In this document: positions 1-64,000 of the stretch, piece after piece | Layout: the number at the start of each line of letters is the position of its first letter | Numbering within the stretch: position 1 is the first letter of the stretch | NCBI GenBank assembly: GCA_025453395.1 | Contig: JALOQK010000002.1 | Coordinates: forward strand, 21,625 to 85,624 | DNA: 64,000 nucleotides | Reading direction: 5' to 3' | From: Candidatus Omnitrophota bacterium | GTDB lineage: Bacteria; Omnitrophota; Gorgyraeia; Gygaellales; Profunditerraquicolaceae | The notes under the pieces: generated by a model | Told to the model about the DNA's origin: nothing | The model's input: only the letters and a program-made list of their open reading frames with translations | The model's database searches: none | Translations under genes and position numbers: made by a program

Positions 1-1
1 T

Positions 2-490
2 AACTATAGAAGCGGGAAAGAGCCAGTTTTTAGCAAGGTTGATGGTTTGTATCGTGAGATACCCACAAAAGACGCCGAAAGCGTTTTAATCAGCTGGACT
101 TTAAGGATTGAGGGGGCAACGGGTTCTTCGGTTAAGCCCGAACAAGAGTCGCGGCTTTGTAGCGGAGCATGGACTGGGACCGTCATGGAAAGTTTTAAAG
201 GAGGGCAGGTCTATTCTAAGGCTTACGTAGCTTACGGCAATAGCAATGATTATCAGCCTATTGGTCAGGATGCGGCAATGACCGTGCCTGATGGTGGATC
301 GGTAACTGTAACCGCTCCGCCTCCTGTTTTTGACCCCACGCATACAGGAAGCTGTACTTTAAAGGTACCTGAAAATACAGATAAGATTAAGGTCCAGATC
401 TATTGGAAGAATGACACGGCTCTTAATATCACCAGTAAAGCGGACTATCAGGATTTGATGGTCACGGTTTTGCCTAAAGGGCATAAATAG
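2..490 (+). CDS. secreted protein of unknown function, paralog A; 5' end cut by window edge
   Basis: Frame-2 ORF runs from the window edge. It aligns residue by residue with the C-terminal two thirds of the 498..1202 product (KVDGL.., TWTLR.EGA.., GGQVYSKAY.AYGNS.NYQP.GQDAAMTVPDGGS, THTGSCTLKVPENTDKIKVQIYWKNDTALNITSKADYQ). Confidence 0.5.
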   Translation, partial: NYRSGKEPVFSKVDGLYREIPTKDAESVLISWTLRIEGATGSSVKPEQESRLCSGAWTGTVMESFKGGQVYSKAYVAYGNSNDYQPIGQDAAMTVPDGGSVTVTAPPPVFDPTHTGSCTLKVPENTDKIKVQIYWKNDTALNITSKADYQDLMVTVLPKGHK

Positions 491-497
491 CGGGGAG

Positions 498-1202
498 GTG
501 TACAATATGAGATTATTGGTTTTGTTAATACTTGCCATATTTTCCTTTTCATCTTTGGTAAAGGCGGCAGAGGAAACTGGCCTTAAGGCTAAGGTAGAGG
601 CTGTTCCGAAGATACTGCAGAAGTCCGGAGCAAGGACTGCTACTTTGAAGGCTTCAAGATGGCCGGATTTCTCTAATTGTAACGGCGAGAGCTCTTGTTG
701 CGATAAACTTAAGGCTATTAAATTTCCAGATAACTATAGAGGCGGGAGAGATCCGGTTTTTAGTAAAGTTGACGGTCTGCATCTTGAAGTGCCCACTAAA
801 AATGCCCAGAGTGTTTTTATAACCTGGACTTTGAGGGTGGAAGGTGCCGGTGAAATAATAAACCCATGGCAGAATATTTGTAGTGCTTGGCATGGCTCGG
901 TTACGGAAAGCTTTAGAGGCGGACAGGTATACTCCAAGGCCTACATAGCTTACGGCAATAGTGATAATTATCAGCCCGTCGGGCAGGATGCGGCAATGAC
1001 TGTGCCAGACGGCGGTTCAGCTGTTTCAAATAATCCGTCTGACCCCACGCATACAGGAAGCTGTACTTTAAAGGTACCTGAAAACACAGATAAGATTAAG
1101 GTCCAGATCTATTGGAAGAATGACACGGCTCTTAATATCACCAGTAAAGCTGACTATCAGAACCTGATGGTCACGGTTTTACCTAAGGGTAGAAATGATT
1201 AG
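498..1202 (+). CDS. secreted protein of unknown function, paralog B, with Sec-type signal peptide
   Basis: N-terminal signal peptide MRLLVLLILAIFSFSSLVKA-AEE. Tandem paralog of the upstream gene. Cys-containing mature domain. Tightly linked to the downstream pseudopilin genes. Confidence 0.55.
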   Translation: MYNMRLLVLLILAIFSFSSLVKAAEETGLKAKVEAVPKILQKSGARTATLKASRWPDFSNCNGESSCCDKLKAIKFPDNYRGGRDPVFSKVDGLHLEVPTKNAQSVFITWTLRVEGAGEIINPWQNICSAWHGSVTESFRGGQVYSKAYIAYGNSDNYQPVGQDAAMTVPDGGSAVSNNPSDPTHTGSCTLKVPENTDKIKVQIYWKNDTALNITSKADYQNLMVTVLPKGRND

Positions 1203-2058
1203 CAGGCCCGTTAGAGAACCGGGGTTATCCGGTTTAGGGATCAAGGGTTTTACCCTTGTTGAGATCATTGTTTCTCTTATTCTGGTCGGCATAGGATTGT
1301 TTCTCTGCACTAAAATCTTTATCGTATCTAAATATCTGAACAAAGAGGCAGAAAACAAGGCCCGGGCCATGGAATTGGTTTCTGCCTTGATTAATGAACG
1401 CCTAGCGCAGTCTTACTTAAGCCTTTCTGGTGACGCTGTGGATAGCTATGACGGCGGTTTCTTCAACTGTACTACTACTATCAATGAGAAGCAAATGCCT
1501 GCCGGGTCTTCCGGAAAAGACGATATACCATATAAAGAGATAGAAGTTATCTGCGGATACCAGGATAAAAACGCTAACGGCCAATCTACTCCTAGGAGCG
1601 TGCGTTTGGTTAATATTGTGCCGTACCCCCGGATGCATTTTTTTAGCGCGGAAGATTCTCCGGGCGTTTTAGTCAGACAGTTTGCCAATTCTACCGTTGC
1701 TAACAAAGACCTTAACGCCAGGATACTTGAATTTAATTTTGACATAGCCGTAAAAAGCGACTATAGTGTTTTCTATAATATAGCAACTGAGTTTGGCGAT
1801 ATAAGCGCAGTGGCAGATACGGACCTTATTTATTCTGCCTGTCTTCTTATAAATAAAAATACAAAAAAGGAACATTGGGCGGATTTGCAGACAGGCACTC
1901 CCATTCGTACACAACCGACTATTAACAGTGCTGTGACTATTGAGAATATCCCCAAGGGTTCTTATATTTTCAGGTTAATCTGGTGGAAGCAATTTGATCG
2001 GGGAGAAATAAGGGCCAAAAGGGTCAATATGGTCATAGAGCAGGTGGAATCGGAATAA
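1195..2058 (+). CDS. type IV pilin-like protein (pseudopilin / minor pilin)
   Basis: Class III signal motif KG-FTLVEIIVSLILVGIGL with Glu at +5 followed by a hydrophobic helix. Its start overlaps the stop of the upstream gene. Confidence 0.65.
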   Translation: MISRPVREPGLSGLGIKGFTLVEIIVSLILVGIGLFLCTKIFIVSKYLNKEAENKARAMELVSALINERLAQSYLSLSGDAVDSYDGGFFNCTTTINEKQMPAGSSGKDDIPYKEIEVICGYQDKNANGQSTPRSVRLVNIVPYPRMHFFSAEDSPGVLVRQFANSTVANKDLNARILEFNFDIAVKSDYSVFYNIATEFGDISAVADTDLIYSACLLINKNTKKEHWADLQTGTPIRTQPTINSAVTIENIPKGSYIFRLIWWKQFDRGEIRAKRVNMVIEQVESE

Positions 2059-2067
2059 TACTAATAT

Positions 2068-2646
2068 ATGAATGTGAAAGCGCTGACTTTAATAGAGCTT
2101 ATAATAACACTTATCATTATAAGCATAGTTATGGTTCTTATATCAGCCAGCCTTTTCTTTTTTATCGCCCAATTTCAGAGCAATGTGGAAAGGAGCCAGC
2201 TTTATGCTCAGATGAATTACGCCATGGAAGATGTAAAGATGCGTTGTCCAAGCGCCATAGATCTGGGAAGCTATTTTGACGTTAGATTCCCTTCGGGCGG
2301 TAACAAGGATACAAAAGACAAGCTTATTTTTTGGGGAGAGAAAGACCAGGCAAATGTTACTCCTGACGATAAATCCGATAACCTGTGGTATAAATATTAT
2401 ATTAATCCATCCGGTGACTTTGTGATCAAGGAGTGCGTAAATTCATCTTGCAACGCGGGATCCGAGGATATATTAATTGATAAAGACTTTCAACCTAAAA
2501 TAGAATTCATTTATGAAAAGGATTCCGCGCCGAATTTTCTTAAAGTTTTATTAACTGCCCAGAATAAGAAACCTGCTTTGGGATCTCAGGCCCAGATTGT
2601 AAAAGAAGCAGGTTTGAGATTCTGGTTTATTGACATAGCCAAATGA
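2068..2646 (+). CDS. pilin-like protein with non-canonical junction (A-LTLIE)
   Basis: N-terminus MNVKALTLIELIITLIIISIV resembles a prepilin but has Ala in place of Gly at -1. Hydrophobic helix follows. Confidence 0.5.
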   Translation: MNVKALTLIELIITLIIISIVMVLISASLFFFIAQFQSNVERSQLYAQMNYAMEDVKMRCPSAIDLGSYFDVRFPSGGNKDTKDKLIFWGEKDQANVTPDDKSDNLWYKYYINPSGDFVIKECVNSSCNAGSEDILIDKDFQPKIEFIYEKDSAPNFLKVLLTAQNKKPALGSQAQIVKEAGLRFWFIDIAK

Positions 2647-2963
2647 TAGCCATAATATCTTCTGTAATTGTTATAATTAGTTCTATTGTGGTCACGCTTG
2701 TAAGTTTTAATCCTAATTTCCACAGTATGATGGAAAATGATTTCAAGCGTTCCGCGTTTAATAATGCATACCTATATAGCTGGGAGATAGCACAGCTTAA
2801 GGTGCGTTCTGGTCAGCTTACAAACACGAAAACCAAGATTAATGACTTGCCGCTTGGCTATTTAACTAAAAAAGGCGGTACTGAAGTGCAGAAATTCAAG
2901 ACCGATATAACCTTAAAGCCTGCCGATGGATCGCTTACTATCATTGTAGAGGAAGACAATTGA
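2643..2963 (+). CDS. small membrane-anchored protein, possibly a minor pseudopilin
   Basis: N-terminal hydrophobic segment IAIISSVIVIISSIVVTLV. Overlaps the upstream stop, so it is operonic with the pseudopilins. No Glu5. Confidence 0.3.
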   Translation: MIAIISSVIVIISSIVVTLVSFNPNFHSMMENDFKRSAFNNAYLYSWEIAQLKVRSGQLTNTKTKINDLPLGYLTKKGGTEVQKFKTDITLKPADGSLTIIVEEDN

Positions 2964-2996
2964 CAAGTCTCGCCTCTTTTCGTATAATAATTTTTC

Positions 2997-3605
2997 ATGA
3001 GAATAAAAGACTGTAAATCTTTGAGTTTGCTTTTGTTAGGTTTTTTCTTGTTGCCTGCATTGTTAACAGCCCAAGAAGCGCCTCAACGCTCTTTAGAGGC
3101 AATAGAGTTTTTTGCGGGTTACGGCTGGAATCAATTAAAGCCTTTCAAAGCTGGAGAACCAAGAAAAGATTACCGCCAAATCCCTTTATTAGCAGATTTT
3201 GATTTCAATCTTAAGAACTTCACCAAGAAAGTGGGGGTTAATCCTCCCGGTTTACTGCAATTTCAGGTTGAGCCATTTTTTTCTTTTGTTACAAGCCCGG
3301 ATAGAAATATAGAAACCGGCACCTCGTTTTTTATAAAAATCGGGATATTGCCCCAAACTTCCCGTATACAACCTTATATCAAAGCCGGGCCCGGTATGGT
3401 TTATATGACCCAGAATACCGCAGAACAGGGTACGAAATTTAATTTTATTGAAACCGGCGCTGCCGGATTTCATTTTTTCATAAATAAAAACACAGCCTTT
3501 AGCGCGGAATACAGGTTTCGCCATCTCTCCAATGCCGGGATAAAAGAACCTAACGGAGGCATTAATTCCCGTTTTGTCTTAGCCGGCGTAACATACCAAT
3601 ATTAA
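2997..3605 (+). CDS. outer-membrane beta-barrel protein, PagL-like lipid A deacylase candidate
   Basis: Signal peptide LLLLGFFLLPALLTAQEA. C-terminal ..EYRFRHLSNAG.. (H-x-S-N-A resembles the PagL catalytic motif). Ends in an aromatic residue (VTYQY), typical of OM barrels. Confidence 0.45.
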   Translation: MRIKDCKSLSLLLLGFFLLPALLTAQEAPQRSLEAIEFFAGYGWNQLKPFKAGEPRKDYRQIPLLADFDFNLKNFTKKVGVNPPGLLQFQVEPFFSFVTSPDRNIETGTSFFIKIGILPQTSRIQPYIKAGPGMVYMTQNTAEQGTKFNFIETGAAGFHFFINKNTAFSAEYRFRHLSNAGIKEPNGGINSRFVLAGVTYQY

Positions 3606-3610
3606 TAATC

Positions 3611-4588
3611 TTGAAGGATATTAAAATGCCTCTTTGTATAGGAAAATTAAAAATTCCTTCGCGGCTTATCTTAGCCCCTATGGCAGGAGTTACAGATTTT
3701 CCTTTTCGTTCTCTTAACCGCAGGTTTGGCTGTGAGTTTGCTTTTGTGGAGATGATCAATGTGCGCTCTTTAAGCCATAAAAGCAAAAAAACCAAATCCA
3801 TGCTTTTTTCGGATAATAAGGATTCGCCTTTGGGAGTGCAGATATTAGGCTGTGAGTCAGAATACATTCTAAAGGGCATGGAGGTTTTGGCTAATTATAA
3901 GTATGATCTATTGGATTTTAATTCTGCCTGCCCCGCAAAAAAGATCGTGCGCAGGCATGAGGGATCGTATCTGATGCGTACCCCAAAGAAATTGGCGAAA
4001 TTGCTAAAGCTTGTGGTTAAAAATTCCAAAGTTCCGGTAACAGTTAAAATCCGTTCCGGATGGGATAAGGATTCTATTAATGCTGCGGATGTAGCGCTTG
4101 CTTGCCAGGACGCAGGGGTGTCGTGTGTTTTTATGCATGGCCGAAGCAGAATGCAGGAGTATTCCGGAAACGTGGATTATAAAATTATTAAACAAACCAA
4201 GAAAGTTTTACAGATTCCGCTAGTAGCAAGCGGAGATATTTTTGACGCAAGGTTAGCTAAAAAGATGTTTGATGAGACCGGATGCGATGGTTTGGCGGTT
4301 GCGCGCGGCGCGTTAGGGAATCCATGGCTATTTAATCAGATAGGCAAATATTTAGATAAAGGGATTTTGATTGATCAGCCCAAGGTAGAGGAAATTAAAA
4401 AGGTTATGCGGGAACACCTTGATGGTTGCGTGAAATTTTACAACGCAAAACCCGCGGTAATAATCTTTCGGAAATTCTTTGTCTGGTATACCAAGGGCCT
4501 GCGTGATATAAGGAAAATCCGGCAGGATGCTATGAGCATAACTTCTCTTGATAAAATGCAGAAAATTATAGATGGGCTTGAAGAATAA
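3611..4588 (+). CDS. dus: tRNA-dihydrouridine synthase
   Basis: LAPMAGVTDFPFR near the N-terminus and a TIM-barrel Dus-family signature through the protein. Confidence 0.8.
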   Translation: MKDIKMPLCIGKLKIPSRLILAPMAGVTDFPFRSLNRRFGCEFAFVEMINVRSLSHKSKKTKSMLFSDNKDSPLGVQILGCESEYILKGMEVLANYKYDLLDFNSACPAKKIVRRHEGSYLMRTPKKLAKLLKLVVKNSKVPVTVKIRSGWDKDSINAADVALACQDAGVSCVFMHGRSRMQEYSGNVDYKIIKQTKKVLQIPLVASGDIFDARLAKKMFDETGCDGLAVARGALGNPWLFNQIGKYLDKGILIDQPKVEEIKKVMREHLDGCVKFYNAKPAVIIFRKFFVWYTKGLRDIRKIRQDAMSITSLDKMQKIIDGLEE

Positions 4589-4598
4589 AGATATAATA

Positions 4599-4691
4599 TC
4601 AGCTATCAGCTTTCAGCTAAAAGCGTAAAGCTTAAAGCGAAAAACTAAAACTTAAAGCGAAAAATGAAAAGCAAAAACTAAAAGCGAAAAA
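4599..4691. repeat. heptanucleotide-periodic simple repeat (ATCAGCT / AAAAGCG / TAAAGCT units)
   Basis: Sequence reads atcagct atcagct ttcagct aaaagcg taaagct taaagcg aaaaact .. with strict 7-nt phase. Intergenic between dus and the next gene. The same units recur inside recG. Confidence 0.8.
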
Positions 4692-4697
4692 GGAAGA

Positions 4698-5177
4698 ATG
4701 GATATGAAAAAAATAGAATTAATGTTAACGGCATTCATTGCGGCAGGGATTTTCTTGTCTAGCGCGCAGGCTTCGGAAATAAAAGTAGAGGCGCAGGTGG
4801 ATAAGAAAGCAATGACTACGGATGAAGCGCTTACCTACAAAATAAGCGTTTCTTCTTTGGAAAACAAGCTTCCCGAAATAAAGCTTCCTGATTTTGCAGG
4901 CTTCACAGTAATTTCGCAGGCGCAATCAAGCTCATTTAACTTTTCTTCTGGAAAGGCCAATAATAGCGCGGTATTTATATATGTTTTAGCTTGTTTGAAG
5001 GTAGGGAAATTGGAGATCAAACCAGCTTCAGTAAAAATAGGAAAAGATACATTTACCACAGAATCTTTTGTTATAGAAGTAAAGCAAGGTAAGAATCCCT
5101 TAAGATCAAGGCCAGAAAAGCAAGATAATGCTTTGCCGGAAGAATTTACTTCTGACCGCCCGCAATACGCATTATAA
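4698..5177 (+). CDS. secreted protein, BatD-like N-terminal domain candidate
   Basis: Signal peptide followed by a pattern resembling the BatD N-domain (..LPEIKLPDFAGFTVISQAQSSS..KVGKLEIKPASVKIG..). Weak call. Confidence 0.3.
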   Translation: MDMKKIELMLTAFIAAGIFLSSAQASEIKVEAQVDKKAMTTDEALTYKISVSSLENKLPEIKLPDFAGFTVISQAQSSSFNFSSGKANNSAVFIYVLACLKVGKLEIKPASVKIGKDTFTTESFVIEVKQGKNPLRSRPEKQDNALPEEFTSDRPQYAL

Positions 5178-5182
5178 AGCTT

Positions 5183-7321
5183 ATGGAAAATAATCCGCTT
5201 GAGCAGTCTGTCCAGTATCTAAAAGGGGTCGGCCCGGCACGCCTTAAATTGCTGCAGAAAATAGGGGTTAATTCTTTAGAAGACCTTTTGTATTATTTCC
5301 CCCGCCGCTATCAAGACCGCAGGAATTTTATTCCAATAGCAGCTTTAGAGCAAGGCCAAGTTCAGGCAATTAGAGCTAAGATTATTTCTTGTTATCAGCG
5401 CAGTTCTTTTTACCGCCGCGGGTTTAAGATAACTGAAATCGTTGCCGCAGATAAAAGCGGGAAAATTACCTGTGTCTGGTTTAACCAGCCCTACATTAAA
5501 AATTATTTGAAGATCGGCGAGGAAGCTATTTTCTACGGCAGAGTGGGGAGTTTTGGCAAGAAACTGCAGATGCACTCTCCGGAATTTGAAGTCTTATCTG
5601 TTGGCGAAGATGCGCAAGCAAATAGCGACAGCCTTATGCCGGTGTATTCTTTGCCGGATTCTATCACCCAGAGATATTTCCGGGATCTTATAAAATTAGT
5701 GATAGATGCCTATTTGCCAAAGCTGCATGATTTTATTCCTTATAGTATGCGTCAGCGTAATAATTTGTTAAACCTTGCCAAGGCGCTGGTAAGTATTCAT
5801 TTTCCTGCTGATCAAGAGGCGCGGGCCTTAGCCTATCAACGCTTGGCCTTTGATGAATTCCTGTTTTTCCAAATACCGCTGGCTTTAAGAAAACATCGCA
5901 GGAAAGAAGAACAGGGTATCGCCCATAAAACAGAAGGGGGCTTAGTGGATTGTTTCCTGCGCGGGTTAGGTTTTAAGCTAACTTCTTCGCAGGAGCAGGT
6001 TTTAAAAGAGATCAAGAAAGATATGGCCAGCCCTCAAGTTATGCAGCGGCTTTTACAGGGCGATGTTGGTTCAGGCAAGACCGTGGTAGCTACAGCTTCT
6101 TGCCTAATGGCTGTTCAGGGAGGCTTTCAGGCGGCATTTATGGTGCCTACGGAAATCTTGGCGAGACAGCATTATGAGAAAATAAGCTCTCAGCTTTCAG
6201 CTATCAGCCGTCAGCCTTCAGCTATCAGCCGTCAGCCTTCAGCTATCAGCTTTCAGCTAAAAGCAATAAAAGTGGCTTTACTAACTAGTGCGTTGAATAA
6301 GAAAGAAAAAGAGAAAATATATCAAGGCATAAAAAATGGAGCAATAAATTTGGTGATTGGCACGCACGCTTTACTGCAGCAACAGGTTGAATTTAAGAAT
6401 CTGGGGCTGGTGGTTATTGATGAACAGCATAAATTCGGCGTGGGTCAGCGAGCGTTATTGCCGCAAAAAGGAAAAAGCCCGGATATTCTGATCATGACCG
6501 CCACCCCTATCCCGCGGACTTTAGCAATTACCATTTATGGGGATTTGGATGTTTCTGTTATTTCGGAGTTACCTGCGGGCAAGGGCAAGATTAAGACCAT
6601 GAATTTTTCCGTCGGGCAAGAAAAAGCGGCCTATAGTTTGGCTAAAAAAGAGCTTGAGGCAGGCCGTCAGGCGTATATTATTTATCCGGTTATTGAAGAG
6701 TCTTATGCTTTGGATATGGAGGGCGCCAAGAAAAAATACGCGCAATTAAGTTCCGGAGATTTTAAACAATACCGCTTAGGGCTTATCCATGGCAGGCTTG
6801 ATGACAAACAGCAGAATCAATTGATGCAGGATTTCCGGGATAAGAAATTAGACATTCTTGTTTCTACCACTATTCTGGAAGTCGGGATTGATATCCCCAA
6901 TGCTACCTGTATAATCATTGAGAATGCCGAACGTTTTGGCTTGTCGCAGTTACATCAATTGCGGGGGCGGGTAGGAAGAGGCAAAGATGACGCCTATTGT
7001 TTATTGATTGCCAATACTTCTACTGTTGAAGCCAAGGCGCGCATGGAGGCAATGGTAAATTATAGCGATGGTTTTCATATTTCCGAGGAAGATTTAAGAA
7101 TCCGGGGGCCGGGTGAATTCTTCGGCATGCGCCAGCATGGCCTAAGCCAGCTTAAGATCGCCAATCCTCTGACCCAGATGCAGCTTTTAAAGAAGGCGCG
7201 TGATGAGGCACTGCGTTTGATTAATGACGATGCGGGGCTTGTTGCCAAAGACAATGTCTTGATCAGGCAGCGTTTATTCAAGGCCTTTCCGGAATATGAA
7301 AATTTAATACTCACGGGATAA
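5183..7321 (+). CDS. recG: ATP-dependent DNA helicase RecG
   Basis: Wedge domain, Walker A GDVGSGKT, DEQHKFGV, and QLHQLRGRVGRG helicase motif VI. Carries an in-frame repeat-derived insert at 6181..6262. Confidence 0.9.
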   Translation: MENNPLEQSVQYLKGVGPARLKLLQKIGVNSLEDLLYYFPRRYQDRRNFIPIAALEQGQVQAIRAKIISCYQRSSFYRRGFKITEIVAADKSGKITCVWFNQPYIKNYLKIGEEAIFYGRVGSFGKKLQMHSPEFEVLSVGEDAQANSDSLMPVYSLPDSITQRYFRDLIKLVIDAYLPKLHDFIPYSMRQRNNLLNLAKALVSIHFPADQEARALAYQRLAFDEFLFFQIPLALRKHRRKEEQGIAHKTEGGLVDCFLRGLGFKLTSSQEQVLKEIKKDMASPQVMQRLLQGDVGSGKTVVATASCLMAVQGGFQAAFMVPTEILARQHYEKISSQLSAISRQPSAISRQPSAISFQLKAIKVALLTSALNKKEKEKIYQGIKNGAINLVIGTHALLQQQVEFKNLGLVVIDEQHKFGVGQRALLPQKGKSPDILIMTATPIPRTLAITIYGDLDVSVISELPAGKGKIKTMNFSVGQEKAAYSLAKKELEAGRQAYIIYPVIEESYALDMEGAKKKYAQLSSGDFKQYRLGLIHGRLDDKQQNQLMQDFRDKKLDILVSTTILEVGIDIPNATCIIIENAERFGLSQLHQLRGRVGRGKDDAYCLLIANTSTVEAKARMEAMVNYSDGFHISEEDLRIRGPGEFFGMRQHGLSQLKIANPLTQMQLLKKARDEALRLINDDAGLVAKDNVLIRQRLFKAFPEYENLILTG
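6181..6262 (+). repeat. heptanucleotide repeat array embedded in frame in recG
   Basis: Sequence cagcttt cagctat cagccgt cagcctt cagctat cagccgt cagcctt cagctat cagcttt cagctaa, encoding ..SQLSAISRQPSAISRQPSAISFQLKA.. The 21-nt (3-unit) block is duplicated. The terminal agctatcagctttcagctaaaagc is identical to the intergenic element at 4599. Confidence 0.85.
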
Positions 7322-7324
7322 CAG

Positions 7325-7879
7325 ATGCGTATTACAAGCGGCATTTACAAGAATCGTAAGCTTAAGATGCCTGCAGGTATTCGTCCGACACAGGAGAAAA
7401 CCCGCAAGGCCATATTTGATATTATGGGCGATATATCGGGCTTGAGGTTTTTGGAGCTTTTTGCCGGGTCAGGGGCGGTAGGTTTTGAGGCTTTGTCGCG
7501 GCAAGTTGAAGAGGTGGTCTTAGTGGAAGATAGCCGCGCCTGCCAAAAGGTGATTCAGGAGGCTATCCGGGATTGGAAAATCCCGAATTGTTCGCTTTTG
7601 CCTTTGCCTGTTCCCAAAGCCATAGAAATACTGGTGAAAAATAACGATAGATTTGATATTATCTTTATGGACCCCCCGTATTACCAGGATTGGGCAAAAA
7701 AAATCTTGCAAAGCCTATCCTCTTGTGATATATTAGCGCCCAATGGTTTTGTGGTTGCCCAGACGCACAAAACAGAGAATCTCCCTGATTGTCAGGGAGG
7801 TTTAATTTTGTTTAAGCGCTCTGTTTATGGAGATACGGTTCTTTGGTTCTATAAAAACAAGTTAAATGAGGTTACATAA
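7325..7879 (+). CDS. rsmD: 16S rRNA (guanine966-N2)-methyltransferase RsmD
   Basis: ..KTRKAIFDIMG.. LFAGSGAVGFEALSR .. DPPY motif. Confidence 0.8.
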   Translation: MRITSGIYKNRKLKMPAGIRPTQEKTRKAIFDIMGDISGLRFLELFAGSGAVGFEALSRQVEEVVLVEDSRACQKVIQEAIRDWKIPNCSLLPLPVPKAIEILVKNNDRFDIIFMDPPYYQDWAKKILQSLSSCDILAPNGFVVAQTHKTENLPDCQGGLILFKRSVYGDTVLWFYKNKLNEVT

Positions 7880-7960
7880 GGTTACATGGGGTTAATTGAG
7901 GTTGCCTTTGCAACGTCATGTAACATCATTTAACATCATGCAACTTCAGATAACCTATAT
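7855..7960. repeat. palindromic element built from ~10-bp GGTTACATGA-type units (family B, copy 1)
   Basis: Left arm gttaaatgag gttacataag gttacatggg gttaattgag gttgcc, then its approximate reverse complement tgcaacgtca tgtaacatca tttaacatca tgcaacttca. Confidence 0.75.
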
Positions 7961-7964
7961 TATT

Positions 7965-8456
7965 ATGTGTAAAACAGCGATTTACCCGGGCAGCTTTGAC
8001 CCGGTAACTTATGGCCATATTGATTTAATCAAGAGGGCAAAGGAAGTCTTTCCGGATTTGATAGTGGCCGTAGCCTATAACGCCCATAAAAAGCCTATTT
8101 TTAGCGTTAAAGAGCGAGTTGATATGCTTAAAAAAGCTACCGCTGGAATTGAAGGGGTAGAGATCACTTCCTTTGACGGCCTGGTTGTGGATTTTGCCCG
8201 TAAGCACAAATCCGCTGTGATCATCCGGGGATTGCGCATGATCTCAGATTTTGAATATGAGTTTCAGATGGCTTTGACCAACCGCAAACTTGCCCCTGAT
8301 ATTGAAACGATCTTTCTTATGCCGCAGGAAGCCTATAGTTATGTTTCTTCCCGGCTTTTAAAAGAAGCATCCTCCTTGGGCGCTAATTTAGGCGCGTTTA
8401 TCCCGGATTTCGTGGAAAAGGCCTTGAGGGATAAATTAAGGCTTGGCAAGAAATAA
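7965..8456 (+). CDS. coaD: phosphopantetheine adenylyltransferase
   Basis: AIYPGSFDPVTYGHIDLIKRA. I chose the start at MCKTAIYPG; the upstream in-frame extension lies inside the repeat element. Confidence 0.85.
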   Translation: MCKTAIYPGSFDPVTYGHIDLIKRAKEVFPDLIVAVAYNAHKKPIFSVKERVDMLKKATAGIEGVEITSFDGLVVDFARKHKSAVIIRGLRMISDFEYEFQMALTNRKLAPDIETIFLMPQEAYSYVSSRLLKEASSLGANLGAFIPDFVEKALRDKLRLGKK

Positions 8457-8462
8457 GCCAGA

Positions 8463-8870
8463 ATGAAGATTAACATCCATCAGATCCCGCAAGATGGAAT
8501 ATACATAGAAGAAAAAATCGACCCGCGCCACTGGGAATTAGACGCTGCCCATGTGCGTTTTACGGGTGATGTTCTTTTAAAGGCGCATTTAAACAAAATA
8601 ACCAACGCCATAAGCGCCAAGATCAGCGTTTCCGGGAAAGCGTTAATGACCTGCGGCAGATGCTTAGGCGATTACCGGGTTAGCCTGAATAAAGATTTTC
8701 AGCTGGATTTTCCGGTTGACGAAAAGGAACAGTTTTTAGTTTTAGACGATAAGATACGCGATGAAATAATAATAGATTTTCCCATCAAGCCTTTATGCAA
8801 AGAAAATTGCAAAGGATTGTGCGTTTCCTGCGGCGTAAATTTAAATGAAAACAAATGCAATTGCAGGTGA
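8463..8870 (+). CDS. yceD: YceD/DUF177 family protein
   Basis: Cys-rich C-terminus CGRCLGDY..CKENCKGLCVSCGVNLNENKCNC. Sits in the conserved position upstream of rpmF-plsX. Confidence 0.7.
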   Translation: MKINIHQIPQDGIYIEEKIDPRHWELDAAHVRFTGDVLLKAHLNKITNAISAKISVSGKALMTCGRCLGDYRVSLNKDFQLDFPVDEKEQFLVLDDKIRDEIIIDFPIKPLCKENCKGLCVSCGVNLNENKCNCR

Positions 8871-8888
8871 AATTGAAAGGAGCAAAAG

Positions 8889-9092
8889 GTGCCATTACCC
8901 AAAAGGAGACATTCCAAGACGCGCGGCAGAAAACGCCGTACGAATTGGAAGATAGCTAAAGCCAATCTTATTCTGTGCCCTCAATGTAAAAGCCTGAGAG
9001 TTCCTCATCGTGTTTGCGCGGTTTGCGGGTATTATGCCGGCAACAAGGTTCTGGAAATCAAGGTTAAAGAGAAGAAAAACAAAAAAGCCTAA
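8889..9092 (+). CDS. rpmF: 50S ribosomal protein L32
   Basis: MPLPKRRHSKTRGRKRR.. and a CxxC..CxxC zinc ribbon. Confidence 0.9.
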   Translation: MPLPKRRHSKTRGRKRRTNWKIAKANLILCPQCKSLRVPHRVCAVCGYYAGNKVLEIKVKEKKNKKA

Positions 9093-9100
9093 GATAAACC

Positions 9101-10084
9101 ATGAGAATAATCGTAGACGCGATGGGCGGTGATTACGCGCCACAAGTAGTGATAGAAGGCGCGATTGCCGCGGTTAAGGAATACGGTAAAGAAGTGGTTT
9201 TAGTGGGAGACCAGCAGAAAGTTGAAGCCCTGCTTGGCAAGCATCGTTATTCTGGGGATAAGATCTCTGTTGTGCATGCTGCGGATGCCATTGAAATGCA
9301 TGAGCCGGCAGCTAATAGCGTGCGCAGGAAACGCAATTCTTCCATTGTTATCGGCCTTAATCTTATTAAAGAAGGCAAAGGCGACGCTTTTTTCAGCGCC
9401 GGCAATACCGGAGCGGTAGTTTGCGCGGCTACTTTATCTTTAGGGCTCTTGCCCGGCATTGAAAGGCCAGGCATTGCCATAGTCACGCCTACCTTAAAGG
9501 GGATTTCCCTTATTGTGGATGTGGGCGCCAATATTACTGCTAAGCCGGAGCATCTCTTGCAATACGGCATTATGGCCGCGGCTTACAGCAAATTCATTTT
9601 GAATAAACCCAACCCTACCATCGGGCTTTTAAATGTAGGCGAAGAGGAGTCTAAGGGTACAGATTTTCTAAAAGAAACCTTTGAGCTTTTAAGCAAAAGC
9701 AAAGTCAATTTTATCGGCAATGTTGAGGGGAAAGATTTATTTTCCGGCAGGGTAGATGTTATTGTTTGCGACGGTTTTGTGGGCAATGTCGCTTTAAAGG
9801 TCATTGAAAGCACCGCCGAAGCCATTCAGATATTCTTAAAAAGGCACCTTCAGAAAAGCAGCATCTTCGGAAAATTCGGGCTGTTGCTTTTGCGGCCTAC
9901 CTTTATTCGTTTCAAAAAAGATATGGATTATTCAGAATATGGAGGGGCGCCGTTGTTGGGAGTAAACGGCGTAGTCATCATCGGCCACGGCAGGTCTAAT
10001 GCCAAGGCGATCAAGAATGCCATTCGTATTGCCGCGGAAGAAGTAGAGCGCAAAGTAAATGATAAGATCTTAGAGTCTTTGTGA
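9101..10084 (+). CDS. plsX: phosphate acyltransferase PlsX
   Basis: MRIIVDAMGGDYAP.. PlsX signature. Canonical rpmF-plsX-fabH context. Confidence 0.9.
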   Translation: MRIIVDAMGGDYAPQVVIEGAIAAVKEYGKEVVLVGDQQKVEALLGKHRYSGDKISVVHAADAIEMHEPAANSVRRKRNSSIVIGLNLIKEGKGDAFFSAGNTGAVVCAATLSLGLLPGIERPGIAIVTPTLKGISLIVDVGANITAKPEHLLQYGIMAAAYSKFILNKPNPTIGLLNVGEEESKGTDFLKETFELLSKSKVNFIGNVEGKDLFSGRVDVIVCDGFVGNVALKVIESTAEAIQIFLKRHLQKSSIFGKFGLLLLRPTFIRFKKDMDYSEYGGAPLLGVNGVVIIGHGRSNAKAIKNAIRIAAEEVERKVNDKILESL

Positions 10085-10116
10085 CCCGCGCATAATCAAG
10101 TTATCCCGGAGAGAAA

Positions 10117-11094
10117 ATGAATAGTGTCGGAATAATCGGAATAGGAAAATACCTGCCGAAAAAGGTCCTTACAAATCAGGACTTGGAAAAAATGGTGGAT
10201 ACTTCCGATGAATGGATTACTACCCGCACCGGAATTCAAGAAAGGCGTATTGCCGCGAAGAATGAAGCGTGTTCGGATTTAGCTTTAAAAGCAGCGCAGG
10301 ACGCTTTAAGTGATTCCAAAATAAACCCTTTAGATTTAGATCTGATTATTGTGGCAACTGTTACCGCGGATATGCATTTCCCTTCGGTGGCCTGTATTGT
10401 GCAAAGCAATCTGGGGGCTAAAAACGCTATTTGTTTTGATGTAAGCGCTGCCTGTGCCGGGTTTATCTACGCGCTTATAGTCGCCAAGCAATTTATTGCC
10501 CGCGGAAGCGTTAAGCATGCTTTAGTCATCGGAAGCGAGGTAATGTCTTATATTACTGATTGGACAGACAGAAATACTTGTGTTCTTTTCGGGGATGGTT
10601 CAGCGGCAGCAGTCTTGGGGCAGGTTAAGTCTGGGGGGATTATCGCCAGCCACTTAGGCTCTGATGGCTCAGTGCATGATATCTTAAATGTCCCTGCCGG
10701 AGGGTCCCGGATGCCTTTGACCAAGGATAATATTGATAAAAACATGCAATATATTAAGATGCGCGGCAATGAATTATTTAAGATGGCGGTTAATGCCATG
10801 AGCGACGCGGCTAAAAAGGCCCTGGAAAAGGCGCATTTAAAAGTAGAGGATGTGAATTTACTTATTCCGCATCAGGCGAATCAGCGCATTATTGCCGCGG
10901 TAGCCAAAAAATTGAACTTGAGCATGGATAAAGTATACCTTAATATAGCCCGTTACGGTAATATGTCTTCGGCTTCTGTGGCTGTGGCTTTATGCGAAGC
11001 GGTAAAAGAAGGCCGGATTAAGAAAGGCGATATCATTGTTTTAGATTCTTTTGGCGCGGGGCTTGTTTGGGCAGCTTGTGTTATAAAATGGTGA
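10117..11094 (+). CDS. fabH: 3-oxoacyl-ACP synthase III
   Basis: Active-site Cys in AACAGF, His/Asn motifs, ..GAGLVW.. C-terminus. Confidence 0.9.
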   Translation: MNSVGIIGIGKYLPKKVLTNQDLEKMVDTSDEWITTRTGIQERRIAAKNEACSDLALKAAQDALSDSKINPLDLDLIIVATVTADMHFPSVACIVQSNLGAKNAICFDVSAACAGFIYALIVAKQFIARGSVKHALVIGSEVMSYITDWTDRNTCVLFGDGSAAAVLGQVKSGGIIASHLGSDGSVHDILNVPAGGSRMPLTKDNIDKNMQYIKMRGNELFKMAVNAMSDAAKKALEKAHLKVEDVNLLIPHQANQRIIAAVAKKLNLSMDKVYLNIARYGNMSSASVAVALCEAVKEGRIKKGDIIVLDSFGAGLVWAACVIKW

Positions 11095-11104
11095 TTTTGT
11101 ATTT

Positions 11105-11139
11105 GCTGATAGCTGATAGCTGATGACTGAAAGCTGATA
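11105..11139. repeat. heptanucleotide repeat (GCTGATA units)
   Basis: gctgata gctgata gctgatg actgaaa gctgata. This is the reverse-complement orientation of the ATCAGCT family. Confidence 0.75.
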
Positions 11140-11141
11140 AT

Positions 11142-12077
11142 ATGGATAAATGCGCATTTTTATTCGCTGGGCAGGGCAGTCAATATATAGGCATGGGCAA
11201 GGACCTTTATGAATCTTTCCCGGCAAGCCGGCAGATCTTTGACCGGGCCGAAGAGGTCTTAGGTTTTGACTTGAAAAGGCGCGTATTTGAAGGGCCGCAG
11301 GAATTGCTGCGCATGACAAGCGTCTCGCAGCCAGCAATTCTTACTGTAAGTTTAGCTTGTTATGAAGCTTTTAAATCATCTGACATCTGTCCTCTGTCCT
11401 CTGTGCAGTATACAGCAGGACTAAGTCTAGGTGAATACACTGCTTTAATAGCAGCAGGCAGTATTTCCTTTAAAGACGGGATTCTTTTGGTGAGAAAAAG
11501 AGGGGAATTAATGGAGGAGGCGGCAACTAAACATCCCGGAAAGATGGCCGCAGTGCTAGATCTTTCTTTGGATGCCTTAAAAGAAATCTGCGCTAAAACG
11601 CATGCTGAAATCGCCAATCTTAATTGCCCGGGACAGGTAGTTATTTCCGGAAAAGCTGAAGCTGTGGACAAGGCCATGGAACTATGTGTCCAGGCGCAAG
11701 CCAAGAGGGTTATTCCTCTTGAAGTAAGCGGCGGTTTTCATTCTTCGCTTATGAAAGAGGCGTCCGTAGAGTTTAGTAAGGTTTTGGATACGGTAGAGAT
11801 ACTCCCGGCTAAGATACCGGTGGTTAGTAATTATACCGCGTCTGTGCAGGCTCAGCCCGGAGAGATCAAGGCTAATCTAGTGGCGCAGATGTATTCTTCG
11901 GTGCGCTGGGAAGAGTCTATGCGGTTTATGATCGCTGAAGGGGTTTCAAAGTTTTACGAATTTGGCCCGGGCAAGGTATTAAAAGGTTTAGCCCGCAAGA
12001 TTGACGCGCAAGCAAATGTGCTAAACATAGAAAAAAGAGATGATGTTATTAACCTTCAAAAGGATGAGGTGAAATAA
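11142..12077 (+). CDS. fabD: malonyl CoA-ACP transacylase
   Basis: FAGQGSQYIGMG and the GLSLGEY active-site serine motif. Confidence 0.9.
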   Translation: MDKCAFLFAGQGSQYIGMGKDLYESFPASRQIFDRAEEVLGFDLKRRVFEGPQELLRMTSVSQPAILTVSLACYEAFKSSDICPLSSVQYTAGLSLGEYTALIAAGSISFKDGILLVRKRGELMEEAATKHPGKMAAVLDLSLDALKEICAKTHAEIANLNCPGQVVISGKAEAVDKAMELCVQAQAKRVIPLEVSGGFHSSLMKEASVEFSKVLDTVEILPAKIPVVSNYTASVQAQPGEIKANLVAQMYSSVRWEESMRFMIAEGVSKFYEFGPGKVLKGLARKIDAQANVLNIEKRDDVINLQKDEVK

Positions 12078-12820
12078 TGGACCTTAACGGCAGGGTAGCT
12101 TTTATTACTGGAGGCGCTCAAGGCATAGGAAGACAGATAGTTTTAGCTTTTGCTAAAGCAGGCGCGGATATTGCTATTGGCGATGTGAACATGGAAAAGG
12201 CAGCTCAAACCGTAAAAGAGGTTGAGGTTTTGGGTAGAAAAGCCATCGCTGTAGAGCTTAATGTCACGGATATCAAACAGGTGGAGCAGGCTTTAAACAA
12301 AATTCTTGACAAATTTACAAGGGTTGATATATTAGTTAACAATGCCGGCATCACTCGCGACAATTTGATGCTTAGAATCAGCGACGCAGACTGGGATGCG
12401 GTAATAAATGTTAACCTTAAGGGCACATTTAACTGCACCAAAGCAGTCTCAAAGGTTATGATTAAGCAACGGCAGGGTAAGATAGTAAATATCGCTTCGA
12501 TCATTGGGATAATCGGGAATGCAGGGCAGGCTAATTATGCTGCTTCTAAGGCAGGGATAATCGCTCTTACCAAGACTACGGCAAAAGAATTCGCCAGCCG
12601 TAACATAAACGTAAACGCGATTGCTCCCGGGTTTATCCAGACGGATATGACCGCAAAACTGCCTGAAGAAGTAAGAACAAAAATGCTTGCTGCTATTCCG
12701 TTGAATAGATTTGGACAGCCGCAGGATGTTGCCAATTTGTGCTTGTTTTTAGCTAGTGAAGAATCAAGCTACATTACCGGGCAGACAGTAGTTATTGACG
12801 GCGGCATGGTGATGGCATAA
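12077..12820 (+). CDS. fabG: 3-oxoacyl-ACP reductase
   Basis: TGGAQGIGR Rossmann motif, NNAG, and the YAASKAG catalytic motif. Confidence 0.9.
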   Translation: MDLNGRVAFITGGAQGIGRQIVLAFAKAGADIAIGDVNMEKAAQTVKEVEVLGRKAIAVELNVTDIKQVEQALNKILDKFTRVDILVNNAGITRDNLMLRISDADWDAVINVNLKGTFNCTKAVSKVMIKQRQGKIVNIASIIGIIGNAGQANYAASKAGIIALTKTTAKEFASRNINVNAIAPGFIQTDMTAKLPEEVRTKMLAAIPLNRFGQPQDVANLCLFLASEESSYITGQTVVIDGGMVMA

Positions 12821-12850
12821 ACATAAGGACAATATAAAGGAGGAACCAGA

Positions 12851-13087
12851 ATGGCAGTGCAAGAAAAAGTGAAGTCCATAATCGCTGAACAGCTTGGTGT
12901 AAAACCAGAAGAGGTAACTCCGGAAGCATCTTTTGTGGATGACCTGGGTGCTGATTCTTTGGATACTGTGGAATTGGTTATGGCGTTAGAAGAAGAATTC
13001 GGTGTTGAGATCCCGGATGGGGACGCGGAAAAAATCACTACCGTAGGAGACGCGATCAAATATATTGAAGAAAAATCCGCTAAATAA
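12851..13087 (+). CDS. acpP: acyl carrier protein
   Basis: [21 protein letters not shown] with the phosphopantetheine-attachment Ser. Confidence 0.9.
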
Positions 13088-13112
13088 CGTGTAGATAATA
13101 ACAAAAAATAAT

Positions 13113-13151
13113 GTTACCCCGCCTTTATTTATCATGGCGGGGTAACTTTTG
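13113..13151 (+). terminator. rho-independent terminator candidate after acpP
   Basis: Perfect 11-bp stem gttaccccgcc / ggcggggtaac, 12-nt loop, followed by tttt. Confidence 0.6.
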
Positions 13152-13178
13152 TAAGGTTAAAAGGGGCAAAAAAAGATT

Positions 13179-14426
13179 ATGCAGCAAAGAAAAGTAGCAG
13201 TTACAGGTTTAGGGGTTATCTCGCCAGTGGGTAATGACGTAGCTAGCTTTTGGGGAGCTTTAAAAGAAGGCAAAAGCGGCATTGGCCCTTTAACTACCTT
13301 TGACGCATCCAAGTTTGATTCGCGCATTGCCGGAGAAGTAAGGAATTTTGACCCGACCTTGTATGGCATTTCTTTAAAAGATACCAGGCGTATGGATCGT
13401 TTTGTGCAATATGCTGTGGCGGCAGCAAAGCAGGCCTTGGTGGATTCAGGCCTTGATATGGCAGAAGAAAACGCAAATCGTATTGGAGTTATCATGGGCT
13501 CAGGTATCGGAGGTTTGGATACCATTGAGAAAGAGCACAGTATTTACCTTAATAAGGGCCCGTCACGGCTTTCCCCATTTTTGATCCCGATGCTTATTAT
13601 TAATGAAGCTGCCGGACAGGTCGCGATTAATTTTGGGTTTAAAGGCCCTAATTCCTGCGTGGCTACCGCTTGCGCATCAGGCTCGCATTCTATCGGGGAT
13701 GCTTTTCGCCTGATTGAGCATGGCGACGCTGACATTATGTTTGCCGGAGGCACGGAAAGCTGTATCGTTCCTACAGGTGTTGGCGGGTTCTGCGCTCTAA
13801 AAGCGCTTTCTACTCGTAATGACCGTCCGCAGCAGGCCAGCCGCCCTTTTGAGCGCGACCGCGACGGTTTTATTATGGCTGAAGGATGCGGGGTAGTGGT
13901 CCTGGAAGAATTGGAACGCGCTAAGAAAAGAAACGCTCATATTTATGGCCAGATCATAGGATATGGGATGTCTTGTGACGCGTATCATATTACTGCTCCT
14001 GATCCGCAGGGCGATGGCGCTTGCCGGGCGATGCTTCTTGCCCTTGAGGATGGCGCGATCAATCCCGAAGAAATAAGTTATATTAACGCCCATGGCACTT
14101 CTACTAAGCTGAATGATAAACTGGAAACCTTGGCGATTAAGAGGGCTTTGGGGGATTATGCCAATAAAGTAATGGTTTCTTCCACAAAATCCATGACCGG
14201 GCATTTATTAGGCGCCGCAGGAGGAGTAGAATTTATTGTGTGTTGTTTGGCGATCAAAGACCAGGTTGTCCCTCCCACTATTAATTATGATAATCCCGAT
14301 CCGGAATGTGATTTGGATTATGTGCCTAACATTGCGCGTAAATGCAATGTAAATATCTGCATGTCTAATTCCCTCGGGTTTGGCGGGCATAATGCCAGTC
14401 TGGTAGTAAAAAAATTTAAGGGTTAA
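13179..14426 (+). CDS. fabF: 3-oxoacyl-ACP synthase II
   Basis: KAS I/II fold with active-site Cys in ..ATACASGSH.. and His motifs. Confidence 0.9.
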   Translation: MQQRKVAVTGLGVISPVGNDVASFWGALKEGKSGIGPLTTFDASKFDSRIAGEVRNFDPTLYGISLKDTRRMDRFVQYAVAAAKQALVDSGLDMAEENANRIGVIMGSGIGGLDTIEKEHSIYLNKGPSRLSPFLIPMLIINEAAGQVAINFGFKGPNSCVATACASGSHSIGDAFRLIEHGDADIMFAGGTESCIVPTGVGGFCALKALSTRNDRPQQASRPFERDRDGFIMAEGCGVVVLEELERAKKRNAHIYGQIIGYGMSCDAYHITAPDPQGDGACRAMLLALEDGAINPEEISYINAHGTSTKLNDKLETLAIKRALGDYANKVMVSSTKSMTGHLLGAAGGVEFIVCCLAIKDQVVPPTINYDNPDPECDLDYVPNIARKCNVNICMSNSLGFGGHNASLVVKKFKG

Positions 14427-14466
14427 GCCTGTCTGCCGGTAGGCGGGGGGTTAAGGGGTATGGGTT

Positions 14467-15762
14467 ATGGGCTATACAATAGCTGAAAAAATCTTAATGG
14501 CGCACGCCGGAAAAAAGGATATTCATCCGGGTGAGTTTATTGAAGCCAAAGTCGATATCGCTTTAGGCAATGATATTACCGCGCCTTTGGCGATTGAAGA
14601 ATTTAAGAAGACAGGAGTAAAGAAAGTATTCGATAATAAGAAAATAGTTCTGGTGCCGGATCATTTTGCCCCTGCTAAAGATTTAAAAAGCGCCAATCAA
14701 TGCAAAATTCTGGCTAATTTTGCCCAAGAGCAAAAGATCAAGAATTATTTTGAGGTAGGTTGTATGGGCATAGAGCATGCCCTCTTGCCGGAAAAAGGGA
14801 TAGTCGGGCCCGGATATTTGGTGATCGGGGCCGATTCTCATACCTGTACCTATGGGGCCTTAGGCGCTTATGCTACTGGGGTTGGCTCAACGGATTTAGC
14901 GCGCGCTTTCATAGACGGGGAATGCTGGTTTAAAGTTCCGGCATCGGTTAAATTTGTTTATAAAGGAAAATTAAAGAAGTGGGTTGGCGGGAAAGACCTT
15001 ATACTTTTTACTATTGGGCAGATCGGTGTTGATGGGGCCCTGTACAAAGCAATGGAATTTACCGGCCCTGTTATAGATAAGCTTCCCATGGATGATCGTT
15101 TTTCTATGTCAAATATGGCCATAGAAGCCGGAGCCCGGGCAGGGTTGATTAACCCGGACGAGATTACTTTAAGTTATATGGAAGAAAGTCAAAAGTCAAA
15201 AGTCAAAAGTCAAAAGTTCAGAGCAAAAGTTAAAAGCTTAAGATCAGATGATGATGCTGTATATGAGAAAGTTTATGATTGGGATGTGAGTAATTTAGAG
15301 CCGCAGGTCGCCTGTCCGCATTTACCAAGCAACACTAAACCTGTGGGAGAGTTGAGTAATATTACTGTTGACCAGGTAGTCATTGGTTCTTGCACTAACG
15401 GCAGGATTGCTGATTTGCGCACCGCAGGCAAGATTCTAAAGGGCAAGAAAATAAAACCTGGTTTGCGTTTGATTGTTATCCCGGCAACCCAGAAAATCTA
15501 TCTGGAAGCAGTCCAAGAGGGTTTGGCAGAAATATTTGTCAAAGCAGGCGGGGTTTTCTCTACGCCTACCTGCGGCCCGTGTTTAGGCGGACATATGGGT
15601 ATTTTAACTGAAGGCGAAAGGTGCCTGGCCACAACCAATAGAAATTTTATTGGCAGGATGGGGCATCCTAAATCCGAGGTTTATTTGTCAAGCCCCGCGG
15701 TCGCCGCCGCAGCGGCAGTTACAGGAAGGATTACGCATCCCGAAGAAATAAATAAACAATAA
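14467..15762 (+). CDS. leuC: 3-isopropylmalate/homoaconitate-type dehydratase large subunit (short archaeal-type LeuC)
   Basis: [17 protein letters not shown].., aconitase-family Cys ligands (GSCTNGR, CGPCLG). A small-subunit gene follows. Carries an in-frame heptamer repeat insert. Confidence 0.75.
15183..15240 (+). repeat. AAAAGTC heptamer repeat array in frame inside leuC
   Basis: aaagtc aaaagtc aaaagtc aaaagtc aaaagtt cagagca aaagtta aaagctt, encoding ..[18 protein letters not shown].. Confidence 0.8.
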
Positions 15763-15862
15763 CCAATACCCAAATCTGTTTGGTCAATTGGTTATTGATT
15801 ATTGGGTATTGTTTGGTGTTTCCAGATTTGGTGTTTGGTGATTAAATAAACAGGTATAGCTA
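15763..15862. other. structured ~100-bp spacer between leuC and leuD with inverted repeats
   Basis: ccaatacccaaatctg .. cagatttgg and ttgggtattg segments are mutually complementary. This is unusual for a large/small subunit pair, which are normally translationally coupled. Confidence 0.4.
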
Positions 15863-16351
15863 ATGATTATTAAAGGTAACGCTCATAAATTTGGTGATGA
15901 CATTAATACCGATGATATTATTGCCGCTAAGTATTTGGTGACTACAGATGCCAAGGAATTAGGCAGCCGCTGTATGGAAACTATCCAGCCGGATTTTGTG
16001 AAAAAAGTCAAAGAAGGCGATATTATTGTTGCCGGGAAGAATTTCGGATGCGGCTCTTCAAGAGAGCACGCCCCATTGGCAATTAAAGGATGCGGGATAA
16101 AAGCAGTGATTGCCAAAAGTTTCGCCGGAATATTCTTTAGAAACGCCATTAACATAGGATTGCCATTCTTAGAATCAGAAGCTGTTGAAGAATTAAAACA
16201 AGGTGATTTGCTGGAAATAGATCTATCAAGCGGGGTAATTAAGAATTTAACTGAAGGTAAAGATTATAAGGCCCAAGGTTTCCCGCAGTTTTTGCAGGAT
16301 ATCGTTAAACATGGCGGGCTTTTAAATTATGTAACAAAGAAAGGCAGATAG
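15863..16351 (+). CDS. leuD: 3-isopropylmalate dehydratase small subunit
   Basis: GDDINTDDII .. GKNFGCGSSREHAP aconitase swivel-domain motif. Confidence 0.8.
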   Translation: MIIKGNAHKFGDDINTDDIIAAKYLVTTDAKELGSRCMETIQPDFVKKVKEGDIIVAGKNFGCGSSREHAPLAIKGCGIKAVIAKSFAGIFFRNAINIGLPFLESEAVEELKQGDLLEIDLSSGVIKNLTEGKDYKAQGFPQFLQDIVKHGGLLNYVTKKGR

Positions 16352-16353
16352 GT

Positions 16354-17403
16354 ATGCATAAAATAGCGGTAATACCCGGAGACGGCACCGGGCCAGAGGT
16401 TGTGCGTGAAGGCTTGAAGGTTTTGGAAGAGGCTTCCAAGAAATTTGGTTTTGCATACGAAACCAAGACTTTTGATTTTGGAGCAGCAAGATACCTGAAA
16501 TCCGGCAAGACCATTGATGATAATGATATTGTTGAACTGAAGAAGTATTCGGCAATTTTCTTAGGCGCTATTGGGCATCCGGATGTAAAACCCGGAATAC
16601 TTGAAACAGGGATATTATTGAAGCTTCGTTTCGCGCTTGATCAATATATCAACCTGCGCCCGGTGAAATTGTATAATCCTGATTTTTGCCCTTTGAAGGA
16701 TAAAAAGCCAGAGGATATAGATTTTGTGGTAGTAAGGGAAAATTCTGAAGGGCTTTACAAGGGCATGGGTGAGTTTCAGAATAAAGGCACAAAAGATGAA
16801 GTGGCGATCCAGCTTTCCTATAATACCAAGAAGGGCGTGGATAGGTGTCTTCGCTATGCCTTTGATTATACCAGAGCCAGAAACAAGAGAAAGAAACTTA
16901 CGCTTTGCGGAAAGACTAATGTTTTAACTTACGCCTGGGATCTTTGGGAACGCAGCTTTTATGAGGTAGCAAAAGAATACCCGGATGTTACTGTTGATTA
17001 TGCCCACGTGGATGCCACGACTATGTGGTTTGTAAAGAATCCGGAATGGTTTGATGTGATTGTTACCGACAACATGTTTGGCGATATTATCACGGATTTA
17101 GGCGCGATGATCCAGGGAGGCATGGGTATTGCCGCCGGAGGCAATATTAATCCCCAAGGCGTCTCTATGTTTGAGCCTATTGGCGGAAGCGCCCCTAAAT
17201 ATACCGGGAAAGACGTGATTAACCCATTGGCGGCAATCTGCGCCTGTGGCATGATGCTTGAGTCATTGGGAGAAACAAAAGCCGCTCTGGCGATAGAAAA
17301 AGCGGTGATTAAAATTGTCGCGGAGAAATTAAAAAGCCTTGCCGCAGGTAAAATGGGGTATTCTACAAGTCAAATCGGTGATATGGTGGCAGAGCGCCTT
17401 TAA
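16354..17403 (+). CDS. leuB: 3-isopropylmalate dehydrogenase (isocitrate/isopropylmalate dehydrogenase family)
   Basis: IAVIPGDGTGPEVV N-terminus and NMFGDIITDLGA motif. Sits next to leuCD. Confidence 0.7.
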   Translation: MHKIAVIPGDGTGPEVVREGLKVLEEASKKFGFAYETKTFDFGAARYLKSGKTIDDNDIVELKKYSAIFLGAIGHPDVKPGILETGILLKLRFALDQYINLRPVKLYNPDFCPLKDKKPEDIDFVVVRENSEGLYKGMGEFQNKGTKDEVAIQLSYNTKKGVDRCLRYAFDYTRARNKRKKLTLCGKTNVLTYAWDLWERSFYEVAKEYPDVTVDYAHVDATTMWFVKNPEWFDVIVTDNMFGDIITDLGAMIQGGMGIAAGGNINPQGVSMFEPIGGSAPKYTGKDVINPLAAICACGMMLESLGETKAALAIEKAVIKIVAEKLKSLAAGKMGYSTSQIGDMVAERL

Positions 17404-17421
17404 AATATTTAGGAGAGAAAG

Positions 17422-18435
17422 ATGAAAAAGTATAATGTCGCAGTAGTGGGGGTTGGCGTAGTAGGCCTTGAAATGTTAAAGGTCCTCGGCCAGCGTAATT
17501 TTCCTGTCGGCCATTTAAAGGTATTAGCGCGTTCCGCGCGTGAAATAGAGCTGGATGGGCGTAAATATTCCGTGGAGGCGATTTCATCGGATTCTTTTAA
17601 GGGGGTAAATATTGCTTTATTCGCCGGCACCGAAGGCGAAAAAGGCGCGGCAGTTACTTATGCCAAGGATGCCATTAAGCATGGCGCGGTTGTGATTGAT
17701 AATGGAGCAGATTTTCGTATGGACCCAAAAGTTCCTTTGGTCGTGCCGGAGGTAAACGCTAAAGATGCCAAGAAGCACCACGGTATTATCGCAAATCCTA
17801 ATTGTTCTACTATCCAGATGGTCGTAGCCTTGGCGCCTATTTATAAAAAGGCCGGGATCAAAAGGGTCATCGTTACCACTCTTCAGGCGTCCAGCGGCGC
17901 AGGAAGAGGTGCGGTTGAGCAATTAAAGGATGAGGTTTCTCTTATTTCCGGAGTGGGGTTTGGCAATGTGCATGTAAATACAGAGAACAAGGCTATGCCG
18001 CAGCAGTTGGCATATAATGTTTTTCCTCATATCGGCAGTTTCGCGGAACTGGATTACACAAGTGAAGAATGGAAGCTTGTCAAAGAAACCCATAAGATCA
18101 TGCATGATGATTCCATTAATATTTCCGCTACTACCGTGCGTGTTCCGGTTAGGACCGGGCACTCCGAATCCATATATATAGAAACAGAGAAAACTGTATC
18201 TGCGGAAAAGGCAAGAGATATTTTAACCAAGGCTGCGGGGATAAAAGTTATTGATGACCCTAAAAATAATCTGTATCCCATGCCTAAAGATGTTGAAGGC
18301 AAAGATGAAACCTTTGTCGGGCGCATCCGTAAAGACCCGTTTGTGAAAAATGGGCTATGGCTTTGGGTTGTCGCGGATAATTTGCGCAAAGGCGCAGCCA
18401 CCAATGCGGTGCAGATCGCAGAATGCCTGATTTAA
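17422..18435 (+). CDS. asd: aspartate-semialdehyde dehydrogenase
   Basis: VAVVGVGVVG Rossmann motif and the NPNCSTI active-site Cys motif. Confidence 0.9.
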   Translation: MKKYNVAVVGVGVVGLEMLKVLGQRNFPVGHLKVLARSAREIELDGRKYSVEAISSDSFKGVNIALFAGTEGEKGAAVTYAKDAIKHGAVVIDNGADFRMDPKVPLVVPEVNAKDAKKHHGIIANPNCSTIQMVVALAPIYKKAGIKRVIVTTLQASSGAGRGAVEQLKDEVSLISGVGFGNVHVNTENKAMPQQLAYNVFPHIGSFAELDYTSEEWKLVKETHKIMHDDSINISATTVRVPVRTGHSESIYIETEKTVSAEKARDILTKAAGIKVIDDPKNNLYPMPKDVEGKDETFVGRIRKDPFVKNGLWLWVVADNLRKGAATNAVQIAECLI

Positions 18436-19172
18436 AACGTAATCTCAGGATACTTTTAGAATACGACGGTACGCGTTATCAGGGCTGGCAAAAACAAAAA
18501 CACACCCAAGATACTATCCAGCAGGTTTTAGAGGCTGCCCTGCAAAAGCTTTTTAAGCAAAAAATAGCAGTTTATTCTTCCGGAAGAACCGACGCTGGAG
18601 TCCACGCTTTAAACCAAACCGCAAATTTTATCGTCAGCACAAAAATACCCAATAAAAGGATTTTATTAGGCGTTAACGCGTTTTTGCCTAAAGACATCGT
18701 GGTTAAAAAAGTAACCGATGCGCCTTCTTCTTTTCATAGCCGTTTTTCCTGCCGTTACAAAACTTACCGTTATGCTATCGTTAATCGTCATTATCACGCG
18801 GCTTTGGCCAGGCATTATAGTTACTTGTATCCCTGGAAACTGGATCTTGAGTTTATGCGCAAAGAATCCAAGGCGCTTATCGGCAGGCACGATTTCCGTT
18901 CGTTTTGCAGCTCAAATACGCTTAAGCAAAATTGCGTTAGAACCATAAAGAAGATCGCTATAACAAAGGATAAAGATAAAGTGTATATAGATGTACAAGC
19001 CGATGGATTCCTTTATAATATGGTGCGAAGTATTGTCGGGACACTTCTTCTTGCGGGAAGGGGTAAGTTAAAAAGAGGGCGTTTATTAGAGATATTGAAA
19101 TCAAAAGACAGGAAAAAAGCCGGGCCGGTTGTTCCGGCAAAAGGCTTATGCCTTATCAGAGAGCAATATTAA
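18423..19172 (+). CDS. truA: tRNA pseudouridine synthase A
   Basis: LEYDGTRYQGWQKQ .. GRTDAGVHA catalytic Asp motif. Confidence 0.85.
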   Translation: MPDLKRNLRILLEYDGTRYQGWQKQKHTQDTIQQVLEAALQKLFKQKIAVYSSGRTDAGVHALNQTANFIVSTKIPNKRILLGVNAFLPKDIVVKKVTDAPSSFHSRFSCRYKTYRYAIVNRHYHAALARHYSYLYPWKLDLEFMRKESKALIGRHDFRSFCSSNTLKQNCVRTIKKIAITKDKDKVYIDVQADGFLYNMVRSIVGTLLLAGRGKLKRGRLLEILKSKDRKKAGPVVPAKGLCLIREQY

Positions 19173-19173
19173 C

Positions 19174-20733
19174 ATGCCAAAAAGGAATTTATATTTTCTA
19201 GATTGGGATTATTTTTCTTGCGTGATGATAGCGCTTTTTTTTACCATGCAAGTTGTGCGCTGGCAGATTTTGCCGCAATTCATGGATATCTATTATCATC
19301 TGCATACTGCGTGGGGTTTTTTGCAGGCAGGCGGCTATAGCGGCTGGGATTTCTGGCAGTATGCCCCATATGGCCGGGAGCATATCTATCCGCCATTTTT
19401 CCATATTATCTTAGCTATATTCATGAAACTTGGCGTAAAAGCAATGATCTTAGCCAAAGTCCTTGAAATTACCGTTACAATATTTTTCTTTCTTTCTCTA
19501 TGGTTGTTCACTAAGAGGAATTTCTCAAGCCGCGTGGGGTTTTTTAGCCTCTTGGTTAGTGTTTCTTCGTATTCTTTCTTGCCTAGCCTTACCAACCATC
19601 TGCCAGCGACTGTTGCCTTGATCTTGGGGCTTTGGGCGATGGATGCGCTTTTAAGCAAGAGGTTTATTTTAGCAATTGTTTTCTTAACCTTATGTTTTTA
19701 TACGCATATCGGTGCCTCATTCTTTATGGCCGCGGCAATTCTTATTTTTAGCTTTTTAAATAAAGGATACAGGAAAATGTCCTGGTTTATTTTATTTTCT
19801 GCTTTCATCTTAAGCCTGCCTATTTTAATTAAAGAAATACTTGTTTCCAGGCATATATCCAGCATGGGGTTTAATTTAAATGAAAGGTATAATTGTGAAA
19901 TTAAAATAATAGAATACATAATGGCTTGTTTTGGAGTATATCTTTCGTTTAAGATGAAGAATAAAAATAATCTGACCGGCTTTTGTCTTTTTGCCGCAAG
20001 CCTTATTTTTGTTTCTTATCCTTACCGGCTTTTTTCCGCGGAGGGCTATTTGGGGGTGGTCTTGCCAGCTTCTTTGGCCTTAGATTTTATATATCAGAAA
20101 ATACGCCAGGATTTTAAGATGCCAAGGATGATTTCTCTGGGCGTTATTCTAATCTTTGTCTTAATCTCTCCGTCTTTCTTGATCAGGCGCACTGTTGATA
20201 CGCGAGGGGAAACTTTTTATAGAGTAAAACCATTTAATTCTGCCCTAAGCGCTATGCTGATTCCGGCGCTTAATAAACCCGCCGGCCTTTGGTTCCCGGA
20301 ACATTATTCTTTTGCCGCGGACTGGATAAGGGCTAATTCTTCAGAAACTGATATTATTTATTGCTCTATTAACTGCGCGGGAGTTGCTTTGGCAGCTTTA
20401 TCCGGCAGGCCTACTTCAAACGCGCTTTTGCCGGAAATCGGGCCAGTTAATCCGCAGGATCCATTTTTGTTCTCAAGGGTTATTGTTTTAGCTAAAGATG
20501 AACAAGATGAATATGTCCAATATGTAAAAGAGAAGTATTCGCTGGTTAAGTCCGGGGAAGATAAACTTTTCCCTTTCTATATGAATAATAAGCCGTTGGG
20601 TAAATATTCTAAAAGGCCGGCCGCAGTCAGTTTCACGGTTATTTATCTTCTTTTATTTTTAGCTATTTTTTTATCAATAGCCTCCCGCAGGCTGGAAAGA
20701 TTTCTTAGGCAAAAATCAGGCATATTAATATGA
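19174..20733 (+). CDS. polytopic membrane protein of unknown function (possibly a glycosyltransferase-like fold)
   Basis: About 12 predicted TM helices. Start chosen at MPKRNLYF immediately after the truA stop. No recognisable catalytic motif. Confidence 0.4.
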   Translation: MPKRNLYFLDWDYFSCVMIALFFTMQVVRWQILPQFMDIYYHLHTAWGFLQAGGYSGWDFWQYAPYGREHIYPPFFHIILAIFMKLGVKAMILAKVLEITVTIFFFLSLWLFTKRNFSSRVGFFSLLVSVSSYSFLPSLTNHLPATVALILGLWAMDALLSKRFILAIVFLTLCFYTHIGASFFMAAAILIFSFLNKGYRKMSWFILFSAFILSLPILIKEILVSRHISSMGFNLNERYNCEIKIIEYIMACFGVYLSFKMKNKNNLTGFCLFAASLIFVSYPYRLFSAEGYLGVVLPASLALDFIYQKIRQDFKMPRMISLGVILIFVLISPSFLIRRTVDTRGETFYRVKPFNSALSAMLIPALNKPAGLWFPEHYSFAADWIRANSSETDIIYCSINCAGVALAALSGRPTSNALLPEIGPVNPQDPFLFSRVIVLAKDEQDEYVQYVKEKYSLVKSGEDKLFPFYMNNKPLGKYSKRPAAVSFTVIYLLLFLAIFLSIASRRLERFLRQKSGILI

Positions 20734-22592
20734 AAAAGTATGTATTGGGTATTTTCTTATCTTATGTGTTTTTATTCTCCTGCGTGGCGTATTTAAAATA
20801 CAGGGCGTTTCTTTACAATGACATTGATCTTACAGGCATGATGCTTGTTTTAAGTAACATGGCGCGGGGAAACTGGTTTTCTTCTTCTTATGGAACAGCT
20901 ACTTTGTTTGGAGGCGGGCACATCCCGCTTACCAATTCTATCTTTCATCTTTCGTTTATTAATTTTATTTTCCTGCCGTTTTACATGCTTTTTACCTCAT
21001 CTGTTTTTTTGCTTATTTTGCAGGTGTTATTTATAGGCTCTGGGATTATCGGGGTATATCTTATCGCCAAACACGTGCTTGGCGATAAGTGGGCGCTGTA
21101 CATAGCTTTGCTCTACGCGGTTTACCCCGCGGTAAATTATATTAATCTTTATGAGGCGCATTATATCGCTTTTAGCATACCGCTACTTTTGTTCATGTTT
21201 TATTTTTACCTTCAAAGCCGTTACGGCCTATTTGTTTTATTCATGTGTTTATCTTTATCTTGCAGGGAAGATGTGGCGTTGGCGGTGTTGGGCATGGGCG
21301 CATACTTATTGTTGCGTTCCACGAAAAAAAACGGCCCGCCTCTGAAGTGGGCGGCAACTGCTTTCAGCATAACAGCGGTTTTTATTTCCGCGTTCTTCTG
21401 GGCGGAGCATTCTTCTAAGAATGCCTTATCGTGCAATCCGGCAATGGTTAATTTTAGCTCAGCGTCTTTTTATAACTGGATGGGGGATTCTTGGCGGGAA
21501 GTGTTCAATAATTTCTCTACCCGTTCGGGTTATATCTTTGAGAATATTTTTACCGCGCATAAAATTAAATACTTGATGCAGCTTTTTTCTCCCTGTTTAT
21601 TTATTTGTTTCTTGGATGTTTCTTTTATCATGGTTTTAGCCGGGCTCCCTCAAGTTTTGCTTTCAAGCTGGCAGTTTCACTCTGACATACATTATCAGCA
21701 TGCTTCAATTGTGGTACCGTTTATTTTTATTTCTTTTATTTTTGGCATAAATAAGATTATAAATTTACGGATAAATATTCTGATCAAGAAAGCGGTTTTT
21801 TTCTTTGTGGTAGTAATAGGGGTGGGGCTGGCTTTATATATTGGCCCGTTGCCTATGTTATTATCTGGCCTGGCGGATTTGCGAAAAGCAGCTTTTTCTG
21901 ATTATTCCCGGATAAAAGAATCATTGGTTAAGCTTGTCCCGGATGAAGAGCCGTTAATCAGCACCTTTTCTTTATCCAATCATCTTATAAAGCGCAGTGT
22001 TTTAGTCCCGTTTCACACCTTTACCTACAAAAAAGCTTTAGCTTATATTCCGAAAGCTCAAGAATGTACCGCAGCTATAGTAGATTTTGAGGATGCCTTG
22101 ACGTTTCACCCTGTTTTTTATAATGCCGCGAAAGGTCTTTTTAAAAAGTGTTTCTTTGTCCAGTCCAAAGACTGGGGACTTGTGCAGAGTATAAATAATA
22201 TCGCTGTCTACAGGAAAGGGGTTTCGGGCGGCGGCGGGTTAGTAGAGATTTTAGGCCTTAAGCCGGAATTTAAAGACCCCGCAAACGGTGATCTAAGGGT
22301 GCTGAAGTATGATGTTTCTAAGGTTGTGATCGCGGGTTTTCCTTGCCTTAAAGTAAGCTTTGACCTTCTTAAGAACCGCAATACAGACTTAGATTACCTG
22401 CCCGGGCTTCAAATTGTGAATAAGAAATGCGAAGAATTCAGATTTTACTTTATTGCTTCTCACAGATTGTATCCTTTCCGCGGTTACAAGGATGGGCAGC
22501 TTGTCAGGACCAGGGCCAACGTTTTTGTGCCGGCAGGCTTTAGGGATCCTGATGCCAGAATCAACCTTTTTTTTGAGAAAATTAATCATTAA
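20730..22592 (+). CDS. large polytopic membrane protein with ~200-aa C-terminal soluble domain, unknown function
   Basis: Many TM helices in the first ~400 aa, then a hydrophilic C-terminal domain. Overlaps the upstream stop, so it is operonic. Confidence 0.4.
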   Translation: MKKYVLGIFLSYVFLFSCVAYLKYRAFLYNDIDLTGMMLVLSNMARGNWFSSSYGTATLFGGGHIPLTNSIFHLSFINFIFLPFYMLFTSSVFLLILQVLFIGSGIIGVYLIAKHVLGDKWALYIALLYAVYPAVNYINLYEAHYIAFSIPLLLFMFYFYLQSRYGLFVLFMCLSLSCREDVALAVLGMGAYLLLRSTKKNGPPLKWAATAFSITAVFISAFFWAEHSSKNALSCNPAMVNFSSASFYNWMGDSWREVFNNFSTRSGYIFENIFTAHKIKYLMQLFSPCLFICFLDVSFIMVLAGLPQVLLSSWQFHSDIHYQHASIVVPFIFISFIFGINKIINLRINILIKKAVFFFVVVIGVGLALYIGPLPMLLSGLADLRKAAFSDYSRIKESLVKLVPDEEPLISTFSLSNHLIKRSVLVPFHTFTYKKALAYIPKAQECTAAIVDFEDALTFHPVFYNAAKGLFKKCFFVQSKDWGLVQSINNIAVYRKGVSGGGGLVEILGLKPEFKDPANGDLRVLKYDVSKVVIAGFPCLKVSFDLLKNRNTDLDYLPGLQIVNKKCEEFRFYFIASHRLYPFRGYKDGQLVRTRANVFVPAGFRDPDARINLFFEKINH

Positions 22593-22598
22593 AAATAT

Positions 22599-22626
22599 TT
22601 GACTAAATACAAAAATATGATATACT
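22599..22626 (+). promoter_or_regulatory. sigma70-like promoter for rplM-rpsI
   Basis: TTGACT, 16-nt spacer, TATACT, located about 55 nt upstream of rplM. Confidence 0.5.
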
Positions 22627-22681
22627 TATCCTTTCCATAAAACAGGTATGTAAAGAGGGTATGAAAGAGCAGGGGATTAAA

Positions 22682-23116
22682 ATGTTGAAGACTTATATGG
22701 CAAAGAAGCAGGAAGTTAAGAGAAAATGGTATCTTATAGACGCCAAGGATAAGATCTTGGGCCGGGTAGCGACCAAGGCTGCCACTATTCTAAGGGGCAA
22801 GCATAAAACTATTTATACCCCCCATGTTGATACAGGCGATTATGTGATTATTACCAACGCATCTTTAGTTAAGGTAACCGGCCGCAAGATGAGCGATAAG
22901 ATCTACCGCAGGTATTCCGGCTATCCGGGAGGCTTAAGAGAGGTTACATTGGATACAATGTTAACCAAAAGGCCTGCCACGGTAATGCAGTTAGCGGTTC
23001 AACGCATGCTTCCGGCAGGATCATTGGCTAAGCAGATGGTCAAAAAGCTTAAAATTTATGCTGATGGTAAGCATGCTTTTGAAGGCCAGAAAATAGAAGT
23101 TTTGGAGGTTAAATAA
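22682..23116 (+). CDS. rplM: 50S ribosomal protein L13
   Basis: [42 protein letters not shown] matches L13. Start chosen at MLKTY. Confidence 0.85.
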
Positions 23117-23118
23117 GC

Positions 23119-23514
23119 ATGGAACAGAAAGAAAAATATCCCGCAACAGGAAGAAGAAAAGAAGCAACCGCCAGGGTCCAGCTTATTCCGGGCAAGGGCT
23201 TGATCAGGGTGAATAAAAGGGCTTTTGAAGATTATTTTAAGCGTGAGACTGACAGGATCATCGTGCAGCAGCCGCTTACCACAACCAATACCTTCAGTAA
23301 ATACGATGTGTTGGCTAATATAGCCGGCGGTGGCTTAACCGGGCAGGCAGGGGCTTTAAGGCATGCTATTTCAAGGGCGCTTCTTTTGGTTGAGCCGTCA
23401 TTAAAGGAATTATTAAGGAAAAGCGGATTTTTAACCCGCGACCCGCGCATGAAGGAAAGAAAGAAATACGGGCAGAAAGGGGCACGCAAGCGCTTCCAGT
23501 GGACTAAACGTTAA
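23119..23514 (+). CDS. rpsI: 30S ribosomal protein S9
   Basis: [14 protein letters not shown] .. [19 protein letters not shown] .. [10 protein letters not shown]. Confidence 0.9.
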
Positions 23515-23534
23515 AGAAACATCGCTTTTATATG

Positions 23535-23573
23535 ATCCCGCCAGGCCTTCAGTGCCCGGCGGGATTTTTTTTA
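23535..23573 (+). terminator. rho-independent terminator after rpsI
   Basis: Stem atcccgcc .. ggcgggat followed by an 8-T run. Confidence 0.65.
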
Positions 23574-23593
23574 TTCTACGACGGATAAAATGC

Positions 23594-23622
23594 TTGACGC
23601 ATAGTTATTTTTGCCTTATTAT
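23594..23622 (+). promoter_or_regulatory. sigma70-like promoter ahead of argC
   Basis: TTGACG, 17-nt spacer, TATTAT, about 40 nt upstream of the argC start. Confidence 0.5.
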
Positions 23623-23660
23623 GTTAGCATTATCGACTAAGAAGAGAAAGGTTTTACAAT

Positions 23661-24686
23661 ATGATCAATGCCGGAATTGTCGGGGCAAGCGGTTATACCG
23701 GAGAAACCCTTTTAGGTATTCTTCTGAAGCACCCCTTTGTGCGCTTAAGTTATCTTTCCCGGGGCCAGGATAAAGAACAGAAGATATCTGAGCTGTTTCC
23801 TAAATTTGAGAAAATAAGCGGCCTCTCCTGCGGGCCGACGGATATCAAGCAAATAAAAGAAAAATGCGATGTGGTTTTCTTGGCTATGCCGCATACCGCT
23901 TCCATGAGCCTGGTGCCGAAGCTTATTTCTTGCGGCAAAAAGGTCATAGATTTAAGCGCGGATTATCGCATAACCGATTATAGGCTTTACGAGAAATCTT
24001 ATCAGGTTAAGCATACGGATAAGGCCAATTTAAAGCAGGCAGTTTACGGACTGCCGGAGCTTTATCGCAATAAAATAAAAACCGCCAGTTTAATCGCCAA
24101 CCCCGGATGTTATCCCACAGCGGCAGTTTTGGCATTAGCGCCGCTTTTGGGCCTTGGGGTTATAGAAAAAGACAATATTATTATAGACGCTAAGTCCGGG
24201 ATAAGCGGCGCAGGGAAGAAAATGTCGGAGGGATTTTTGTTTAACGAGGCCAATGAGGATTTTAAGGCCTATAAGGTAAACAGCCATCAGCATGCTCCGG
24301 AGATAAATCAGATCTTGTCACGGCTGACAGGCAGGAAGACAGAAATTATTTTTGTGCCGCATCTTTTGCCTTTGTATAGGGGGATATTGGAAACTATATA
24401 TGTAAAGAGGTCGGAAGTCAGAGGTCGGAAGTCAAAAGGCAATATAATCGAGTTGTATAAGAAATTCTATAAGGATGAGCCGTTTGTCAGGATTAAGAAG
24501 GACGCGGAATTCCCGCGCCTAAAAGATGTGCAGGGGACAAATTTCTGCGATATCGGGATAAAGGATTGCGGAAGTAATATTATTATTATTTCTGCTATTG
24601 ATAACCTGATCAAGGGGGCTTCTGGACAGGCAGTGCAGAATATGAATATTATGTATAACTTTCCTCAAGAGACCGCGCTTCTATGA
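23661..24686 (+). CDS. argC: N-acetyl-gamma-glutamyl-phosphate reductase
   Basis: AGIVGASGYTGETL .. active-site Cys region PGCYPTA. Carries an in-frame heptamer insert at 24417..24441 (RSEVRGRKSKG). Confidence 0.9.
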   Translation: MINAGIVGASGYTGETLLGILLKHPFVRLSYLSRGQDKEQKISELFPKFEKISGLSCGPTDIKQIKEKCDVVFLAMPHTASMSLVPKLISCGKKVIDLSADYRITDYRLYEKSYQVKHTDKANLKQAVYGLPELYRNKIKTASLIANPGCYPTAAVLALAPLLGLGVIEKDNIIIDAKSGISGAGKKMSEGFLFNEANEDFKAYKVNSHQHAPEINQILSRLTGRKTEIIFVPHLLPLYRGILETIYVKRSEVRGRKSKGNIIELYKKFYKDEPFVRIKKDAEFPRLKDVQGTNFCDIGIKDCGSNIIIISAIDNLIKGASGQAVQNMNIMYNFPQETALL

Positions 24687-25822
24687 TAAAGTTTTATTCA
24701 AAAGCTATTCTTCCGGCTGGATTCAAGGCCAATGCTGTTTCTTGCGGGCTGAAGAAAAGCGGCAAGCCGGATTTGGCTTTTTTCTATTCCAATGTTCCGG
24801 CAAAGGCAAGCTGTGTGTTTACCTCTAATACCCTAGCGGCAGCGCCAGTTATTTTATCCCGTAGGTTTCTTAAAGAAAATAAGTCTGGCTATTATGGGAT
24901 CATTGTTAATAGCGGCAATGCCAATTGTTTTACCGGTAAAAACGGCATGCAGGATGCCTTGAACATGGCCTCTTATTCTGCGCAGAATTTGGGGGTAGAT
25001 AAAGAAAGTGTCCTTGTTGCTTCTACCGGTATTATTGGCAAGAGACTTGATATTGCTAAAATCAAAAAGGCGCTGCCTAATTTAATTGGCGGCTTATCGC
25101 TTCGCGGCATGGATTTTGCCAAGAAGGCGATTATGACTACTGATACTTTTGCCAAAGAGGTTACCGCGGTAATAAATATTGGCAAAGAAAAGGTTGCTAT
25201 CTGTGCAATAGCCAAAGGCGCGGGGATGATCGCTCCGGACATGGCGACGATGCTCTGTTTTATTTTTACTGACGCGGATATCAAACAAAAAACATTGGAT
25301 AAAAGCTTGGCGCGTGCTATAGAGAAATCTTTTAATTGTATAAGCGTTGATGGGTGCATGAGCACGAATGACAGCGTTATGGTTTTGGCTAATGGTTGTT
25401 CTTGTAGAGTAGATAAAAATAAGAGATCATTGGAGTTATTTAGCCAAGCGCTGGATAAGGTATGCCTGGAATTAGCCAAGATGATTGTCAAAGACGGCGA
25501 AGGGGCAACTAAATTCATTCAGATTGATGTAACAGGCGCATCCTCGGGAAAAGAAGCAAAGGTCGCAGCTTTAGCGATTGCTAATTCCGCGTTATTTAAA
25601 ACCGCGATGTATGGGTGTAATCCTAATTTTGGCAGGGTTGTATCTGCGGTTGGTTCTTGCGGGATAAAAGTTGATGAAGCTAAGTTGCAAGTTAAGTTAA
25701 GCCCGCTTGATCAAAAGAATATCAAGGTGTCAGTTGATTTAGGAAAAGGCAAGGCAAAAAGCACTGTTTATACCTGCGATATGACGCCTGCTTATGTTAG
25801 AATAAACGCAGAATATAATTAA
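24683..25822 (+). CDS. argJ: bifunctional ornithine acetyltransferase / N-acetylglutamate synthase
   Basis: ATMLCFIFTDA self-cleavage motif of ArgJ. Confidence 0.9.
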   Translation: MIKFYSKAILPAGFKANAVSCGLKKSGKPDLAFFYSNVPAKASCVFTSNTLAAAPVILSRRFLKENKSGYYGIIVNSGNANCFTGKNGMQDALNMASYSAQNLGVDKESVLVASTGIIGKRLDIAKIKKALPNLIGGLSLRGMDFAKKAIMTTDTFAKEVTAVINIGKEKVAICAIAKGAGMIAPDMATMLCFIFTDADIKQKTLDKSLARAIEKSFNCISVDGCMSTNDSVMVLANGCSCRVDKNKRSLELFSQALDKVCLELAKMIVKDGEGATKFIQIDVTGASSGKEAKVAALAIANSALFKTAMYGCNPNFGRVVSAVGSCGIKVDEAKLQVKLSPLDQKNIKVSVDLGKGKAKSTVYTCDMTPAYVRINAEYN

Positions 25823-25837
25823 TCGGAAAGGGATATT

Positions 25838-26692
25838 ATGGAAGAAGCAATTAGAAAGGCGCATGTTTTAATCGAGGCATTGCCATATATCAAGAGGTTC
25901 CATAAGAAAACCATAGTGATAAAATACGGCGGCAGTATTTTAGGCGATGATAAGATCCGCCACGCAGTATTGGAAGATATAGTTTTTTTGAATTTTATGG
26001 GCTTGCGCCCGGTTTTAGTGCATGGCGGCGGGCCAAATATAAGCGAGCGCATGCGTTCTACCGGGAAGAAAGCGGAATTTGTAGAAGGTATGCGCGTAAC
26101 TGATAAAGAAACCCTTGAAGTCGTGGAAGAAGAATTGCGCAAGCTAAACGATATGATCGTTGAGGAAATAATCGCTATGGAGGCAAAGGCTGTAGGCTTA
26201 AACGGCAAGAATGATATTATACAGGCGGTGAAGAAACAGGCGGCAGTGGATTTAGGTTTTGTCGGAGATATTAAATCCGTAAACCCGGAACATATTTTAG
26301 ATGCTTTGCGTTCTGATAAAATCCCGGTTATTTTGCCCATGGGCAAAGGAAGCGATAAGCATACCTATAATATCAATGCTGATGAAACCGCATCCCAGGT
26401 AGCCTGTTTTCTTAAGGCGGAGAAACTGGTGCTTTTAACTAACGTCAAAGGCATTATGCGTAATTCCGAAGACGCGCATTCTTTTATCTCCACAATTACT
26501 ACCCGCGAGGTTGAGGGTTTGATAAAAGAAAATATCATCCAGCAGGGCATGATACCTAAGGTCAATGCCTGTATCCAGGCATTGCAAGCAGGGGTTAAGA
26601 AGACGCATATTATTGACGCCAGGACCCAGCATGCATTGTTGCTTGAAATCTTCACTGATCAGGGCATTGGAACAGAAATAATACAGGAGTAA
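25838..26692 (+). CDS. argB: acetylglutamate kinase
   Basis: IVIKYGGS .. VLVHGGGP amino-acid kinase motifs. Confidence 0.9.
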   Translation: MEEAIRKAHVLIEALPYIKRFHKKTIVIKYGGSILGDDKIRHAVLEDIVFLNFMGLRPVLVHGGGPNISERMRSTGKKAEFVEGMRVTDKETLEVVEEELRKLNDMIVEEIIAMEAKAVGLNGKNDIIQAVKKQAAVDLGFVGDIKSVNPEHILDALRSDKIPVILPMGKGSDKHTYNINADETASQVACFLKAEKLVLLTNVKGIMRNSEDAHSFISTITTREVEGLIKENIIQQGMIPKVNACIQALQAGVKKTHIIDARTQHALLLEIFTDQGIGTEIIQE

Positions 26693-26693
26693 T

Positions 26694-27875
26694 ATGAAGT
26701 TAGAGGAAGTATTTCAATCTTACAGCGATTTTATAATGCCTACTTACGCTAAAACCCCGCTTGTCTTTGTCAAGGGCAAGGGCAGTTTTCTTTGGGATAT
26801 CCATAGCAAGAAATATTTGGATTTTTTCCCGGGATGGGGCGTAGGAAGCATGGGCCATTGCCATGCTAAGGTGGTGCAGGCGATAAGGGAGCAGGCCGCG
26901 AAACTTATTTTTGTGCCTAATAATTATTATACCCTGGCGCAGGCAAAGTTAGCAAAAAAACTTGTTAGTTTAGCCTTTCCCTCTAAAGTATTTTTCTGCA
27001 ATTCTGGGGCTGAAGCCAATGAAGCCGCGATAAAGTTTAGCCGTAAGTTCGGCAATGGAAGATATGAGATCATAACCTTTCAGGATTCTTTCCACGGGCG
27101 CACCGCTGGGGCATTGGCTGCCACGGGCCAGAAAAAATATCAAGAAGGTTTTCAGCCGCTTTTATCAGGCTTTAAGCTGGCGCAGTTTAATAATTTAGAT
27201 TCGGTGAAATCTCTGATTAATCCCGATACGGTTGCGATTATGTTGGAGCTTATCCAGGGAGAGGGCGGAGTTAACGTTGCCGGTTTAGATTTTATCAAGG
27301 CCTTAAGGGAAATTTGCGACCAGAATAAGCTTCTTTTGATCGTGGACGAAGTGCAAACTGGGATTGGCAGGACGGGGAAGTTTTTTGCTTATCAGCATTA
27401 TGGGATAATCCCTGATATAATTACTTTAGCCAAGGCCTTAGGCGCAGGTTTGCCGATAGGGGCTATGTTAGTCAAAAAAGAAATTGCTGATATATTAACA
27501 TCCGGAACACACGCTTCTACTTTTGGCGGGGGTGCGGTAGTTTGCGCCTCAAGCCTGGCGGTTTTAAAGGCCATGCGCGATGAAGATATTCTTAGTAATG
27601 TGCGTGATGCAGGGGAATATCTTTTTGAGATGGCTTTTAAGTTAAAGGAAAAATATAATATTATCCAAGATGTCAGAGGCAGGGGATTGATGCTAGGCAT
27701 ACAGCTTAAATGCCCGGGTAAGGATATTGTTGCAAAATGCATGCAGAAGGGGCTTCTTATTAATTGCACGCATGATACAGTATTACGGTTAATGCCGGCC
27801 CTTAATGTTACCAAGAAACAGATAGGCCAGGGGATGAGAATATTAGAAGACGTAATTAAGAAAGCGAAAAGTTAA
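26694..27875 (+). CDS. argD: acetylornithine aminotransferase
   Basis: Class III aminotransferase: DEVQTGIGRTG, PLP-Lys in TLAKALGAG. Sits inside the arg gene string. Confidence 0.85.
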   Translation: MKLEEVFQSYSDFIMPTYAKTPLVFVKGKGSFLWDIHSKKYLDFFPGWGVGSMGHCHAKVVQAIREQAAKLIFVPNNYYTLAQAKLAKKLVSLAFPSKVFFCNSGAEANEAAIKFSRKFGNGRYEIITFQDSFHGRTAGALAATGQKKYQEGFQPLLSGFKLAQFNNLDSVKSLINPDTVAIMLELIQGEGGVNVAGLDFIKALREICDQNKLLLIVDEVQTGIGRTGKFFAYQHYGIIPDIITLAKALGAGLPIGAMLVKKEIADILTSGTHASTFGGGAVVCASSLAVLKAMRDEDILSNVRDAGEYLFEMAFKLKEKYNIIQDVRGRGLMLGIQLKCPGKDIVAKCMQKGLLINCTHDTVLRLMPALNVTKKQIGQGMRILEDVIKKAKS

Positions 27876-27900
27876 AAGCGTAAAGCGAAAAGCGAAAAAA
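27871..27900. repeat. AAAAGCG heptamer repeat
   Basis: aaaagcg taaagcg aaaagcg aaaaaat. Confidence 0.7.
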
Positions 27901-27923
27901 TAAAACAAATACGAGGCAAAGAC

Positions 27924-28844
27924 ATGAAAAAAGATTTAATTTCCATAAAAGATTTATCATCTGCAGAGATAAATCAGCTTTTTGATTTGACTGCGCAATT
28001 AAAAAGGAACAAGAATAAATTCTCTCGGGTTTTAAGCGGAAAGACTTTGGCCCTGATTTTCCAAAAGCCCTCAAACCGCACGCGGGTTTCTTTTGAAGTG
28101 GGGATGTATCAGCTGGGAGGAAATTCCATATATTTATCCCCGGGAGAGATAAACCTTGGGGTCAGGGAATCTATCCCGGATGCGGCTAAAACTCTTTCCC
28201 GTTATGTGGATGGGATTGTTTTAAGGACTTTTGCGCATAAAAACGTGATTGAATTGGCTAAATATGCGGATATCCCTGTAATAAACGGTTTATCGGATTT
28301 TTCTCATCCCTGCCAGGCGCTGGCGGATATCTATACGGTTGTTGAGAAATTAGAAAATGTGAAGGGAAAAACCTTAGCTTATGTGGGCGACGGAAACAAT
28401 GTTTGTAATTCGCTTTTATTTATTTGCGCCAAGACCGGCATGAACATTAATGTTGCTGCGCCTGTTGGCTATAAGCCTGATAGAGCGGTGGTGGAGCAAG
28501 CAGAAAATATCGCCCTGCCCAATAAAAGCAAAGTTAGCATTTTTAGCGATCCCTTAAAGGCTGTTAAGGGCTCGGATGTTATTTATACCGATGTTTGGAC
28601 CAGCATGGGGCAGGAAAAAGAGGCCTTAAACAGGCTCAAGGCTTTTAAAGGCTTTCAGATTAATCAGCGGCTTTTGGCGCATGCCAAGAAGGGTGTCCTT
28701 GTTATGCATTGCCTGCCCGCGCACAGAGGCGAGGAAATTACCGGAGAAGTTATGGACAGCAAAAATTCAGTAGTTTTTGATCAGGCGGAAAACCGCATGC
28801 ACGTGCAGAAAGCAGTGTTGATTAAACTGTTAAAACAGCTGTAA
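27924..28844 (+). CDS. argF: ornithine carbamoyltransferase
   Basis: STRTR carbamoyl-phosphate motif and the HCLPAHRGEE motif. Confidence 0.85.
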   Translation: MKKDLISIKDLSSAEINQLFDLTAQLKRNKNKFSRVLSGKTLALIFQKPSNRTRVSFEVGMYQLGGNSIYLSPGEINLGVRESIPDAAKTLSRYVDGIVLRTFAHKNVIELAKYADIPVINGLSDFSHPCQALADIYTVVEKLENVKGKTLAYVGDGNNVCNSLLFICAKTGMNINVAAPVGYKPDRAVVEQAENIALPNKSKVSIFSDPLKAVKGSDVIYTDVWTSMGQEKEALNRLKAFKGFQINQRLLAHAKKGVLVMHCLPAHRGEEITGEVMDSKNSVVFDQAENRMHVQKAVLIKLLKQL

Positions 28845-28892
28845 GCTGTAAGCTATAAGCTGTAAGCTGAAGACTGATAGCTGACAGCTGGA
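28836..28892. repeat. GTAAGCT / GATAGCT heptamer repeat
   Basis: gtaagct gtaagct ataagct gtaagct gaagact gatagct gacagct. Overlaps the argF stop. Confidence 0.75.
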
Positions 28893-28900
28893 AAGGTCTT

Positions 28901-30082
28901 ATGAAGAAAGTTGTATTAGCTTATTCGGGCGGTTTAGACACTTCTTGTATCGTGCGTTGGCTAAAGGATAAGGGTTATGAAGTTATTTGTTTTACCGCGG
29001 ATTTGGGCCAGGGTTTAGGCAGCGGCGAGGATTTATCGGCAATTGAAAAAAGAGCATACGCTGCCGGGGCAAGCAAGTTCTTTATTAAAGACCTGCAGGA
29101 TGAATTTGTCCGGGATTTTGTTGCTCCAGCCTTAAAGGCCAATGCCATATATGAAGGCAAATACCTTTTGGCTACCGCATTAGGCAGGCCTTTAATTGCC
29201 AAGCATCTGGTAGAGTTGGCGCATAAAGAAAAGGCTCAGGCAATCGCCCATGGCTGTACCGGCAAAGGCAACGATCAGGTCAGGCTTGAAGTTGCCGCTT
29301 CTATACTGGATCCCAAGCTTGAGATTATCGCCCCGGTGCGTGATTGGGAATTTAAATCCCGCGAAGAAGAAATAGACTACGCGCTTAAAAATAGCATTCC
29401 GATAGATGTTACCAAAAAAAAGCCTTACAGCATTGACCGCAATATTTGGGGGATCAGCATTGAGTCCGGGATATTAGAAAATTTGCAGCAGGAGCCACCG
29501 GAGGATGCGTATCTTATCACTAAGACTCAAAGCGGCGGTTCCAGCTATCCTAAATACATAGAAATTTATTTTGAAGATGGAGTGCCTAAGAAAATAGAAG
29601 GCAAAAGTTATAAATTAAAAGATCTGATCAGCCAGCTTAATGAAACCGGCGGCGCCTATGGCGTGGGCAGGTCGGATGTGATTGAAAACCGCCTTGTGGG
29701 CATTAAGTCCCGGGAAATTTATGAAGCCCCTGCTGCGACAATGCTTCATATCGCGCATCGCGAGCTGGAGTCGCTTGTTCTGGATAGAGAGTTGGCGCAT
29801 TTTAAAGAAATAATCGCTTTAAAATATTCAGAGCTTGTCTATTACGGCTTATGGTATTCTCCTTTAAAAGAGGCGCTCGATGGCTTTATTGAATCTACCC
29901 AAAAATTGGTAACCGGTTCAATAAAGTTGAAGCTTTTTAAGGGCAGCTGTGTTGCGGTAGGCAGGTCTTCTAAAAATTCTTTGTATAGAAAAGAATTAGC
30001 TACATACGGGAAAGAAGATAAGTTTGATCAAAAGTTAGCAGAAGGTTTTATTAAGATTTGGGGAATGCCGTATAAGAGATGA
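28901..30082 (+). CDS. argG: argininosuccinate synthase
   Basis: VVLAYSGGLDTS PP-loop. Confidence 0.9.
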   Translation: MKKVVLAYSGGLDTSCIVRWLKDKGYEVICFTADLGQGLGSGEDLSAIEKRAYAAGASKFFIKDLQDEFVRDFVAPALKANAIYEGKYLLATALGRPLIAKHLVELAHKEKAQAIAHGCTGKGNDQVRLEVAASILDPKLEIIAPVRDWEFKSREEEIDYALKNSIPIDVTKKKPYSIDRNIWGISIESGILENLQQEPPEDAYLITKTQSGGSSYPKYIEIYFEDGVPKKIEGKSYKLKDLISQLNETGGAYGVGRSDVIENRLVGIKSREIYEAPAATMLHIAHRELESLVLDRELAHFKEIIALKYSELVYYGLWYSPLKEALDGFIESTQKLVTGSIKLKLFKGSCVAVGRSSKNSLYRKELATYGKEDKFDQKLAEGFIKIWGMPYKR

Positions 30083-30084
30083 AA

Positions 30085-30200
30085 AAAATGGGTGAGGTTG
30101 TATAAGGTTACATGAGGTTAAATGATGTTACATGAGGTTGCAAAAAGCTTTAAAGCAACTTCATGTAACCTTCGGTAACTTCATGCAACTTTAATTAACC
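30085..30200. repeat. family B palindromic element (copy 2)
   Basis: aggttacatg aggttaaatg atgttacatg aggttgcaaaaagc ttt aaagcaactt catgtaacct tcggtaactt catgcaactt. Confidence 0.75.
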
Positions 30201-30224
30201 TTATAATTACGGAGGTTTTTATAC

Positions 30225-31577
30225 ATGGCTAAGAAATTATGGGGGGGAAGGTTTAAGAAGCAGATAGACGCTGATTTCTATAATTTCCAGAAGTCTATTC
30301 AGTATGACTATAAGCTTGCTGAATATGATATCTACCACTCCATGATCCATATCAATGCCCTGGCGCATACGGGAGTGTTAAACCCTTCTGAAGCCAAGAG
30401 ACTGCGGGCGGGATTAAGCGCGGTTCTTTCGGAGGTTAAAAGCGGCAATTTTAAATATGACCCTGCCTGCGAAGATATCCATACTTATATTCAGAATAAA
30501 CTTGAAAGCAAGGTAGGGGAAGTCGCGCTTAAAATGCACAGTTTTCGTTCCAGAAATGATCAGGTGGTTTTTGATGAAAAATATTATTGCCTTTCGCAGG
30601 GATCAAGGATATTTAAACTCTTAACAGAGTTAAAAAAGTCGTTTTTATGGCTTGCTAACGCTTATAAGTATGATTATTTTGTTGGTTATACCCATACCCA
30701 GCGGGCGCAGATCGTGAAATTTTCTGATTATCTGCTCAGCTTCCTGGAAATGTTTAATCAGGACGCAGAGAGGCTTCAGATATATCTGGATAATCTGAAG
30801 GTTTATATCGGATCAGGCGCTTTAGCCGGAAGCTTCATCAAGAAAGATGATTATCAGAAGGCGATCAAGGAGTGCGCGGATAAGATCTCACAGGACCTGC
30901 CGCTTAGGATATCATCGGCGCACAACTCTTTGAATAACGTCAGCAACCGGGATTTTATCATTGAGCTATTAAGTATCTTTGCTATTTTGCAGATGCATCT
31001 GTCGCGTTTAGCCGAGGATTTTATCCTTTATTCCACAAGAGAATTTAATTACCTGAACCTGCCCGAAGAATTTTGCACTGGCTCAAGCTTGATGCCGCAC
31101 AAGAAGAATCCAGATTTCTTAGAATTGGTACGCGGGTATACCGGTAAAGTATATGGGGATCTGTTTTCCTTATTGACTACGATGAAGGGTTTGCCGCTTA
31201 CTTATAACCGGGATATGCAGCTTGATAAAGAGCCGCTTTTTTCTTCAACGCAAGTTGTCTTGGAAGAGCTTTTGATCATGTCTAAGTTCGTCAAAAAGGT
31301 CACCTTAAACAAAGAAGCTGTTACGCGCGCGCTAGAAGATGAGACTCTTTATGCCACTGAAATCGCGGAATATTTAGTTTCTAAGGGCGTCCCCTTTAGG
31401 ACTGCGCATGAAATAGTAGGCAAGATCATCCGTTATTGCGAGGATAACAATATAAAGATACAACATTTAAGCGATGACCCTTTAAAGAATTTCTCGCAGT
31501 ATTTGAGTTCACAAAAGATCAAGAAAATCTTTGATCCGGGTTATGCCACAAGTTTAAAAAGGTCAACAAAGGATTAA
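30225..31577 (+). CDS. argH: argininosuccinate lyase
   Basis: Fumarate-lyase family signature GSSLMPHKKNPD. Confidence 0.9.
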   Translation: MAKKLWGGRFKKQIDADFYNFQKSIQYDYKLAEYDIYHSMIHINALAHTGVLNPSEAKRLRAGLSAVLSEVKSGNFKYDPACEDIHTYIQNKLESKVGEVALKMHSFRSRNDQVVFDEKYYCLSQGSRIFKLLTELKKSFLWLANAYKYDYFVGYTHTQRAQIVKFSDYLLSFLEMFNQDAERLQIYLDNLKVYIGSGALAGSFIKKDDYQKAIKECADKISQDLPLRISSAHNSLNNVSNRDFIIELLSIFAILQMHLSRLAEDFILYSTREFNYLNLPEEFCTGSSLMPHKKNPDFLELVRGYTGKVYGDLFSLLTTMKGLPLTYNRDMQLDKEPLFSSTQVVLEELLIMSKFVKKVTLNKEAVTRALEDETLYATEIAEYLVSKGVPFRTAHEIVGKIIRYCEDNNIKIQHLSDDPLKNFSQYLSSQKIKKIFDPGYATSLKRSTKD

Positions 31578-31578
31578 G

Positions 31579-32856
31579 ATGCATTATTTCCAATATAAAA
31601 ATAACCGCCTTTTTTGCGAAGACGCTGATATCCAGGAGCTGGCTGTTAAACACGGCACTCCGCTGTATCTGTACAGCTATAAGACTTTAGTCGACCACTT
31701 TGTGAAATTAACAGATGCCTTCAGTGAAATTGACGCGCTTATTTGTTATTCGGTGAAAGCAAATTCAAACTTAAGCATTCTAAAGGCGCTTGTCAAGAAA
31801 GGCGCAGGGCTTGATATAGTTTCAGGAGGAGAATTGTTCCGCGCGCTTCGTGCCGGCTGTCCCCCTGAAAGGATCGTCTATGCATCGGTGGGCAAAACCG
31901 CTCAGGAGATAAAACAGGCTTTACAGAAAGGTATTTTATTCTTTAATGTGGAATCTATCCCGGAGCTTGAGAATATTAACCGCATAGCAGGTAATTTAAA
32001 TAAAACTGCCCGGGTAGCTCTGCGTATCAATCCCGACGTTGAAGCCAAGACCCATAAATACATTACTACCGGAAAACTTACCAATAAATTCGGTATTGAC
32101 CTTGAAAGCGCGCGCAGGATATTCGGCAGGTCAGCTGAATTTCCTAATCTGCGCATTTGCGGTATTCACATCCACATCGGCTCTCAAATCACTCAAAGCG
32201 CTCCGTTTGTGGCGGCGATAAGGAAAATAGCAGTGTTTATCGATTCCTTGAAGAAAGACGGCATTTGTCTGCAGTATTTGAACATTGGAGGGGGTTTAGG
32301 CATTGTTTATAATAAAGAAACTCCGCAGACAGCCGCTATATACGCTAGCAAGGTTATGGGTTTGCTTAAGAAGACAGGTTTGAAGATTATTCTGGAGCCG
32401 GGAAGGTTTATCGTCGGTAATAGCGGGATATTATTGGCAAAGGTTTTGTATGTCAAAAAAACATTTAAGAAGAATTTTATTATTGTGGATGCGGCAATGA
32501 ATGACTTGATAAGGCCGGCCCTTTATGAAGCGTATCACGAAATCCTGCCGTTGGTAAGATTTCAAGGTGGAAAGCCAAAAGCCAAAAGTCAAAAGTTTGA
32601 TGTGGTCGGCCCTATTTGCGAGAGCGGGGATTATTTTGCCAAAGGCCGCCTATTGCCACAAATTAAAGAGGGCGATTATTTGGCGATTATGAGCGCCGGC
32701 GCCTATGGTTTTAGCATGTCCAGCAATTATAATTCCCGCTGCCGCGCCCAAGAAGTAATGGTAGTCGGCAAAAAAGATTTTGTGATTAGAAATAGAGAGA
32801 TTCGCGAGGATCTAATACGTAACGAGAAAATCCCGCAGTTCTTAAGGCGAAAATGA
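31579..32856 (+). CDS. lysA: diaminopimelate decarboxylase
   Basis: Fold-III PLP decarboxylase (..YSVKAN.., ..HIHIGSQ.., ..GPICESGD..). Carries an in-frame heptamer insert at 32571..32598 (KPKAKSQK). Confidence 0.85.
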   Translation: MHYFQYKNNRLFCEDADIQELAVKHGTPLYLYSYKTLVDHFVKLTDAFSEIDALICYSVKANSNLSILKALVKKGAGLDIVSGGELFRALRAGCPPERIVYASVGKTAQEIKQALQKGILFFNVESIPELENINRIAGNLNKTARVALRINPDVEAKTHKYITTGKLTNKFGIDLESARRIFGRSAEFPNLRICGIHIHIGSQITQSAPFVAAIRKIAVFIDSLKKDGICLQYLNIGGGLGIVYNKETPQTAAIYASKVMGLLKKTGLKIILEPGRFIVGNSGILLAKVLYVKKTFKKNFIIVDAAMNDLIRPALYEAYHEILPLVRFQGGKPKAKSQKFDVVGPICESGDYFAKGRLLPQIKEGDYLAIMSAGAYGFSMSSNYNSRCRAQEVMVVGKKDFVIRNREIREDLIRNEKIPQFLRRK

Positions 32857-33689
32857 GAAAAATAAAATTTACAAAAATGGTCGCATCTGGTAATGATTTT
32901 GTCGTTGTTGATAAGCTTAAAGCTTATAGCTTAAAGCTTAAAGCTTTTTCTAAATCTATTTGTGACAGAAAATATGGAGCTGGGGCTGATGGGCTGCTAA
33001 TTTTGTCACAGCTTGTATTATCTCATGGCAAGCGTTCCGCTTCCTGCGGTATGCGTATTTTTAATGCCGATGGCTCTGAAGCCCAGATGTGCGGCAATGG
33101 GGCTAGGTGCGCGGCGTTGTATTTCAGCTGTCAGCTGTCAGCTGTCAGCTGTCAGCAAAAGATAAAAATAGAAACCAAAGCAGGGGATATACATTCTTTA
33201 GTAAACGGTAATAATGTAAAGATTAAATTAACTGATCCCAAAGGTTTAAGATTAAACATTCCAATTAAGCTTAATGGCAGAACGCTTAAGGTTAATTTTA
33301 TTAATACCGGGGTCCCGCATGCGGTTATTTTTGTGGAGGGCCTTGATAAAATTGACGTGGATAATTTAGGCAGAGCTATTCGTTATCATCAGGTTTTCAA
33401 GCCGCAAGGCGCGAATGTAAATTTTGTGGAAGTTTTGAATAATACTTCTATCAGGATAAGGACTTATGAAAGAGGCGTAGAGGGCGAAACTTTAGCCTGC
33501 GGTACCGGCTCTGTTGCTTCGGGTTTGCTTACCGCTTACAACTTACCGCTTACAGCTAATATTATAAATGTCCACACCCGGGGCGGCCAGATATTAAAAG
33601 TTGATTTTCAAAAATCAGGCGATGGTTTCAAGGATGTCTGGTTAGAGGGCAAAGCAAAAATTGTATACCAAGGAGAATACTATGTTTAG
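32853..33689 (+). CDS. dapF: diaminopimelate epimerase
   Basis: ..ASGNDFVVVD.. N-terminus, GNGARC catalytic Cys motif, second Cys in ..LACGTGS... Contains two internal heptamer repeat arrays. Confidence 0.85.
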   Translation: MRKIKFTKMVASGNDFVVVDKLKAYSLKLKAFSKSICDRKYGAGADGLLILSQLVLSHGKRSASCGMRIFNADGSEAQMCGNGARCAALYFSCQLSAVSCQQKIKIETKAGDIHSLVNGNNVKIKLTDPKGLRLNIPIKLNGRTLKVNFINTGVPHAVIFVEGLDKIDVDNLGRAIRYHQVFKPQGANVNFVEVLNNTSIRIRTYERGVEGETLACGTGSVASGLLTAYNLPLTANIINVHTRGGQILKVDFQKSGDGFKDVWLEGKAKIVYQGEYYV

Positions 33690-34557
33690 AGGATCAATTG
33701 TGGCTATGGTCACGCCATTTAAAGACGAAAAAATTGACGAGAAGAGATTCAGAAGTTTAATTGATTTTCAGATTGAAAACGGCACTTCCGGCATCGTCCC
33801 CTGCGGCACTACAGGTGAATCCGCGACATTGTCGGTTAAAGAGCACCAGCGTTTGATTGAATTGGCCATAGAGCAGGTGAATAAGCGCGTGCCGGTAATT
33901 GCCGGTACAGGTTCCAACTCTACGGATGAGGCGATCACTTTAACGAAGCACGCTTTTCATGCGGGCGCAGATGCTTCTTTGCAGGTAGCTCCGTATTATA
34001 ACCGCCCTACCCAGACCGGGTTATACCAGCATTTTAAGAAAATAGCCCAAGCAGTAGATATCCCGATCATTGTTTATAATATTGCTTCCCGCACAGGGGT
34101 TAATATCGAGCCGGAAACTATCGCGAAGCTGGCCTCTGAATGTAAGAATATTGTAGGAGTGAAAGAGGCATCCGGAAATCTTGAGCAGATGTCTCGTATC
34201 TTAAGTCTTACTCCAGCAGGATTTATTCTTCTTTCAGGAGATGATGCGCTCACACTTCCTGTTTTAAGCATCGCAGGAGCAGGGGTAATTTCTGTGGTGG
34301 CTAATATTGTTCCAAAAGATGTTTCCAGGCTGGTAAATGTCTTTGAAGATGGCGACATCCAAAAGGCGCAAGATATGCATTACAAACTTTTTCCGCTTGT
34401 CAAAGCTATGTTTATTGAAACAAATCCTATACCGGTTAAAACCGCGATGGGCCTGTTAAAGATGTGTTCACCGGAACTTCGTCTTCCGATGTCAGAAATG
34501 CTTCCTGACAATGTAGAGAAACTTAAGAAGGCGTTGAAAAATTACGGGTTATTATAA
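33682..34557 (+). CDS. dapA: 4-hydroxy-tetrahydrodipicolinate synthase
   Basis: MFRGSIVAMVTPF .. GTTGES; Schiff-base Lys in GVKEASGN. Start chosen at MFRG (aggaga ribosome-binding site 6 nt upstream). Confidence 0.85.
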   Translation: MFRGSIVAMVTPFKDEKIDEKRFRSLIDFQIENGTSGIVPCGTTGESATLSVKEHQRLIELAIEQVNKRVPVIAGTGSNSTDEAITLTKHAFHAGADASLQVAPYYNRPTQTGLYQHFKKIAQAVDIPIIVYNIASRTGVNIEPETIAKLASECKNIVGVKEASGNLEQMSRILSLTPAGFILLSGDDALTLPVLSIAGAGVISVVANIVPKDVSRLVNVFEDGDIQKAQDMHYKLFPLVKAMFIETNPIPVKTAMGLLKMCSPELRLPMSEMLPDNVEKLKKALKNYGLL

Positions 34558-34660
34558 AGGAAGTTAAATAAGGTTACATGAAGTTACCGTAGGTTAAATT
34601 AGGTTGCTTAAAAGCTTTTTGCAACTTCATTTAACATCATTTAACCTCAATTAACCTTAA
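34558..34660. repeat. family B palindromic element (copy 3)
   Basis: aagttaaata aggttacatg aagttaccgt aggttaaatt aggttgcttaaaagctttttgcaa cttcatttaa catcatttaa cctcaattaa. Confidence 0.75.
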
Positions 34661-34674
34661 ATGGAGGAGTTTTT

Positions 34675-35385
34675 ATGATAAAGCTTGGTATATCAGGCGC
34701 CTGCGGAAAAATGGGCAGGCGTATCTATGAGTTAGCTGCGCACGATAAAGATATAGAGGTGACGCTTTTATTGGAGAAAAAAGGCACTCCTCTGATCGGA
34801 AGGGAAGTAGGGAAACTGAAGGTTTCTTCTAATTCGGACGGGATATTCTTGATTGATGTCTTGGTTGATTTTACTTTGCCTGAATCTATAGAGGCAACCC
34901 TTGATTATGTGGCGCGTTATAAAAAGGCGCTTGTTTTAGGCACTACCGGATTAAGCCAAGAGCAGATTAAGAAAGTGGAAGAAGTTTCTGCTGTAGTGCC
35001 GGTTGTTTTTACTCCTAATATGTCTATCGGAGTAAATGTTTTGTTTTCTATTCTCCCAGAAATTGCCAAACGCTTGGGCAAAGATTATGATATTGAAGTT
35101 GTGGAGGCGCATCATAAGTTTAAGAAAGACGCCCCCTCGGGGACGGCCAAGAAAATAGTCTCGATCTTAGAAGAGTCAACCGGGAAGAAAATCCCCGCGC
35201 ATGCTGTACGTTTGGGAGACATCGTTGGAGACCATACCATTATTTTCTGCGGAAATTCCGAACGCATTGAAATCAAACATCAGGCGCATACACGGGATTT
35301 ATTTGCCGTAGGTGCGGTAAAAGCCGCCAAGTGGGTTGCCGGAAAGCCTGCCGGGCTATATACAATGCAGGACGTATTAAAGTAA
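34675..35385 (+). CDS. dapB: 4-hydroxy-tetrahydrodipicolinate reductase
   Basis: LGISGACGKMGRR N-terminus and ..EVVEAHHKFKKDAPSGTA.. motif. Confidence 0.85.
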   Translation: MIKLGISGACGKMGRRIYELAAHDKDIEVTLLLEKKGTPLIGREVGKLKVSSNSDGIFLIDVLVDFTLPESIEATLDYVARYKKALVLGTTGLSQEQIKKVEEVSAVVPVVFTPNMSIGVNVLFSILPEIAKRLGKDYDIEVVEAHHKFKKDAPSGTAKKIVSILEESTGKKIPAHAVRLGDIVGDHTIIFCGNSERIEIKHQAHTRDLFAVGAVKAAKWVAGKPAGLYTMQDVLK

Positions 35386-35404
35386 GGGGCAAAAAAGGAG
35401 ATAA

Positions 35405-36565
35405 ATGTTTAAGCTTTCTAAGAAAATTACCAGTTTGCCGCCGTATTTGTTCGTGGAAATTGATAAGGCCAAAAGAAAGGCGCGCGCTGAAGGAAGAGAT
35501 ATTATTGATTTAGGAATTGGCGACCCGGACCAGCCGACCCCCGCGCATGTAATTGAGAGGTTATATCAGGCGGCAAAAGACCCGGCCAATCACCGTTATG
35601 CCTTGGACCAGGGGATGCCTTCTTTGCGTCAAGCCATGTCCAAATGGTATCATAAAAGGTTTAATGTTGTTTTAGACCCGGATACCGAAATACTCCCCCT
35701 CATCGGCTCTAAAGAAGGGATCGCGCACTTCCCGCTGGCATTTTTAAATCCCGGCGACTATTCTTTGATTCCTGATCCTTGCTATCCTCCGTATAAGGGG
35801 GGTACTATTTTAGCTGGGGGCAAGCCGTATTTAATGCCGCTGTTGGAGACGAATAACTTTTTGCCGGATTTAAATAAAATAAGCCGCGCAGTGCTTAAGA
35901 AATCCCGCATAATCTACGTTAATTATCCTAATAACCCCACAGCTAGTATTGCCGGAAAAGAATTTTATCTTAAACTTATAAAGTTCGCCCACAAACATAA
36001 ACTTATCATTGTTTCTGATCTGGCTTATTCAGAAATGGTCTATGATAATTACCGTCCACCAAGCATTCTGGAATTTGACGGCTCAAGGGATGTGGCTATT
36101 GAATTTCATTCTTTATCTAAGACTTACAATATGACTGGATGGCGGGTGGCTTGGGCATGCGGTAATAAGGAATTGATCGCTGGCCTTGCTAAAGTTAAGT
36201 CAAATATTGATTCTGGGATATTCTCTGCTGTGCAAGTAGCAGCCTTATCCGCACTTGAGGGCTCTGATGAGCATGTACTTAAGATGTGTCAGATGTATCA
36301 AAACCGCCGCGATGCTTTAGTTATGGGGTTAAATACATTAGGTTGGAATGTTAAGCCGCAGAAAGCCACTTTTTATTCTTGGATAAAAATCCCCGGTAAA
36401 AAAAGTTCTATAGATTTTGCCGCCAAGATCTTAAAGGAAGCAGATATTATTGTTACCCCGGGAGTTGGTTTTGGGCAGGCTGGCGAAGGCTACATCCGTA
36501 TTGCTTTAACTGTTCCTGTAGATAGAATAAAAGAAGCAGTTAATCGTTTAGCTAAAGTGATTTAA
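35405..36565 (+). CDS. dapL: LL-diaminopimelate aminotransferase candidate (class I aminotransferase)
   Basis: LPPYLFVEIDKAK .. IDLGIGDPDQPTP N-terminal pattern typical of DapL; PLP-Lys in SLSKTYNMTGWR. Sits in the dap gene context. Confidence 0.65.
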   Translation: MFKLSKKITSLPPYLFVEIDKAKRKARAEGRDIIDLGIGDPDQPTPAHVIERLYQAAKDPANHRYALDQGMPSLRQAMSKWYHKRFNVVLDPDTEILPLIGSKEGIAHFPLAFLNPGDYSLIPDPCYPPYKGGTILAGGKPYLMPLLETNNFLPDLNKISRAVLKKSRIIYVNYPNNPTASIAGKEFYLKLIKFAHKHKLIIVSDLAYSEMVYDNYRPPSILEFDGSRDVAIEFHSLSKTYNMTGWRVAWACGNKELIAGLAKVKSNIDSGIFSAVQVAALSALEGSDEHVLKMCQMYQNRRDALVMGLNTLGWNVKPQKATFYSWIKIPGKKSSIDFAAKILKEADIIVTPGVGFGQAGEGYIRIALTVPVDRIKEAVNRLAKVI

Positions 36566-36578
36566 ATTCTTTAAAATT

Positions 36579-36980
36579 ATGGTTACTTGTTATTTGGGCT
36601 TAGGCGCGAACCTTGGCAACAGACACAGCGCAATTAGAAATGCGGTCACCGAGATTTCCCGCATTCCAAAAACGCGCGTCTTGAAGTTGTCACATCTTAT
36701 CAAGACTAAAGCATTGGGCGGGCCAAAAGACCAGCCGGATTTCTTAAACGCTGCTTTAAAGATCAAGACCGCACTTACACCCTTAGAGTTGTTGGATAAT
36801 CTAAAAACAATAGAAAAGAAATTAGGCAGAAAAAAGACTGTGCGCTGGGGGCCGCGCGCAATTGATCTGGATATTCTTTTTTATTCAAATCGGGTAGTCA
36901 ATAATAAAAGGCTTAAAGTCCCGCATCCCAGGGTGTTTGAGCGGTTGTTTGTTTTAAAACCGCTTATTGAGGTTATTTAA
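36579..36980 (+). CDS. folK: 2-amino-4-hydroxy-6-hydroxymethyldihydropteridine pyrophosphokinase
   Basis: YLGLGANLGN .. RWGPRAIDLDIL. Confidence 0.8.
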   Translation: MVTCYLGLGANLGNRHSAIRNAVTEISRIPKTRVLKLSHLIKTKALGGPKDQPDFLNAALKIKTALTPLELLDNLKTIEKKLGRKKTVRWGPRAIDLDILFYSNRVVNNKRLKVPHPRVFERLFVLKPLIEVI

Positions 36981-36983
36981 GTT

Positions 36984-37826
36984 ATGCTTATTGCAAAAAA
37001 TATCCGGCAGGCCAGGAAGTTTCTGAATAAGTACAGGCTTCTTAGGAAATCTGTGGGTTTTGTACCGACCATGGGAGCTTTACATCAGGGGCATTCCAGC
37101 CTTATTAGGCTTGCCCGCAAAGAAAACGATATAGTGGCAGTAAGTATCTTTGTTAATCCTGCGCAATTTGCGCCTCATGAAGACTTAAAGAAATACCCGC
37201 GCGATCTTAACTCTGACGCGCGAGTCTGCGCCAAAGAAAAGGTGGATCTTATTTTTTATCCCCGCCCTGAAGAAATGTATCCTAAAGGTTATAAAACATT
37301 TGTTAAGGTGGAGGGGTTATCAGAAGTCCTTTGCGGGAAATTCCGCCCCGGGCATTTCCGCGGCGTCTCAACGGTAGTCTTGAAACTTTTTAACATTATC
37401 CTTCCGGATAAAGCCTATTTTGGGCAGAAAGACGCTCAACAGGCGGCAATAATTAAAAAGATGGCGGAAGACCTAAATGTCCCGACACAGATAAAAATTG
37501 TCCCGACAGTAAGAAGCGAAGATGGCTTGGCGTTAAGTTCCCGCAACAATTATTTATCTGGCAGGGAAAAAGAAAAAGCCCTTATTTTATGCTCAAGCCT
37601 TTCTTTGGCCAGAGAAATGGTTAAATCTGGCGTGCGCGATGCGAAAACGATCATAGGCCAAATGCGCAAATTGATTGTCCGGGTAAAAGAAGCGAAAATA
37701 GATTATGTGGCCATTGTTGATCCGGCGACTTTGCAGGATGTCCTGTTTGTTAAAAAAGGCGATTTGGTCTGTTTGGCGGTTTGGATCGGGAAGACGCGTT
37801 TGATTGATAACCTATTGGTGGATTAA
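36984..37826 (+). CDS. panC: pantoate--beta-alanine ligase
   Basis: VPTMGALHQGHSSLI HIGH-type motif; ..GQKDAQQ... Confidence 0.85.
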   Translation: MLIAKNIRQARKFLNKYRLLRKSVGFVPTMGALHQGHSSLIRLARKENDIVAVSIFVNPAQFAPHEDLKKYPRDLNSDARVCAKEKVDLIFYPRPEEMYPKGYKTFVKVEGLSEVLCGKFRPGHFRGVSTVVLKLFNIILPDKAYFGQKDAQQAAIIKKMAEDLNVPTQIKIVPTVRSEDGLALSSRNNYLSGREKEKALILCSSLSLAREMVKSGVRDAKTIIGQMRKLIVRVKEAKIDYVAIVDPATLQDVLFVKKGDLVCLAVWIGKTRLIDNLLVD

Positions 37827-38650
37827 TGCGAAAGAAAATAAGGATCGGGATTGTCGGATGCGGAGCGATCGGCTCTTCTTTGGCAAAAGCTATAACTAAA
37901 GAATTTTCTGCAGATGCTTACGTGTCGGCATTGTTTGACACTCAGCCCGATAAGGCGCAGCTTTTATCTGTGGCGCTTCGCAAAGATATTTCTTTGGCAG
38001 TTTCTTCCCTTAAAGACCTGATCAGCTTCTCTGATTTTATAATAGAATCTTCAAGCGCTCAGGCCTCAGGCGGAATCTGCCGTCAGGCTGTCAATAACGG
38101 CAAGGATATATTGGTGATGAGTGTGGGAGGGCTTCTGAAGAGTTATCCGCGGATATTTAATTTAGCTAAAAAGAAAAAGGTGAAAGTCTATATCCCAAGC
38201 GGAGCTATCGGCGGGGTTGATGCCTTAAAGGCCCTGAATCTGTCAGATGTCAAAAAGGTCACGCTTACTACCACTAAAAACCCTATCGCTTTTAAGAAAG
38301 TGGAATATTTGATTAAGAAGCGCATTGTGCTTTCCGAAATTAAGAGTAAAAAAGTTTTATTTTACGGAAACGCTTTAAGGGCAGTGCGTTGTTTTCCGCA
38401 GAATATCAATGTGGCGGCTGTTTTATCATTAGTTGGAATAGGCGCGAAGCAAACAAAAGTAAAGATCGTTGCTTCTCCAAAGGTTAACAAGAACATACAT
38501 GAAGTGCAAATAATTTCCCGGGCCGGTAATTTTTATAGCCGTTCGGAGAATGTATTGCATCCGGGCAACCCAAAGACCAGCTACTTGGCTTTTTTATCGG
38601 CAAAGGCGCTGTTGCGCGATATTTTTCTGCCGGTTAAAATAGGCACATAA
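37826..38650 (+). CDS. nadX: L-aspartate dehydrogenase candidate
   Basis: IGIVGCGAIGSSLAKAI Rossmann N-terminus, ~270 aa, C-terminal ..HPGNPKTSYLAFLSA... A family-level guess only. Confidence 0.5.
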   Translation: MRKKIRIGIVGCGAIGSSLAKAITKEFSADAYVSALFDTQPDKAQLLSVALRKDISLAVSSLKDLISFSDFIIESSSAQASGGICRQAVNNGKDILVMSVGGLLKSYPRIFNLAKKKKVKVYIPSGAIGGVDALKALNLSDVKKVTLTTTKNPIAFKKVEYLIKKRIVLSEIKSKKVLFYGNALRAVRCFPQNINVAAVLSLVGIGAKQTKVKIVASPKVNKNIHEVQIISRAGNFYSRSENVLHPGNPKTSYLAFLSAKALLRDIFLPVKIGT

Positions 38651-38820
38651 TAGATGTTAAATGAAGTTACATGAAGTTAAATAAGGTTAAATGAAGTTGC
38701 TCGAAGAATGTTACATGAAGTTGCATGAGGTTACATAAAGTTACATGACGTTGCAAAATAATTTCTTTTATGCAACCTCACGTAACATCATTTAACCTCA
38801 TGCAACCTCAATTAACTTCA
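38651..38820. repeat. family B palindromic element (copy 4, longest)
   Basis: At least eight direct units (gttaaatgaa gttacatgaa gttaaataag gttaaatgaa gttgctcgaa .. gttacatgaa gttgcatgag gttacataaa gttacatgac gttgcaaaataatttcttttatgcaa), then inverted units cctcacgtaa catcatttaa cctcatgcaa cctcaattaa. Confidence 0.8.
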
Positions 38821-38845
38821 AAAAGAGAGGGGGTGAATACAGAAT

Positions 38846-39088
38846 ATGGCGAAGAAATTAGCGAAGGTCGGTATCAAGAGGGAAAAAGGTTTCCTCTATT
38901 ACGTCGACAAGCAAGGTGACATTTCCTGCGCGAAGATGGCCAGAGGCAACAAAAAAGGCGGAAGCCCCAAGAAAGTTGCTAAATGCGGCATCAAGAGACA
39001 GGAAGGTTACTTGTATTTCGTTGACAAAAATGGAGACATCTCCTGCGCGGTAATGAAAAGAGGCGGGAAAAAGAAGAAAAAGAAGTAA
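38846..39088 (+). CDS. small highly basic protein made of two tandem ~33-aa modules with a poly-Lys tail
   Basis: Module 1 AKVGIKREKGFLYYVDKQGDISCAKMARGNKKG. Module 2 AKCGIKRQEGYLYFVDKNGDISCAVMKRGGKKKKKK. Ribosome-binding site gagagggggtg upstream. Confidence 0.5.
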   Translation: MAKKLAKVGIKREKGFLYYVDKQGDISCAKMARGNKKGGSPKKVAKCGIKRQEGYLYFVDKNGDISCAVMKRGGKKKKKK

Positions 39089-39099
39089 AACAAAAACAA

Positions 39100-39165
39100 G
39101 GGGACGGTTCTATTTTTAAATAACTATTAAAGGTAGAAAAATAGAACCGTCCCCAAGTTTTCTTT
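39100..39165 (+). terminator. long hairpin terminator after the small basic gene
   Basis: 18-bp perfect stem ggggacggttctattttt / aaaaatagaaccgtcccc followed by a T-rich tract. Confidence 0.65.
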
Positions 39166-39170
39166 CTAAT

Positions 39171-41996
39171 ATGACTTCCAATATCATCATTCGCGGCGCC
39201 AAGGAACATAACTTAAAAAACATTTCTTTAGAGCTTCCGCGCAATAAATTGATTGTGGTTACCGGTTTATCCGGCTCAGGTAAATCAAGCCTTGTGTTTG
39301 ATACTATCTATGCCGAAGGCCAGCGCCGCTATGTGGAAAGCCTTTCCAGCTACGCCCGGCAGTTTTTAGGTCAGCTTCAGAAACCGGATGTGGAGTATAT
39401 TGAAGGCCTTTCTCCGGCAATTGCTATTGAACAAAGGACTGCTGGCGGTAACCCCCGTTCCACGGTAGCTACCCAAACCGAAATCTACGATTATTTGCGC
39501 CTTCTTTTTGCGCGTATCGGAGAGGTATCCTGTTATCAATGCGGCAGGTTTGTGAAGCGCCAGAGCGCCCAAGAGATCGTCCAGCAGGTTATGGAATTAG
39601 GCGAAGGCGCAAGCATTCAGATTTTAGCAAAAGTAATAAGCGGTAGAAAAGGGCAATATCGGCAGGAGTTTTCAAATCTTAAGAAGGCAGGTTTTATCCG
39701 CGCGCGCGTCGATGGTAAAATATATGAGTTGGATCAAAAAATAAATTTAGATAAATATAAAGCGCATAACATAGAAGTTCTGGTAGACAGGCTGACCATT
39801 GCGCCGGCTGTAAAGCCGCGGCTTACTGATTCCATAGAAACCGCGTTAAAGGCAGGCCAAGGCATTGTGGTTGTTGCCGCCAAGCTTTCTAGCGGTAAAG
39901 AAGCCGAATCAGTATATAGCCAGCACTATGCCTGCACAAACTGCGGCATAAGTTATACGGAAGTCCAGCCGCGCATTTTTTCTTTTAATTCTCCTTATGG
40001 GGCCTGCCCGGAATGTAACGGCTTGGGTACAAAATTTGAGTTTGACCTGGATTTGATCATCCCGGAGAAAGATAAATCTATCAATCAGGGCGCGCTTGCC
40101 GTCTGGAGGAGAGGCGGACGAGGCTATATTATGTATTACCGCTGGCTTTTGCGCGAGTTATCGCGCGAACTGGGGTTTAGTCTGGACACGCCTTTTAATA
40201 AGCTTAAGAAAGACACCCAGAAAGCGATCCTTTATGGTACGGATATCGAAATCGGCAGTAAGCCTTTTGAGGGGGTTATCCCGCACTTAGAAAGGCTTTT
40301 TAGGGACACCGACAGCGATTATTTAAAGCATGAAATATCCAAATTTATGTCTACGCTTGCCTGTCCGGGCTGTAATGGCGCGCGCCTTAAGAAAGAAAGC
40401 CTCAGCGTTAAGATAAAGGGCAAGAATATTTGGGAAGTAGCTCAGATGCCGATAAATAAGGCAAAGGAATTTTTCTCTTCCCTTAATTTAAGCGCCAAAG
40501 ATAAACTTATTGCCGCAGAATGCTTGAAACAGATAAATCAGCGTTTGCAGTTTTGTATTGATGTGGGGCTTGATTATTTAACTTTAGAGAGAAAAAGTTC
40601 CACTCTTTCCGGAGGAGAGGCGCAGCGAATCCGGCTTGCCACTCAAGTGGGTTCGCGCTTGGTAGGAGTTTTGTATGTTTTAGACGAGCCCAGTATCGGC
40701 CTGCACCAGCGGGATAATATTAAGCTTCTTTCAACATTGGAATCTTTGAGGGATTTAGGCAATACGGTATTAGTGGTGGAGCATGATGAATATACCATAA
40801 GAGCCGCTGACTATGTTGTGGATTTAGGCCCGGGCGCGGGGCTTCATGGAGGGCATGTAGTTTTTGCCGGTACCAATAAACAATTGCTGGAGAATAAACA
40901 GTGCTTAACCGCTAAATATTTACGCCGCGAATTGGATATTCCCATTCCAGAAAGCCGCCGCACTTTTGATCCTAATAGGGCCATTGAAATTAAAGGCGCC
41001 CGGCAGCATAACTTAAAGAATATTGATGTCAAATTTCCCATAGGCGCTTTTATTGCTGTGACAGGCGTTTCCGGTTCGGGGAAATCAACGCTTATAGAGG
41101 ATATACTGTATCGGGGGTTGAATCAGAAGATCTACAGTTCCCGCGAGAAACCCGGAGCGCACGATGAACTATTAGGGGCAGACCTTATAGACAAGGTTAT
41201 TGTCGTGGATCAGTCGCCTATTGGAAGAACGCCCCGTTCCAACCCCGCTACTTACACAGCAGTGTTTAGCCATATCCGTGATTTATTCAGCCGGCTTCCG
41301 GAAGCTAAGATGCGCGGATATAAGCCGGGAAGGTTTTCTTTTAATGTTAAAAGCGGGCGCTGTCAGGCATGCATGGGAGATGGAATCAAGAAAATAGAGA
41401 TGCATTTCTTGCCGGATGTCTATGTGAAATGCGATATCTGCAAGGGCAGGCGTTTTAATGATGCTACTTTAGAGGTTAAATATAAAGGAAAATCCATTGC
41501 TGATGTCTTGGAGATGACCGTCGAAGAAGCGGTTGTATTGTTTGAGAATATCCCGGTAATTAAAAATACCCTGTCATATCTGTATGATGTGGGTTTGGAA
41601 TATGTTCAATTGGGCCAGTCCTCCACTACTCTTTCCGGAGGCGAGGCGCAAAGAATTAAGCTTGCCAGTGAATTAAGCAAGCGTTCAACCGGGAAGACCT
41701 TATATATACTTGATGAGCCGACCACGGGCTTACATTTCGCGGATGTGCATAAGCTTATTACTGTGCTGCAGCGGCTGGTGGATAAAGGCAATACGGTTAT
41801 TGTTATTGAACATAATTTGGAAGTAGTAAAATGCGCGGATTATATTATTGATTTAGGGCCTGAAGGCGGCGATAAGGGGGGAGAGCTTGTTTTTTGCGGA
41901 ACCCCGGAAGATTTAGCAGGGTCAAAGAAATCCTATACGGGAGAGTTTTTAAGAAAGATATTGAAGGCGGGAAAAGGAAGTGATATAGTGAAATAA
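39171..41996 (+). CDS. uvrA: excinuclease ABC subunit A
   Basis: Two ABC ATPase modules ([20 protein letters not shown]), zinc fingers, LSGGEAQR signatures. 941 aa. Confidence 0.95.
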
Positions 41997-42000
41997 GTAA

Positions 42001-42030
42001 AAAGTCAAAAGTAAAAAGTCAAAAGTAAGA
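42001..42030. repeat. AAAAGTC heptamer repeat (intergenic)
   Basis: aaagtc aaaagta aaaagtc aaaagta agaag. Confidence 0.7.
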
Positions 42031-42044
42031 AGATTAAATTAAAA

Positions 42045-44552
42045 ATGAAAAGAAAGAATTTTATAATAAATATATTAATCACTCTAGGGGTGTTTCTATT
42101 TTCTAGTGTATACTGCGTAGCTTCTTATGCCCAGACTCAAGCTCAAAACTCCGAAGACAAAGAAGAAGAGGCGCTTTTTGTCGCCAAAAGAGCTTTGGAA
42201 GACGGATTTTATGACGTTTCTTTGGAGTTGTCAGAAAGGTTCCTCAAGAATTATCCGCAATCTGCCAAGCTGGCCAAAGCCCACCTTATCATCGGGCAGT
42301 CGTATTTCTATAAAAACGATTTTATTGCTGCTTTGCAGAAATTTGAATGGCTTATACAGCAGCCTTTTGCATCCGAGGTTAAAGATGAGATAATTTACTG
42401 GATAGCGGAAGTGCATTTCCGGGGAAATGATTTTATCAAGGCATCCTCTTATTATAAACAGATCGTGGATGGCTATCCTAATTCCAAATATCTGGGATTG
42501 GCGTATTATTCGCTTGGTTGGTGCGATTTTCAGGCTCAGGAATATAAGAGTGCCCTTTCTTATTTTAAAACTGTTGAAGAAAAATTCCCCCAGGATACTT
42601 TCTGGAGGGAGGCAAGTTTTAAAATATTCGAATGTTTATATAACTTAAAAGATTACAGGCTTCTTAAGGAGAAAATTGACGCGAATGTCAAGTCGTACTC
42701 CAAAGATAGCGCTAAGTCTGGTTACCTGTATTTTTATCTGGCAGAATCAGATTATTATTTAGGCGATTTTGCCGCTTCTCTCGAGGCTTACCAGAAGGTT
42801 TTATCTTTATCAGGCGACGATAAGATGCAAGGTTTATCTAAGCTGGGCATGGGATGGGCGTATCTTAAATTAAAAAAATACAAAGAGGCAAAAGAGGTTT
42901 TAGAAAGCATCCCTTTTGATAAGCTTGAGAAAGCCAGCCAAAATGCCTTGTATCTTGCCAAAGGCATTCTTATGATAGAGACAGAAGAATATGGCCAGGC
43001 AAGGGATATTTACGACAAGCTTATTCTGGAGGCTTCTGATCCGGTAGTGCTTATCCAGGGGTATATAGGAAAAGCCGATGCCTTGTATAACTTGGGGGAT
43101 TATAAGGGTGCGGTTGATGTTTATCAGGAGGCGCAGGGGAAATTGCCAGAAGGCCTCTCAAGCGACATAAGCGATAAATTTCATTATGGTTTTGCCTGGG
43201 CCTATCTTAAAGAAGGAAAATTCAAGGCAGCCATAGGCCAGTTCCAGAGGATAGTTAAACAAAGCGAAGATAAGACGATCAAAGTCTCCGCGCTGTGCCA
43301 AATAGGAGATGCTTATTTTGAGCAGGGTGACTACGCAAAAGCGCAGGAAGCCTATAATAGCATACTTAAAGATTACCGGGGAAGTTTCTATGAGGATTAT
43401 GTGCAATATCAGCTGGGCCTGACTATGTTAAAAACTTCTAATTACGATTCCGCGGCGGTTGTTTTCCAGAACCTGAAAAGCAAGTATCCGGATTCCAAAC
43501 TTCTTGATGATGCTTCTTATGCTTTGGGTTTAAGTTATTTCCAGCGTGAAAATTATCAGGCCAGCAAAGAAATTTTCTCTAAGTTCCAAGATGAATTTAA
43601 AGACAGCCCATTAGCTTCTCAGGCAATGTATTTATGGGCAGTAAGCCTGTATAACCTGGGCTCTTACAATGAAGCGATAGAGGTATTTAAGAATATTATT
43701 CGCGTTTACAATCAGGATATCCAGCTTCTTCAAAAATCAGAATATCAAATAGCGGATTGCTTGTACCATCTGGGCGACGAGAAAGAGGCAATGCAGCGTT
43801 TTAATGCCTTGCGCACAAAATACCCGGATTCATCGCTTACCTCGGAAGTGGTTTGGTGGCTGGCGGAATATTATTACCGCAATAATGACTTGAATATGGC
43901 TAAGCGCTATTTTGCTTCATTGACCCAGGATTTTCCTAAAGCAAGTTTAGCCCCCAATGCTTACTATGCGTTAGGCGCCATTTATGACCAGGAAGGCAAT
44001 TACGACGAAGCGATTAAGAATTTTCAAAAGGTCGTAGAGTTTGGCAAATCTGAATTATCTGCCACCGCTTCAGTAGCCATAGCAGACCTTTATTTGAAAG
44101 AAAAAAAGACTGAAACGGCGGTTAAGGCCTACAACCAGGTCTTGCAAGATTATCCCAATCTTTCAGGCCTTGTTTATCCTAAGATCGCTCAAGGCTATCA
44201 GGACCAGGGTAATTACGATGAGGCGGTGAATTTCTACCATAAGAGCCAGGAGGTGGTCCCTTCAAGCGAGATGGCCTCAATCCAGTTTAAAATAGCCGAG
44301 ATTGATGAAGTAAGAGGCAGGTATGACCAGGCTATTGAAGAATATTTGAAGCTGGCTTATTTGTATCCCGATGATGTAAAATTAAGCCTAAAGGCGCTTT
44401 TAAGGGTAGCGGCCATTTACGAGAATAAGGAAGATTTTGAGCAGGCAGTCAGCACTTACAAAAAAATATCCGCGATGAATGTGGATGAAAGCAAATATGC
44501 CGATGAAAGAATAGGTTTTATCAATAAACAATATCTAAAAAAGGAGCAGTAA
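42045..44552 (+). CDS. secreted tetratricopeptide (TPR) repeat protein
   Basis: Signal peptide, then numerous 34-aa TPR-like repeats (..AYYSLGWCDFQAQEYKSALSYFK.., ..GDYAKAQEAYN..). 835 aa. Sits immediately upstream of exbB-exbD. Confidence 0.7.
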   Translation: MKRKNFIINILITLGVFLFSSVYCVASYAQTQAQNSEDKEEEALFVAKRALEDGFYDVSLELSERFLKNYPQSAKLAKAHLIIGQSYFYKNDFIAALQKFEWLIQQPFASEVKDEIIYWIAEVHFRGNDFIKASSYYKQIVDGYPNSKYLGLAYYSLGWCDFQAQEYKSALSYFKTVEEKFPQDTFWREASFKIFECLYNLKDYRLLKEKIDANVKSYSKDSAKSGYLYFYLAESDYYLGDFAASLEAYQKVLSLSGDDKMQGLSKLGMGWAYLKLKKYKEAKEVLESIPFDKLEKASQNALYLAKGILMIETEEYGQARDIYDKLILEASDPVVLIQGYIGKADALYNLGDYKGAVDVYQEAQGKLPEGLSSDISDKFHYGFAWAYLKEGKFKAAIGQFQRIVKQSEDKTIKVSALCQIGDAYFEQGDYAKAQEAYNSILKDYRGSFYEDYVQYQLGLTMLKTSNYDSAAVVFQNLKSKYPDSKLLDDASYALGLSYFQRENYQASKEIFSKFQDEFKDSPLASQAMYLWAVSLYNLGSYNEAIEVFKNIIRVYNQDIQLLQKSEYQIADCLYHLGDEKEAMQRFNALRTKYPDSSLTSEVVWWLAEYYYRNNDLNMAKRYFASLTQDFPKASLAPNAYYALGAIYDQEGNYDEAIKNFQKVVEFGKSELSATASVAIADLYLKEKKTETAVKAYNQVLQDYPNLSGLVYPKIAQGYQDQGNYDEAVNFYHKSQEVVPSSEMASIQFKIAEIDEVRGRYDQAIEEYLKLAYLYPDDVKLSLKALLRVAAIYENKEDFEQAVSTYKKISAMNVDESKYADERIGFINKQYLKKEQ

Positions 44553-44553
44553 T

Positions 44554-45186
44554 ATGGAATTGTATAAAATGAGCCTATGGAATATCTTTTTGGCTGGCGG
44601 CCCGGTAATGTGGCCGATACTTCTGTGTTCTATCTTTGCCTTGGCTATTATTCTGGAAAAGCTTTGGGACCTGCGCCGGATGAAGATAGACGAAGAGGGT
44701 ATCTTAAAAGGCATCTTGGATAAGATGAAGCATCATCAGGTCAAGGAGGCGCTGGAAATCTGCGATAAGACGGAAAGCCCGGTTACTAATATTTTAAAAG
44801 CCGGCATCCTGAAATATGACCGCCCCAGGGCCCAGATCAAAGAGGCCATTGAAGACGCTTCTTTGCATGAAATGCCGCGGCTGGAAAAGAACCTTTCCGC
44901 GTTAGCCACTATCGCGCATATATCCCCGCTTTTAGGGCTTTTAGGGACAGTTACCGGAATGGTCAGGTGCTTTCAGACTATCCAAGCTAAGGCTACAAGT
45001 TTTCATCCTGTGTCTCCTGGAGACCTGGCAGGGGGGATTTGGGAAGCGCTTCTTACTACTGTGGCAGGGTTGATCGTGGCGATACCGGCGTTTGTCGCTT
45101 ACAACTATCTGGTCAATAAGGTAAACAATTTTATTTTTGAAATGGAAAAAGCGGCCACGGAATTGGTAAATTTCTTAACCGAATAA
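44554..45186 (+). CDS. exbB: MotA/TolQ/ExbB family proton channel
   Basis: Three TM helices with the LLGLLGTVTGM signature. tolQ vs exbB cannot be distinguished. Confidence 0.8.
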   Translation: MELYKMSLWNIFLAGGPVMWPILLCSIFALAIILEKLWDLRRMKIDEEGILKGILDKMKHHQVKEALEICDKTESPVTNILKAGILKYDRPRAQIKEAIEDASLHEMPRLEKNLSALATIAHISPLLGLLGTVTGMVRCFQTIQAKATSFHPVSPGDLAGGIWEALLTTVAGLIVAIPAFVAYNYLVNKVNNFIFEMEKAATELVNFLTE

Positions 45187-45196
45187 AAGGCCGCTA

Positions 45197-45231
45197 TGCG
45201 TACCTTTGCCTATCTGAAGGCAAAGTACGCA
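45197..45231 (+). other. stable hairpin between exbB and exbD
   Basis: tgcgtacctttgcc tatctga ggcaaagtacgca, a 13-bp stem with one bulge and no T-run after it. Confidence 0.4.
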
Positions 45232-45259
45232 TTCACAAAGTCTATAGAAAGGTTTAACT

Positions 45260-45661
45260 ATGCGCTTTAGAAAACATATGAAATTAGAGCATGGGCTTAA
45301 GCAGATAGATATAGCCCCGCTTATAGATGTTGTTTTCCAGCTTCTTATATTTTTCATGCTTACTTCAAGTTTCGTGATACAGCCGGGGATCAAGGTAAAC
45401 CTGCCTAAGGCGGTGACAAGCGAGACACTGAAGGCGGAAAATATCGACATAGTTGTTTCTAATGAAAATGTGGTTTACTTAGACGGGAAAGTAGTTACCT
45501 TAGCGGAGCTAAAGAATATATTTAAGCGCGCCAGTTCCAAGAACAATTCTGTGTTGATTAAATCCGACAGAAGGGCATCTTTAGGCAGGATAGTTGAGAT
45601 TTGGGACATGGCCAGAGACGGCGGGATAACCCAGATTAATATCGCCACCAATCAGGAATGA
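45260..45661 (+). CDS. exbD: ExbD/TolR family protein
   Basis: IDIAPLIDVVFQLLIFFML single TM and a periplasmic domain. Confidence 0.8.
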   Translation: MRFRKHMKLEHGLKQIDIAPLIDVVFQLLIFFMLTSSFVIQPGIKVNLPKAVTSETLKAENIDIVVSNENVVYLDGKVVTLAELKNIFKRASSKNNSVLIKSDRRASLGRIVEIWDMARDGGITQINIATNQE

Positions 45662-46296
45662 GCGTTTGCCTTTGTTCCAGAAAAAGTTTTATTTTTTCAT
45701 TGGCAGGCCACATTTTTGTTTTTGCCGCTTTTTCATTTTCATTCGGCAGAATTCCGGTTGATTTAAGAGGTTTTAATGTTTCTTCTTTTGGGGGCATACT
45801 TAATAGATATGATTTGGCAGCTGAAGTTAAGCGCCCCTATCTGGATGTAAAGAAAGCTTTCTTGAAATCCCATTATTTTGTCCCCGCGCCAAGAATGGAA
45901 AACGCGGAAAACTTTTTAAATAACTACCACCTAAAACCCGCAGTTAAGCAGGGACTTATTTTTAGCTCTAATAAATCTTTTGCAGGGCTTTCAGGATCAG
46001 CCTCTTGCCCATATAAAAGAAAGATTCAGACTTCAACAGTAATACTGTATCCGCAGCTGCCGCATTACTTCGGTATTTATTTCCGCAATCAGCAAAAGGC
46101 GCACATTGAATTGGAGTATATGGTTACCCCCAGACAGATGGCCGGCTTTATTACCGTAAGGCGGAAGATCTCTTCCGGGGATTTGGAGATGGACCTTTTG
46201 TGCGCGCGTTATATAAGCCAGTATCTTTCTACCCAGCAGGATAAAATCTCGTCCGGTGTTTGGCATAAGGTAAAGATAGAATTGGGGGCTAAGTAA
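45658..46296 (+). CDS. membrane-anchored hypothetical protein in the TonB/TolA position
   Basis: N-terminal TM FIFSLAGHIFVFAAFSFSF, then ~180 aa without a Pro-rich linker. Overlaps the exbD stop. Confidence 0.3.
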   Translation: MSVCLCSRKSFIFSLAGHIFVFAAFSFSFGRIPVDLRGFNVSSFGGILNRYDLAAEVKRPYLDVKKAFLKSHYFVPAPRMENAENFLNNYHLKPAVKQGLIFSSNKSFAGLSGSASCPYKRKIQTSTVILYPQLPHYFGIYFRNQQKAHIELEYMVTPRQMAGFITVRRKISSGDLEMDLLCARYISQYLSTQQDKISSGVWHKVKIELGAK

Positions 46297-46517
46297 TGTT
46301 CACTTTGGATTTTTCATTAGCGCTTGGCTTGTATTGTTTGCTTTTCACGGTTGTGTCCCTGGTTTTCTGGCTTTGGAATAAGGCCCCTAAGAAACGCGTG
46401 CTTTCTCTGGAGGAGAAATATATCTGGTTTTGTTCTGTTTGCACGTACACTTATGTTAATACTAAAGAAGAGTTTATATCTATCTGCCCGCGTTGCGGCA
46501 ATTATAATAAAAAATAG
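46296..46517 (+). CDS. small membrane protein with C-terminal zinc ribbon
   Basis: TM LALGLYCLLFTVVSLVFWLW, then CSVC ..16 aa.. CPRC. Confidence 0.35.
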   Translation: MFTLDFSLALGLYCLLFTVVSLVFWLWNKAPKKRVLSLEEKYIWFCSVCTYTYVNTKEEFISICPRCGNYNKK

Positions 46518-46547
46518 TTGACGCGTCCGCTCGAAGTAGCTTATAAT
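46518..46547 (+). promoter_or_regulatory. near-consensus sigma70 promoter
   Basis: TTGACG, 17/18-nt spacer, TATAAT, about 50 nt upstream of the 46596 gene. Confidence 0.5.
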
Positions 46548-46595
46548 AAAACCAATATCAAAGGGATTCTTCACGAAAGATAAGGAGGAATTTTA

Positions 46596-46802
46596 ATGAT
46601 CACTGAAATCGGAATTATTGCCGGAGATATCTGGCATTTCCTTGACCAGCACGGAGAGGTTTCTTTGGAAAATCTTGTCAAGGGCATAGATAAATCTCGT
46701 GATAATGTGCTGATGAGTTTAGGTTGGCTTGCCCGTGAGGGTCATGTCCTTGTGCAATCGCAAGGAAGCGGCTATACCGTGTGCTTAAGGAAAAATGATT
46801 AG
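46596..46802 (+). CDS. small winged-helix-like protein (DUF2582-like)
   Basis: 68 aa. IAGDIWHFLDQHGEVSLENLVKGI .. SLGWLAREGHV pattern recalled from small wHTH proteins. Ribosome-binding site aaggagg upstream. Confidence 0.4.
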   Translation: MITEIGIIAGDIWHFLDQHGEVSLENLVKGIDKSRDNVLMSLGWLAREGHVLVQSQGSGYTVCLRKND

Positions 46803-47193
46803 GGTCCATCTCCAAAGATCAAGCGTGCTGCTTGTTACCTTATTTATTGTGCTTATCGCGGTGATCTTGGCGCAGGTTATGTTATCTATTCTAAGAAGCC
46901 ACTCCCGCCTTTCCCATCATCAAGTAAGCAGGATCCAGGCCCAGTATGCTGCCATGGCAGGGGTGGTTTATGCTTATGATAGCTTAAGAAGTGGGCATTT
47001 GTCATCTAGCGATTGCCCAGAAGGTAATTCAAATCCAAAGTGCCGGGTAGATGATAATAATTTCCCCGTTTGCATAAAGGATAAAAGAGTAAAAATTATT
47101 CTTTGCCCCGCAGGCGCCACCTGTGCGGGTAAAACCTGCCCTGTCTCAAATAATCTCTGCATCTATTCTACCGCAGAGTATACCTATAATTAA
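46795..47193 (+). CDS. membrane-anchored Cys-rich protein of unknown function
   Basis: N-terminal TM VLLVTLFIVLIAVILAQV. C-terminal domain with 8 Cys (CPEGNSNPKC .. CIKD .. CPAGATCAGKTCP .. C). Confidence 0.35.
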   Translation: MIRVHLQRSSVLLVTLFIVLIAVILAQVMLSILRSHSRLSHHQVSRIQAQYAAMAGVVYAYDSLRSGHLSSSDCPEGNSNPKCRVDDNNFPVCIKDKRVKIILCPAGATCAGKTCPVSNNLCIYSTAEYTYN

Positions 47194-47290
47194 GTCTAAG
47201 TAAGTCTAAGTAAATCTATCGTATTTCTGTTAGTCATCTTTTCCGGCGGAGTATACTGCTATAAGTAAGTCCAAGTAAGTCTGCATAAAA
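47194..47290. repeat. TAAGTC-based short tandem repeats
   Basis: taagtctaagtaagtctaagtaaatcta .. taagtaagtccaagtaagtctg. Unit length differs from the 7-nt family. Confidence 0.6.
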
Positions 47291-47296
47291 AAACAC

Positions 47297-47325
47297 TTGA
47301 CAAAATAAGTTTTTGATGTTTTAAT
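47297..47325 (+). promoter_or_regulatory. sigma70-like promoter of the pilus assembly operon
   Basis: TTGACA, 17-nt spacer, TTTAAT, about 50 nt upstream of the HTH gene. Confidence 0.5.
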
Positions 47326-47375
47326 GAACTCCACTGTTATTTGAATAAGAATAAAGCAGAATACATAGGGATTAT

Positions 47376-47564
47376 ATGCCAAGACTTATAGACATTGATG
47401 AGTTAGCAGAATATCTGAAATTAAAGAAGCAGACGATTTATAATTGGCTGCACGAAAGAAAGATTTCAGGTATTAAGGTTGGCGGGGTCTGGAGATTTGA
47501 CCGCCGCGAGGTAGACGCCTGGCTTAGGAGCAGACGGCGTTTATCTACAACAGGAGATAAATAA
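47376..47564 (+). CDS. helix-turn-helix DNA-binding protein (excisionase/MerR-like HTH_17 family)
   Basis: LIDIDELAEYLKLKKQTIYNWLHERKISGIKVGGVWRFDRREVDAWL. Its stop overlaps the pilM start. Confidence 0.6.
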   Translation: MPRLIDIDELAEYLKLKKQTIYNWLHERKISGIKVGGVWRFDRREVDAWLRSRRRLSTTGDK

Positions 47565-49108
47565 TGGCCAATTCATTAGGGATTTATTTTGGCACAAGCC
47601 TTATAGCTTTAATAGAGGTAAAAGGGAAAAAGATCATTAAACAGATCAATATCCCACGCGCGCTTATTTCCGGGAAAGATCTGGAAGAAAAGGTCCCCGA
47701 AGAAGTTAAGATCGTGGCTTTCTTAAAAGAAGAATTACGCCGCAACAAAATTGAAGCCAAAGAAGCGATTATGTCATTGTCTGGGCAAGATATGATAATC
47801 CGCACCTTTGAAACGCCCGTTCTTCCTGCTGGTGAACTTGCCAGCGTGGTTAATTTTGAAGTCAAGAAGTACATCCCCTTTAAGACTGAAGATCTGGTAT
47901 CGGATTTTCAGGTCAAATTTGACCGCGCCAACCGCAAGAACAATGTATTATATACAGGCATTAAAAAAGAATCTTTGAATAAATACTTGGCGGTGGTGGA
48001 GCAGCTGGGGTTAAAGCTTATTAATATTGAATATGGGGGTTTTAGCCTCTTAAGGTTCATGCGCCTGACTAATCTTATGCAAAAAGGGATAGTAGGCGTA
48101 TTGAGCATGGATTTTTCTGAAGATGAAGAGATTAATTTCACGGTTGTCGAGGATGGATTCCCGCTTTTTAGCAGGGATATTACTCTTTCGTCGGTTAGCG
48201 AGGACTTGACCAGAAAAACTGAAATGTCCATGCCGCAGATAATAGAGAAATTAAAGACAGAGATCAGGATTTCTCTGGATTATTATAACCGGAAATTTCA
48301 GTCACGCAAAATCCAGAAGATGCTTTTCTTGTGCAATGATGAACAGCGGCATGATCTGGAACTATTGCTTAAAGAGATGCTTGTCCCGGCTGTTTTTGTG
48401 GACAGCCATAGGTATATCGGAAAGGCCAGGCATTACAGCTTAAGTTTTATAAAATGTTATGGCACCGCGATCATGAAATGCATCAAGGACAATATTAAGG
48501 TAAATATAATCTCGGCTAAGTCCAAGGCTTTTACGCAGAAAGAAAGAGAAATTGAAGATCAACTTGATTTCGGCGCGTTCTTCAGCGATTTTCAGGTTGA
48601 CCCAAAGTTTATCGCAATAGGCGTATTAGCTTGTTTGGGGATTTGGGGCTTGGGGCAATACCAGCAGTTTCCCGTAAGGCATGACCTTGATACGGTGATC
48701 TCTTTGAGGCCTCAGTTACCCAGTGTGGGCCCAAGCGCCACTTTGCAGAGTTTAGTTGATATGGAGCAGGAGAGCAAAAATAAAATTAATGCTTTGCACA
48801 AAGCAGTGATGCAGCAGCTATATCTTACGGATACCCTGGATGTCCTGCCGCGGCTTATCCCGGATGATATAATGCTTACGCGCATAAATTACAGAAAAGG
48901 TGAAAATAGCACAGAAGTAAACATTGACGGGATTGTTTTCTTAGGCGATAGCGACAAAGAGCGCAAGGAAGTTAACGCCTTTTTGGCAGCCTTAAAGCAG
49001 GATCCGTCTTTGAGCAGGGTTTTTAAGGAAATGTCTATTACCTATATAGACCATGCTACAATGGAAAAGGCCGAAGTCACAAAATTTAATCTTTTATTAA
49101 AAGGTTAG
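47564..49108 (+). CDS. pilM: type IV pilus assembly PilM-PilN fusion protein
   Basis: N-terminal actin-like ATPase fold pattern of PilM (~340 aa). Then TM helix FIAIGVLACLGIWGLGQY and a ~150-aa periplasmic PilN-like tail. Confidence 0.65.
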   Translation: MANSLGIYFGTSLIALIEVKGKKIIKQINIPRALISGKDLEEKVPEEVKIVAFLKEELRRNKIEAKEAIMSLSGQDMIIRTFETPVLPAGELASVVNFEVKKYIPFKTEDLVSDFQVKFDRANRKNNVLYTGIKKESLNKYLAVVEQLGLKLINIEYGGFSLLRFMRLTNLMQKGIVGVLSMDFSEDEEINFTVVEDGFPLFSRDITLSSVSEDLTRKTEMSMPQIIEKLKTEIRISLDYYNRKFQSRKIQKMLFLCNDEQRHDLELLLKEMLVPAVFVDSHRYIGKARHYSLSFIKCYGTAIMKCIKDNIKVNIISAKSKAFTQKEREIEDQLDFGAFFSDFQVDPKFIAIGVLACLGIWGLGQYQQFPVRHDLDTVISLRPQLPSVGPSATLQSLVDMEQESKNKINALHKAVMQQLYLTDTLDVLPRLIPDDIMLTRINYRKGENSTEVNIDGIVFLGDSDKERKEVNAFLAALKQDPSLSRVFKEMSITYIDHATMEKAEVTKFNLLLKG

Positions 49109-49121
49109 AACAGAGGGTTTT

Positions 49122-49643
49122 ATGCCGGTAAAAGATGCAAGCAAATATAAAGATTACCTGATCAATATAGTGGTTTTGGCTATTGCCGCGATTATTGGTT
49201 TTAAAATTTATATAAAGAGCAATCAGGATATAGATGCTTTAAAGAAAAGCATTGAAGAAGAAAAAAGCAAGAATAAGGTGCTGGCAAGCCTTGAGGAAAA
49301 AGAAAAAGAAATAAACGCCTACCGCAAATATCTTAATAGCAAAGAGATCACCGGCATTCTGGATGTTATTGGCGATATCGCGCGGGAGTCGGATATTGAG
49401 ATTGATTCTATGCGTCCTTCAGGAGAAAACAAATACTCTTTTTTCAAGAAATACTTATTTGATATAAGATGCTCCGCAGGCAGCTACCATGATATTGCCA
49501 GATTCATAAGCTATCTTGAGAGCAATAAAAATGTCTTTACGGTAGAAAGCGTGTCTTTAAGCCCCGAAGGATCAGGCGTGCAAAGACGGGTGGGTAGGGT
49601 TTTTGTGGAGATTTCCTTAAGCACAATTGTTTTGGTAAATTAA
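49122..49643 (+). CDS. pilO: PilO-like inner-membrane pilus alignment protein
   Basis: TM LINIVVLAIAAIIGF, a coiled-coil KKSIEEEKSKNKVLASLEEKEKE, then a ~100-aa periplasmic domain. Position is after pilMN. Confidence 0.5.
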   Translation: MPVKDASKYKDYLINIVVLAIAAIIGFKIYIKSNQDIDALKKSIEEEKSKNKVLASLEEKEKEINAYRKYLNSKEITGILDVIGDIARESDIEIDSMRPSGENKYSFFKKYLFDIRCSAGSYHDIARFISYLESNKNVFTVESVSLSPEGSGVQRRVGRVFVEISLSTIVLVN

Positions 49644-49653
49644 AGGTTAAGAT

Positions 49654-50154
49654 ATGGGAAAATATCCGGTCAAATTAAATTTTATAAATGAAATTATATT
49701 ATTTTGCATAATTTTGGGGATAGGTTCCACTGTTTTTGCCAATACTACTTCTAACACTATGAAGAAACTTATTGAAGGCGACGAAGAAAAAGAGGAAAAG
49801 GCCTATGATGTTAAGCGGCCGGCGGCTGAATATAAAGCTGCCAATTATAGAGATCCTTTCAGATTACAGCGCCAGGAGAAAGAAGAAACTAAAGAAACAA
49901 AGAAATACCAGGAGGAAGAGATAATCCCTCCGGATTTAGTCATACAGGGCGTGGTTTGGGGGGCCGCTACTCCGCAGGCGATAGTTAATGATAAAGTAGT
50001 CAAAAAAGGCGACATTATACAGGATGCGCATATTTTGGATATTACAAAAGAGGGTATAGATATTTTCTATCAGGGGGCACAGTTTCATATTTCCGCTCCG
50101 GCATCCGGAAGCGGCATATCCAAAAAGAAAAAAGAGGGAGGCACAAATGAATAA
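49654..50154 (+). CDS. pilP: PilP-like periplasmic/lipoprotein component
   Basis: Signal/anchor ILFCIILGIGSTVFA. Size and position between pilO and the secretin. Weak sequence evidence. Confidence 0.4.
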   Translation: MGKYPVKLNFINEIILFCIILGIGSTVFANTTSNTMKKLIEGDEEKEEKAYDVKRPAAEYKAANYRDPFRLQRQEKEETKETKKYQEEEIIPPDLVIQGVVWGAATPQAIVNDKVVKKGDIIQDAHILDITKEGIDIFYQGAQFHISAPASGSGISKKKKEGGTNE

Positions 50155-51649
50155 CCGCCGGAAATCATATATAAGCTTATTTTTTATCCTCGCGCTTATT
50201 TTCGCGCCTTCGGGGTTAAACGCGCAAATGGATATCCCGTTTGACAATCCTAATATTTTTATCTCCATGGATTTCCAGAATGCCTCTTTAAAAGATATTC
50301 TAAAGATTTTCTCTGTGCAGTCCGGGCTTAATTTTATCGCCTCGGAAAACGTGCAAGACAGAAAAGTGACCCTTTATATGGATAAGGTTGGGGTTAAAGA
50401 CGCCATGGATAAGATTTTTACCGCTAATAATCTTGTTTATGAGCTGGACAGGGAATCCAATATTTTTATCGTCAAGGACCTGGGAAAGCCCAAGACTGAA
50501 ACCGAAACCAAGGTTTTTCCGCTTAAATATGCCACGGTTTCAGGGTCAGCTTTTAACCGCGAAAAAAGCAGTGTTTCTACTACGGCAGGGGCAGCCGCAG
50601 GAGGATCTTCAGGCATTGCCGCGGCGGTAGCCAAGATAGTTACTGAGAATGGTTCAGTTATGGAAGATATCCGCACCAACAGCATTATTGTTACGGATGT
50701 GCCTAAGAATATGCCCAATATTATTCAGCTTGTGAATGCCCTGGATGTTTCAGTGCCGCAGGTGCTTTTGGAAGTGGAGATGTTGGACGTGAATAAAAAC
50801 TTGAGCGAAGCTTTGGGTGTAAAATACGGGCAGTCGCCCATGACTTTAAACGCGCTTTTTAAAGGCGGGACATTTCTCTCTAAATTTCCTTCAGGCAGCC
50901 CGTTCGGCACCGGGCAGAAAACTGGTTTTGGGTCTTTTGAAGTAAATAGCGGCAATGATGGCTCTGATATTAGCACTTATCAGGTGGTCTTAGATTTTCT
51001 AAAATCCCAGACCGATACTAAATTTCTTGCGCGGCCTAAGATCTTGACTTTAGACAATGAAACCGCGGAAATAAAGATCTCTACCCAGGAATCTGTGGGC
51101 ATTATTAATTCTACTACTAATACCGGCAATAGCTCCACAAGCACTACTACCAAAGAAGCGGAAAGATATGAAACCGGCGTAATCTTGAGGGTAACTCCAC
51201 AGGTCAACTTTAAAACCGGTGAAATTACCATGTTTGTTAATCCTAAGGTAAGCGAGGCTATTGCCGGCAATAGCATAACCGAAGGTAATACTGTTTATAC
51301 TTACCGCGACCCGGAAGAAAGAAGCACTAAATCTGTAGTCAGGATCCAAGATGGAGAAACCGTAGTTTTGGGAGGGCTTATCCGTAAAGAAAAAACAGAA
51401 ACTATCACTAAGCTGCCGTTTTTAGGGGATATTCCGGTTTTAGGGGCTTTGTTCCGCCATAAAAATATTTCCAAGGACAAGGAAAGAGAACTGCTTGTTT
51501 TTATCACTCCACACATCGTTAAAGACGCAAGCACCCAGCTTGCCAACGCGCAAGTTAAGCAAACCGGCTCTGCGTTAGGGGCCCCTGGCAATAAACGCGA
51601 GGCGATTATTACCGCAAGCCTGAATGCCTTTGAAAAGAAGAAAAGGTGA
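50147..51649 (+). CDS. pilQ: secretin (PilQ/GspD family), compact form
   Basis: Signal peptide, N0/N1-like domains, and secretin C-domain motifs VVLGGLIRKEKTETITKLPFLGDIPVLGALFRHK ..LLVFITPHIV. No AMIN domains. Confidence 0.8.
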   Translation: MNNRRKSYISLFFILALIFAPSGLNAQMDIPFDNPNIFISMDFQNASLKDILKIFSVQSGLNFIASENVQDRKVTLYMDKVGVKDAMDKIFTANNLVYELDRESNIFIVKDLGKPKTETETKVFPLKYATVSGSAFNREKSSVSTTAGAAAGGSSGIAAAVAKIVTENGSVMEDIRTNSIIVTDVPKNMPNIIQLVNALDVSVPQVLLEVEMLDVNKNLSEALGVKYGQSPMTLNALFKGGTFLSKFPSGSPFGTGQKTGFGSFEVNSGNDGSDISTYQVVLDFLKSQTDTKFLARPKILTLDNETAEIKISTQESVGIINSTTNTGNSSTSTTTKEAERYETGVILRVTPQVNFKTGEITMFVNPKVSEAIAGNSITEGNTVYTYRDPEERSTKSVVRIQDGETVVLGGLIRKEKTETITKLPFLGDIPVLGALFRHKNISKDKERELLVFITPHIVKDASTQLANAQVKQTGSALGAPGNKREAIITASLNAFEKKKR

Positions 51650-53394
51650 TCCCTGCTAAAATAAACAGTATGCCCAAAGAAAAATATTTAAGGTTAGGCG
51701 AGCTTCTGGTTAAAGAGGGCCTGATTACTCCTGCCCAGCTTGAGAAGATCATTATTATCCAGCGGCAGGAGGGCGGGCGCATGGGGGAACTTTTGATCCG
51801 CGAAGGCATGATCAAAGAAGAGCAGTTTGTGGTGGTTTTGGGCAAGCAGTTAGGCATACCTTTTTTTACCTTTGGTACCGGGATGTTAAAGCCGTCGGTC
51901 GATCAGGGGCTTGAAAGGCTTATCTCGCAGGATTTTGCTTTAAAAAACCTGGTTATCCCGCTTTCGCGCACGCTTAATTCTCTAAGTGTAGCTATGGTTG
52001 ACCCGCTGGATCTAATCTTAATAGACAATCTTAAAAAGCTTACCGGATGTGACATCAATCCGGTAATTGCCACTCGTTCTGATATTTTAAAATCAATAGA
52101 AGAATTCTATGGCAAGACCGGGATGTTAAACCGCGCGGTTCAGGATACTTATGATGACCAGTCCCAAGATAATAGGGTGAACACAATTGACCTTGCGGAT
52201 GAAGAATTAAGCTTAGATAAATTAGTTGCCCGCGCTGAAGAGGCGCCAGTTGTAAAGCTGGTGGATTTGATTATTCGTCAGGCCATAGATGAGCGCGCAT
52301 CGGATATTCATATTGAGCCGTTTAAGGACAGGATTTCCCTTCGTTATCGCATTGACGGCAAGCTCTATGAAATCCCCCCTCCGGCAAAATACCTGCACTT
52401 GCCGATCATCTCGCGTATTAAAATATTAAGTAAAATGGATATTGCCGAGAAAAGATTGCCGCAAGACGGCACGTTTCTGGTAAAAATGGAGGACAGGGTT
52501 GTAGATCTAAGAATTTCTACAATTCCTACTATCTACGGAGAAAAGATTGTTTTAAGAATCCTGGACCGAGGCTCTGTAGTTCTGGATTTAAATGTTTTAG
52601 GTATGGACGCCAAACAGCTGGAGGCGGTGCGCGCAGCTGCCGCTATGCCCTATGGCCTGATTTTTCTTACCGGCCCCACTGGAAGCGGCAAGACCACAAC
52701 GCTCTACGCGCTTTTAAACGAAATCAAAAGCCCCTCCAAGAATATAATCACTATTGAAGACCCGGTTGAGTATAAAATAGAGGGCATAAATCAAGTGCAG
52801 GTAAAGCCGGAAATCGGCTTAAATTTCGCAAACGCGCTTCGCTCTTTTCTAAGGCAGGACCCGGATATCATGCTGGTGGGCGAGGTGCGCGATTTAGAGA
52901 CCGCGCAGATTTGTATCCGCTCGGCATTAACCGGGCACTTGGTTTTAAGCACCCTTCACACCAATGACGCGCCTTCAGCAGTAAGCCGGCTTATGGACAT
53001 CGGGATTGAGTCGTATCTTTTGGCGCCGTCTCTTCTTTTAATCGTCGCCCAAAGGCTTATCCGCAGGCTCTGTCCGGACTGTAAAGAAGCTTATGAGCCT
53101 ACCCCGGAGCAGGTTAAGAAATTTAAGCTTACCGCCGAGCTTATTTATAAGCCAAGAGGCTGTTCCAAGTGCGCTCAAATCGGCTACAAGGGCAGGATAT
53201 CTGTGGCAGAGGTAATGAATACCAATGATGAATTAAAAACTTTGATTAATGAAGGGGTCCCCTATCAGAAGATCCGCGATGCCGCTAAAAAAGCCGGCAT
53301 GCAGACTTTGTATGATTCCGCGATCAAGAAAGTGGAGATGGGGCTTACTTCTTTGGAAGAGGCGCTTTCAGTTGCTATTGCCGCTGACTACTAG
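51646..53394 (+). CDS. pilB: type IV pilus / type II secretion assembly ATPase (PilB/GspE family)
   Basis: N-terminal T2SSE_N-like domain (LGELLVKEGLITPAQLEKIIIIQ..). Walker A GPTGSGKTTT, VGEVRD, and a tetracysteine motif CPDC..CSKC. Confidence 0.85.
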   Translation: MIPAKINSMPKEKYLRLGELLVKEGLITPAQLEKIIIIQRQEGGRMGELLIREGMIKEEQFVVVLGKQLGIPFFTFGTGMLKPSVDQGLERLISQDFALKNLVIPLSRTLNSLSVAMVDPLDLILIDNLKKLTGCDINPVIATRSDILKSIEEFYGKTGMLNRAVQDTYDDQSQDNRVNTIDLADEELSLDKLVARAEEAPVVKLVDLIIRQAIDERASDIHIEPFKDRISLRYRIDGKLYEIPPPAKYLHLPIISRIKILSKMDIAEKRLPQDGTFLVKMEDRVVDLRISTIPTIYGEKIVLRILDRGSVVLDLNVLGMDAKQLEAVRAAAAMPYGLIFLTGPTGSGKTTTLYALLNEIKSPSKNIITIEDPVEYKIEGINQVQVKPEIGLNFANALRSFLRQDPDIMLVGEVRDLETAQICIRSALTGHLVLSTLHTNDAPSAVSRLMDIGIESYLLAPSLLLIVAQRLIRRLCPDCKEAYEPTPEQVKKFKLTAELIYKPRGCSKCAQIGYKGRISVAEVMNTNDELKTLINEGVPYQKIRDAAKKAGMQTLYDSAIKKVEMGLTSLEEALSVAIAADY

Positions 53395-53411
53395 AATAAA
53401 AGGAATAAATT

Positions 53412-54650
53412 ATGGCAAAATTTTTCTATACTGTGCGCGATTCAAGAGGGGTAAAGCATAGCGGCACTGAAGAAGGCACCAATGAGGAAGATGTAGTAAG
53501 CCGGCTTCAGGCAAAAGGTTTTCTAGTGGTAGGCCTTGTGCATGAAAGCAAGCAATCTGCCGCAGGGTTGCAGGCGGATAAAACTCCTACAAGTAGAGGT
53601 AAGTTTAAGCATTACGGGGTTTCAGGCGATGACTTGGTGCTTTTTTGCCGGCAGTTGGCCACGCTTTTAGGAGCAGGCGTAACTATTCTAAAAAGTGTTG
53701 ATATAATTTGCCTGCAGATTTCAAGCCGGGGTTTATATAAAGTATTGAAAAAGGTTTCTTCGGATATGCAGGCAGGTTTAAGCCTGCACGAAGCGCTCTC
53801 TCGGCATCCGCAGGTTTTTTCTGAACTTTGGGTTAACCTGGTAGAAAGTGGAGAGGCAAGCGGTAACTTGGCAATGGTGCTTTCGCGTTTGGCAGGATAC
53901 CTTGAAAGAAACGCCGCCTTTAGAAGAAGGATAATCTCCGCTCTTCTGTATCCTATTATTCTTATGGTTGCCGGCTTAGGCGCGCTATTATTTCTAACCC
54001 TTAAAATAATCCCCACTTTCGCCGAGTTGTTTAAGGGGTTTAATGTGGAGCTTCCTTTTCTTACTAAGGTCCTTATATCTTTTAGTGAAGGCCTGCGGCA
54101 TAGTTTCCTATTTATTATCGTCGTAGCTGTATTAGGCGGGTATCTTTTAAGAAAATACCTCAAAACCAGAAAAGGCCGCAGGCAGTATGAAGAGCTTCTT
54201 TTTAAATCTCCGATTTTCGGGGATTTTATCAAGGGGCTGGTGGTGGAGCGGTTTTCTTCAGAGATGTCAACGCTTGTGGAAAGCGGAGTGCCGATACTTT
54301 ATTCGCTTGAAATTGCCGAGCATAGCGTGGGCAACTTAGTTATGGCGGATATTATCCATCAAATTAAAGAAGATGTCAGAGACGGCAAGCCTTTAAGTTA
54401 TCCTCTTGAGAAAAGTAATTTCTTTGAGCCGATGGTGATTCAAATGGTGGCTATCGGAGAAGAAATAGGAGAACTGCCGCAGATGTTCAAGAAAATAAAT
54501 CTTTTTTACCAGGAATATGTGGAGACATTCTTGACCCGTTTTGCTTCTATGTTTGAGCCGATCATGCTTATTGTGATGGGGGTGATTATCGGGGTTATTG
54601 TTATCGGGATGTTCTTGCCAATATTTAGCATAAGCAGGATTGGCGGGTAA
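53412..54650 (+). CDS. pilC: platform protein PilC/GspF
   Basis: Two GspF repeats and three TM segments. Position is after the ATPase. Confidence 0.85.
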   Translation: MAKFFYTVRDSRGVKHSGTEEGTNEEDVVSRLQAKGFLVVGLVHESKQSAAGLQADKTPTSRGKFKHYGVSGDDLVLFCRQLATLLGAGVTILKSVDIICLQISSRGLYKVLKKVSSDMQAGLSLHEALSRHPQVFSELWVNLVESGEASGNLAMVLSRLAGYLERNAAFRRRIISALLYPIILMVAGLGALLFLTLKIIPTFAELFKGFNVELPFLTKVLISFSEGLRHSFLFIIVVAVLGGYLLRKYLKTRKGRRQYEELLFKSPIFGDFIKGLVVERFSSEMSTLVESGVPILYSLEIAEHSVGNLVMADIIHQIKEDVRDGKPLSYPLEKSNFFEPMVIQMVAIGEEIGELPQMFKKINLFYQEYVETFLTRFASMFEPIMLIVMGVIIGVIVIGMFLPIFSISRIGG

Positions 54651-54672
54651 AGGTAAAAGGTTAATTAAGGTA

Positions 54673-54700
54673 TTGACAACAAAGAATTTAAGGTTAAAAT
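54673..54700 (+). promoter_or_regulatory. sigma70-like promoter ahead of the pilin genes
   Basis: TTGACA, 16-nt spacer, TAAAAT. An additional gttataat lies downstream. Ribosome-binding site aaggag. Confidence 0.5.
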
Positions 54701-54755
54701 ATATTTTAGGTAAACGTTATAATAAAATAGAAATTAACATAAGAAAGGAGTAGTT

Positions 54756-55169
54756 ATGAAAAAAGGTTTTACGCTGTTGGAATTAATTGTAGTTATCATC
54801 ATCATCGGGGTTTTGGCAACATTGGGGTTTGTGCAGTATGTTAATATGATTGAAAAAGGCAGAAGAGCTGAAGCGCGCACGAATTTGGGTATGTTGCGTA
54901 CTTTGCAGATGGCTTATCATCAGGAGCATAGTACTGCCTACGCGGCAATAGGTGATTTGCAATCTGGTTTACCTGCTGCAACCGGTACTGGCGATCACAC
55001 TTGTACTAATGCTAATTTCTATTTTGAATATTTTTGTGATGCTACTGGTGGCACTGTTCCTGGTACCTGTTATGCAATGAGATGTGCCTCGGGCGGTAAG
55101 GATCCTGTAACTGGCACTACTTCTGTAATTTCGCTTAGTGTAGATGGAGCAGGTGGAAACGATTGGTAA
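54756..55169 (+). CDS. type IV pilin (candidate major pilin)
   Basis: MKKG-FTLLELIVVIIIIGVLA canonical class III signal with Glu5. 137 aa. Four C-terminal Cys (disulfide-bonded region). Confidence 0.75.
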   Translation: MKKGFTLLELIVVIIIIGVLATLGFVQYVNMIEKGRRAEARTNLGMLRTLQMAYHQEHSTAYAAIGDLQSGLPAATGTGDHTCTNANFYFEYFCDATGGTVPGTCYAMRCASGGKDPVTGTTSVISLSVDGAGGNDW

Positions 55170-55176
55170 TCAATGG

Positions 55177-55596
55177 ATGAGTATGAAATCGCGTGGTTAC
55201 ACGCTACTTGAAATCGTCATAGTGGTTGTGATTGTGGGGATTTTGGTAAGCTTAGGTTTGGTTAATTACACCAATGTCCGGGAAAGGGCTCTGGGCAAAG
55301 AGGCAAGGGCGACCTTGAAGCTTATTGCCGCGGCAGAGAGAATCTACCGTATGGAAACAGGGCTGTATCTTATTCCAGGAAATGCTGTTCCAGCTAGGGC
55401 AGCTAATGATTTAGCTTACATTAATAGTATGCTAAAGCTTGCCATCCCTCAATCAAACAACGCTTGGGGATATAGTATTACTTCAACTACTAATCCTGCT
55501 ATTTCTGAATTTGACGCGCAGGCCGCAAGAGCAGCGTGCACCTATAAGATGACTCAAGGTGATGATGAACCCAGTGATTCGGGGACATGTTATTAA
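55177..55596 (+). CDS. type IV pilin-like protein with G-YTLLE junction
   Basis: MSMKSRG-YTLLEIVIVVVIVGILV with Tyr at +1. C-terminal Cys pair. A terminator hairpin follows. Confidence 0.65.
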   Translation: MSMKSRGYTLLEIVIVVVIVGILVSLGLVNYTNVRERALGKEARATLKLIAAAERIYRMETGLYLIPGNAVPARAANDLAYINSMLKLAIPQSNNAWGYSITSTTNPAISEFDAQAARAACTYKMTQGDDEPSDSGTCY

Positions 55597-55618
55597 AGTT
55601 TTGTTAGTTTAAACAAAT

Positions 55619-55654
55619 AAAGGGGGTATCGTAAGATGCCCCCTTTATTATTAT
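55619..55654 (+). terminator. terminator-like hairpin after the second pilin gene
   Basis: aaaggggg tatcgtaagat cccccttt followed by attattat. Confidence 0.5.
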
Positions 55655-55666
55655 GGGTAGAATTAT

Positions 55667-56026
55667 ATGAAGAATAAAGCCATGACCTTACTTGAAATCT
55701 TAATCGCGGTTTTGATTATCGCCATTACCGTCGGAGGGCTGGTTGCTGTTTTTGTAAGTTCCCGCGGGTTCATAGAGCATTCCCGTTCCCGTTTGCAGGC
55801 AGCGCAGTTATCCAAATACTATATTGATCAATTACATGGGTTTGTGCGCCAGGATTCATGGAATACCGCAAGTAACCAGCTATATGATGGAGCTGCTCCT
55901 TCCTATTCAACAACTTTTTCCGGGGTAACATATAATGTGACTTCTGTAGTGGACGCTGTTGATCCCGTAAATCCGGGAGGGTTGCGCCGGGTAGTCACAA
56001 AAATAAAGTGGACAGAGCCAAAATGA
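55667..56026 (+). CDS. minor pilin-like protein (A-MTLLE junction)
   Basis: MKNKA-MTLLEILIAVLIIAITVGGLVAV with Glu5 present but Ala at -1 and Met at +1. Confidence 0.55.
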   Translation: MKNKAMTLLEILIAVLIIAITVGGLVAVFVSSRGFIEHSRSRLQAAQLSKYYIDQLHGFVRQDSWNTASNQLYDGAAPSYSTTFSGVTYNVTSVVDAVDPVNPGGLRRVVTKIKWTEPK

Positions 56027-56679
56027 AGATTAACCCTAATAGGTCAGTTACTCTTTTGGAATTATTGATGAGCCTGCTTATCATGAGTATTGTTTTAGCC
56101 GCCTTAACAAGTATCAATACTTTTATTAATCACAACGCTTTATCCAGTGACAGAAGATCTAAGCTGCAGAATGAAGTATCTTATACTTTAGAGCATATGA
56201 CTAAAGAAATAGGCAAGGCGCGGGGCAATGAGGTTGCTTCTGGCGCGGGCAAGGTTTTAGCAATTACGGCAAGCGCTTCTGCAGGGGGGCAAGTAATAAG
56301 GTTTTTAGCTAATGATAATGATTATGCTGTTCCGGGAAACTGGGCAGCGTATCTTTACATTCCTCAGGGTTATCCAAATAGTTATCAAATACGTTATTGT
56401 GAGAAGTGCGCTGATACGGATTGTAATTCTTGCAGTTTTCCTGCTTCCTGGGCAGCTTTACCTGCTAATTACATTATCGCCCGGAAGGTAAAAGTATTTG
56501 TGCCTGATAAGCCGATGATAAATGACCCTTCTGATCAACGTTTGAATCAAAATTATTTTAGCGTTAGGATTACTTCTTGTTGGGATCCGGCGCTTGCTTC
56601 TCCGCCTGACGGCACATCGGAAAATCCCTGCATTACCATGGAAACCCGCATGAAGATGCCCTCGGTTTCTACCCATTAG
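56023..56679 (+). CDS. minor pilin-like protein (S-VTLLE junction)
   Basis: MKINPNRS-VTLLELLMSLLIMSIVLAAL. ATGA start/stop overlap with the upstream gene. Several Cys in the C-terminal domain. Confidence 0.55.
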   Translation: MKINPNRSVTLLELLMSLLIMSIVLAALTSINTFINHNALSSDRRSKLQNEVSYTLEHMTKEIGKARGNEVASGAGKVLAITASASAGGQVIRFLANDNDYAVPGNWAAYLYIPQGYPNSYQIRYCEKCADTDCNSCSFPASWAALPANYIIARKVKVFVPDKPMINDPSDQRLNQNYFSVRITSCWDPALASPPDGTSENPCITMETRMKMPSVSTH

Positions 56680-56680
56680 A

Positions 56681-56900
56681 AAAGCGCAAAACTAAAAGCG
56701 CAAAGCGTAAATCGATAATCCAAAATTCAAAATTTTTAATTTTACGCTATAGTTTTACCTGCCTGCCGGCAAGGCAGGCGTTTTTCGCTTTACATTTTAC
56801 GCTATATAAGACAAAAATCGTCTAACTTTTATGTATTTGGCTGATAGCTGAAAGCTGATAGCTGATAGCTGAAAGCTGATATAATTTGACTGAACTTATG
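56681..56900. repeat. family A heptad-periodic palindromic element plus GCTGATA repeats (copy 1)
   Basis: aaaagcg caaaact aaaagcg caaagcg taaatcg ataatcc aaaattc aaaattt ttaattt tacgcta tag .., inner hairpin ctgcctgccggcaaggcaggcg, then gctgata gctgaaa gctgata gctgata gctgaaa gctgata. Confidence 0.8.
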
Positions 56901-56958
56901 CCTTATGTTATATTGTTTTCTATATTGAGCGGATTTTAAGTGATAAATTGATTAAATT

Positions 56959-57031
56959 GGGGCTGTAGCTCAGTTGGGAGAGCGCCTCGTTCGCAACGAG
57001 GAGGCCAGCGGTTCGATCCCGCTCAGCTCCA
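56959..57031 (+). tRNA. tRNA-Ala (anticodon CGC)
   Basis: 73-nt cloverleaf with 7-bp acceptor stem including G3:U70, D-loop agttggga, anticodon loop ttCGCaa, T-loop ttcgatc. CCA is not encoded. Confidence 0.9.
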
Positions 57032-57162
57032 CTTAATGAGCCCAAAACTTACGGAAGCGATAGCGACGTAAGTTTTATGGGCGAATTAACTCCGACGAAT
57101 GCCCGAAAATTTACGTAAGGAAATTTTCGGAGCGTTTATGAGTCGGAGCAGATAATAGCGTA

Positions 57163-58644
57163 GTGGCAAGTCAGTGCGACGCCACGACCCATCTAATCCC
57201 TATGCGTCACATTTTTTTTATTTTATCTTTATTATTCCTAAACATCTCTTTTGCCCAAGAAGTAAAACTTCCCGATGCCGCAGGAGGATTTTATCCGGAT
57301 GACCCCAAGCAATTATCCGACATGATAGATGCCTGCCTTAAAGATGCAAATCCTAAAACGCCAGAGGGTAGAATTCTTGCCATTATTGCCCCGCACGCAG
57401 GATACGGCTTTTCTGCTGGCACCGCCGCCTTTTCCTATAAGCTTGTAGAGGGCACGCCTTATAAAACAGTGATTATAATCGGCCCCAGCCACTTTTATTC
57501 TTTTGCGGGTGTTTCAGTTTATCCATCCGGGGTTTTTCGCACTGCCTTAGGCGATGTCCCAGTTGACAGTGATTTTACCGCTAAGCTTTTAAATCAAAAC
57601 CCGGAAATAATCTTTGATCCTAAGGCCTTTGAAAAAGAACATTCTGTTGAGGTACAGCTTCCATTCTTACAAAAGACATTGGTAGATTTTAAGATTGTTC
57701 CCATTGCTATGGGTGATTGCACTTTGGGCGCCTGTCAGAAGCTTTCAGATTTTTTAAGCGCGGCAATTGGAGCAAGGGATGATGTTTTGGTGGTAGTTTC
57801 AAGCGACCTTTGCCACAGTTATAATTATCATCTTACGGAGAAAACCGACCGCGCTACTTTAGATGCTTTGCTTAAGATGGATGACGAAGCGTTTTATTAT
57901 GGCGTGCGTGACGGTAAATTTCAGGCCTGCGGGGCCTTTCCGATAGTGGTTGCCTTAAAGTTGGCCAAGGCAAAGGGTTTTAAAGATTTAGAAGTTTTAA
58001 AATACACTAATTCAACCGAGGTTATTTCTAAGAAAGAAAAAGGCGTATGGTCCGTAGGATATGCCGCGTCCGTTATAAGCGCTAAACCGGAGGGTGAAAA
58101 TATGTTAGACACAAAACAGCAAAAGCGGTTGCTTCAGATTGCCCGTCAGGCAATAATAGAACATTTTAAAGGCAAGAAGGCAGAAGAAATCAAAGAAACT
58201 GACCCGGATTTATCCAAGCCAATGGGGTCTTTTGTAACTTTGCATAATAAGGGCAAGCTTCGCGGATGTATCGGTAATATCATCGGCGGAAAACCGCTTT
58301 ATCTGACGGTAAGGGACATGGCAATTGCCGCCAGCACCCAGGATTATCGTTTTTCTCCAGTTGAGGAAGCAGAACTAAAGGATATAGATATTGAAATTTC
58401 AGTTTTATCTGTTCCGCAGAGAGTCGCTTCCGCAGAAGAAATTCAATTGGGGAAACACGGAGTAATCGTTAAGCGCGATGGCCACAATGGAGTATTCTTG
58501 CCTCAAGTTGCTACAGAGACCGGATGGACAAAAGAGGAATTTTTGTCAGAGTTGTGCCAGCAGAAGGCAGGCCTTGCGCCTAGCGCTTGGAAAGATCCGC
58601 AAACCGAACTTTATATTTTTACCGCGCAGGTGTTTAAGGAGTAG
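57163..58644 (+). CDS. Memo-like (AmmeMemoRadiSam system protein B) fused to AMMECR1 domain, with apparent signal peptide
   Basis: N-terminal half FYPDDP..ILAIIAPHAGYGFSAG..VIIIGPSHF (Memo/DUF52-type). C-terminal half ..MGSFVTLHNKGKLRGCIGNIIG.. (AMMECR1 RGCIG motif). The probable true start MRHIFFILSLLFLNISFAQE at 57202 looks like a Sec signal. Confidence 0.7.
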   Translation: MASQCDATTHLIPMRHIFFILSLLFLNISFAQEVKLPDAAGGFYPDDPKQLSDMIDACLKDANPKTPEGRILAIIAPHAGYGFSAGTAAFSYKLVEGTPYKTVIIIGPSHFYSFAGVSVYPSGVFRTALGDVPVDSDFTAKLLNQNPEIIFDPKAFEKEHSVEVQLPFLQKTLVDFKIVPIAMGDCTLGACQKLSDFLSAAIGARDDVLVVVSSDLCHSYNYHLTEKTDRATLDALLKMDDEAFYYGVRDGKFQACGAFPIVVALKLAKAKGFKDLEVLKYTNSTEVISKKEKGVWSVGYAASVISAKPEGENMLDTKQQKRLLQIARQAIIEHFKGKKAEEIKETDPDLSKPMGSFVTLHNKGKLRGCIGNIIGGKPLYLTVRDMAIAASTQDYRFSPVEEAELKDIDIEISVLSVPQRVASAEEIQLGKHGVIVKRDGHNGVFLPQVATETGWTKEEFLSELCQQKAGLAPSAWKDPQTELYIFTAQVFKE

Positions 58645-58650
58645 CCTAAT

Positions 58651-59385
58651 ATGAGAAGATTTTTCTGCCCTTCGGAGAATATCAGGAATAATAAAATATG
58701 CATTAGTGACAAAGATACGCTTCATCATATAAAAGATGTCTTGCGCATGAAGCCAAAAGACGAAGCAGTTATTTTTAGTGAAAAATCCGATGAATTTAAA
58801 GCCTGTCTGGAATCTGTGGATGAAGAAAAGGCCCAGTTTTTTATTAAGCAAGCTTTGATGCCCTCAAAAGAGCAGTTACTTAAGATTACGGTTTGTTGCG
58901 CTATTCCCAAAAAAGCCAAGATGGATGAAATTGTGGATAAGCTTACTCAGCTTGGTGTAGAGAAGATTATTCCGTTAGCCAGCGACCATGTGATCGGGCG
59001 CATGGACAAACAAAGGCAAAAGGAAAAAGTCGCGCGCTGGCAAAGGATCGCTAAAAGCGCCAGCCTCCAAAGCCAGAGGAATATCATACCGGTTGTAGAA
59101 GAGATTAAAACCGTGGATGAGGCGCTTAAAGAAAACAATGCTTTTGACCTTAAGGTCATTGCTAATTTAGCCAATCGCCCCAAATTCCTAAAAGATGTTT
59201 TTTCCCCGGATAAGCACAAGAGGATTCTTGTTTTTATCGGTCCAGAAGGTGATTTTTCCGCGCGGGAAATAAATTTGGCCTTAGAAAATTCCTGTGTTGC
59301 GGTTTCCCTGGGAGAAACTACCCTTAGGGTGGATACCGCGGCGATTGCGGTGGTAAGTTATATAAAGCTTAGTAACGCGTGTTAG
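58651..59385 (+). CDS. rsmE: 16S rRNA (uracil1498-N3)-methyltransferase RsmE
   Basis: RFF.. N-terminus, PUA-like domain, C-terminal SPOUT knot motif VFIGPEGDFSAREI .. SLGETTLRVDTAAIA. Confidence 0.75.
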   Translation: MRRFFCPSENIRNNKICISDKDTLHHIKDVLRMKPKDEAVIFSEKSDEFKACLESVDEEKAQFFIKQALMPSKEQLLKITVCCAIPKKAKMDEIVDKLTQLGVEKIIPLASDHVIGRMDKQRQKEKVARWQRIAKSASLQSQRNIIPVVEEIKTVDEALKENNAFDLKVIANLANRPKFLKDVFSPDKHKRILVFIGPEGDFSAREINLALENSCVAVSLGETTLRVDTAAIAVVSYIKLSNAC

Positions 59386-59390
59386 CTAAA

Positions 59391-59480
59391 AATTAAAAGC
59401 GCAAAGCGTAAAACGATAATCCAAAATTCAAAATTTTTAATTTTACGCTATAGCTTTTCGCTTTTCGCTTTACGCTTTTA
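59391..59480. repeat. family A heptad-periodic palindromic element (copy 2)
   Basis: aaaagcg caaagcg taaaacg ataatcc aaaattc aaaattt ttaattt tacgcta tagcttt tcgcttt tcgcttt acgcttt. Left and right arms are reverse complements. Confidence 0.8.
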
Positions 59481-59488
59481 GCTTATTT

Positions 59489-60724
59489 ATGAAAAAGACC
59501 ATTAAATTTTATACCCTCGGCTGTAAGGCCAACCAATACGAAACACAGAGCATAAGAGAATACTTTTTGAATAATGGTTTTAGCGAGAAAGAAGGTAGCG
59601 CTAAAGCAAATGTCTATGTTATTAATACCTGTACGGTAACTTCCAAGGCTGACAGCCAATCGCTTAATATTATCCGCCGCCTGCGCAAGGAAAATCCAAA
59701 GGCTAAAATTATTGTTACCGGGTGTTTGACTGAATTAGACGCGGATAAAATTAAACAAGCCTGCCAGGTTGATTCCATTATTAAGAATAAAGACAAAAAT
59801 AAGATTTCCCAATCCATTTCATATTTTAAAAACCATACCCGCGCTTTCTTAAAAGTGCAAGACGGCTGTAATTATTTCTGTTCGTATTGTAAAGTGCCTT
59901 TGGTGCGCGGGCGTTCTCAAAGCCGGGATTTTAATCAGATCATTTCCGAAGCCGAGAGGCTTTCGGCCAATGGCTATAAGGAAATTGTTTTAACCGGCAT
60001 TTGCCTGGGCTCTTATCAGGATTTGGCAAAATTAGTAAGCACTTTAGAGAAAATCCCTGGGTTGCTGCGTTTAAGATTAAGCTCCATTGAGCCGCAAGAT
60101 ATAAAAGATGATCTAATAAAAGTTATCAAGAATTCTTCGGTTTTATGCCGGCATTTGCATATTCCGTTACAAAGCGGAGATGATAGTATTCTAAAGAAAA
60201 TGCGCCGGCGTTACAGCAGCAAAGATTTTTTGCGGTTAGTTAAGAAAATCCGCAAGAATATCCCCGGCATTGCCATTACTACCGATTGTTTAGTGGGGTT
60301 TCCCGGCGAAACAAAAGAGAATTTTCAGAATACTGTAAAATTGATAAAAGAAATAAATCCTCTTAAGGTGCATATCTTTCCGTATTCGCCGCGGCCAGGC
60401 ACGCAAAGCTACCTAAAATATAAAACGCAAGTTGATTTAGAAGAAGTAAAAGAAAAATGCCGCATGCTTGAGGCAGTAAACTCTAATCAAGCCAAGAAAT
60501 ACTTACGTAAATTCTTAAATAAGCCGATGGATGTTCTAATAGAGGGCAAGGTTAAAGGCGCAAGCGAATTTTGGCAGGGGCATACTTCAAATTACATAAA
60601 AGTGCTTGTGGATTCCAAGGAAAATTTGTATAATAAAATAATAAAAGTTGCGCCTAATAAGCTTAAGAATGAGTGTTTGCAAGCTATAAGCTATAAGCGT
60701 AGAGCGAAAAATGCAAAACCATAA
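59489..60724 (+). CDS. MiaB-like tRNA/ribosomal methylthiotransferase (MTTase domain + radical SAM + TRAM)
   Basis: N-terminal MTTase Cys triad (LGCKAN, NTCTV, TGCL), radical-SAM CNYFCSYC, C-terminal TRAM-like domain. 411 aa. Confidence 0.75.
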   Translation: MKKTIKFYTLGCKANQYETQSIREYFLNNGFSEKEGSAKANVYVINTCTVTSKADSQSLNIIRRLRKENPKAKIIVTGCLTELDADKIKQACQVDSIIKNKDKNKISQSISYFKNHTRAFLKVQDGCNYFCSYCKVPLVRGRSQSRDFNQIISEAERLSANGYKEIVLTGICLGSYQDLAKLVSTLEKIPGLLRLRLSSIEPQDIKDDLIKVIKNSSVLCRHLHIPLQSGDDSILKKMRRRYSSKDFLRLVKKIRKNIPGIAITTDCLVGFPGETKENFQNTVKLIKEINPLKVHIFPYSPRPGTQSYLKYKTQVDLEEVKEKCRMLEAVNSNQAKKYLRKFLNKPMDVLIEGKVKGASEFWQGHTSNYIKVLVDSKENLYNKIIKVAPNKLKNECLQAISYKRRAKNAKP

Positions 60725-60860
60725 TTCAAAACTTAAAATTTTAAATTTTACGCTATAGTTTTACGCTTTGCGCTTTAAGTTTTTAGTTTTTAAGGTTTTG
60801 AATTTTTAATTATGGCTTTTAGCTCTTAGTTTTTAGCTTACAGCTTACAAGGAGGCTGAT
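60725..60860. repeat. family A element (copy 3) with core in both orientations
   Basis: ataattcaaaacttaaaattttaaattttacgctatag .. ttttgaatttttaattatgg (reverse complement of core) .. tagctta cagctta. Confidence 0.75.
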
Positions 60861-61349
60861 ATGTTTAAAAGATTGTTCTGTCTGGTTGTTATTTTTATTC
60901 TTCCGGCAATAGTTTTTGCTTTAGAGGAACAGATTACGGTTACAACTTATTATCCCAGCCCCTATGGCTCATACGCGGAACTGCGTTCAAAGAAAATGGT
61001 AATTGGAGCTACCTATATAAAAGAAAGTACTTTGCCAACTTCTTCTGTTGCGGATAGTAATTTAATAGTAGAAGGAAATGTTGGTATTGGGATAACAGCT
61101 CCGGTAGCAAAGTTGGAGGTGAATGGTGCTGCTATAATTCAGGGTAATGCCGTAATTAATAATGGTGCTAATATCATGAATGGCCTGCAAACTGATCAAC
61201 TTAGAGTTATGAGTACAGTCCAATTCCCTTTCCCCCCACCCGGTCCGGTTGGTTCTAGTATTTTATGTGTAAAAAATGGTGGTTTTATCGGAACCTGTAA
61301 TCCTACTATAAATGGAGGTACTAATACGTTTACATGTATTTGTAACTAA
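60861..61349 (+). CDS. small secreted Cys-containing protein with tail-fibre-like repeat motif
   Basis: Signal peptide LFCLVVIFILPAIVFA. Motif EGNVGIGITAPVAKLEVNG resembles the xVGIGTTxPxxKLxVxG motif of phage tail-fibre / endosialidase-chaperone-associated proteins. C-terminus has 5 Cys. Confidence 0.45.
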   Translation: MFKRLFCLVVIFILPAIVFALEEQITVTTYYPSPYGSYAELRSKKMVIGATYIKESTLPTSSVADSNLIVEGNVGIGITAPVAKLEVNGAAIIQGNAVINNGANIMNGLQTDQLRVMSTVQFPFPPPGPVGSSILCVKNGGFIGTCNPTINGGTNTFTCICN

Positions 61350-61520
61350 TCATTCCAATATAGCCTGCATAGATAAATTTATGCATTTATTTGTAAGATT
61401 GCCTTCTTTTTTGCGTCTAATAGCGTAAGAGAGGAGGTTTTTTATGTCTACCATTAAAGTGTCAAGTTAAATCCCAAATCCAAATAATACCAAATCCCGG
61501 ATTGTCTGGTATGAGTAAAT

Positions 61521-61590
61521 GACGGTAGCGAAAAGTGTAAAGCGAAAAATGTAAAAGTATAATTTAAAATTAAAAACAGAAAGAGAGAAA
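61521..61590. repeat. family A element fragment (copy 4)
   Basis: agcgaaaagtgtaaagcgaaaaatgtaaaagtataatttaaaattaaaaac. Confidence 0.6.
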
Positions 61591-61955
61591 TGAACAGCCA
61601 GAATTTGAAATTAAAAGATAGGGCATATCAGTATTCTGTAAAAATAATTGAGTTTCTGGATATATTACCCAAAGATACATCAACCCAGGTTATTTTGAAG
61701 CAACTATTAAGGTCAGCTACTTCTATAGGAGCAAATATTATTGAAGCACAGGCCTCAAGCTCAAAGAGAGATTTTACTAATTTCTTCAGTTATTCTCTTA
61801 AATCTGCTAATGAGAGTTTGTATTGGTTGAGTTTATTAAAAGATGCTAGGAAAGTAGGTAATCCTCAATTAGGGTATCTTTTGGTTGAAACTCAAGAATT
61901 AGCAAATATACTAGCAGCGAGTATTTTGACCTTAAAAGGTAAGAATAAGTTTTGA
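61590..61955 (+). CDS. four-helix-bundle protein (TIGR02436 / 23S rRNA intervening-sequence protein family)
   Basis: ..AYQYSVKIIEFLDILPKD .. LLRSATSIGANIIEAQ .. SLKSANESLYWLSLLKD pattern of this family. Confidence 0.7.
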   Translation: MNSQNLKLKDRAYQYSVKIIEFLDILPKDTSTQVILKQLLRSATSIGANIIEAQASSSKRDFTNFFSYSLKSANESLYWLSLLKDARKVGNPQLGYLLVETQELANILAASILTLKGKNKF

Positions 61956-62000
61956 ATTTTTAATTATAGTTTTTAGCTTTAAGCTTTAAGCTGAGCATAC
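61951..62000. repeat. family A element fragment (copy 5, core in reverse orientation)
   Basis: ttttgaatttttaattatag tttttagctttaagctttaagctgagc. Confidence 0.6.
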
Positions 62001-62094
62001 AACTTGCAGCTGTTTTTTGCTTTGACAGGGACCAAGAGCTGTCTTATAATAGAACTCTTGTATTGCTATTATCATAATAAAATGGAGGATTTAA

Positions 62095-63144
62095 ATGAGC
62101 GCGGAAAAGAAAAAAGAAGAGCATAAGAAAGAAGAGCACAAGAAGGAAGAGGCCAAAGAATTATCCAATCGTCAAAAGGCGCTGGAGCTGGCGCTTGCCC
62201 AGATTGAGAAACAGTTTGGCAAAGGTTCAATTATGAAAATGGGAAGCGAAACCCGCTTTGATGTGGAGGCTATCCCTACCGGAGCCCTGACTTTAGATTT
62301 AGCTTTAGGTGTTGGAGGCCTGCCAAGAGGAAGGGTCATTGAGATTTTTGGGCCAGAGGCTTCTGGTAAAACGACTCTTACTTTAAGCGTAATTAAAGAG
62401 ATCCAGAAAAAAGGCGGGGTGGCGGCTTTTATTGACGCGGAGCATGCCTTTGATTCCACATATGCCAAAGTCGTGGGTATTAATCTGGATGATCTTTTGA
62501 TTTCCCAGCCTGACACCGGTGAGCAGGCGCTGGAGATTGCCGAGACCCTGGTGCGCTCCAATGCCGTGGATTTAGTGGTCATAGATTCAGTGGCGGCTTT
62601 AACTCCCAGGGCGGAAATTGAAGGCGAGATGGGTGATTCGCATGTGGGGCTGCAGGCGCGGCTTATGTCGCAGGCTTTAAGAAAACTTACCGCGGCTATC
62701 TCTAAATCCCGCACCTGTGTTATTTTCATTAACCAGCTGCGCGAGAAGATCGGGGTAATGTTTGGCTCTCCGGAAACTACTCCCGGAGGCAGAGCCTTAA
62801 AGTTTTATTCTTCGGTCAGGCTTGACTTAAGAAGGATCCAGACTTTAAAACTCGGCGAACAAGTAGTCGGTAACCGCGTCAGGGCAAGGGTAGTTAAGAA
62901 TAAAGTCGCCCCTCCTTTTAGAGAGGCGGAATTTGAGACGCTGCATAACGAAGGAATAGCCAAGGTAAATACCATTTTGGACGCGGCAGTGAATTTAGAG
63001 ATCGTGGAGAAATCCGGCACTTGGCTTTCTTTTGCCGGAGAGAAACTGGGGCAGGGCCGTGACGCGGCAATTAAGCTGTTAAGGGAAAAGTCCAAGATCG
63101 CGGATGATATTGAGAAGGAAGTCAGGAAGAGAATATCTTTGTAG
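62095..63144 (+). CDS. recA: recombinase RecA with Lys/Glu-rich N-terminal extension
   Basis: ..[24 protein letters not shown].. Walker [11 protein letters not shown]1/L2 loops. Extra N-terminal [21 protein letters not shown]. Confidence 0.95.
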
Positions 63145-63250
63145 CGTAAAGTGTAAAGCGAAAAACTAAAAGTTATAATTCAAAATTCAAAAGTTTTTAA
63201 TTTTGCGTTATAGTTTTACGCTTTTAGCTTTAAGTTTTTAGCTATCTAAA
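63145..63250. repeat. family A heptad-periodic palindromic element (copy 6)
   Basis: gcgtaaagtgtaaagcgaaaaactaaaagttataattcaaaattcaaaagtttttaattttgcgttatagttttacgcttttagctttaagtttttagcta. Confidence 0.8.
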
Positions 63251-63264
63251 ACAGTGAGGAGAAA

Positions 63265-64000
63265 ATGAAAAATAAAATATTCCTTTATTTTGCAGTATTT
63301 TCTGTCCTTAGTTTTCTAAATGTTCAAGCTCAGAATCTGCCGGCGGTAAATTCTGCGCAAGGCCAGTTTAGCCTGCAGGATGCGGTTATCAATGTTGCCA
63401 GCACCGTTGGTAAAGCGGTAGTATCTATAAGCACCGAAAAAACCGAGAAGATCGGTGTTCCGGGAAAGTCCAGCCGCAGGTTTTATTTTAACCGCCCTTT
63501 CGGTAATAATCAGTACGGGCAAGGCCAGGAAGAATTCTTTGATCGTTTCTTTGAGGATTTTTTCGGGGATATGCCGGAAAGAGAATTTAAACAAAAAGGG
63601 CTAGGCTCGGGAGTAATCATAAGCGAAGACGGTTTTATTTTAACCAATGAGCATGTGATTAGCGGCGCGGATAAGATCACTGTTACCTTGTCCGACGGCA
63701 GAGAGTTTAAGGCAGAGTTGAAAGGCCAGGATGTGCGCTCGGATTTGGCGGTAATCAAGATTAGCGCCGGCAAGAATATCCCTTACGCGAAATTAGGCAG
63801 TTCCGATAGTTTAAGAATTGGGGAATGGGTGGTGGCGATAGGCAACCCTTATGCTTTTGTGATGCAAAACCCCGAGCCTACGGTAACTACAGGAGTAATA
63901 AGCGCGCTGCATCGTTCTTTAGGAAGGACCATGTCCGGCCAAGACCGGGATTACAATGATTTAATCCAGACTGACGCCGCGATTAATCCGGGGAATTCCG
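63265..64000 (+). CDS. htrA: periplasmic serine endoprotease HtrA/DegP family (3' end beyond window)
   Basis: Signal peptide, then GSGVIISEDGFILTNEHVI (His), DLAVIKI (Asp) and the start of the Ser motif ..TDAAINPGNS. Ribosome-binding site gaggag upstream. No stop codon before the window end. Confidence 0.85.
   Translation, partial: MKNKIFLYFAVFSVLSFLNVQAQNLPAVNSAQGQFSLQDAVINVASTVGKAVVSISTEKTEKIGVPGKSSRRFYFNRPFGNNQYGQGQEEFFDRFFEDFFGDMPEREFKQKGLGSGVIISEDGFILTNEHVISGADKITVTLSDGREFKAELKGQDVRSDLAVIKISAGKNIPYAKLGSSDSLRIGEWVVAIGNPYAFVMQNPEPTVTTGVISALHRSLGRTMSGQDRDYNDLIQTDAAINPGNS

Follow-up and report, generated by a model that had tools for sequence, protein, structure and literature searches.

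Heptanucleotide tandem arrays of a known type are present in Omnitrophota at shared, in-frame positions of housekeeping enzymes. The window, a stretch of 64,000 nucleotides from a metagenome-assembled genome (MAG) of Candidatus Omnitrophota, carries them both within genes and in spacers. Some of the arrays look like long-term residents of tolerant surface segments in these enzymes, kept in frame and frozen in length, and not like on/off switches. The arrays are probably heptanucleotide microsatellites that resemble the short tandemly repeated repetitive (STRR) sequences of cyanobacteria, generated by slippage and templated homogenisation and filtered by selection on frame and length.

A lag scan of the window detected 15 arrays of period 7 and none at periods 4–6, 8, 9 or 11–13; shuffled window sequence gave no period-7 array in the same scan. 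The motif AAAAGTCAAAAGTC, with at most two mismatches allowed, occurs 14 times in the window (0.97 expected), a count reached in 0 of 100 shuffles. A chance origin of the heptamer arrays is excluded. Non-coding DNA makes up 8% of the window, and 9 of the 15 arrays lie inside it or extend into it; stop codons are overlapped by three window arrays. Two unit families are most common: AAAAGNN, found in leuC, argC, lysA and the spacers at 42000, 27861, 4620, 56681 and 59453, and AGCTNTC, found in recG, dapF and the spacers at 4597, 11105, 28837 and 56840. AAGCTTA, TCAGCTG, GCTTACA and CATCTGW are further units. The four sites described in an earlier, sequence-only reading of this DNA (leuC, argC, lysA and the spacer after uvrA) are all present as described, and its proposal that the 7-nt repetition resides at the DNA level is confirmed, the arrays being read in all three phases. 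The phenomenon extends, however, beyond the AAAAGTC units and Lys/Ser-rich inserts to which that reading tied it. Genic arrays are also located in recG, fabD and dapF (three arrays), where, as in many spacers, other units are used, and the peptides encoded by these three are quite different. The Lys/Ser-rich peptide results from three-phase translation of AAAAGNN (AAA AGN NAA AAG NNA AAA GNN).

The leuC gene (3-isopropylmalate dehydratase large subunit, 431 aa; 14467..15762, plus strand; TIGR02083 of NCBIfam, 677.8 bits; NCBI MCU0665717.1) contains an array at 15185..15236 (plus strand), for which Tandem Repeats Finder (TRF) reports period 7 and 7.6 copies. Its units are, in order, GAAAGTC, three copies of AAAAGTC, AAAAGTT, the 6-nt CAGAGC, AAAAGTT and AAAAGCT; inside it lies a perfect 33-nt tract of 4.7 AAAGTCA units (15185–15217). 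The array encodes 18 residues (LeuC aa 240–257), which are predicted to be helical with pLDDT 82–90, and makes this segment 10 aa longer than in array-free Omnitrophota orthologs and 4 aa longer than in M. jannaschii 4KP1. The eight-unit layout, 6-nt unit included, is common to at least seven species (the window's and L160, L163, L167, L168, L169 and L170), and array length is unchanged among species that are ~18% diverged in protein. Every unit in these seven species retains the AAAAG core, with variation at unit positions 6–7, and the array has decayed in some lineages (L168). The perfect 33-nt tract is common to the window and L167, whose leuC genes are 74% identical. Synonymous sites are better conserved inside the array than elsewhere: codons for the same residue are identical in 13 of 15 cases (6.9 expected, p = 0.0009) and, in a second such comparison, in 12 of 13 (5.4 expected, p = 0.0002). 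Across species the units at the leuC site include AAAAGTC, AAGCCGC, AGTYCAC, CGTTACC and CTATMCG, and leuC of L005 contains a complete two-arm hairpin. A loop of identical length is found in 49 of the 120 nearest homologs, with similar K/S/Q sequences. By the sequence-only reading's own account, equivalent K/S-rich segments at these positions of homologous enzymes in distant taxa would count against it, and this is partly the case. Many related species do have a K/S/Q-rich segment at this position, which reflects the homologous array and not a requirement of the enzyme family.

The array in argC (N-acetyl-gamma-glutamyl-phosphate reductase, 341 aa; 23661..24686, plus strand; TIGR01850 of NCBIfam) is a perfect 14-nt duplication, 2.07 copies of AGAGGTCGGAAGTC, at 24406..24434 (plus strand; TRF). 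It reads KRSEVRGRKSKG and encodes RSEVRGRKSKG. The same site carries AAAAGNN in L001, L007, L160 and L163 and four copies of AAAGCAC in L169; the window's argC array is a G-substituted derivative of the AAAAGNN array found there in relatives. The array region is 1–3 aa longer than in relatives, a difference of at most 3 aa, and the segment is 5 aa longer than in T. maritima 1VKN. A 14-nt duplication within an array of conserved length is turnover without length change. In lysA (diaminopimelate decarboxylase, 425 aa; 31579..32856, plus strand; TIGR01048 of NCBIfam), the array AAAGCCA AAAGCCA AAAGTCA AAAGT (3.6 copies; 32571..32596, plus strand; TRF and lag scan) encodes KPKAKSQK within GKPKAKSQKF, in a segment 6 aa longer than in most relatives. 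The lysA arrays of relatives occupy the same loop with ACCAATT (L133), CGAWGTR (L100) or 8-nt units (L085/L087). The tracts differ in make-up: lysA is composed of 2 + 1.6 units, argC of 2 × 14 nt and leuC of 4.7 perfect units, and the units of recG differ from one another.

The recG array (6185..6258, plus strand; TRF and lag scan) consists of 10.6 copies of AGCTNTC/AGCCNTC with a higher-order 21-nt period of 3.2 copies, and encodes SSQLSAISRQPSAISRQPSAISFQ; here the window has 19 aa more than T. maritima RecG 1GM5. At the matching site L008 has 4.7 copies of TCAGCTY, the window being longer by 42 nt, or 2 × 21. The first 18 nt of the two arrays are identical, at 61% protein identity. Three arrays lie on the plus strand of dapF. 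The first (AAGCTTA × 4.9; 32913..32946; TRF and lag scan) contains a single variant unit, TAGCTTA, that turns an in-frame TAA into TAT. The second (TCAGCTG × 4.7, perfect; 33124..33156; TRF and lag scan) encodes FSCQLSAVSCQ and directly follows the catalytic-Cys helix. The third is GCTTACA × 4.4, with a 14-nt unit present in 1.9 perfect copies (33527..33557; TRF). The fabD array, CATCTGA CATCTGT CCTCTGT CCTCTGT (11377..11404, plus strand), was detected by the lag scan; across species this site has seven different heptamer units at constant loop length, and the units of relatives are not those of the window. Both fabD (fatty-acid synthesis) and dapF (peptidoglycan synthesis) are generally held to be essential. 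The sequence-only reading had interpreted the arrays as insertions into loops. Alignment to characterised homologs agrees in that the segments are variable in length, but a helix is predicted for the LeuC insert, the LysA loop of PDB 4XG1 is equal in length to the window's, and the dapF and fabD arrays involve little or no net insertion, sequence being replaced instead.

The array after uvrA, 5.4 copies of AAAAGTC/AAAAGTA (41992..42032, plus strand; TRF and lag scan), begins on the uvrA stop codon and occupies most of the spacer before the following gene. The other features of this kind are given without strand. Those found by both TRF and the lag scan are TATCAGC × 3.3 followed by AAAGCGT/AAAACTN (intergenic, 4597..4695); GCTGATA × 5 (intergenic, 11105..11139); AAAGCGA × 5.4 across the argD stop codon (27861..27905); AGCTGTA × 4.7, which has an inverted partner, across the argF stop codon (28837..28890); and, upstream of tRNA-Ala, AAAGCGC as the arm of a palindromic element together with GCTGATA × 6 (56681..56881). 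TRF also identified inverted arrays (AATAACC, then ATTGGTT/TGTTTGG) that form a hairpin in the leuC–leuD spacer (15751..15843), a palindromic element of ~100 nt with heptamer-periodic arms (AAAGCGN / GCTTTTC; 59384..59484), and a more divergent palindromic element with periodic arms of AAAGCGN type (63142..63244). Inverted pairs or hairpins are formed by many of the intergenic arrays, and near-identical palindromic element cores occur twice in the window. In hairpin folding the 10-mer hairpin gave z = -6.15 and the heptamer element z = -1.64. The presence of spacer hairpins varies between species. Searched against Rfam at the gathering threshold, the window returned only a tRNA, with no family over any array.

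Heptamer arrays are a trait of the whole Omnitrophota clade to which the window belongs. In 703 kb from close relatives we found 39 arrays of period 7, 11 of period 8 and 7 of period 14, with no more than 2 at any other period; 1.41 Mb from other phyla yielded 14 period-7 arrays together with repeats at multiple-of-3 periods. We scanned orthologs of leuC (30), fabD (17), lysA (35) and dapF (28) for periodicity, taking at least 18 of 21 matches as strong. Strong periodicity was seen at lag 7 only, plus two cases at lag 8, all at the window's protein positions. Related species have heptamer arrays at identical protein positions, frequently with different units. Literature searches turned up no relevant account of heptamer or other tandem repeats from Omnitrophota.

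Within this clade the array length changes seen are steps of 21 nt. The one comparison of close strains, L160 with L161/L162 (99.7% identity across 10.6 kb), shows instability directly: three indels separate them in total, and the largest, of 21 nt or 3 units, falls in the intergenic array upstream of leuC. The other step is the 42 nt in recG. That total length is under selection, as the sequence-only reading had claimed, is borne out by the leuC layout, in which the 6-nt unit is compensating in at least seven species, and by the recG difference of exactly 2 × 21 nt.

To account for these features we propose that strand slippage or misalignment at 7-nt repeats would create arrays and continually homogenise them, with few unit families, AAAAGNN and AGCTNTC, recurring genome-wide. 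The majority of arrays would persist in intergenic spacers, where inverted pairs would give hairpins. In genes, the survivors would be stop-free, in-frame arrays in length-tolerant surface segments only. Purifying selection would then fix genic length, so that tolerated changes would be 21-nt (3-unit) steps or compensated ones. Templated misalignment would keep units alike or swap them for a new variant, so orthologous sites in different species would show equal array length with different units. The dapF unit that converts TAA to TAT counts in favour of a coding filter. Precedents are described: bacterial simple sequence repeats (SSRs) are enriched in heptanucleotides, strain indels come in 7-nt increments, and there are heptamer repeats that are translated (PMC4679880, PMC4692102). 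We infer slippage and templated homogenisation as the mechanism, with no adaptive switching role. Purely local slippage is insufficient for AAAAGTC in leuC, lysA and the 42000 spacer and for AATTACC, which L133 has at three loci; one unit at several loci of a genome hints at dispersal, ectopic conversion or sequence preference.

The units of STRR1–3 are CCCCAGT, TTGGTCA and CAACAGT. The window resembles the STRR heptanucleotides of Calothrix, Nostoc and Anabaena, and the heptamer repeat GGGNATC known from Nostoc and Xanthomonas (PMC4692102), in having tandem 7-nt units of few families scattered over many loci of one genome, with a strong non-coding excess, often <50 nt from gene ends, and a lineage-restricted distribution. 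It differs in that the host belongs to Omnitrophota and the units (AAAAGNN, AGCTNTC) are A/T-rich, unrelated and without G-quadruplex potential; in that intergenic copies make hairpins from inverted arrays; and in that several arrays are in frame within conserved housekeeping enzymes, at sites that different species have in common. Given these units and this host, the arrays are STRR-like in behaviour and not members of the named cyanobacterial families. The TAACTGA heptamers, direct repeats found in marine Beggiatoaceae and in cyanobacteria (PMC4679880), likewise form mainly intergenic arrays of 2–6 or more copies. There, as in the window, stop codons limit orientation in ORFs and translation as 7-aa repeats is occasional, and strain indels are seen, as in the window's clade; those of TAACTGA come in 7-nt increments. 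However, the TAACTGA genomes have one dominant unit, mainly upstream of start codons, and the ORF cases are mostly hypothetical proteins, whereas the window has many unit variants, and its arrays at orthologous leuC, argC, lysA, dapF, fabD and recG sites have stayed frozen in length across long evolutionary distances. Three other readings of the units were rejected. AAAAGTC misfits the slippery heptamer of ribosomal frameshifting (X XXY YYZ), and the downstream frames are closed; G-quadruplexes, as in GGGNATC repeats, fail on units without G-runs; and the 7-nt period breaks the triplet phase of an Hfq (ARN)n motif.

Essential genes normally lose any repeat whose unit cannot be divided by three, since each slip shifts the frame. 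The long persistence of the arrays across this uncultured phylum, at fixed positions in leuC, argC, lysA, dapF, fabD and recG, is a natural experiment. It bears on how microsatellites arise, become homogenised and then freeze when length is strictly constrained; on where well-known enzymes tolerate insertions; and on why bacteria favour a unit of seven, which has been puzzling ever since the STRR and Mrazek surveys.

We asked whether the arrays might instead be remnants of mobile palindromic elements (MITE, REP or REPIN-like; PMC3116915, PMC3733652), hairpins with periodic arms that would enter spacers and now and then a tolerant coding site, each coding array being one surviving arm. The two kinds of sequence are alike in forming imperfect intergenic palindromes after genes, in several copies. 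The inverted pairs in spacers, the element cores that recur in the window and the use of one unit at several loci of a genome all fit this origin, as do the unrelated small inserts at the dapF site in L096 and L133 and a Y1_Tnp transposase gene in the syntenic region of one relative. The leuC hairpin of L005, with both arms, looks more like an inserted element. However, the arms in the window are short-period tandem arrays, and its coding copies are single-armed, with no inverted partner. The units at a site also resemble the local, non-repeated sequence of relatives: L003/L016, for example, have GTCACAAGT, to be compared with GTCAAAAGT in the window, which suggests growth in place. The fabD units, moreover, vary between species at constant length. 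Neither the Pfam and NCBIfam searches of 33 window genes nor the gene calls for the L081 stretch showed a transposase, a reverse transcriptase or any other evident enzyme associated with repeats. There was no linked RAYT gene among the genes examined and no terminus of GTAG/CGTC type was seen, nor any target-site duplication in a non-exhaustive search. Based on these observations, an origin from mobile elements is unlikely, if still worth some weight.

Alternatively, the clade may possess a dedicated process that writes or maintains the tracts, or one that uses them as signals in DNA or RNA, in which case they would not be passive microsatellites. Candidates are a specialised polymerase or template switching, RNA-templated repeat addition at breaks, and ectopic conversion from a genomic 'master' unit. 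Such a process, if real, would account for the recurrence of units across loci, the wholesale change of units at constant length and the synonymous conservation. We regard it as rather improbable.

The excess synonymous conservation in leuC could equally reflect an array function at the DNA or RNA level. In one such proposal the arrays are functional nucleic-acid motifs, recognised in DNA or mRNA, for example by a heptamer-reading single-strand binder of OB-fold or cold-shock type; heptamer binding by CspB has been discussed (PMC4679880). Synonymous conservation well above background in the leuC array, the AAAAG core kept by seven species and the identical start of the recG arrays in the window and L008 are consistent with recognition. 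A single recogniser is hard to reconcile with fabD, leuC and lysA units that are wholly different between species. Arrays also decay in some lineages (L168), no Rfam family matches, and homogenisation by misalignment would explain the synonymous conservation as well. Such a role is quite doubtful.

As the unit is not a multiple of 3, a one-unit change shifts the frame, and the sequence-only reading had raised the possibility of phase-variable auxotrophy: contingency loci at which slippage by ±7 nt reversibly switches leucine, arginine and lysine biosynthesis. Tetra- and heptanucleotide SSRs form contingency loci in Haemophilus influenzae (PMC2651432, PMC8262952), heptanucleotide phase variation being documented there (PMC8262952). 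In common with the window, contingency loci have units of non-multiple-of-3 length in or near genes, with slippage as the presumed source of mutation. The 7-nt units within the leuC, argC and lysA reading frames, the perfect 4.7-unit tract in leuC and the length polymorphism between strains of an intergenic array of the same family would be expected of such loci. However, contingency loci are long, perfect, strain-variable tracts in surface, LPS or restriction-modification genes, whereas the window tracts are short or interrupted (those of argC and lysA being short and imperfect), lie mid-gene in core-metabolism or expected-essential genes and are conserved in length across species, as in leuC. 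Arrays also lie mid-gene in recG, fabD and dapF, and a frameshift in the latter two, expected to be essential, would not be viable. Wherever array length was seen to differ, it did so by a multiple of 21 nt. Variant proteins were not found either: all six window proteins are singletons in 90% protein clusters, and relatives present on up to 9 contigs show a single protein sequence each. The window species itself was not found in the JGI metagenome collection, where the best lysA match is 72% identical. A split leuB in L163 was rejected as a natural frameshift, being a scaffold N-gap with duplicated flanks. With array lengths frozen and arrays lying in genes expected to be essential as well, phase-variable auxotrophy is unsupported, and switching of this kind is very unlikely.

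Equally improbable is selection at the protein level for flexible or charged Lys/Ser-rich segments, with the DNA periodicity incidental. In its favour, dozens of homologs conserve the K/S/Q-rich LeuC insert, for which a helix is predicted with fair confidence. The period, however, is 7 nt, not 3 or 21, and reaches synonymous positions; the recG, dapF and fabD arrays encode unrelated peptides; and identical units are present in non-coding DNA.

A sequencing or assembly artefact might be suspected because the window was assembled from a metagenome (JGI 3300037461) and because Logan (k = 31) assemblies lack exact proteins with >31-nt arrays. It is effectively refuted by independent assemblies, many of which contain homologous arrays although samples and pipelines differ. 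The arrays are also shorter than reads and leave long ORFs intact, and array-bearing proteins of the MAG are recorded in both NCBI and JGI/IMG, though probably from the same sample. Annotation can wrongly take the arrays for contingency loci or for low-complexity linkers. In practice, arrays that exceed the assembler k-mer break short-k assemblies.

In leuC, argC, lysA and the spacer near position 42000, the four sites named in the sequence-only reading, the repeats read as quoted there, and the quoted translations of the three genes equal those computed here. Tandem Repeats Finder (TRF) places the leuC array at 15185-15236 (period 7, 7.6 copies), the argC array at 24406-24434 (a perfect 14-nt unit, 2.07 copies), the lysA array at 32571-32595 (3.6 copies) and the spacer array at 41995-42032. 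The host genes are identified as LeuC (TIGR02083), ArgC (TIGR01850) and LysA (TIGR01048), and the motif has 14 matches in the window versus 0.97 expected by chance. The window belongs to a Candidatus Omnitrophota MAG, whose proteins are on record as NCBI MCU0665717.1 and neighbours (contig JGI 3300037461 Ga0392394_0000003). The heptamer repeats extend further than first reported: a lag scan of the 64 kb detects 15 period-7 arrays, seven period-10 arrays and none at periods 4-6, 8, 9 or 11-13, and the period-7 arrays are absent from shuffled sequence. Their units group into a small set of related families, namely AAAAGNN, AGCTNTC and the reverse complements of each. Non-coding sequence, about 8% of the window, contains or is reached by nine of the 15, three of which overlap stop codons. 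Further arrays lie within fabD, dapF (three) and recG, whose 74-nt array encodes SSQLSAISRQPSAISRQPSAISFQ. The Lys/Ser-rich inserts described earlier are therefore only what AAAAGNN yields when translated in three phases; arrays in general do not share this richness. The sole deviant unit of dapF array 1 converts a would-be in-frame TAA to TAT, a clear sign that the repeat exists at the DNA level and is filtered for an open frame.

Comparison with solved structures shows that the array-bearing segments are naturally length-variable. The LeuC segment is 4 residues longer than in M. jannaschii 4KP1, the ArgC segment 5 longer than in 1VKN and the RecG segment 19 longer than in 1GM5; the LysA loop equals that of 4XG1 and exceeds that of 3N2B by 5, and the three dapF sites differ from 5HA4 by 0, +2 and +1. 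In an AlphaFold2 model of the window LeuC (mean pLDDT 86.7), array-encoded residues 243-246 and 249-257 are predicted helical and block-mean pLDDT over residues 241-260 is 82-90, indicating that the insert is not a disordered loop.

The nearest GTDB species representatives are Omnitrophota MAGs, with LeuC identity up to 81%. In 703 kb of close relatives we observe 39 period-7 and 11 period-8 arrays, with at most two at each other period except 14, a multiple of 7 (seven arrays); 1.41 Mb of sequence from other phyla yields 14 period-7 arrays, and the repeats common there are instead of periods divisible by three. In orthologs of these genes, heptamer arrays are confined to the protein positions that they occupy in the window. 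With 18/21 matches as the threshold for strong periodicity, the orthologs show it at lag 7 alone, apart from two lysA cases at lag 8. Units of 8 nt (AAGGTCAC, AGGTCACC, AGAACTGA, AGGTGTTA) are present in four DNA stretches from related genomes (denoted by L numbers), L085 (1367-1399), L087 (2514-2544), L009 (10069-11600) and L133 (8968-9046), and stand in frame at the window's lysA loop in some relatives; the period is thus mostly, not strictly, 7. At one site the units of different species are frequently unlike: the leuC loop has AAAAGTC in the window, AAGCCGC in L002, AGTYCAC then its inverse in L005, CGTTACC in L010 and CTATMCG in L019, and the lysA loop has ACCAATT in L133, CGAWGTR in L100 and 8-nt units in L085 and L087. 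The fabD loop shows seven different units at constant loop length, and in dapF L133 has arrays at all three sites used in the window. A lineage-wide heptanucleotide microsatellite system is the best-supported account, similar in kind to the short tandemly repeated repetitive (STRR) heptamers of cyanobacteria. Dispersal of arrays by a mobile element or ectopic conversion is left room by two observations. One unit can occupy several loci within a single genome, as in L133, where an identical AATTACC unit at 5042-5086 (intergenic), 10967-10999 (lysA) and 11311-11344 (dapF) is not readily accounted for by slippage that acts only locally. In addition, L005 leuC (1323-1420) holds a two-armed element of inverted arrays, AGTYCAC x4 and GTGGACC x4, a complete hairpin lying in frame (+54 nt) at the loop of the window's leuC array.

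The window's exact LeuC loop length recurs in 49 of the 120 nearest homologs (77-83% identity), many of which have a closely similar K/S/Q-rich loop. DNA of six such homologs contains a single homologous eight-unit array, whose sixth unit is in each case an irregular one of 6 nt; the AAAAG core is kept, unit positions 6-7 vary and L168 has the most decayed copy. The shared layout and equal loop lengths indicate an old array whose length has stayed constant over ~18% protein divergence. At identical array residues, against a background stratified by amino acid, the window shares 13 of 15 codons with L160 (6.9 expected, p = 0.0009) and 12 of 13 with L167 (5.4 expected, p = 0.0002). The window and L167 also have a perfect 33-nt tract in common in genes 74% identical in DNA (rough chance estimate, 0.74^33 ~ 5e-5). 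Within-array homogenisation or nucleic-acid-level selection must be at work in leuC, and this synonymous conservation would also be compatible with a role of the array as DNA or RNA.

There are also signs that turnover continues. The argC array is homologous to relatives' AAAAGNN arrays and of essentially the same length, with a perfect 14-nt duplication inside. In recG, the first 18 nt of the array are common to the window and L008; the window's array is 42 nt (2 x 21) longer, with a 21-nt higher-order period. L160 and L161/L162, from different samples, are 99.7% identical over 10.6 kb and differ by three indels, the largest (L160 2391-2411) being a 21-nt, three-unit change in a heptamer hairpin just upstream of leuC; no coding array changed. 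In the heptanucleotide microsatellite account, arrays would arise and homogenise via slippage or templated misalignment, selection would purge those with frame shifts, stops or intolerant positions, and length-frozen arrays in permissive segments would remain within genes. Heptamer excess, strain differences in 7-nt steps and occasional translated heptamer repeats are documented for bacterial simple sequence repeats (PMC4679880, PMC4692102); our literature search on heptamer and tandem repeats returned nothing for Omnitrophota. The sequence-only reading is confirmed and extended as an observation and partly supported as interpretation: its arithmetic of a 7-nt unit against the reading frame holds, as does selection on array length, given lengths frozen across species. 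The phase-variable auxotrophy it proposed as possible does not fit, because those lengths are frozen, the tracts are short or interrupted and mid-gene, and like arrays occur in fabD and dapF, genes expected to be essential.

Many intergenic arrays are foldable inverted pairs; in the leuC-leuD spacer AATAACC arrays are followed by their inverse. AT-rich palindromes of ~100 nt with AAAGCGN-type heptamer arms lie at 56695-56803, 59384-59483 and 63142-63244, the first two with an exact 27-nt core in common (positions 56720 and 59421), and such a palindrome folds weakly better than shuffles (z = -1.64). A 10-nt-unit family, tandem GTTACATGAG then inverse CTCATGTAAC, forms long intergenic hairpins 3' of genes at 7859-7946, 30095-30201, 34555-34659 and 38653-38820, with direct copies at 47187-47281. 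Folding is strong for the copy at 38650-38825 (-48.7 kcal/mol, z = -6.15); the family has no match in Rfam. Orthologous spacers of relatives have hairpins of other units or none.

Relatives carry unrelated small inserts at dapF site 2, which corresponds to window 33124-33156, including a MITE-like segment translated as VSLRGATRRSNLKNRDCFAPAGLAMT in L096 and a double CCCGAC/GTCGGG hairpin between AAATCAA arrays in L133. L163 encodes a Y1 transposase (14898-15488; PF01797, IS200/IS605 or RAYT-like) between truA and rplM, a syntenic region; in the window's truA-rplM interval the gene calls are DUF6541 and DUF2079 proteins, with no Y1 transposase called. The split of L163 leuB (11750-12956) into two ORFs was rejected as a natural frameshift: it has a scaffold gap (N run) and duplicated flanks and is an assembly artefact. 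Logan assemblies contain the exact LysA, ArgC and FabD proteins; the exact LeuC (14467-15762), RecG (5183-7321) and DapF (32853-33689) proteins were not found there, and these are the genes with perfect arrays >31 nt, repeats at which short-k assemblies probably break. At the recA 5' end (62113-62151) an in-frame 15-nt tandem repeat, AAAGAAGAGCACAAG x2.6, has a period that is a multiple of three, in contrast to the heptamers. A type IV pilus/type II secretion cluster (PilM, PilO, secretin, ATPase, platform protein and two prepilin-like proteins) occupies 47564-55596, and arrays flank both tRNA-Ala(CGC) (56959-57032) and a 23S rRNA intervening-sequence protein gene (61590-61955).

Follow-up and report, generated by a model that had tools for sequence, protein, structure and literature searches.

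Palindromes with decamer-repeat arms between operon genes of an Omnitrophota genome as probable derivatives of an intervening-sequence-like gene cassette

Four palindromic elements lie between genes in the window, the whole 64-kb stretch of DNA analysed here, and it is very probable that they derive from a gene cassette resembling the intervening sequences (IVS) of 23S rRNA. The arms of the elements are those that flank PF05635 genes, and the four copies therefore appear to be gene-less derivatives of such a cassette. This connection was missed in a preliminary description of the same DNA, which had presented the elements as a dispersed family able to form long hairpins and placed within transcription units, all of which is upheld here, and had also proposed a role as terminators or attenuators and a link to a downstream 80-aa gene, neither of which is supported.

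Knowledge of the 23S rRNA IVS and of their S23p or four-helix-bundle ORFs goes back to the early 1990s, with their origin, mobility and protein function unexplained (PMC4990558). Genes for a 'four helix bundle protein' are annotated by the thousands with no known role. The present analysis indicates that IVS-like cassettes also inhabit ordinary operons of Omnitrophota and of neighbouring candidate phyla (MAGs labelled Edwardsbacteria and WOR-1), that each PF05635 subfamily travels with its own repeat-built arms and that the cassettes appear to yield gene-less palindromes which fill intercistronic gaps. The system offers a route by which the spread of the cassettes and their effects on operon RNAs can be studied, and it accounts for two short-period palindrome families of compact genomes that could without it be taken for regulatory sites or iterons.

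Anatomy, context and folding of the window elements

The window, whose proteins are NCBI MCU0665731-MCU0665751, belongs to a 542,597-bp contig of a Candidatus Omnitrophota MAG, a contig that also has the JGI identifier 3300037461 Ga0392394_0000003. Re-reading of the sequence confirmed that the four palindromes are real and lie where they had first been placed. A phased-motif scan of the 64 kb returned exactly these four arrays and no others, with 0-3 short runs in shuffled windows. The motif RRGTTAMATR occurs 20 times in the window, as compared to 3.2 +/- 1.7 times in shuffles, and 15 of the 20 occurrences are inside the four elements. Tandem Repeats Finder gave a period of 10 on both arms of each copy. 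The 10-nt unit is TGAnGTTAnn; in the form first proposed, (A/G)(A/G)GTTA(C/A)AT(G/A), the GTTA is indeed conserved, but the conserved positions are TGA and GTTA and the other three vary freely. In the usual layout a left arm of five units, the innermost ending in GTTGC, is followed by a variable A/T-rich loop of 4-17 nt and then by GCAAC and four inverted units. The GCAA of the conserved centre originally described, TTGCAAAAAGCTTT..GCAA, is part of this true centre, and AAAAGCTTT is common to copies 2 and 3 only. The number of direct repeats per copy, given before as 4 to 9, is five per arm, the exceptions being the right arm of copy 3 and an extra left arm in copy 4. The elements are 98-168 bp in length.

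Copy 1 (7859-7956) is located in the gap between rsmD and coaD, with a five-unit left arm that ends in GTTGC (7859-7905), the loop CTTT (7906-7909) and a right arm of GCAAC and four units (7910-7956). The rsmD stop codon TAA (7877-7879) falls in the third unit of this copy (GGTTACATAA) and the last six codons of rsmD (KLNEVT) are therefore element sequence. Copy 2 (30093-30205) separates argG from argH and consists of a left arm (30093-30141), the loop AAAAAGCTTTAAA (30142-30154) and a right arm (30155-30205). It is preceded by the argG stop (30080-30082) and followed by the argH Shine-Dalgarno sequence GGAGG and ATG (30225). Copy 3 (34558-34659) lies between the stop of dapA (34555-34557) and the ATG of dapB (34675), its left arm (34558-34607) and loop TTAAAAGCTTTTT (34608-34620) being followed by a right arm of only four units (34621-34659). 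The fourth site opens with an additional left arm that stands alone (copy 4a, 38653-38700); it has five units, the last of them ending in GTTGC, begins 3 nt past the nadX stop (38648-38650) and is followed by the 9-nt spacer TCGAAGAAT (38701-38709). A complete 5+5 element comes next (copy 4b, 38710-38820), made up of a left arm (38710-38754), the loop AAAATAATTTCTTTTAT (38755-38771) and a right arm (38772-38820), with the conserved AAAAAGAGAGGGGGTGAA ribosome-binding region of an 80-aa ORF (ATG 38846) downstream of it.

All of the flanking pairs (rsmD|coaD, argG|argH, dapA|dapB and nadX|80-aa ORF, the last followed by uvrA) are on the + strand. The elements had been assigned to operon boundaries; they instead occupy the stop-to-next-start gaps between genes within operons, each window copy filling the space from a stop codon to the ribosome-binding site of the next gene. 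Their position inside apparent long transcription units holds, as do the junctions named for them after rsmD, argG, dapA and nadX, except that copy 1 contains the rsmD stop. Among the 19 elements of the wider family that could be classified, 17 are between co-directional genes and the upstream stop is 1-18 nt away or within the first arm. The downstream start is mostly 0-28 nt off, with a few loci showing a larger or overlapping gap to the nearest ORF of at least 100 aa.

As had been suggested, very long RNA hairpins can form. All four copies fold as long imperfect hairpins (copies 1-3 on both strands, copy 4 folded on the + strand only) with energies of -27 to -51 kcal/mol and z scores of -4.0 to -10.4, the most stable being that of copy 2 (-51 kcal/mol, z -10.4). 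The imperfect stem of ~45 bp would consist of helices of 7-8 bp with a 2x2 internal loop each 10 nt. A search of the window against Rfam gave nothing at gathering thresholds and no rRNA; the matches at E<=1 were sub-threshold eukaryotic miRNA-precursor hairpins, noise that is typical of any long hairpin, and were set aside.

The arms of 19 elements were compared column by column, anchored at GTTGC/GCAAC. At most of the conserved unit positions TGA and GTTA are identical in 17-19 of the 19, and this conservation extends to outer units that were absent from the search pattern. At the three remaining positions of the unit pairing is at chance, in 4-10 of the 19. No wobble bias on the sense strand that would be a sign of selection at the RNA level was seen in these elements; mismatches of the G.U type number 52 and of the A.C type 49, a balance that speaks against selection for RNA pairing on the sense strand in excess of that which the conserved motif brings by itself. 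Covariation was likewise absent when partners were shuffled among 18 elements, pairing of the variable columns being 0.44 inside an element and 0.46 across unrelated ones (permutation p 0.72). When one arm of these 18 was slid by 10 or 20 nt pairing was 0.79, the same as in the true register, and when slid by 1-5 nt it fell to 0.30-0.45. The complementarity is thus generic and independent of register, arising from one conserved motif in two orientations. This shows that the sequence, and not merely the pairing, is what has been maintained, a result that is compatible with an RNA stem or with none. The strict conservation of TGA and GTTA looks more like that of a recognised sequence than like a structural requirement. 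Mimicry of Shine-Dalgarno and anti-Shine-Dalgarno sequences (GAGGT in the left arm, ACCTC in the right) was not adopted as an explanation because the G that completes GAGG is at a variable position (G in ~60-70% of units). The unit may also resemble direct-repeat boxes of the OmpR/ArcA type, a likeness that is given no weight here as evidence.

PF05635 cassettes and the spread of the family

The link to PF05635 came with a locus (L126) in which the ~410 bp between a left arm of five units and its right arm encode a PF05635 '23S rRNA-intervening sequence protein' (E 3.4e-19), homologues of which gave 564 database matches. A protein with 73% identity to it (P0129, locus L146) is encoded on the window's own JGI contig, ~80 kb away. 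Here the leuB stop is followed by AAGTTACATGA GGTTACGTGA GGTTAAGTGA TGTTACATCA GGTTGC and the PF05635 gene, and the gene by GCAACCTCAT TTAACATTAT GTAACTTTAT GCAACCTCAT TTAACC and the mdh start; the right arm and spacer are duplicated as an 82-bp tandem. The same cassette is present at leuB|mdh in L148-L155, and others with decamer arms were found at purE|larC (L156), at murB|ftsA in a locus labelled Edwardsbacteria (L158) and in one labelled WOR-1 (L161). Decamer arms surround the PF05635 gene in all six cassettes examined (L126, L146, L148, L156, L158 and L161). The full cassette, situated between co-directional operon genes, thus comprises a five-unit decamer arm ending in GTTGC, the PF05635 gene, and GCAAC with four inverted units. 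Its sole ORF encodes a four-helix-bundle protein of 120-155 aa ('23S rRNA intervening-sequence protein'/Avd family), whose ribosome-binding site is in some cassettes apparently provided by the innermost unit. When the RNA of the whole L148 cassette is folded the arms pair as a closing stem that encloses both gene and start codon, as in an rRNA IVS. With 72-78% identity for the PF05635 proteins at leuB|mdh and 71-78% for LeuB, the cassette protein has diverged as much as LeuB, which indicates vertical inheritance under purifying selection at this junction.

Cassettes and gene-less copies are joined by more than the type of their arms. In L126 a gene-less copy lies 1.5 kb from the cassette, and over ~49 nt the left arms of the two are identical. 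Just inside its left arm the cassette of the window's genome has GGTTGC-TAAAAGC, which recurs where the loops of copies 3 and 2 begin, as GGTTGC-TTAAAAGC and GGTTGC-AAAAAGC respectively. In L158 a gene-less element adjoining the cassette has the loop GGAGAAGATGTAG, which retains the ribosome-binding site and ATG of the gene (GAGAAGATG). Retention of cassette-proximal sequence in gene-less loops fits internal deletion, and loss of the cassette gene through such a deletion is the most likely origin of the gene-less copies, although the reverse derivation, in which genes were inserted into the loops of pre-existing hairpins, could also be envisaged. Gene-less derivatives locally outnumber cassettes.

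A second, distant PF05635 gene is present in the window itself (61590-61955, E 9.9e-21) and is flanked by arms of 7-nt units. The flank on the 3' side of this gene, TTTTGAATTTTTAATTATAGTTTTTAGC, and the inner right arm of a gene-less heptamer palindrome at 60789-60847 are nearly identical, and the gene-less heptamer palindromes of the window are apparently derivatives of the heptamer cassette. Homologues of this second subfamily gave 5454 database matches, and heptamer arms were present in four of four cases (the window gene, IVP1 of L146, L163 and L165). There are about seven units per arm, and an arm length of ~50 nt is shared with the decamer family. Protein identity is ~25% between the two subfamilies and 54-79% within each, and the type of arm tracks the PF05635 subfamily in all ten cassettes (decamer 6/6, heptamer 4/4).

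The existence of a dispersed family was borne out by further copies elsewhere: unrelated metagenomes yielded 16, and a named Omnitrophota MAG (L114) one more. The 16 came from a pattern scan of metagenome contigs that returned 20 loci, the other four of which (L123, L125, L131 and L135) proved to be an unrelated simple hairpin and were discarded; on genome contigs the loose pattern GTTAMATNNNGTTAMATNNNGTT gave almost only chance matches, with at least one true relative, that in L114. Together with the four window copies this makes 21 gene-less elements, of which 15 are 5+5 with the GTTGC/GCAAC centre and six differ in the number of units in one or both arms. Arms were occasionally found to be expanded to 7, 9 or 10 units or to show a 20-nt periodicity, and some were solitary, with no partner (window 38653-38700, L139, L140 and L136). 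Position-specific unit variants are common to copies at different loci, namely L137 and L142, and the L126 cassette and its gene-less neighbour. The element pattern had no match on viral contigs and a search of these with the cassette protein gave no confirmed relatives, leaving a phage vector without support.

Homologues of ArgG at 81-84% identity are nearly all labelled Omnitrophota, and three of the corresponding loci (L143, L144 and L145) are syntenic with the window in the order argC-J-B-D-F-G-H, lysA, dapF-A-B, aminotransferase, folK, panC, nadX and orf80. L143 stops after dapB, so that nadX|orf80 is covered in two of the three. The decamer element is absent from argG|argH and dapA|dapB in all three loci and from nadX|orf80 in L144 and L145, the spacers at the empty junctions being 17-92 nt. 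As syntenic relatives lack all three of the copies that can be tested in this way, these copies are to be regarded as insertions or losses. At nadX|orf80 the downstream AAAAAGARGGGGGTGAA ribosome-binding region is conserved in filled and empty sites alike, indicating that the element here is an insertion between the stop codon and this region. The earlier link between copy 4 and the downstream 80-aa gene (38846) is contradicted by the same comparison; the gene occupies the same place after nadX in the two relatives with no element, and a functional tie was rejected. The sole Pfam match of its product is sub-threshold. In other lineages the same junctions carry other hairpins, heptamer arrays in L143 and a GGGACGGTTC...GAACCGTCCC hairpin in L145. 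No target-site duplication was visible at 19 junction pairs; the nearest relatives with empty sites have ~83% ArgG identity and spacers that cannot be aligned. No transposase or other mobility signature was found at the elements and junctions compared. Dispersal of the elements to other intercistronic junctions is nonetheless supported.

Proposed mechanism and alternative readings

The best overall reading, which on balance we think probable, is that the copies are gene-less IVS-like elements co-transcribed in operons, whose imperfect stems of ~45 bp may well be RNase III substrates. Once the cassette gene was lost, only a short A/T-rich loop would have remained between the two arms. Since they are between a stop codon and the next start, the elements would presumably be transcribed within the operon mRNA, where the arms could zip into the stem. 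The most likely consequence would be that the stem at the junction is cut by RNase III or at least forms a strong structural block, and the fates of the upstream and downstream cistrons would thereby be separated. That RNase III does process the elements is put forward tentatively, on analogy with the flanking stems of 23S rRNA IVS, which this enzyme cuts. Several points count against this reading. Each of three steps, namely transcription, in vivo folding and cleavage by RNase III, is inferred, the stems show neither covariation nor wobble bias, solitary single arms exist, and a 2x2 internal loop in every 10 bp may make a poor RNase III substrate.

It is possible, though unlikely, that the copies are neutral debris of a selfish cassette, surviving where a compact, operon-dense genome tolerates them and playing no role. 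Their presence varies among syntenic relatives in which the flanking genes are unchanged, and the occupation of the same junctions by different hairpin elements in different lineages makes these junctions look like permissive sites. The lack of covariation is also in agreement with debris. Furthermore, every unit carries TGA or TAA, which provides stops in all frames on both strands; an insertion close to the end of a gene would then do no harm, the rsmD stop being an example. However, neutral decay should erode all positions equally, yet at most positions TGA and GTTA are still found in 17-19 of the 19 elements and it is their neighbours that are randomised. The number of units stays at five and the cassette gene is under purifying selection. 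A hairpin of ~45 bp, 1-18 nt past one stop and 0-28 nt before the next start, is in our judgement unlikely to be without effect on the mRNA.

The main rival, which we regard as unlikely overall, sees in the arms a series of binding sites that a protein would read as sequence in DNA or single-stranded RNA, the five units at a 10-nt phase in each orientation being bound by a multimeric protein. It fits the strict conservation of TGA and GTTA beside three positions that vary freely and do not covary. The candidate binder would be the cassette's own PF05635 protein, with a role in the mobility or regulation of the cassette, and the gene-less copies would be orphan binding sites comparable to the transposon ends in MITEs. 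A period of exactly 10, the strong mode of five units per arm, the persistence of solitary arms with no partner and the correspondence of arm type to PF05635 subfamily in 10 of 10 cassettes are all consistent with this. Avd is a pentameric, positively charged barrel (PMC6182149). The PDB entry 2GSC, a relative of the cassette protein, likewise has five identical chains. Against this, the ~seven units per arm of the heptamer family are a poor fit to five-fold symmetry, and co-inheritance of gene and arms would explain the correlation with subfamily with no need for binding. To our knowledge no nucleic-acid sequence specificity has been described for the PF05635 family. In addition the elements are restricted to intercistronic gaps and are not at promoters. 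A promoter scan gave no enrichment and a single weak promoter-like match on the elements, at 34651. The preliminary description had compared the arrays to iterons. Conservation without covariation and the strict 10-nt period do suit protein sites, but these cannot be iterons in the strict sense because there is no plasmid origin or rep-gene context.

A more far-reaching proposal, and one that we consider distinctly unlikely as a whole, is that PF05635 genes with tandem-repeat arms constitute a distinct class of mobile cassette which colonises intercistronic junctions and, by extension, rRNA helices. Each subfamily would recognise its own arm units, that of the decamer family as a pentameric barrel on five units, and the cassettes would spread via RNA excised by RNase III, perhaps aided in trans by a reverse transcriptase after the manner of Avd-dependent diversity-generating retroelements, with the gene-less palindromes as non-autonomous passengers.

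It is very improbable that the elements are host hairpins, produced in place by microsatellite-like expansion and fold-back to act as REP-like mRNA stabilisers, into which PF05635 genes were inserted later. The intercistronic position is indeed REP-like, and the expansions to 7, 9 or 10 units or to a 20-nt periodicity demonstrate that slippage does act. Such an origin is difficult to reconcile with the recurrence of a fixed 5+5 layout and an invariant GTTGC/GCAAC inner unit across unrelated metagenomes, with the unit variants shared between loci (L137 and L142; the L126 cassette and its gene-less neighbour) or with loops in which cassette-proximal sequence, a ribosome-binding site and ATG among it, has been kept. 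Complementarity between the two arms of an element is no greater than that between arms of different elements, and this speaks against a recent fold-back.

An action as intrinsic transcription terminators or attenuators within operons, as first suggested, would be in keeping with long stable hairpins directly after stop codons but can hardly be maintained, given that the stems are AT-rich and interrupted, that no T-run follows any of them, that argG|argH and dapA|dapB are single-pathway pairs which are adjacent with no element in relatives, and that a terminator scan of 28000-40000 flagged none of the three copies there and gave a total at shuffle expectation.

Comparison with known systems

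A full-text literature search returned no description of these elements or of repeat-armed PF05635 cassettes outside rRNA, and they are best placed by comparison with better known repeats. In the way they work they come closest to 23S rRNA IVS and to MITEs and REPs, while lacking defining features of each. They differ from intrinsic terminators in having neither a GC-rich stem nor a U-tract, and from iterons in that they are found in chromosomal biosynthetic operons (rsmD-coaD, arg, dap, nadX) with the arrays in inverted pairs. The intercistronic RNase III sites of phage T7 are hairpins with internal loops in polycistronic mRNA, which are cut to leave a stabilising 3' hairpin. The resemblance lies in the internal-loop hairpins between cistrons; the T7 sites, however, are single, unique and of ~20-30 bp, whereas those described here form a dispersed family of tandem units.

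Like the REP and BIME sequences of enterobacteria and pseudomonads, the elements are short, dispersed, imperfect palindromes in intercistronic or 3' regions of operons, presumably forming part of the mRNA. Upstream mRNA is stabilised by REPs, and a REP located no more than ~15 nt from a stop codon lowers the expression of the upstream gene. The present elements lack a GTAG/CGTC head at either end and have arms of ~50 nt built from tandem units, as opposed to a total of 20-40 bp for a REP, and the gene between the arms is of the PF05635 family (6/6) and not a RAYT (IS200/IS605-type Y1 transposase). The likeness to MITEs is that non-coding derivatives of ~100 bp keep the inverted ends of a gene-carrying parent, with arms that match a cassette in the same genome or contig, and that they are dispersed and polymorphic for insertion. 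Unlike that of a MITE, the parent carries no recognisable transposase, and the 'terminal inverted repeats' make up nearly the whole element and are internally tandem-repetitive. The target-site duplication of MITEs was not visible at the 19 junction pairs, the closest empty sites for comparison being those of relatives at ~83% ArgG identity.

The TAACTGA heptamers of Beggiatoaceae, Cyanobacteria and Bacteroidetes form direct arrays of variable copy number, with only one 'indirect' case reported (PMC4679880), and a sequence-specific RNA-binding protein has been proposed for heptamers of the TAACTGA/STRR type. These and the cyanobacterial STRR heptamers share with the present elements short stop-carrying tandem units, an intergenic location just upstream of starts and a patchy phylogenetic distribution; the fixed 5+5 palindromic layout and the PF05635 gene found here are not described there. 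Each arm is also comparable to a simple tandem repeat (LSSR/STRR), being a head-to-tail array with occasional expansion, but simple repeats do not have the mode of five units, the GTTGC end unit or the inverted partner arm.

The remaining comparison is with the 23S rRNA IVS of Leptospira and Coxiella. The Coxiella element has an S23p ORF and complementary borders and is cut by RNase III in mid-stem; it is regarded as selfish and possibly mobile (PMC4990558). The differences are that the present elements are between protein-coding genes, in operon mRNA and not in helix 9, 25 or 45 of 23S rRNA, that their arms consist of five 10-nt (or about seven 7-nt) tandem units in place of a unique, near-perfect 28-bp stem, and that the four window copies have no PF05635 ORF and have loops of 4-17 nt. 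In common with the IVS, the full cassettes have a PF05635 four-helix-bundle gene within complementary flanks that close a long stem, complementary borders form the closing stem in the gene-less copies and in the L148 cassette, and the distribution is sporadic and insertion-like.

Heptamer-armed cassette and gene-less palindromes

A PF05635 gene ('23S rRNA intervening-sequence protein'; 61590-61955, + strand, 121 aa) is flanked on both sides by inverted arrays of 7-nt units, running AGCGAAA AGTGTAA AGCGAAA AATGTAA on the 5' side and TTTTGAA TTTTTAA ... TTTTAGC TTTAAGC on the 3' side. The whole (61527-61995) is a complete cassette and represents a heptamer-armed sister family of the decamer cassettes. 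Five gene-less palindromes of heptamer units are also present in the window (4597-4695, 56680-56760, 59384-59484, 60685-60850 and 63170-63250), and the second, third and fifth of these share the centre ATAATYCAAAATTCAAAA|TTTTTAATTTTACGCTATAG. They presumably make up the first palindrome family implied by the note, in which the decamer elements count as a second one. The 3' flank of the cassette closely matches the right arm of the palindrome at 60685-60850. Judged from this sequence likeness, the heptamer palindromes appear to stand to the cassette as the gene-less elements of the decamer family stand to theirs.

Within the decamer family itself, the cassette in L146, a region of the window's own contig, carries its right arm twice: an 82-bp segment made up of that arm and a 36 nt spacer is repeated once, head to tail (3441-3604), so that two right arms face a single left arm.

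Arrays within open reading frames

Near-perfect 7-nt tandem arrays (units AAGCTTA, TCAGCTG, GCTTACA and AGCTTTC) were also found inside an ORF at 5183-7321 (array at 6185-6259) and, three times, inside dapF (32853-33689; arrays at 32913-32946, 33124-33156 and 33527-33557). The DapF segments DKLKAYSLKLKAF, FSCQLSAVSCQQ and LLTAYNLPLTAN, which lie at the same places as the arrays, are unaligned against the orthologue from the syntenic locus L144. dapF is a housekeeping gene, and the heptamer arrays are embedded in it in frame.

Further repeats and the ORF following nadX

A third hairpin family, AAGGGGACGGTTC...GAACCGTCCCC, is represented at 39086-39168, between an 80-aa lysine-rich ORF and uvrA, with arms of 32 nt that are 84% complementary. 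The ORF itself (38846-39088) is kept at the same position 3' of nadX in two relatives that have no decamer element there (L144, 20047-20289; L145, 19702-19941). No Pfam family was found for it above threshold, the sole match being a sub-threshold one to DotY. Another 10-nt unit, TAAGTAAGTC, distinct from that of the decamer element, forms two short arrays in direct orientation at 47187-47281, between ORFs 46795-47193 and 47376-47564, with approximately 45 nt of unique sequence separating them.

Element families at shared junctions

In the Omnitrophota MAG STD1_168 a GC-rich heptamer array (L114 1810-1880; GTGGGCC GTGGGCC GAGTGAC GTGGCCC GGGACAC GAGGCAC TAGCCAC AAGTCAC) adjoins a decamer element. 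At the dapA/dapB junction of L145, a syntenic relative (15500-15590), there is a hairpin related to that at window 39086-39168. The syntenic Omnitrophota locus L143 carries heptamer-unit arrays or palindromes (AAGGTAC AAGGCAC ... CTTGTAG CTTGTAG) at argG/argH (11183-11239) and dapA/dapB (15590-15663), where the window has decamer elements. Different element families colonise the same junctions, argG/argH and dapA/dapB, in different lineages.

Follow-up and report, generated by a model that had tools for sequence, protein, structure and literature searches.

What does a short, strongly basic gene, standing alone between a 10-bp repeat array and uvrA in an Omnitrophota genome, encode, and to what does its product bind? 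The coding sequence lies on the + strand at 38846–39088 of the window, the 64-kb stretch of DNA that was analysed, and runs from an ATG start to a TAA stop at 39086–39088. Translation of this frame reproduced exactly the protein sequence quoted in the original prediction, and the 80-residue product had a 100% match annotated as 'hypothetical protein' in a Candidatus Omnitrophica MAG. Lys and Arg, put earlier at about 30% of the residues, were computed at 31% (21 Lys and 4 Arg against 6 Asp plus Glu), giving a net charge of +19 and a pI of 10.19 for a protein of 8.9 kDa. Inspection of the sequence revealed no signal peptide. Neither a second copy of the gene nor an HU gene was found in the 64-kb window, which is too small to judge HU.

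The protein had been described as two tandem modules, and we found the duplication in both the DNA and the protein. A direct repeat (D2) pairs 38852–38955 with 38969–39072 at 71% identity and a distance of 117 nt, and at the protein level 21 of 29 residues (72%) are identical between the modules (E=2e-15). Module 1 (residues ~3–37, 38852–38955, + strand) was delimited by this repeat, by the AlphaFold strands and by column conservation, the last of which also marked a conserved loop, G-I-K-R-E-x-G, and a conserved hairpin, G-[YFW]-L-Y-[YF]-x-D-K-x-G-D-[VI]. Module 2 (residues ~42–76, 38969–39072, + strand) was delimited by the DNA repeat, AlphaFold and the protein-level duplication. The modules are joined by a Gly/Lys-rich linker, N-K-K-G-G-S-P (residues 35–41, 38948–38968, + strand), recognized from alignments A1 and A2 and a dip in pLDDT; it shares three residues with module 1 because the two boundaries were drawn from different evidence. 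A C-terminal tail, GGKKKKKK (39062–39085, + strand), was set apart by lower model confidence and by its varying length among relatives. One Cys per module had been claimed, whereas we counted three, at positions 28, 47 and 67. Cys28 is equivalent to Cys67, and since most family members have Arg at these equivalent positions, neither a metal site nor a disulfide is likely to be conserved.

When the protein was modelled by AlphaFold with a diverse alignment, all five models reached a pLDDT of 86–88 and a pTM of 0.69 and contained six strands but no helix. The predicted strands cover residues 3–6, 16–20 and 26–30 in module 1 and residues 42–45, 55–59 and 65–69 in module 2, while the linker has a pLDDT of ~80–88 and the C-terminal block 60–67. 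The predicted fold is thus a confident 3+3-strand model. The module had not been recognized as a known domain from the sequence, and the libraries agreed. Pfam, NCBIfam and PHROGs, searched with the window protein, 60 diverse members and fused relatives, held no family that the module matches, membership in Pfam-A and NCBIfam being defined by a score that reaches the curated gathering cut-off. The best Pfam match, DotY, scored 19.3 bits (cut-off 27), was obtained with only 1 of the 60 family members and was discarded as a chance match; the best NCBIfam match scored 11.5 bits (cut-off 650). Searches of the PDB by single sequence (phmmer), whole-protein profile and single-module profile gave nothing significant, and their sub-threshold look-alikes were YWTD repeats, choline-binding repeats and bL36. 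Foldseek, run with two models against the PDB and one against BFVD, returned nothing below E=0.5. In the PDB the best match had an E-value of 0.9 with a TM score below 0.35, and no known DNA-binding fold was resembled.

The gene is real and under very strong purifying selection, and it belongs to a large family that spans both prokaryotic domains. Comparison with orthologues gave dN/dS values of 0.007–0.149, mostly 0.03–0.07, with dN at 0.10–0.24 and dS saturated. In the same Omnitrophota genome pairs the protein was 73–84% identical, compared with 62–75% for UvrA, 52–75% for the aminotransferase and 41–59% for aspartate dehydrogenase. The homologue search yielded 1,435 clusters at 90% identity; at 50% identity there were 1,024 clusters with a threshold of E≤1e-3 and 302 when it was tightened to E≤1e-10. 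The family is present in at least 557 GTDB species, with 1,219 additional clusters from Marinimicrobia, and ranges over Omnitrophota, Marinimicrobia, Elusimicrobiota/Endomicrobia, Babeliaceae and Woesearchaeota/Nanoarchaeota. Members from Woesearchaeota and Nanoarchaeota are 60–71% identical to the window protein, and their contigs carry archaeal OapB/OapC, HerA and Mre11-like genes together with TATA-like promoters. Such high identity between bacteria and archaea is in keeping with a ligand that every cell contains. Cultured phages and plasmids gave no match by tblastn and IMG/VR contained only 7 relatives, so the gene is cellular rather than part of a mobile element. The family is large yet without a name, and literature searches by peptide motif and on the nucleoid proteins of Omnitrophota and DPANN returned no description of it.

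The gene had been credited with its own ribosome-binding site, and a Shine–Dalgarno (SD) site, GAGGGGGTGA, read from the sequence at 38827–38836 (+ strand), indeed lies 9 nt before the ATG, with strong SD-like equivalents in 64 of 76 homologous loci. On the other side, a hairpin (39100–39154, + strand) begins 11 nt past the stop codon, its arms at 39100–39117 and 39137–39154 forming 18 perfect pairs around a 19-nt loop. Its folding energy was −32.6 kcal/mol (z=−8.5), and none of 200 shuffled sequences was as stable. Of the 'unusually strong terminator' proposed earlier, the strength was upheld, a strong hairpin being kept 3′ of the gene in 75% of the 76 homologous loci, but the role as a terminator was less clear. 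An intrinsic terminator has a GC-rich stem, a short loop and an unbroken U tract immediately behind the stem. Here the uvrA ATG follows at 39171, 16 nt past the hairpin, and the loop is longer than is usual for such a terminator. In addition, the hairpin was not called by a simple terminator scan because the T tract, TTTTCTTTCT (39158–39167, + strand), is broken up and stands 3 nt (AAG) away from the stem. The structure probably terminates transcription partially or stabilizes the 3′ end of the mRNA.

The outer 12 bp of the stem form a box, GGGGACGGTTCT/AGAACCGTCCCC, which also occurs 3′ of the orthologues at L007 and L093/L094 and, with one mismatch, downstream of the orthologue at L041. The same box was found in at least 120 unrelated metagenome contigs, several with multiple copies, and none of 120 box-bearing contigs carried the gene, so we rejected it as a 3′ element particular to this gene. 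For comparison, REP/RAYT-type elements are extragenic palindromes present in many copies, with copies flanking an IS200-like Y1 transposase. Copies of the box flank a Y1_Tnp gene at L147, and at L198 a copy immediately precedes a second gene with Y1-transposase motifs (motifs only); in the 64-kb window the box is single-copy and there is no transposase. A LexA box was likewise rejected for the CTGT...ACAG of the orthologues' type-A hairpins, as its spacing varies from 14 to 20 nt and genes other than uvrA can follow. An Rfam search of 38400–39400 gave only generic hairpin noise below threshold, and a literature search for the hairpin box returned no description of the protein family.

We then considered the genes around and fused to the family. 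uvrA adjoins the gene in 43 Omnitrophota-type loci and lies on the opposite side in L075/L076; the Woesearchaeota neighbours are herA, an Mre11-like gene and oapABC. These neighbours have roles in DNA repair or at the replication origin, although the uvrA and herA synteny may stem from common descent within each phylum and not from function. No conserved operon partner was found in Marinimicrobia or across phyla in the loci examined. The relatives' C-terminal tails vary from 2–3 residues to more than 60 residues of AKKK/VKKK-type repeats, with lysine-rich tails in L036, L077, L056, L084, L048, L054, L024, P0160, P0265 and P0256. Tails of the AKKK type occur on mycobacterial HU, Ku and other DNA binders. 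Such lysine/alanine-rich tails modulate DNA binding in HU/Hlp and Ku-type binders (PMC3553676, PMC3643593). Furthermore, the module pair is C-terminal to ParB_N and HTH_ParB domains in P0207 and P0246, as confirmed by Pfam, and in P0220 by sequence inspection only. A module lies N-terminal to an HNH nuclease in P0190 and, by inspection, beside an HTH-like region in P0192. In canonical ParB the C-terminal domain is a dimerizing, non-specific DNA-binding domain.

Taken with the stand-alone gene and its own signals, the histone H1-like tails, the ParB, HNH and HTH-like fusions and the DNA-related neighbours argue indirectly for a role on nucleic acid, and on DNA in particular. We therefore tentatively favour, as the best available explanation, a non-specific architectural protein of the nucleoid-associated type, which binds nucleic acid and probably acts on DNA, most likely as a coating or bending protein. 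The protein has the features that mark this class, being small and basic and encoded by a stand-alone gene with high-expression signals (the SD site and the 3′ hairpin). Its ligand, binding mode and abundance are what we infer from these data, and the strong ribosome-binding site together with the strong 3′ hairpin would fit an abundantly made protein. In the proposed mechanism, each module of 33–39 residues would fold into a three-stranded antiparallel sheet presenting about eight conserved Lys/Arg positions plus an invariant Tyr. These would be K4, K7, K11, R12, K22, position 28 and R33 with Y18 in module 1, and K43, K46, K50, R51, K61, position 67, K69 and R72 with Y57 in module 2. The two modules may thereby form a pseudo-symmetric, bivalent, positively charged surface touching the phosphate backbone, and the most likely target would be double-stranded DNA, bound without sequence specificity. 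The flexible Gly/Lys linker and the poly-Lys tail would add electrostatic affinity, and the longer AKKK tails of relatives would add condensing power in the manner of the C-terminal domain of histone H1. More speculatively, it is possible that the whole family represents undescribed all-beta chromatin proteins with a new fold, the duplicated three-strand module. They would be a major architectural DNA-binder shared, probably horizontally, by DPANN archaea and several mostly uncultured phyla (Omnitrophota, Marinimicrobia, Elusimicrobiota and Dependentiae), in which H1-like tails tune compaction.

The same basic beta surfaces might instead engage rRNA or mRNA, which would make the protein an RNA chaperone or else a component or associate of the ribosome that is restricted to certain lineages. 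Lineage-specific ribosomal proteins are small, very basic, extremely conserved and lysine-tailed, traits that this protein shares, and its conserved aromatics sit on a beta strand beside basic residues. Sensitive profile searches, in which homology to a ribosomal protein was the result that would have spoken against the original prediction, gave bL36 as the best hint. Like the module, bL36 is short (~37 residues), basic and built as a three-stranded sheet, and the single-module profile matched it weakly over 17 aligned residues (E=0.3–0.6; K-x-I-x-R-x-G-x-L-Y-V-I). However, hhalign gave the pair a probability of only 16%, the module lacks the zinc ligands, and neither PDB sequence and profile searches with the whole protein nor Foldseek returned a ribosomal protein; identity with bL36 was rejected. 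A cold-shock domain or OB fold was also rejected, since hhalign gave 0.1% whether the module or the whole protein was compared and there was no Pfam match to the cold-shock domain. In none of the loci examined was the gene placed among ribosomal-protein genes. No fusion to an RNA-related domain occurred among the best 150 family representatives, in which the ParB and HNH fusions are present, and near-identical bacterial and archaeal proteins are hard to fit to two differing ribosome architectures. We consider this RNA-binding role unlikely.

Other fusions are of a different kind. Some membrane proteins, namely DoxX (P0241), an OmpA-type protein (P0154), P0121, P0132 and P0213, carry the module pair at an end predicted to be cytoplasmic, and P0178 combines it with GAF and zinc ribbons. 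Because some fusions involve DoxX, OmpA, GAF/zinc ribbons and large membrane proteins, the module could be a general polyanion- or protein-binding unit. The protein would then be a cytoplasmic adaptor for another polyanion, such as acidic phospholipid or polyphosphate, or for a protein partner, with the stand-alone form acting as a small regulator or chaperone. Its motif also shares the aromatic-aromatic-x-D-x-x-G tight-hairpin pattern with YWTD (LDL-receptor class B) and choline-/glucan-binding beta-hairpin repeats. These matches are weak and far from significance, the matched stretches having E-values of 17 or more, and repeats of these kinds lie outside the cell and assemble into propellers or solenoids, whereas the protein has only two modules and is strongly positive. 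An adaptor role leaves the H1-like tails and the ParB and HNH fusions unexplained, and a regulator of one partner would normally have a conserved neighbour gene, which the cross-phylum comparison did not reveal. On balance we regard it as improbable.

The original prediction had conjectured a nucleic-acid-binding protein that recognizes tandem units. We took this to mean sequence-specific binding in which the two modules contact consecutive units of the neighbouring 10-bp repeats (family B) or of heptamer repeats. The location of the gene is as described. An array of GTTACATGAR units, ~9 forward copies followed by ~5 inverted copies at 38656–38820 (no strand assigned), fills the 195-nt gap from the aspartate dehydrogenase gene to the 80-residue gene and is the longest of four of its type in the window. 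As RNA it would form a long imperfect hairpin (dG −48.7, z −4.7). The 10-bp period corresponds to one helical turn and the protein is internally duplicated, both of which would suit such a reader. The other three arrays, however, lie in unrelated intergenic gaps of the window, the exact pattern was absent from 84 related loci, and no GTTACATGAR cluster was found in 94 related loci (822 kb) even when up to two mismatches were allowed. These included the loci of orthologues 87–90% identical, where the upstream gene is only 32–62 nt away and so leaves no room for an array. Moreover, the protein hardly changes between phyla and domains, which cannot have these repeats in common. The 10-bp arrays are a peculiarity of the source genome, outside the conserved gene unit, and because they are missing from related loci we rejected the link between protein and array as a family trait. 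Recognition of repeat units is thus very improbable, and of the earlier conjecture only the nucleic-acid role stays plausible, in keeping with the ParB, HNH and HTH-like fusions and the AKKK tails. A chance reading frame or decayed fragment without function, suggested by the short length and the bare 'hypothetical protein' annotation, was ruled out with near certainty by the conservation data, with dN/dS mostly below ~0.07, thousands of homologues, a conserved SD site and 3′ hairpin, and a confident fold prediction.

Knowledge of prokaryotic chromatin comes almost entirely from cultured organisms, through HU, IHF, H-NS, Fis, Alba, histones, Sul7d and Cren7. The present protein, better conserved than UvrA, is carried by hundreds of species from lineages that are abundant but uncultured, among them ocean SAR406 and groundwater Omnitrophota and DPANN. 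It is nearly identical across the divide between bacteria and archaea, and it has no name, domain model or structural relative. If it is a nucleoid protein, it would add a new fold to the few building blocks of prokaryotic chromatin and provide a handle on genome organization in lineages whose cells are very small; should it prove to be ribosomal or RNA-binding instead, its sharing across domains would be equally unexpected. With only 80 residues and a soluble-looking sequence, the function should be cheap to test.

Among known systems, HU/IHF, histone, Alba and H1/Hc1 folds contain helices whereas our model is all-beta, and none of these domains was matched in Pfam or the PDB. The extensions of many family members resemble the H1-like PAKKA/AKKK tails of HU/Hlp (MDP1, HupS), Ku and chlamydial Hc1, but the folded core is unrelated and the window protein's own tail is 6 Lys only. 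In the ParB/Spo0J fusions described above, the module pair with its basic tail takes the position of the ParB C-terminal domain; the two have no sequence similarity, and the module is usually a free-standing protein. Sul7d (Sso7d/Sac7d) and Cren7, which are crenarchaeal chromatin proteins of 7 kDa, match the protein neither in sequence nor in fold and were absent from the best 50 Foldseek PDB matches listed for a query model with a pLDDT of 88. They form a single SH3-like five-strand barrel rather than a tandem three-strand module, and they differ in taxonomic range from this family of Omnitrophota, Marinimicrobia, Elusimicrobiota and DPANN. They and the 80-residue protein are alike in being all-beta, Lys-rich proteins of 60–80 residues encoded by stand-alone genes, and in a presumed architectural role without sequence specificity.

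The small gene was found as an ORF at 38846–39088 on the + strand, with an ATG start and an 80-residue product identical to the one originally described. The protein has a mass of 8.9 kDa and a pI of 10.2, and its acidic residues number only 6 against 21 Lys and 4 Arg, confirming that a small basic two-module protein is encoded here. An identical protein had already been deposited as a 'hypothetical protein' from a Candidatus Omnitrophica metagenome-assembled genome. The tandem modules were borne out by a duplication both in the DNA (38852–38955 versus 38969–39072, 71% identity, offset 117 nt) and in the protein (72% identity between the halves across 29 residues, E = 2e-15). The ribosome-binding site was also found as predicted, with GAGGGGGTGA ending 9 nt upstream of the ATG on the + strand. 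The original prediction of one Cys per module was wrong, as there are three, at residues 28, 47 and 67. Among diverse family members, Arg occupies the positions of Cys28 and Cys67 in 52% and 68%, respectively, and Cys47 is variable; the cysteines are thus particular to this lineage, and a metal site is unlikely. All plausible long ORFs in the window (1–64000) lie on the + strand, and the few minus-strand ORFs of at least 110 aa all overlap longer + strand ORFs.

When the small gene was compared with 45 orthologs, dN was 0.10–0.24 with dS saturated, and dN/dS was mostly 0.03–0.07 in the pairs with a computable ratio. These values mark it as a genuine, strongly constrained gene. Related genomes have dapA, dapB, aminotransferase, folK, panC, aspartate dehydrogenase, small gene and uvrA in the same order, and we compared the window with these genomes using the same genome pairs throughout. 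The small protein was 73–84% identical, compared to 62–75% for UvrA, 52–75% for the aminotransferase, 43–78% for DapB and 41–59% for aspartate dehydrogenase. Because it is more conserved than UvrA, the small protein is among the most constrained proteins in the cell.

The family is large and widely spread. A word-indexed search returned 1,435 clusters at 90% identity, an exhaustive profile search covering 1.84 billion representatives returned 1,024 clusters at 50% identity (E ≤ 1e-3), of which 302 reached E ≤ 1e-10, and when each GTDB species was scanned through a single genome at least 557 relatives were confirmed. Named hosts were Omnitrophota (many members of which carry the automatic label 'Planctomycetales'), Elusimicrobiota/Endomicrobia, Babeliaceae and Woesearchaeota/Nanoarchaeota, and a 75-aa subfamily in Marinimicrobia (SAR406) added 1,219 clusters. 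Every member with any name was annotated 'hypothetical'. The family was essentially missing from the cultured phages and plasmids searched and uncommon in viral contigs, at 7 loci among 2.9 million. Archaeal members were 60–71% identical to the window protein and reside on contigs of genuinely archaeal origin; their neighbours encode OapB, OapC, an OapA-like GTPase, HerA and an Mre11-like phosphoesterase, and TTTATAAA-type promoter boxes lie 50–80 nt upstream. OapA, OapB and OapC are named after their association with the replication origin. This neighbourhood is conserved in seven Woesearchaeota-type contigs (L036, L066, L067, L069, L074, L077 and L082), where BRE/TATA-like boxes precede the small gene.

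Outside Omnitrophota we saw no conserved operon partner, and in Marinimicrobia the small gene stands alone among unrelated genes with gaps of 100–390 nt on either side. A strong Shine–Dalgarno sequence preceded it at 64 of 76 loci. Most bacterial loci had a stable hairpin 3′ of the stop (median z −4.8; z < −2 in 75%), and archaeal loci had T-rich tracts in its place. Such a combination of lone position, Shine–Dalgarno sequence and hairpin would be expected if the small gene were expressed strongly and on its own.

Sensitive searches supported the view that the module is an unrecognised domain. Pfam, NCBIfam and PHROGs gave no match at or near threshold; the Pfam family DotY scored 19 bits against a cut-off of 27 and was matched by a single member out of 60. 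Searching all PDB chains by sequence and by profile yielded only sub-threshold look-alikes, namely YWTD propeller blades and choline- or glucan-binding repeats that share a hairpin motif, aromatic-aromatic-x-D-x-x-G. Ribosomal protein bL36 was sub-threshold with a single-module profile (E 0.3–0.6) and reached a profile–profile probability of 16%, and the cold-shock domain one of 0.1%; both were rejected. AlphaFold2 was unstable with a shallow alignment (one of five models confident), and when 60 diverse sequences were aligned all five models agreed (pLDDT 86–88, pTM 0.69), predicting three strands in each module, six in total, with no helix and with lower order in the tail. Foldseek searches with this model found no relative in the PDB (best E 0.9) or BFVD (best E 0.5), with TM below 0.35. 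Neither by homology nor by fold did the family match any described small basic architectural protein.

Positions G15/G54, Y18/Y57, D21/D60 and G24/G63 were invariant or nearly so across the family, and most members carry Lys or Arg at about eight positions per module. Gly and Lys are abundant in both the linker (R-G-x-K-K-G-G-x-P-K-K) and the tail. The tail is the most variable region, with 2–8 basic residues in most members and AKKK, VKKK or ARRK repeats running to 30–70 residues in Woesearchaeota (L036, L077) and Endomicrobia (L056, L084); long repeat tails of this length also occur in L048, L054, L024, P0160, P0265 and P0256. In one locus, L051, a separate ORF starting MAAKKKAKKAKKTA lies directly downstream of the small gene behind a strong Shine–Dalgarno sequence, and it looks as if the Lys-rich tail were encoded there as its own protein. 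Among the best 150 family representatives, roughly half were free-standing (about 75–95 aa) and some 15 more had long K/R-rich tails. The module pair was found at the extreme C-terminus of ParB_N+HTH_ParB proteins (P0207 and P0246 by Pfam, P0220 by inspection), N-terminal to an HNH nuclease (P0190), with a C-terminal HTH-like region (P0192, by inspection), and with zinc ribbons, GAF and prokaryotic RING (P0178). Five proteins of about 170 aa (P0185, P0191, P0219, P0250 and P0254) join two modules through a Lys-rich linker to a recurrent C-terminal domain of about 80 aa that ends in PKKY and matched nothing in Pfam, NCBIfam or PHROGs. Fusions to membrane proteins were also found, including DoxX (P0241), OmpA-type (P0154), P0121 and P0132. 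We suggest that the small protein may be a non-specific nucleic-acid-binding architectural protein, with DNA as the favoured ligand mainly because of the fusions to DNA-handling domains and the H1-like tails; the membrane-protein fusions are the main reason for caution over DNA. An RNA- or ribosome-associated role is unlikely, and a general polyanion or protein adaptor role is less probable still. Nucleic-acid binding seems the best reading, as originally conjectured.

The conjectured recognition of adjacent tandem repeats was not supported. The 10-bp GTTACATGAR arrays occupy four intergenic sites (7861–7954, 30093–30199, 34555–34657 and 38656–38820), each between co-directional + strand genes and with forward copies first and inverted copies after. 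The array at 38656–38820 fills a 195-nt gap between the aspartate dehydrogenase gene and the small gene, and as RNA would be predicted to form a long imperfect hairpin. The exact pattern was not found in 84 related loci, and clusters with up to two mismatches were absent from 94 related loci (822 kb), where such hits occurred at 0.04 per kb compared to 0.55 per kb in the window (about 13-fold). In orthologs of 87–90% identity, the small gene starts 32–62 nt after the aspartate dehydrogenase gene, leaving no room for an array. The array at 38656–38820 is evidently a genome-specific insertion into the gap, and the small-protein family cannot have evolved to read it. Together the four arrays resemble a dispersed palindromic repeat that is peculiar to this genome and has a period of one helical turn. 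The second repeat family of the original prediction comprises many short intergenic arrays of 7-bp period (units such as AGCTTTC, GCTGATA, AAAGCGT and AAGTAAA), for example at 4597–4695, 6185–6259, 11105–11139, 15185–15236, 27861–27905, 28837–28890, 32913–32946, 33124–33156, 41995–42070, 56840–56881, 59435–59484 and 60747–60849.

The strong hairpin terminator was upheld as a structure, with qualifications as to its nature and efficiency. The perfect 18-bp stem (arms 39100–39117 and 39137–39154, + strand, 19-nt loop) begins 11 nt after the small-gene stop (dG −32.6 kcal/mol, z −8.5) and is followed by an interrupted T tract. Termination is probably incomplete because uvrA starts (39171) only 16 nt past the stem, with no recognisable Shine–Dalgarno sequence in 39155–39173 and no room for a promoter. 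Many ortholog loci have an extended −10 box (TGnTATAAT) directly after the hairpin. At least three hairpin types occupy this position. The outer 12 bp of the window type, GGGGACGGTTCT/AGAACCGTCCCC, recur 3′ of the gene in both L007 and L093/L094, and with one mismatch in L041. A second type, CCCCTGTR...YACAGGGG with variable loop and flanks, was found at 15 other loci, within about 90 nt downstream in L006, L008, L009, L010, L016, L017, L018, L020, L022, L029, L058, L063, L068 and L080 and at about 160 nt in L025; it is absent from the rest of each roughly 10-kb locus, and it is conserved although synonymous sites of the gene are saturated. A further sequence, CTGCCCTCTAAC...GTTAGAGGGCAG, is common to three more loci, L014, L049 and L027.

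An exact scan found the window box in at least 120 metagenome contigs (chance expectation below 1), which span 28–71% GC and many habitats (L095–L214). None of the 120 listed contigs carries the small gene, excluding an element private to it, and the box's presence in so many unrelated contigs likewise argues against an ordinary private terminator. No mention of the box turned up in the searchable literature. A short variable inverted repeat brackets each copy, with at least 6 of 7 positions complementary in 39% compared to 4% of controls, so that the element can form either a single long hairpin or a pair of small ones whose loops are complementary. The hairpin could well act as a transcription terminator or as a stabiliser of the transcript. 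Since the box occurs in at least 120 unrelated contigs, in multiple copies in several (2–3 in some) and near confirmed or candidate Y1 transposase genes in two, we infer that the 'terminator' is a copy of a widespread palindromic element resembling REP/RAYT systems. The confirmed gene is in L147, where copies flank an IS200-like Y1 transposase identified by Pfam; the candidate is in L198, where one copy sits immediately 5′ of a second gene bearing the same Y1-transposase motifs.
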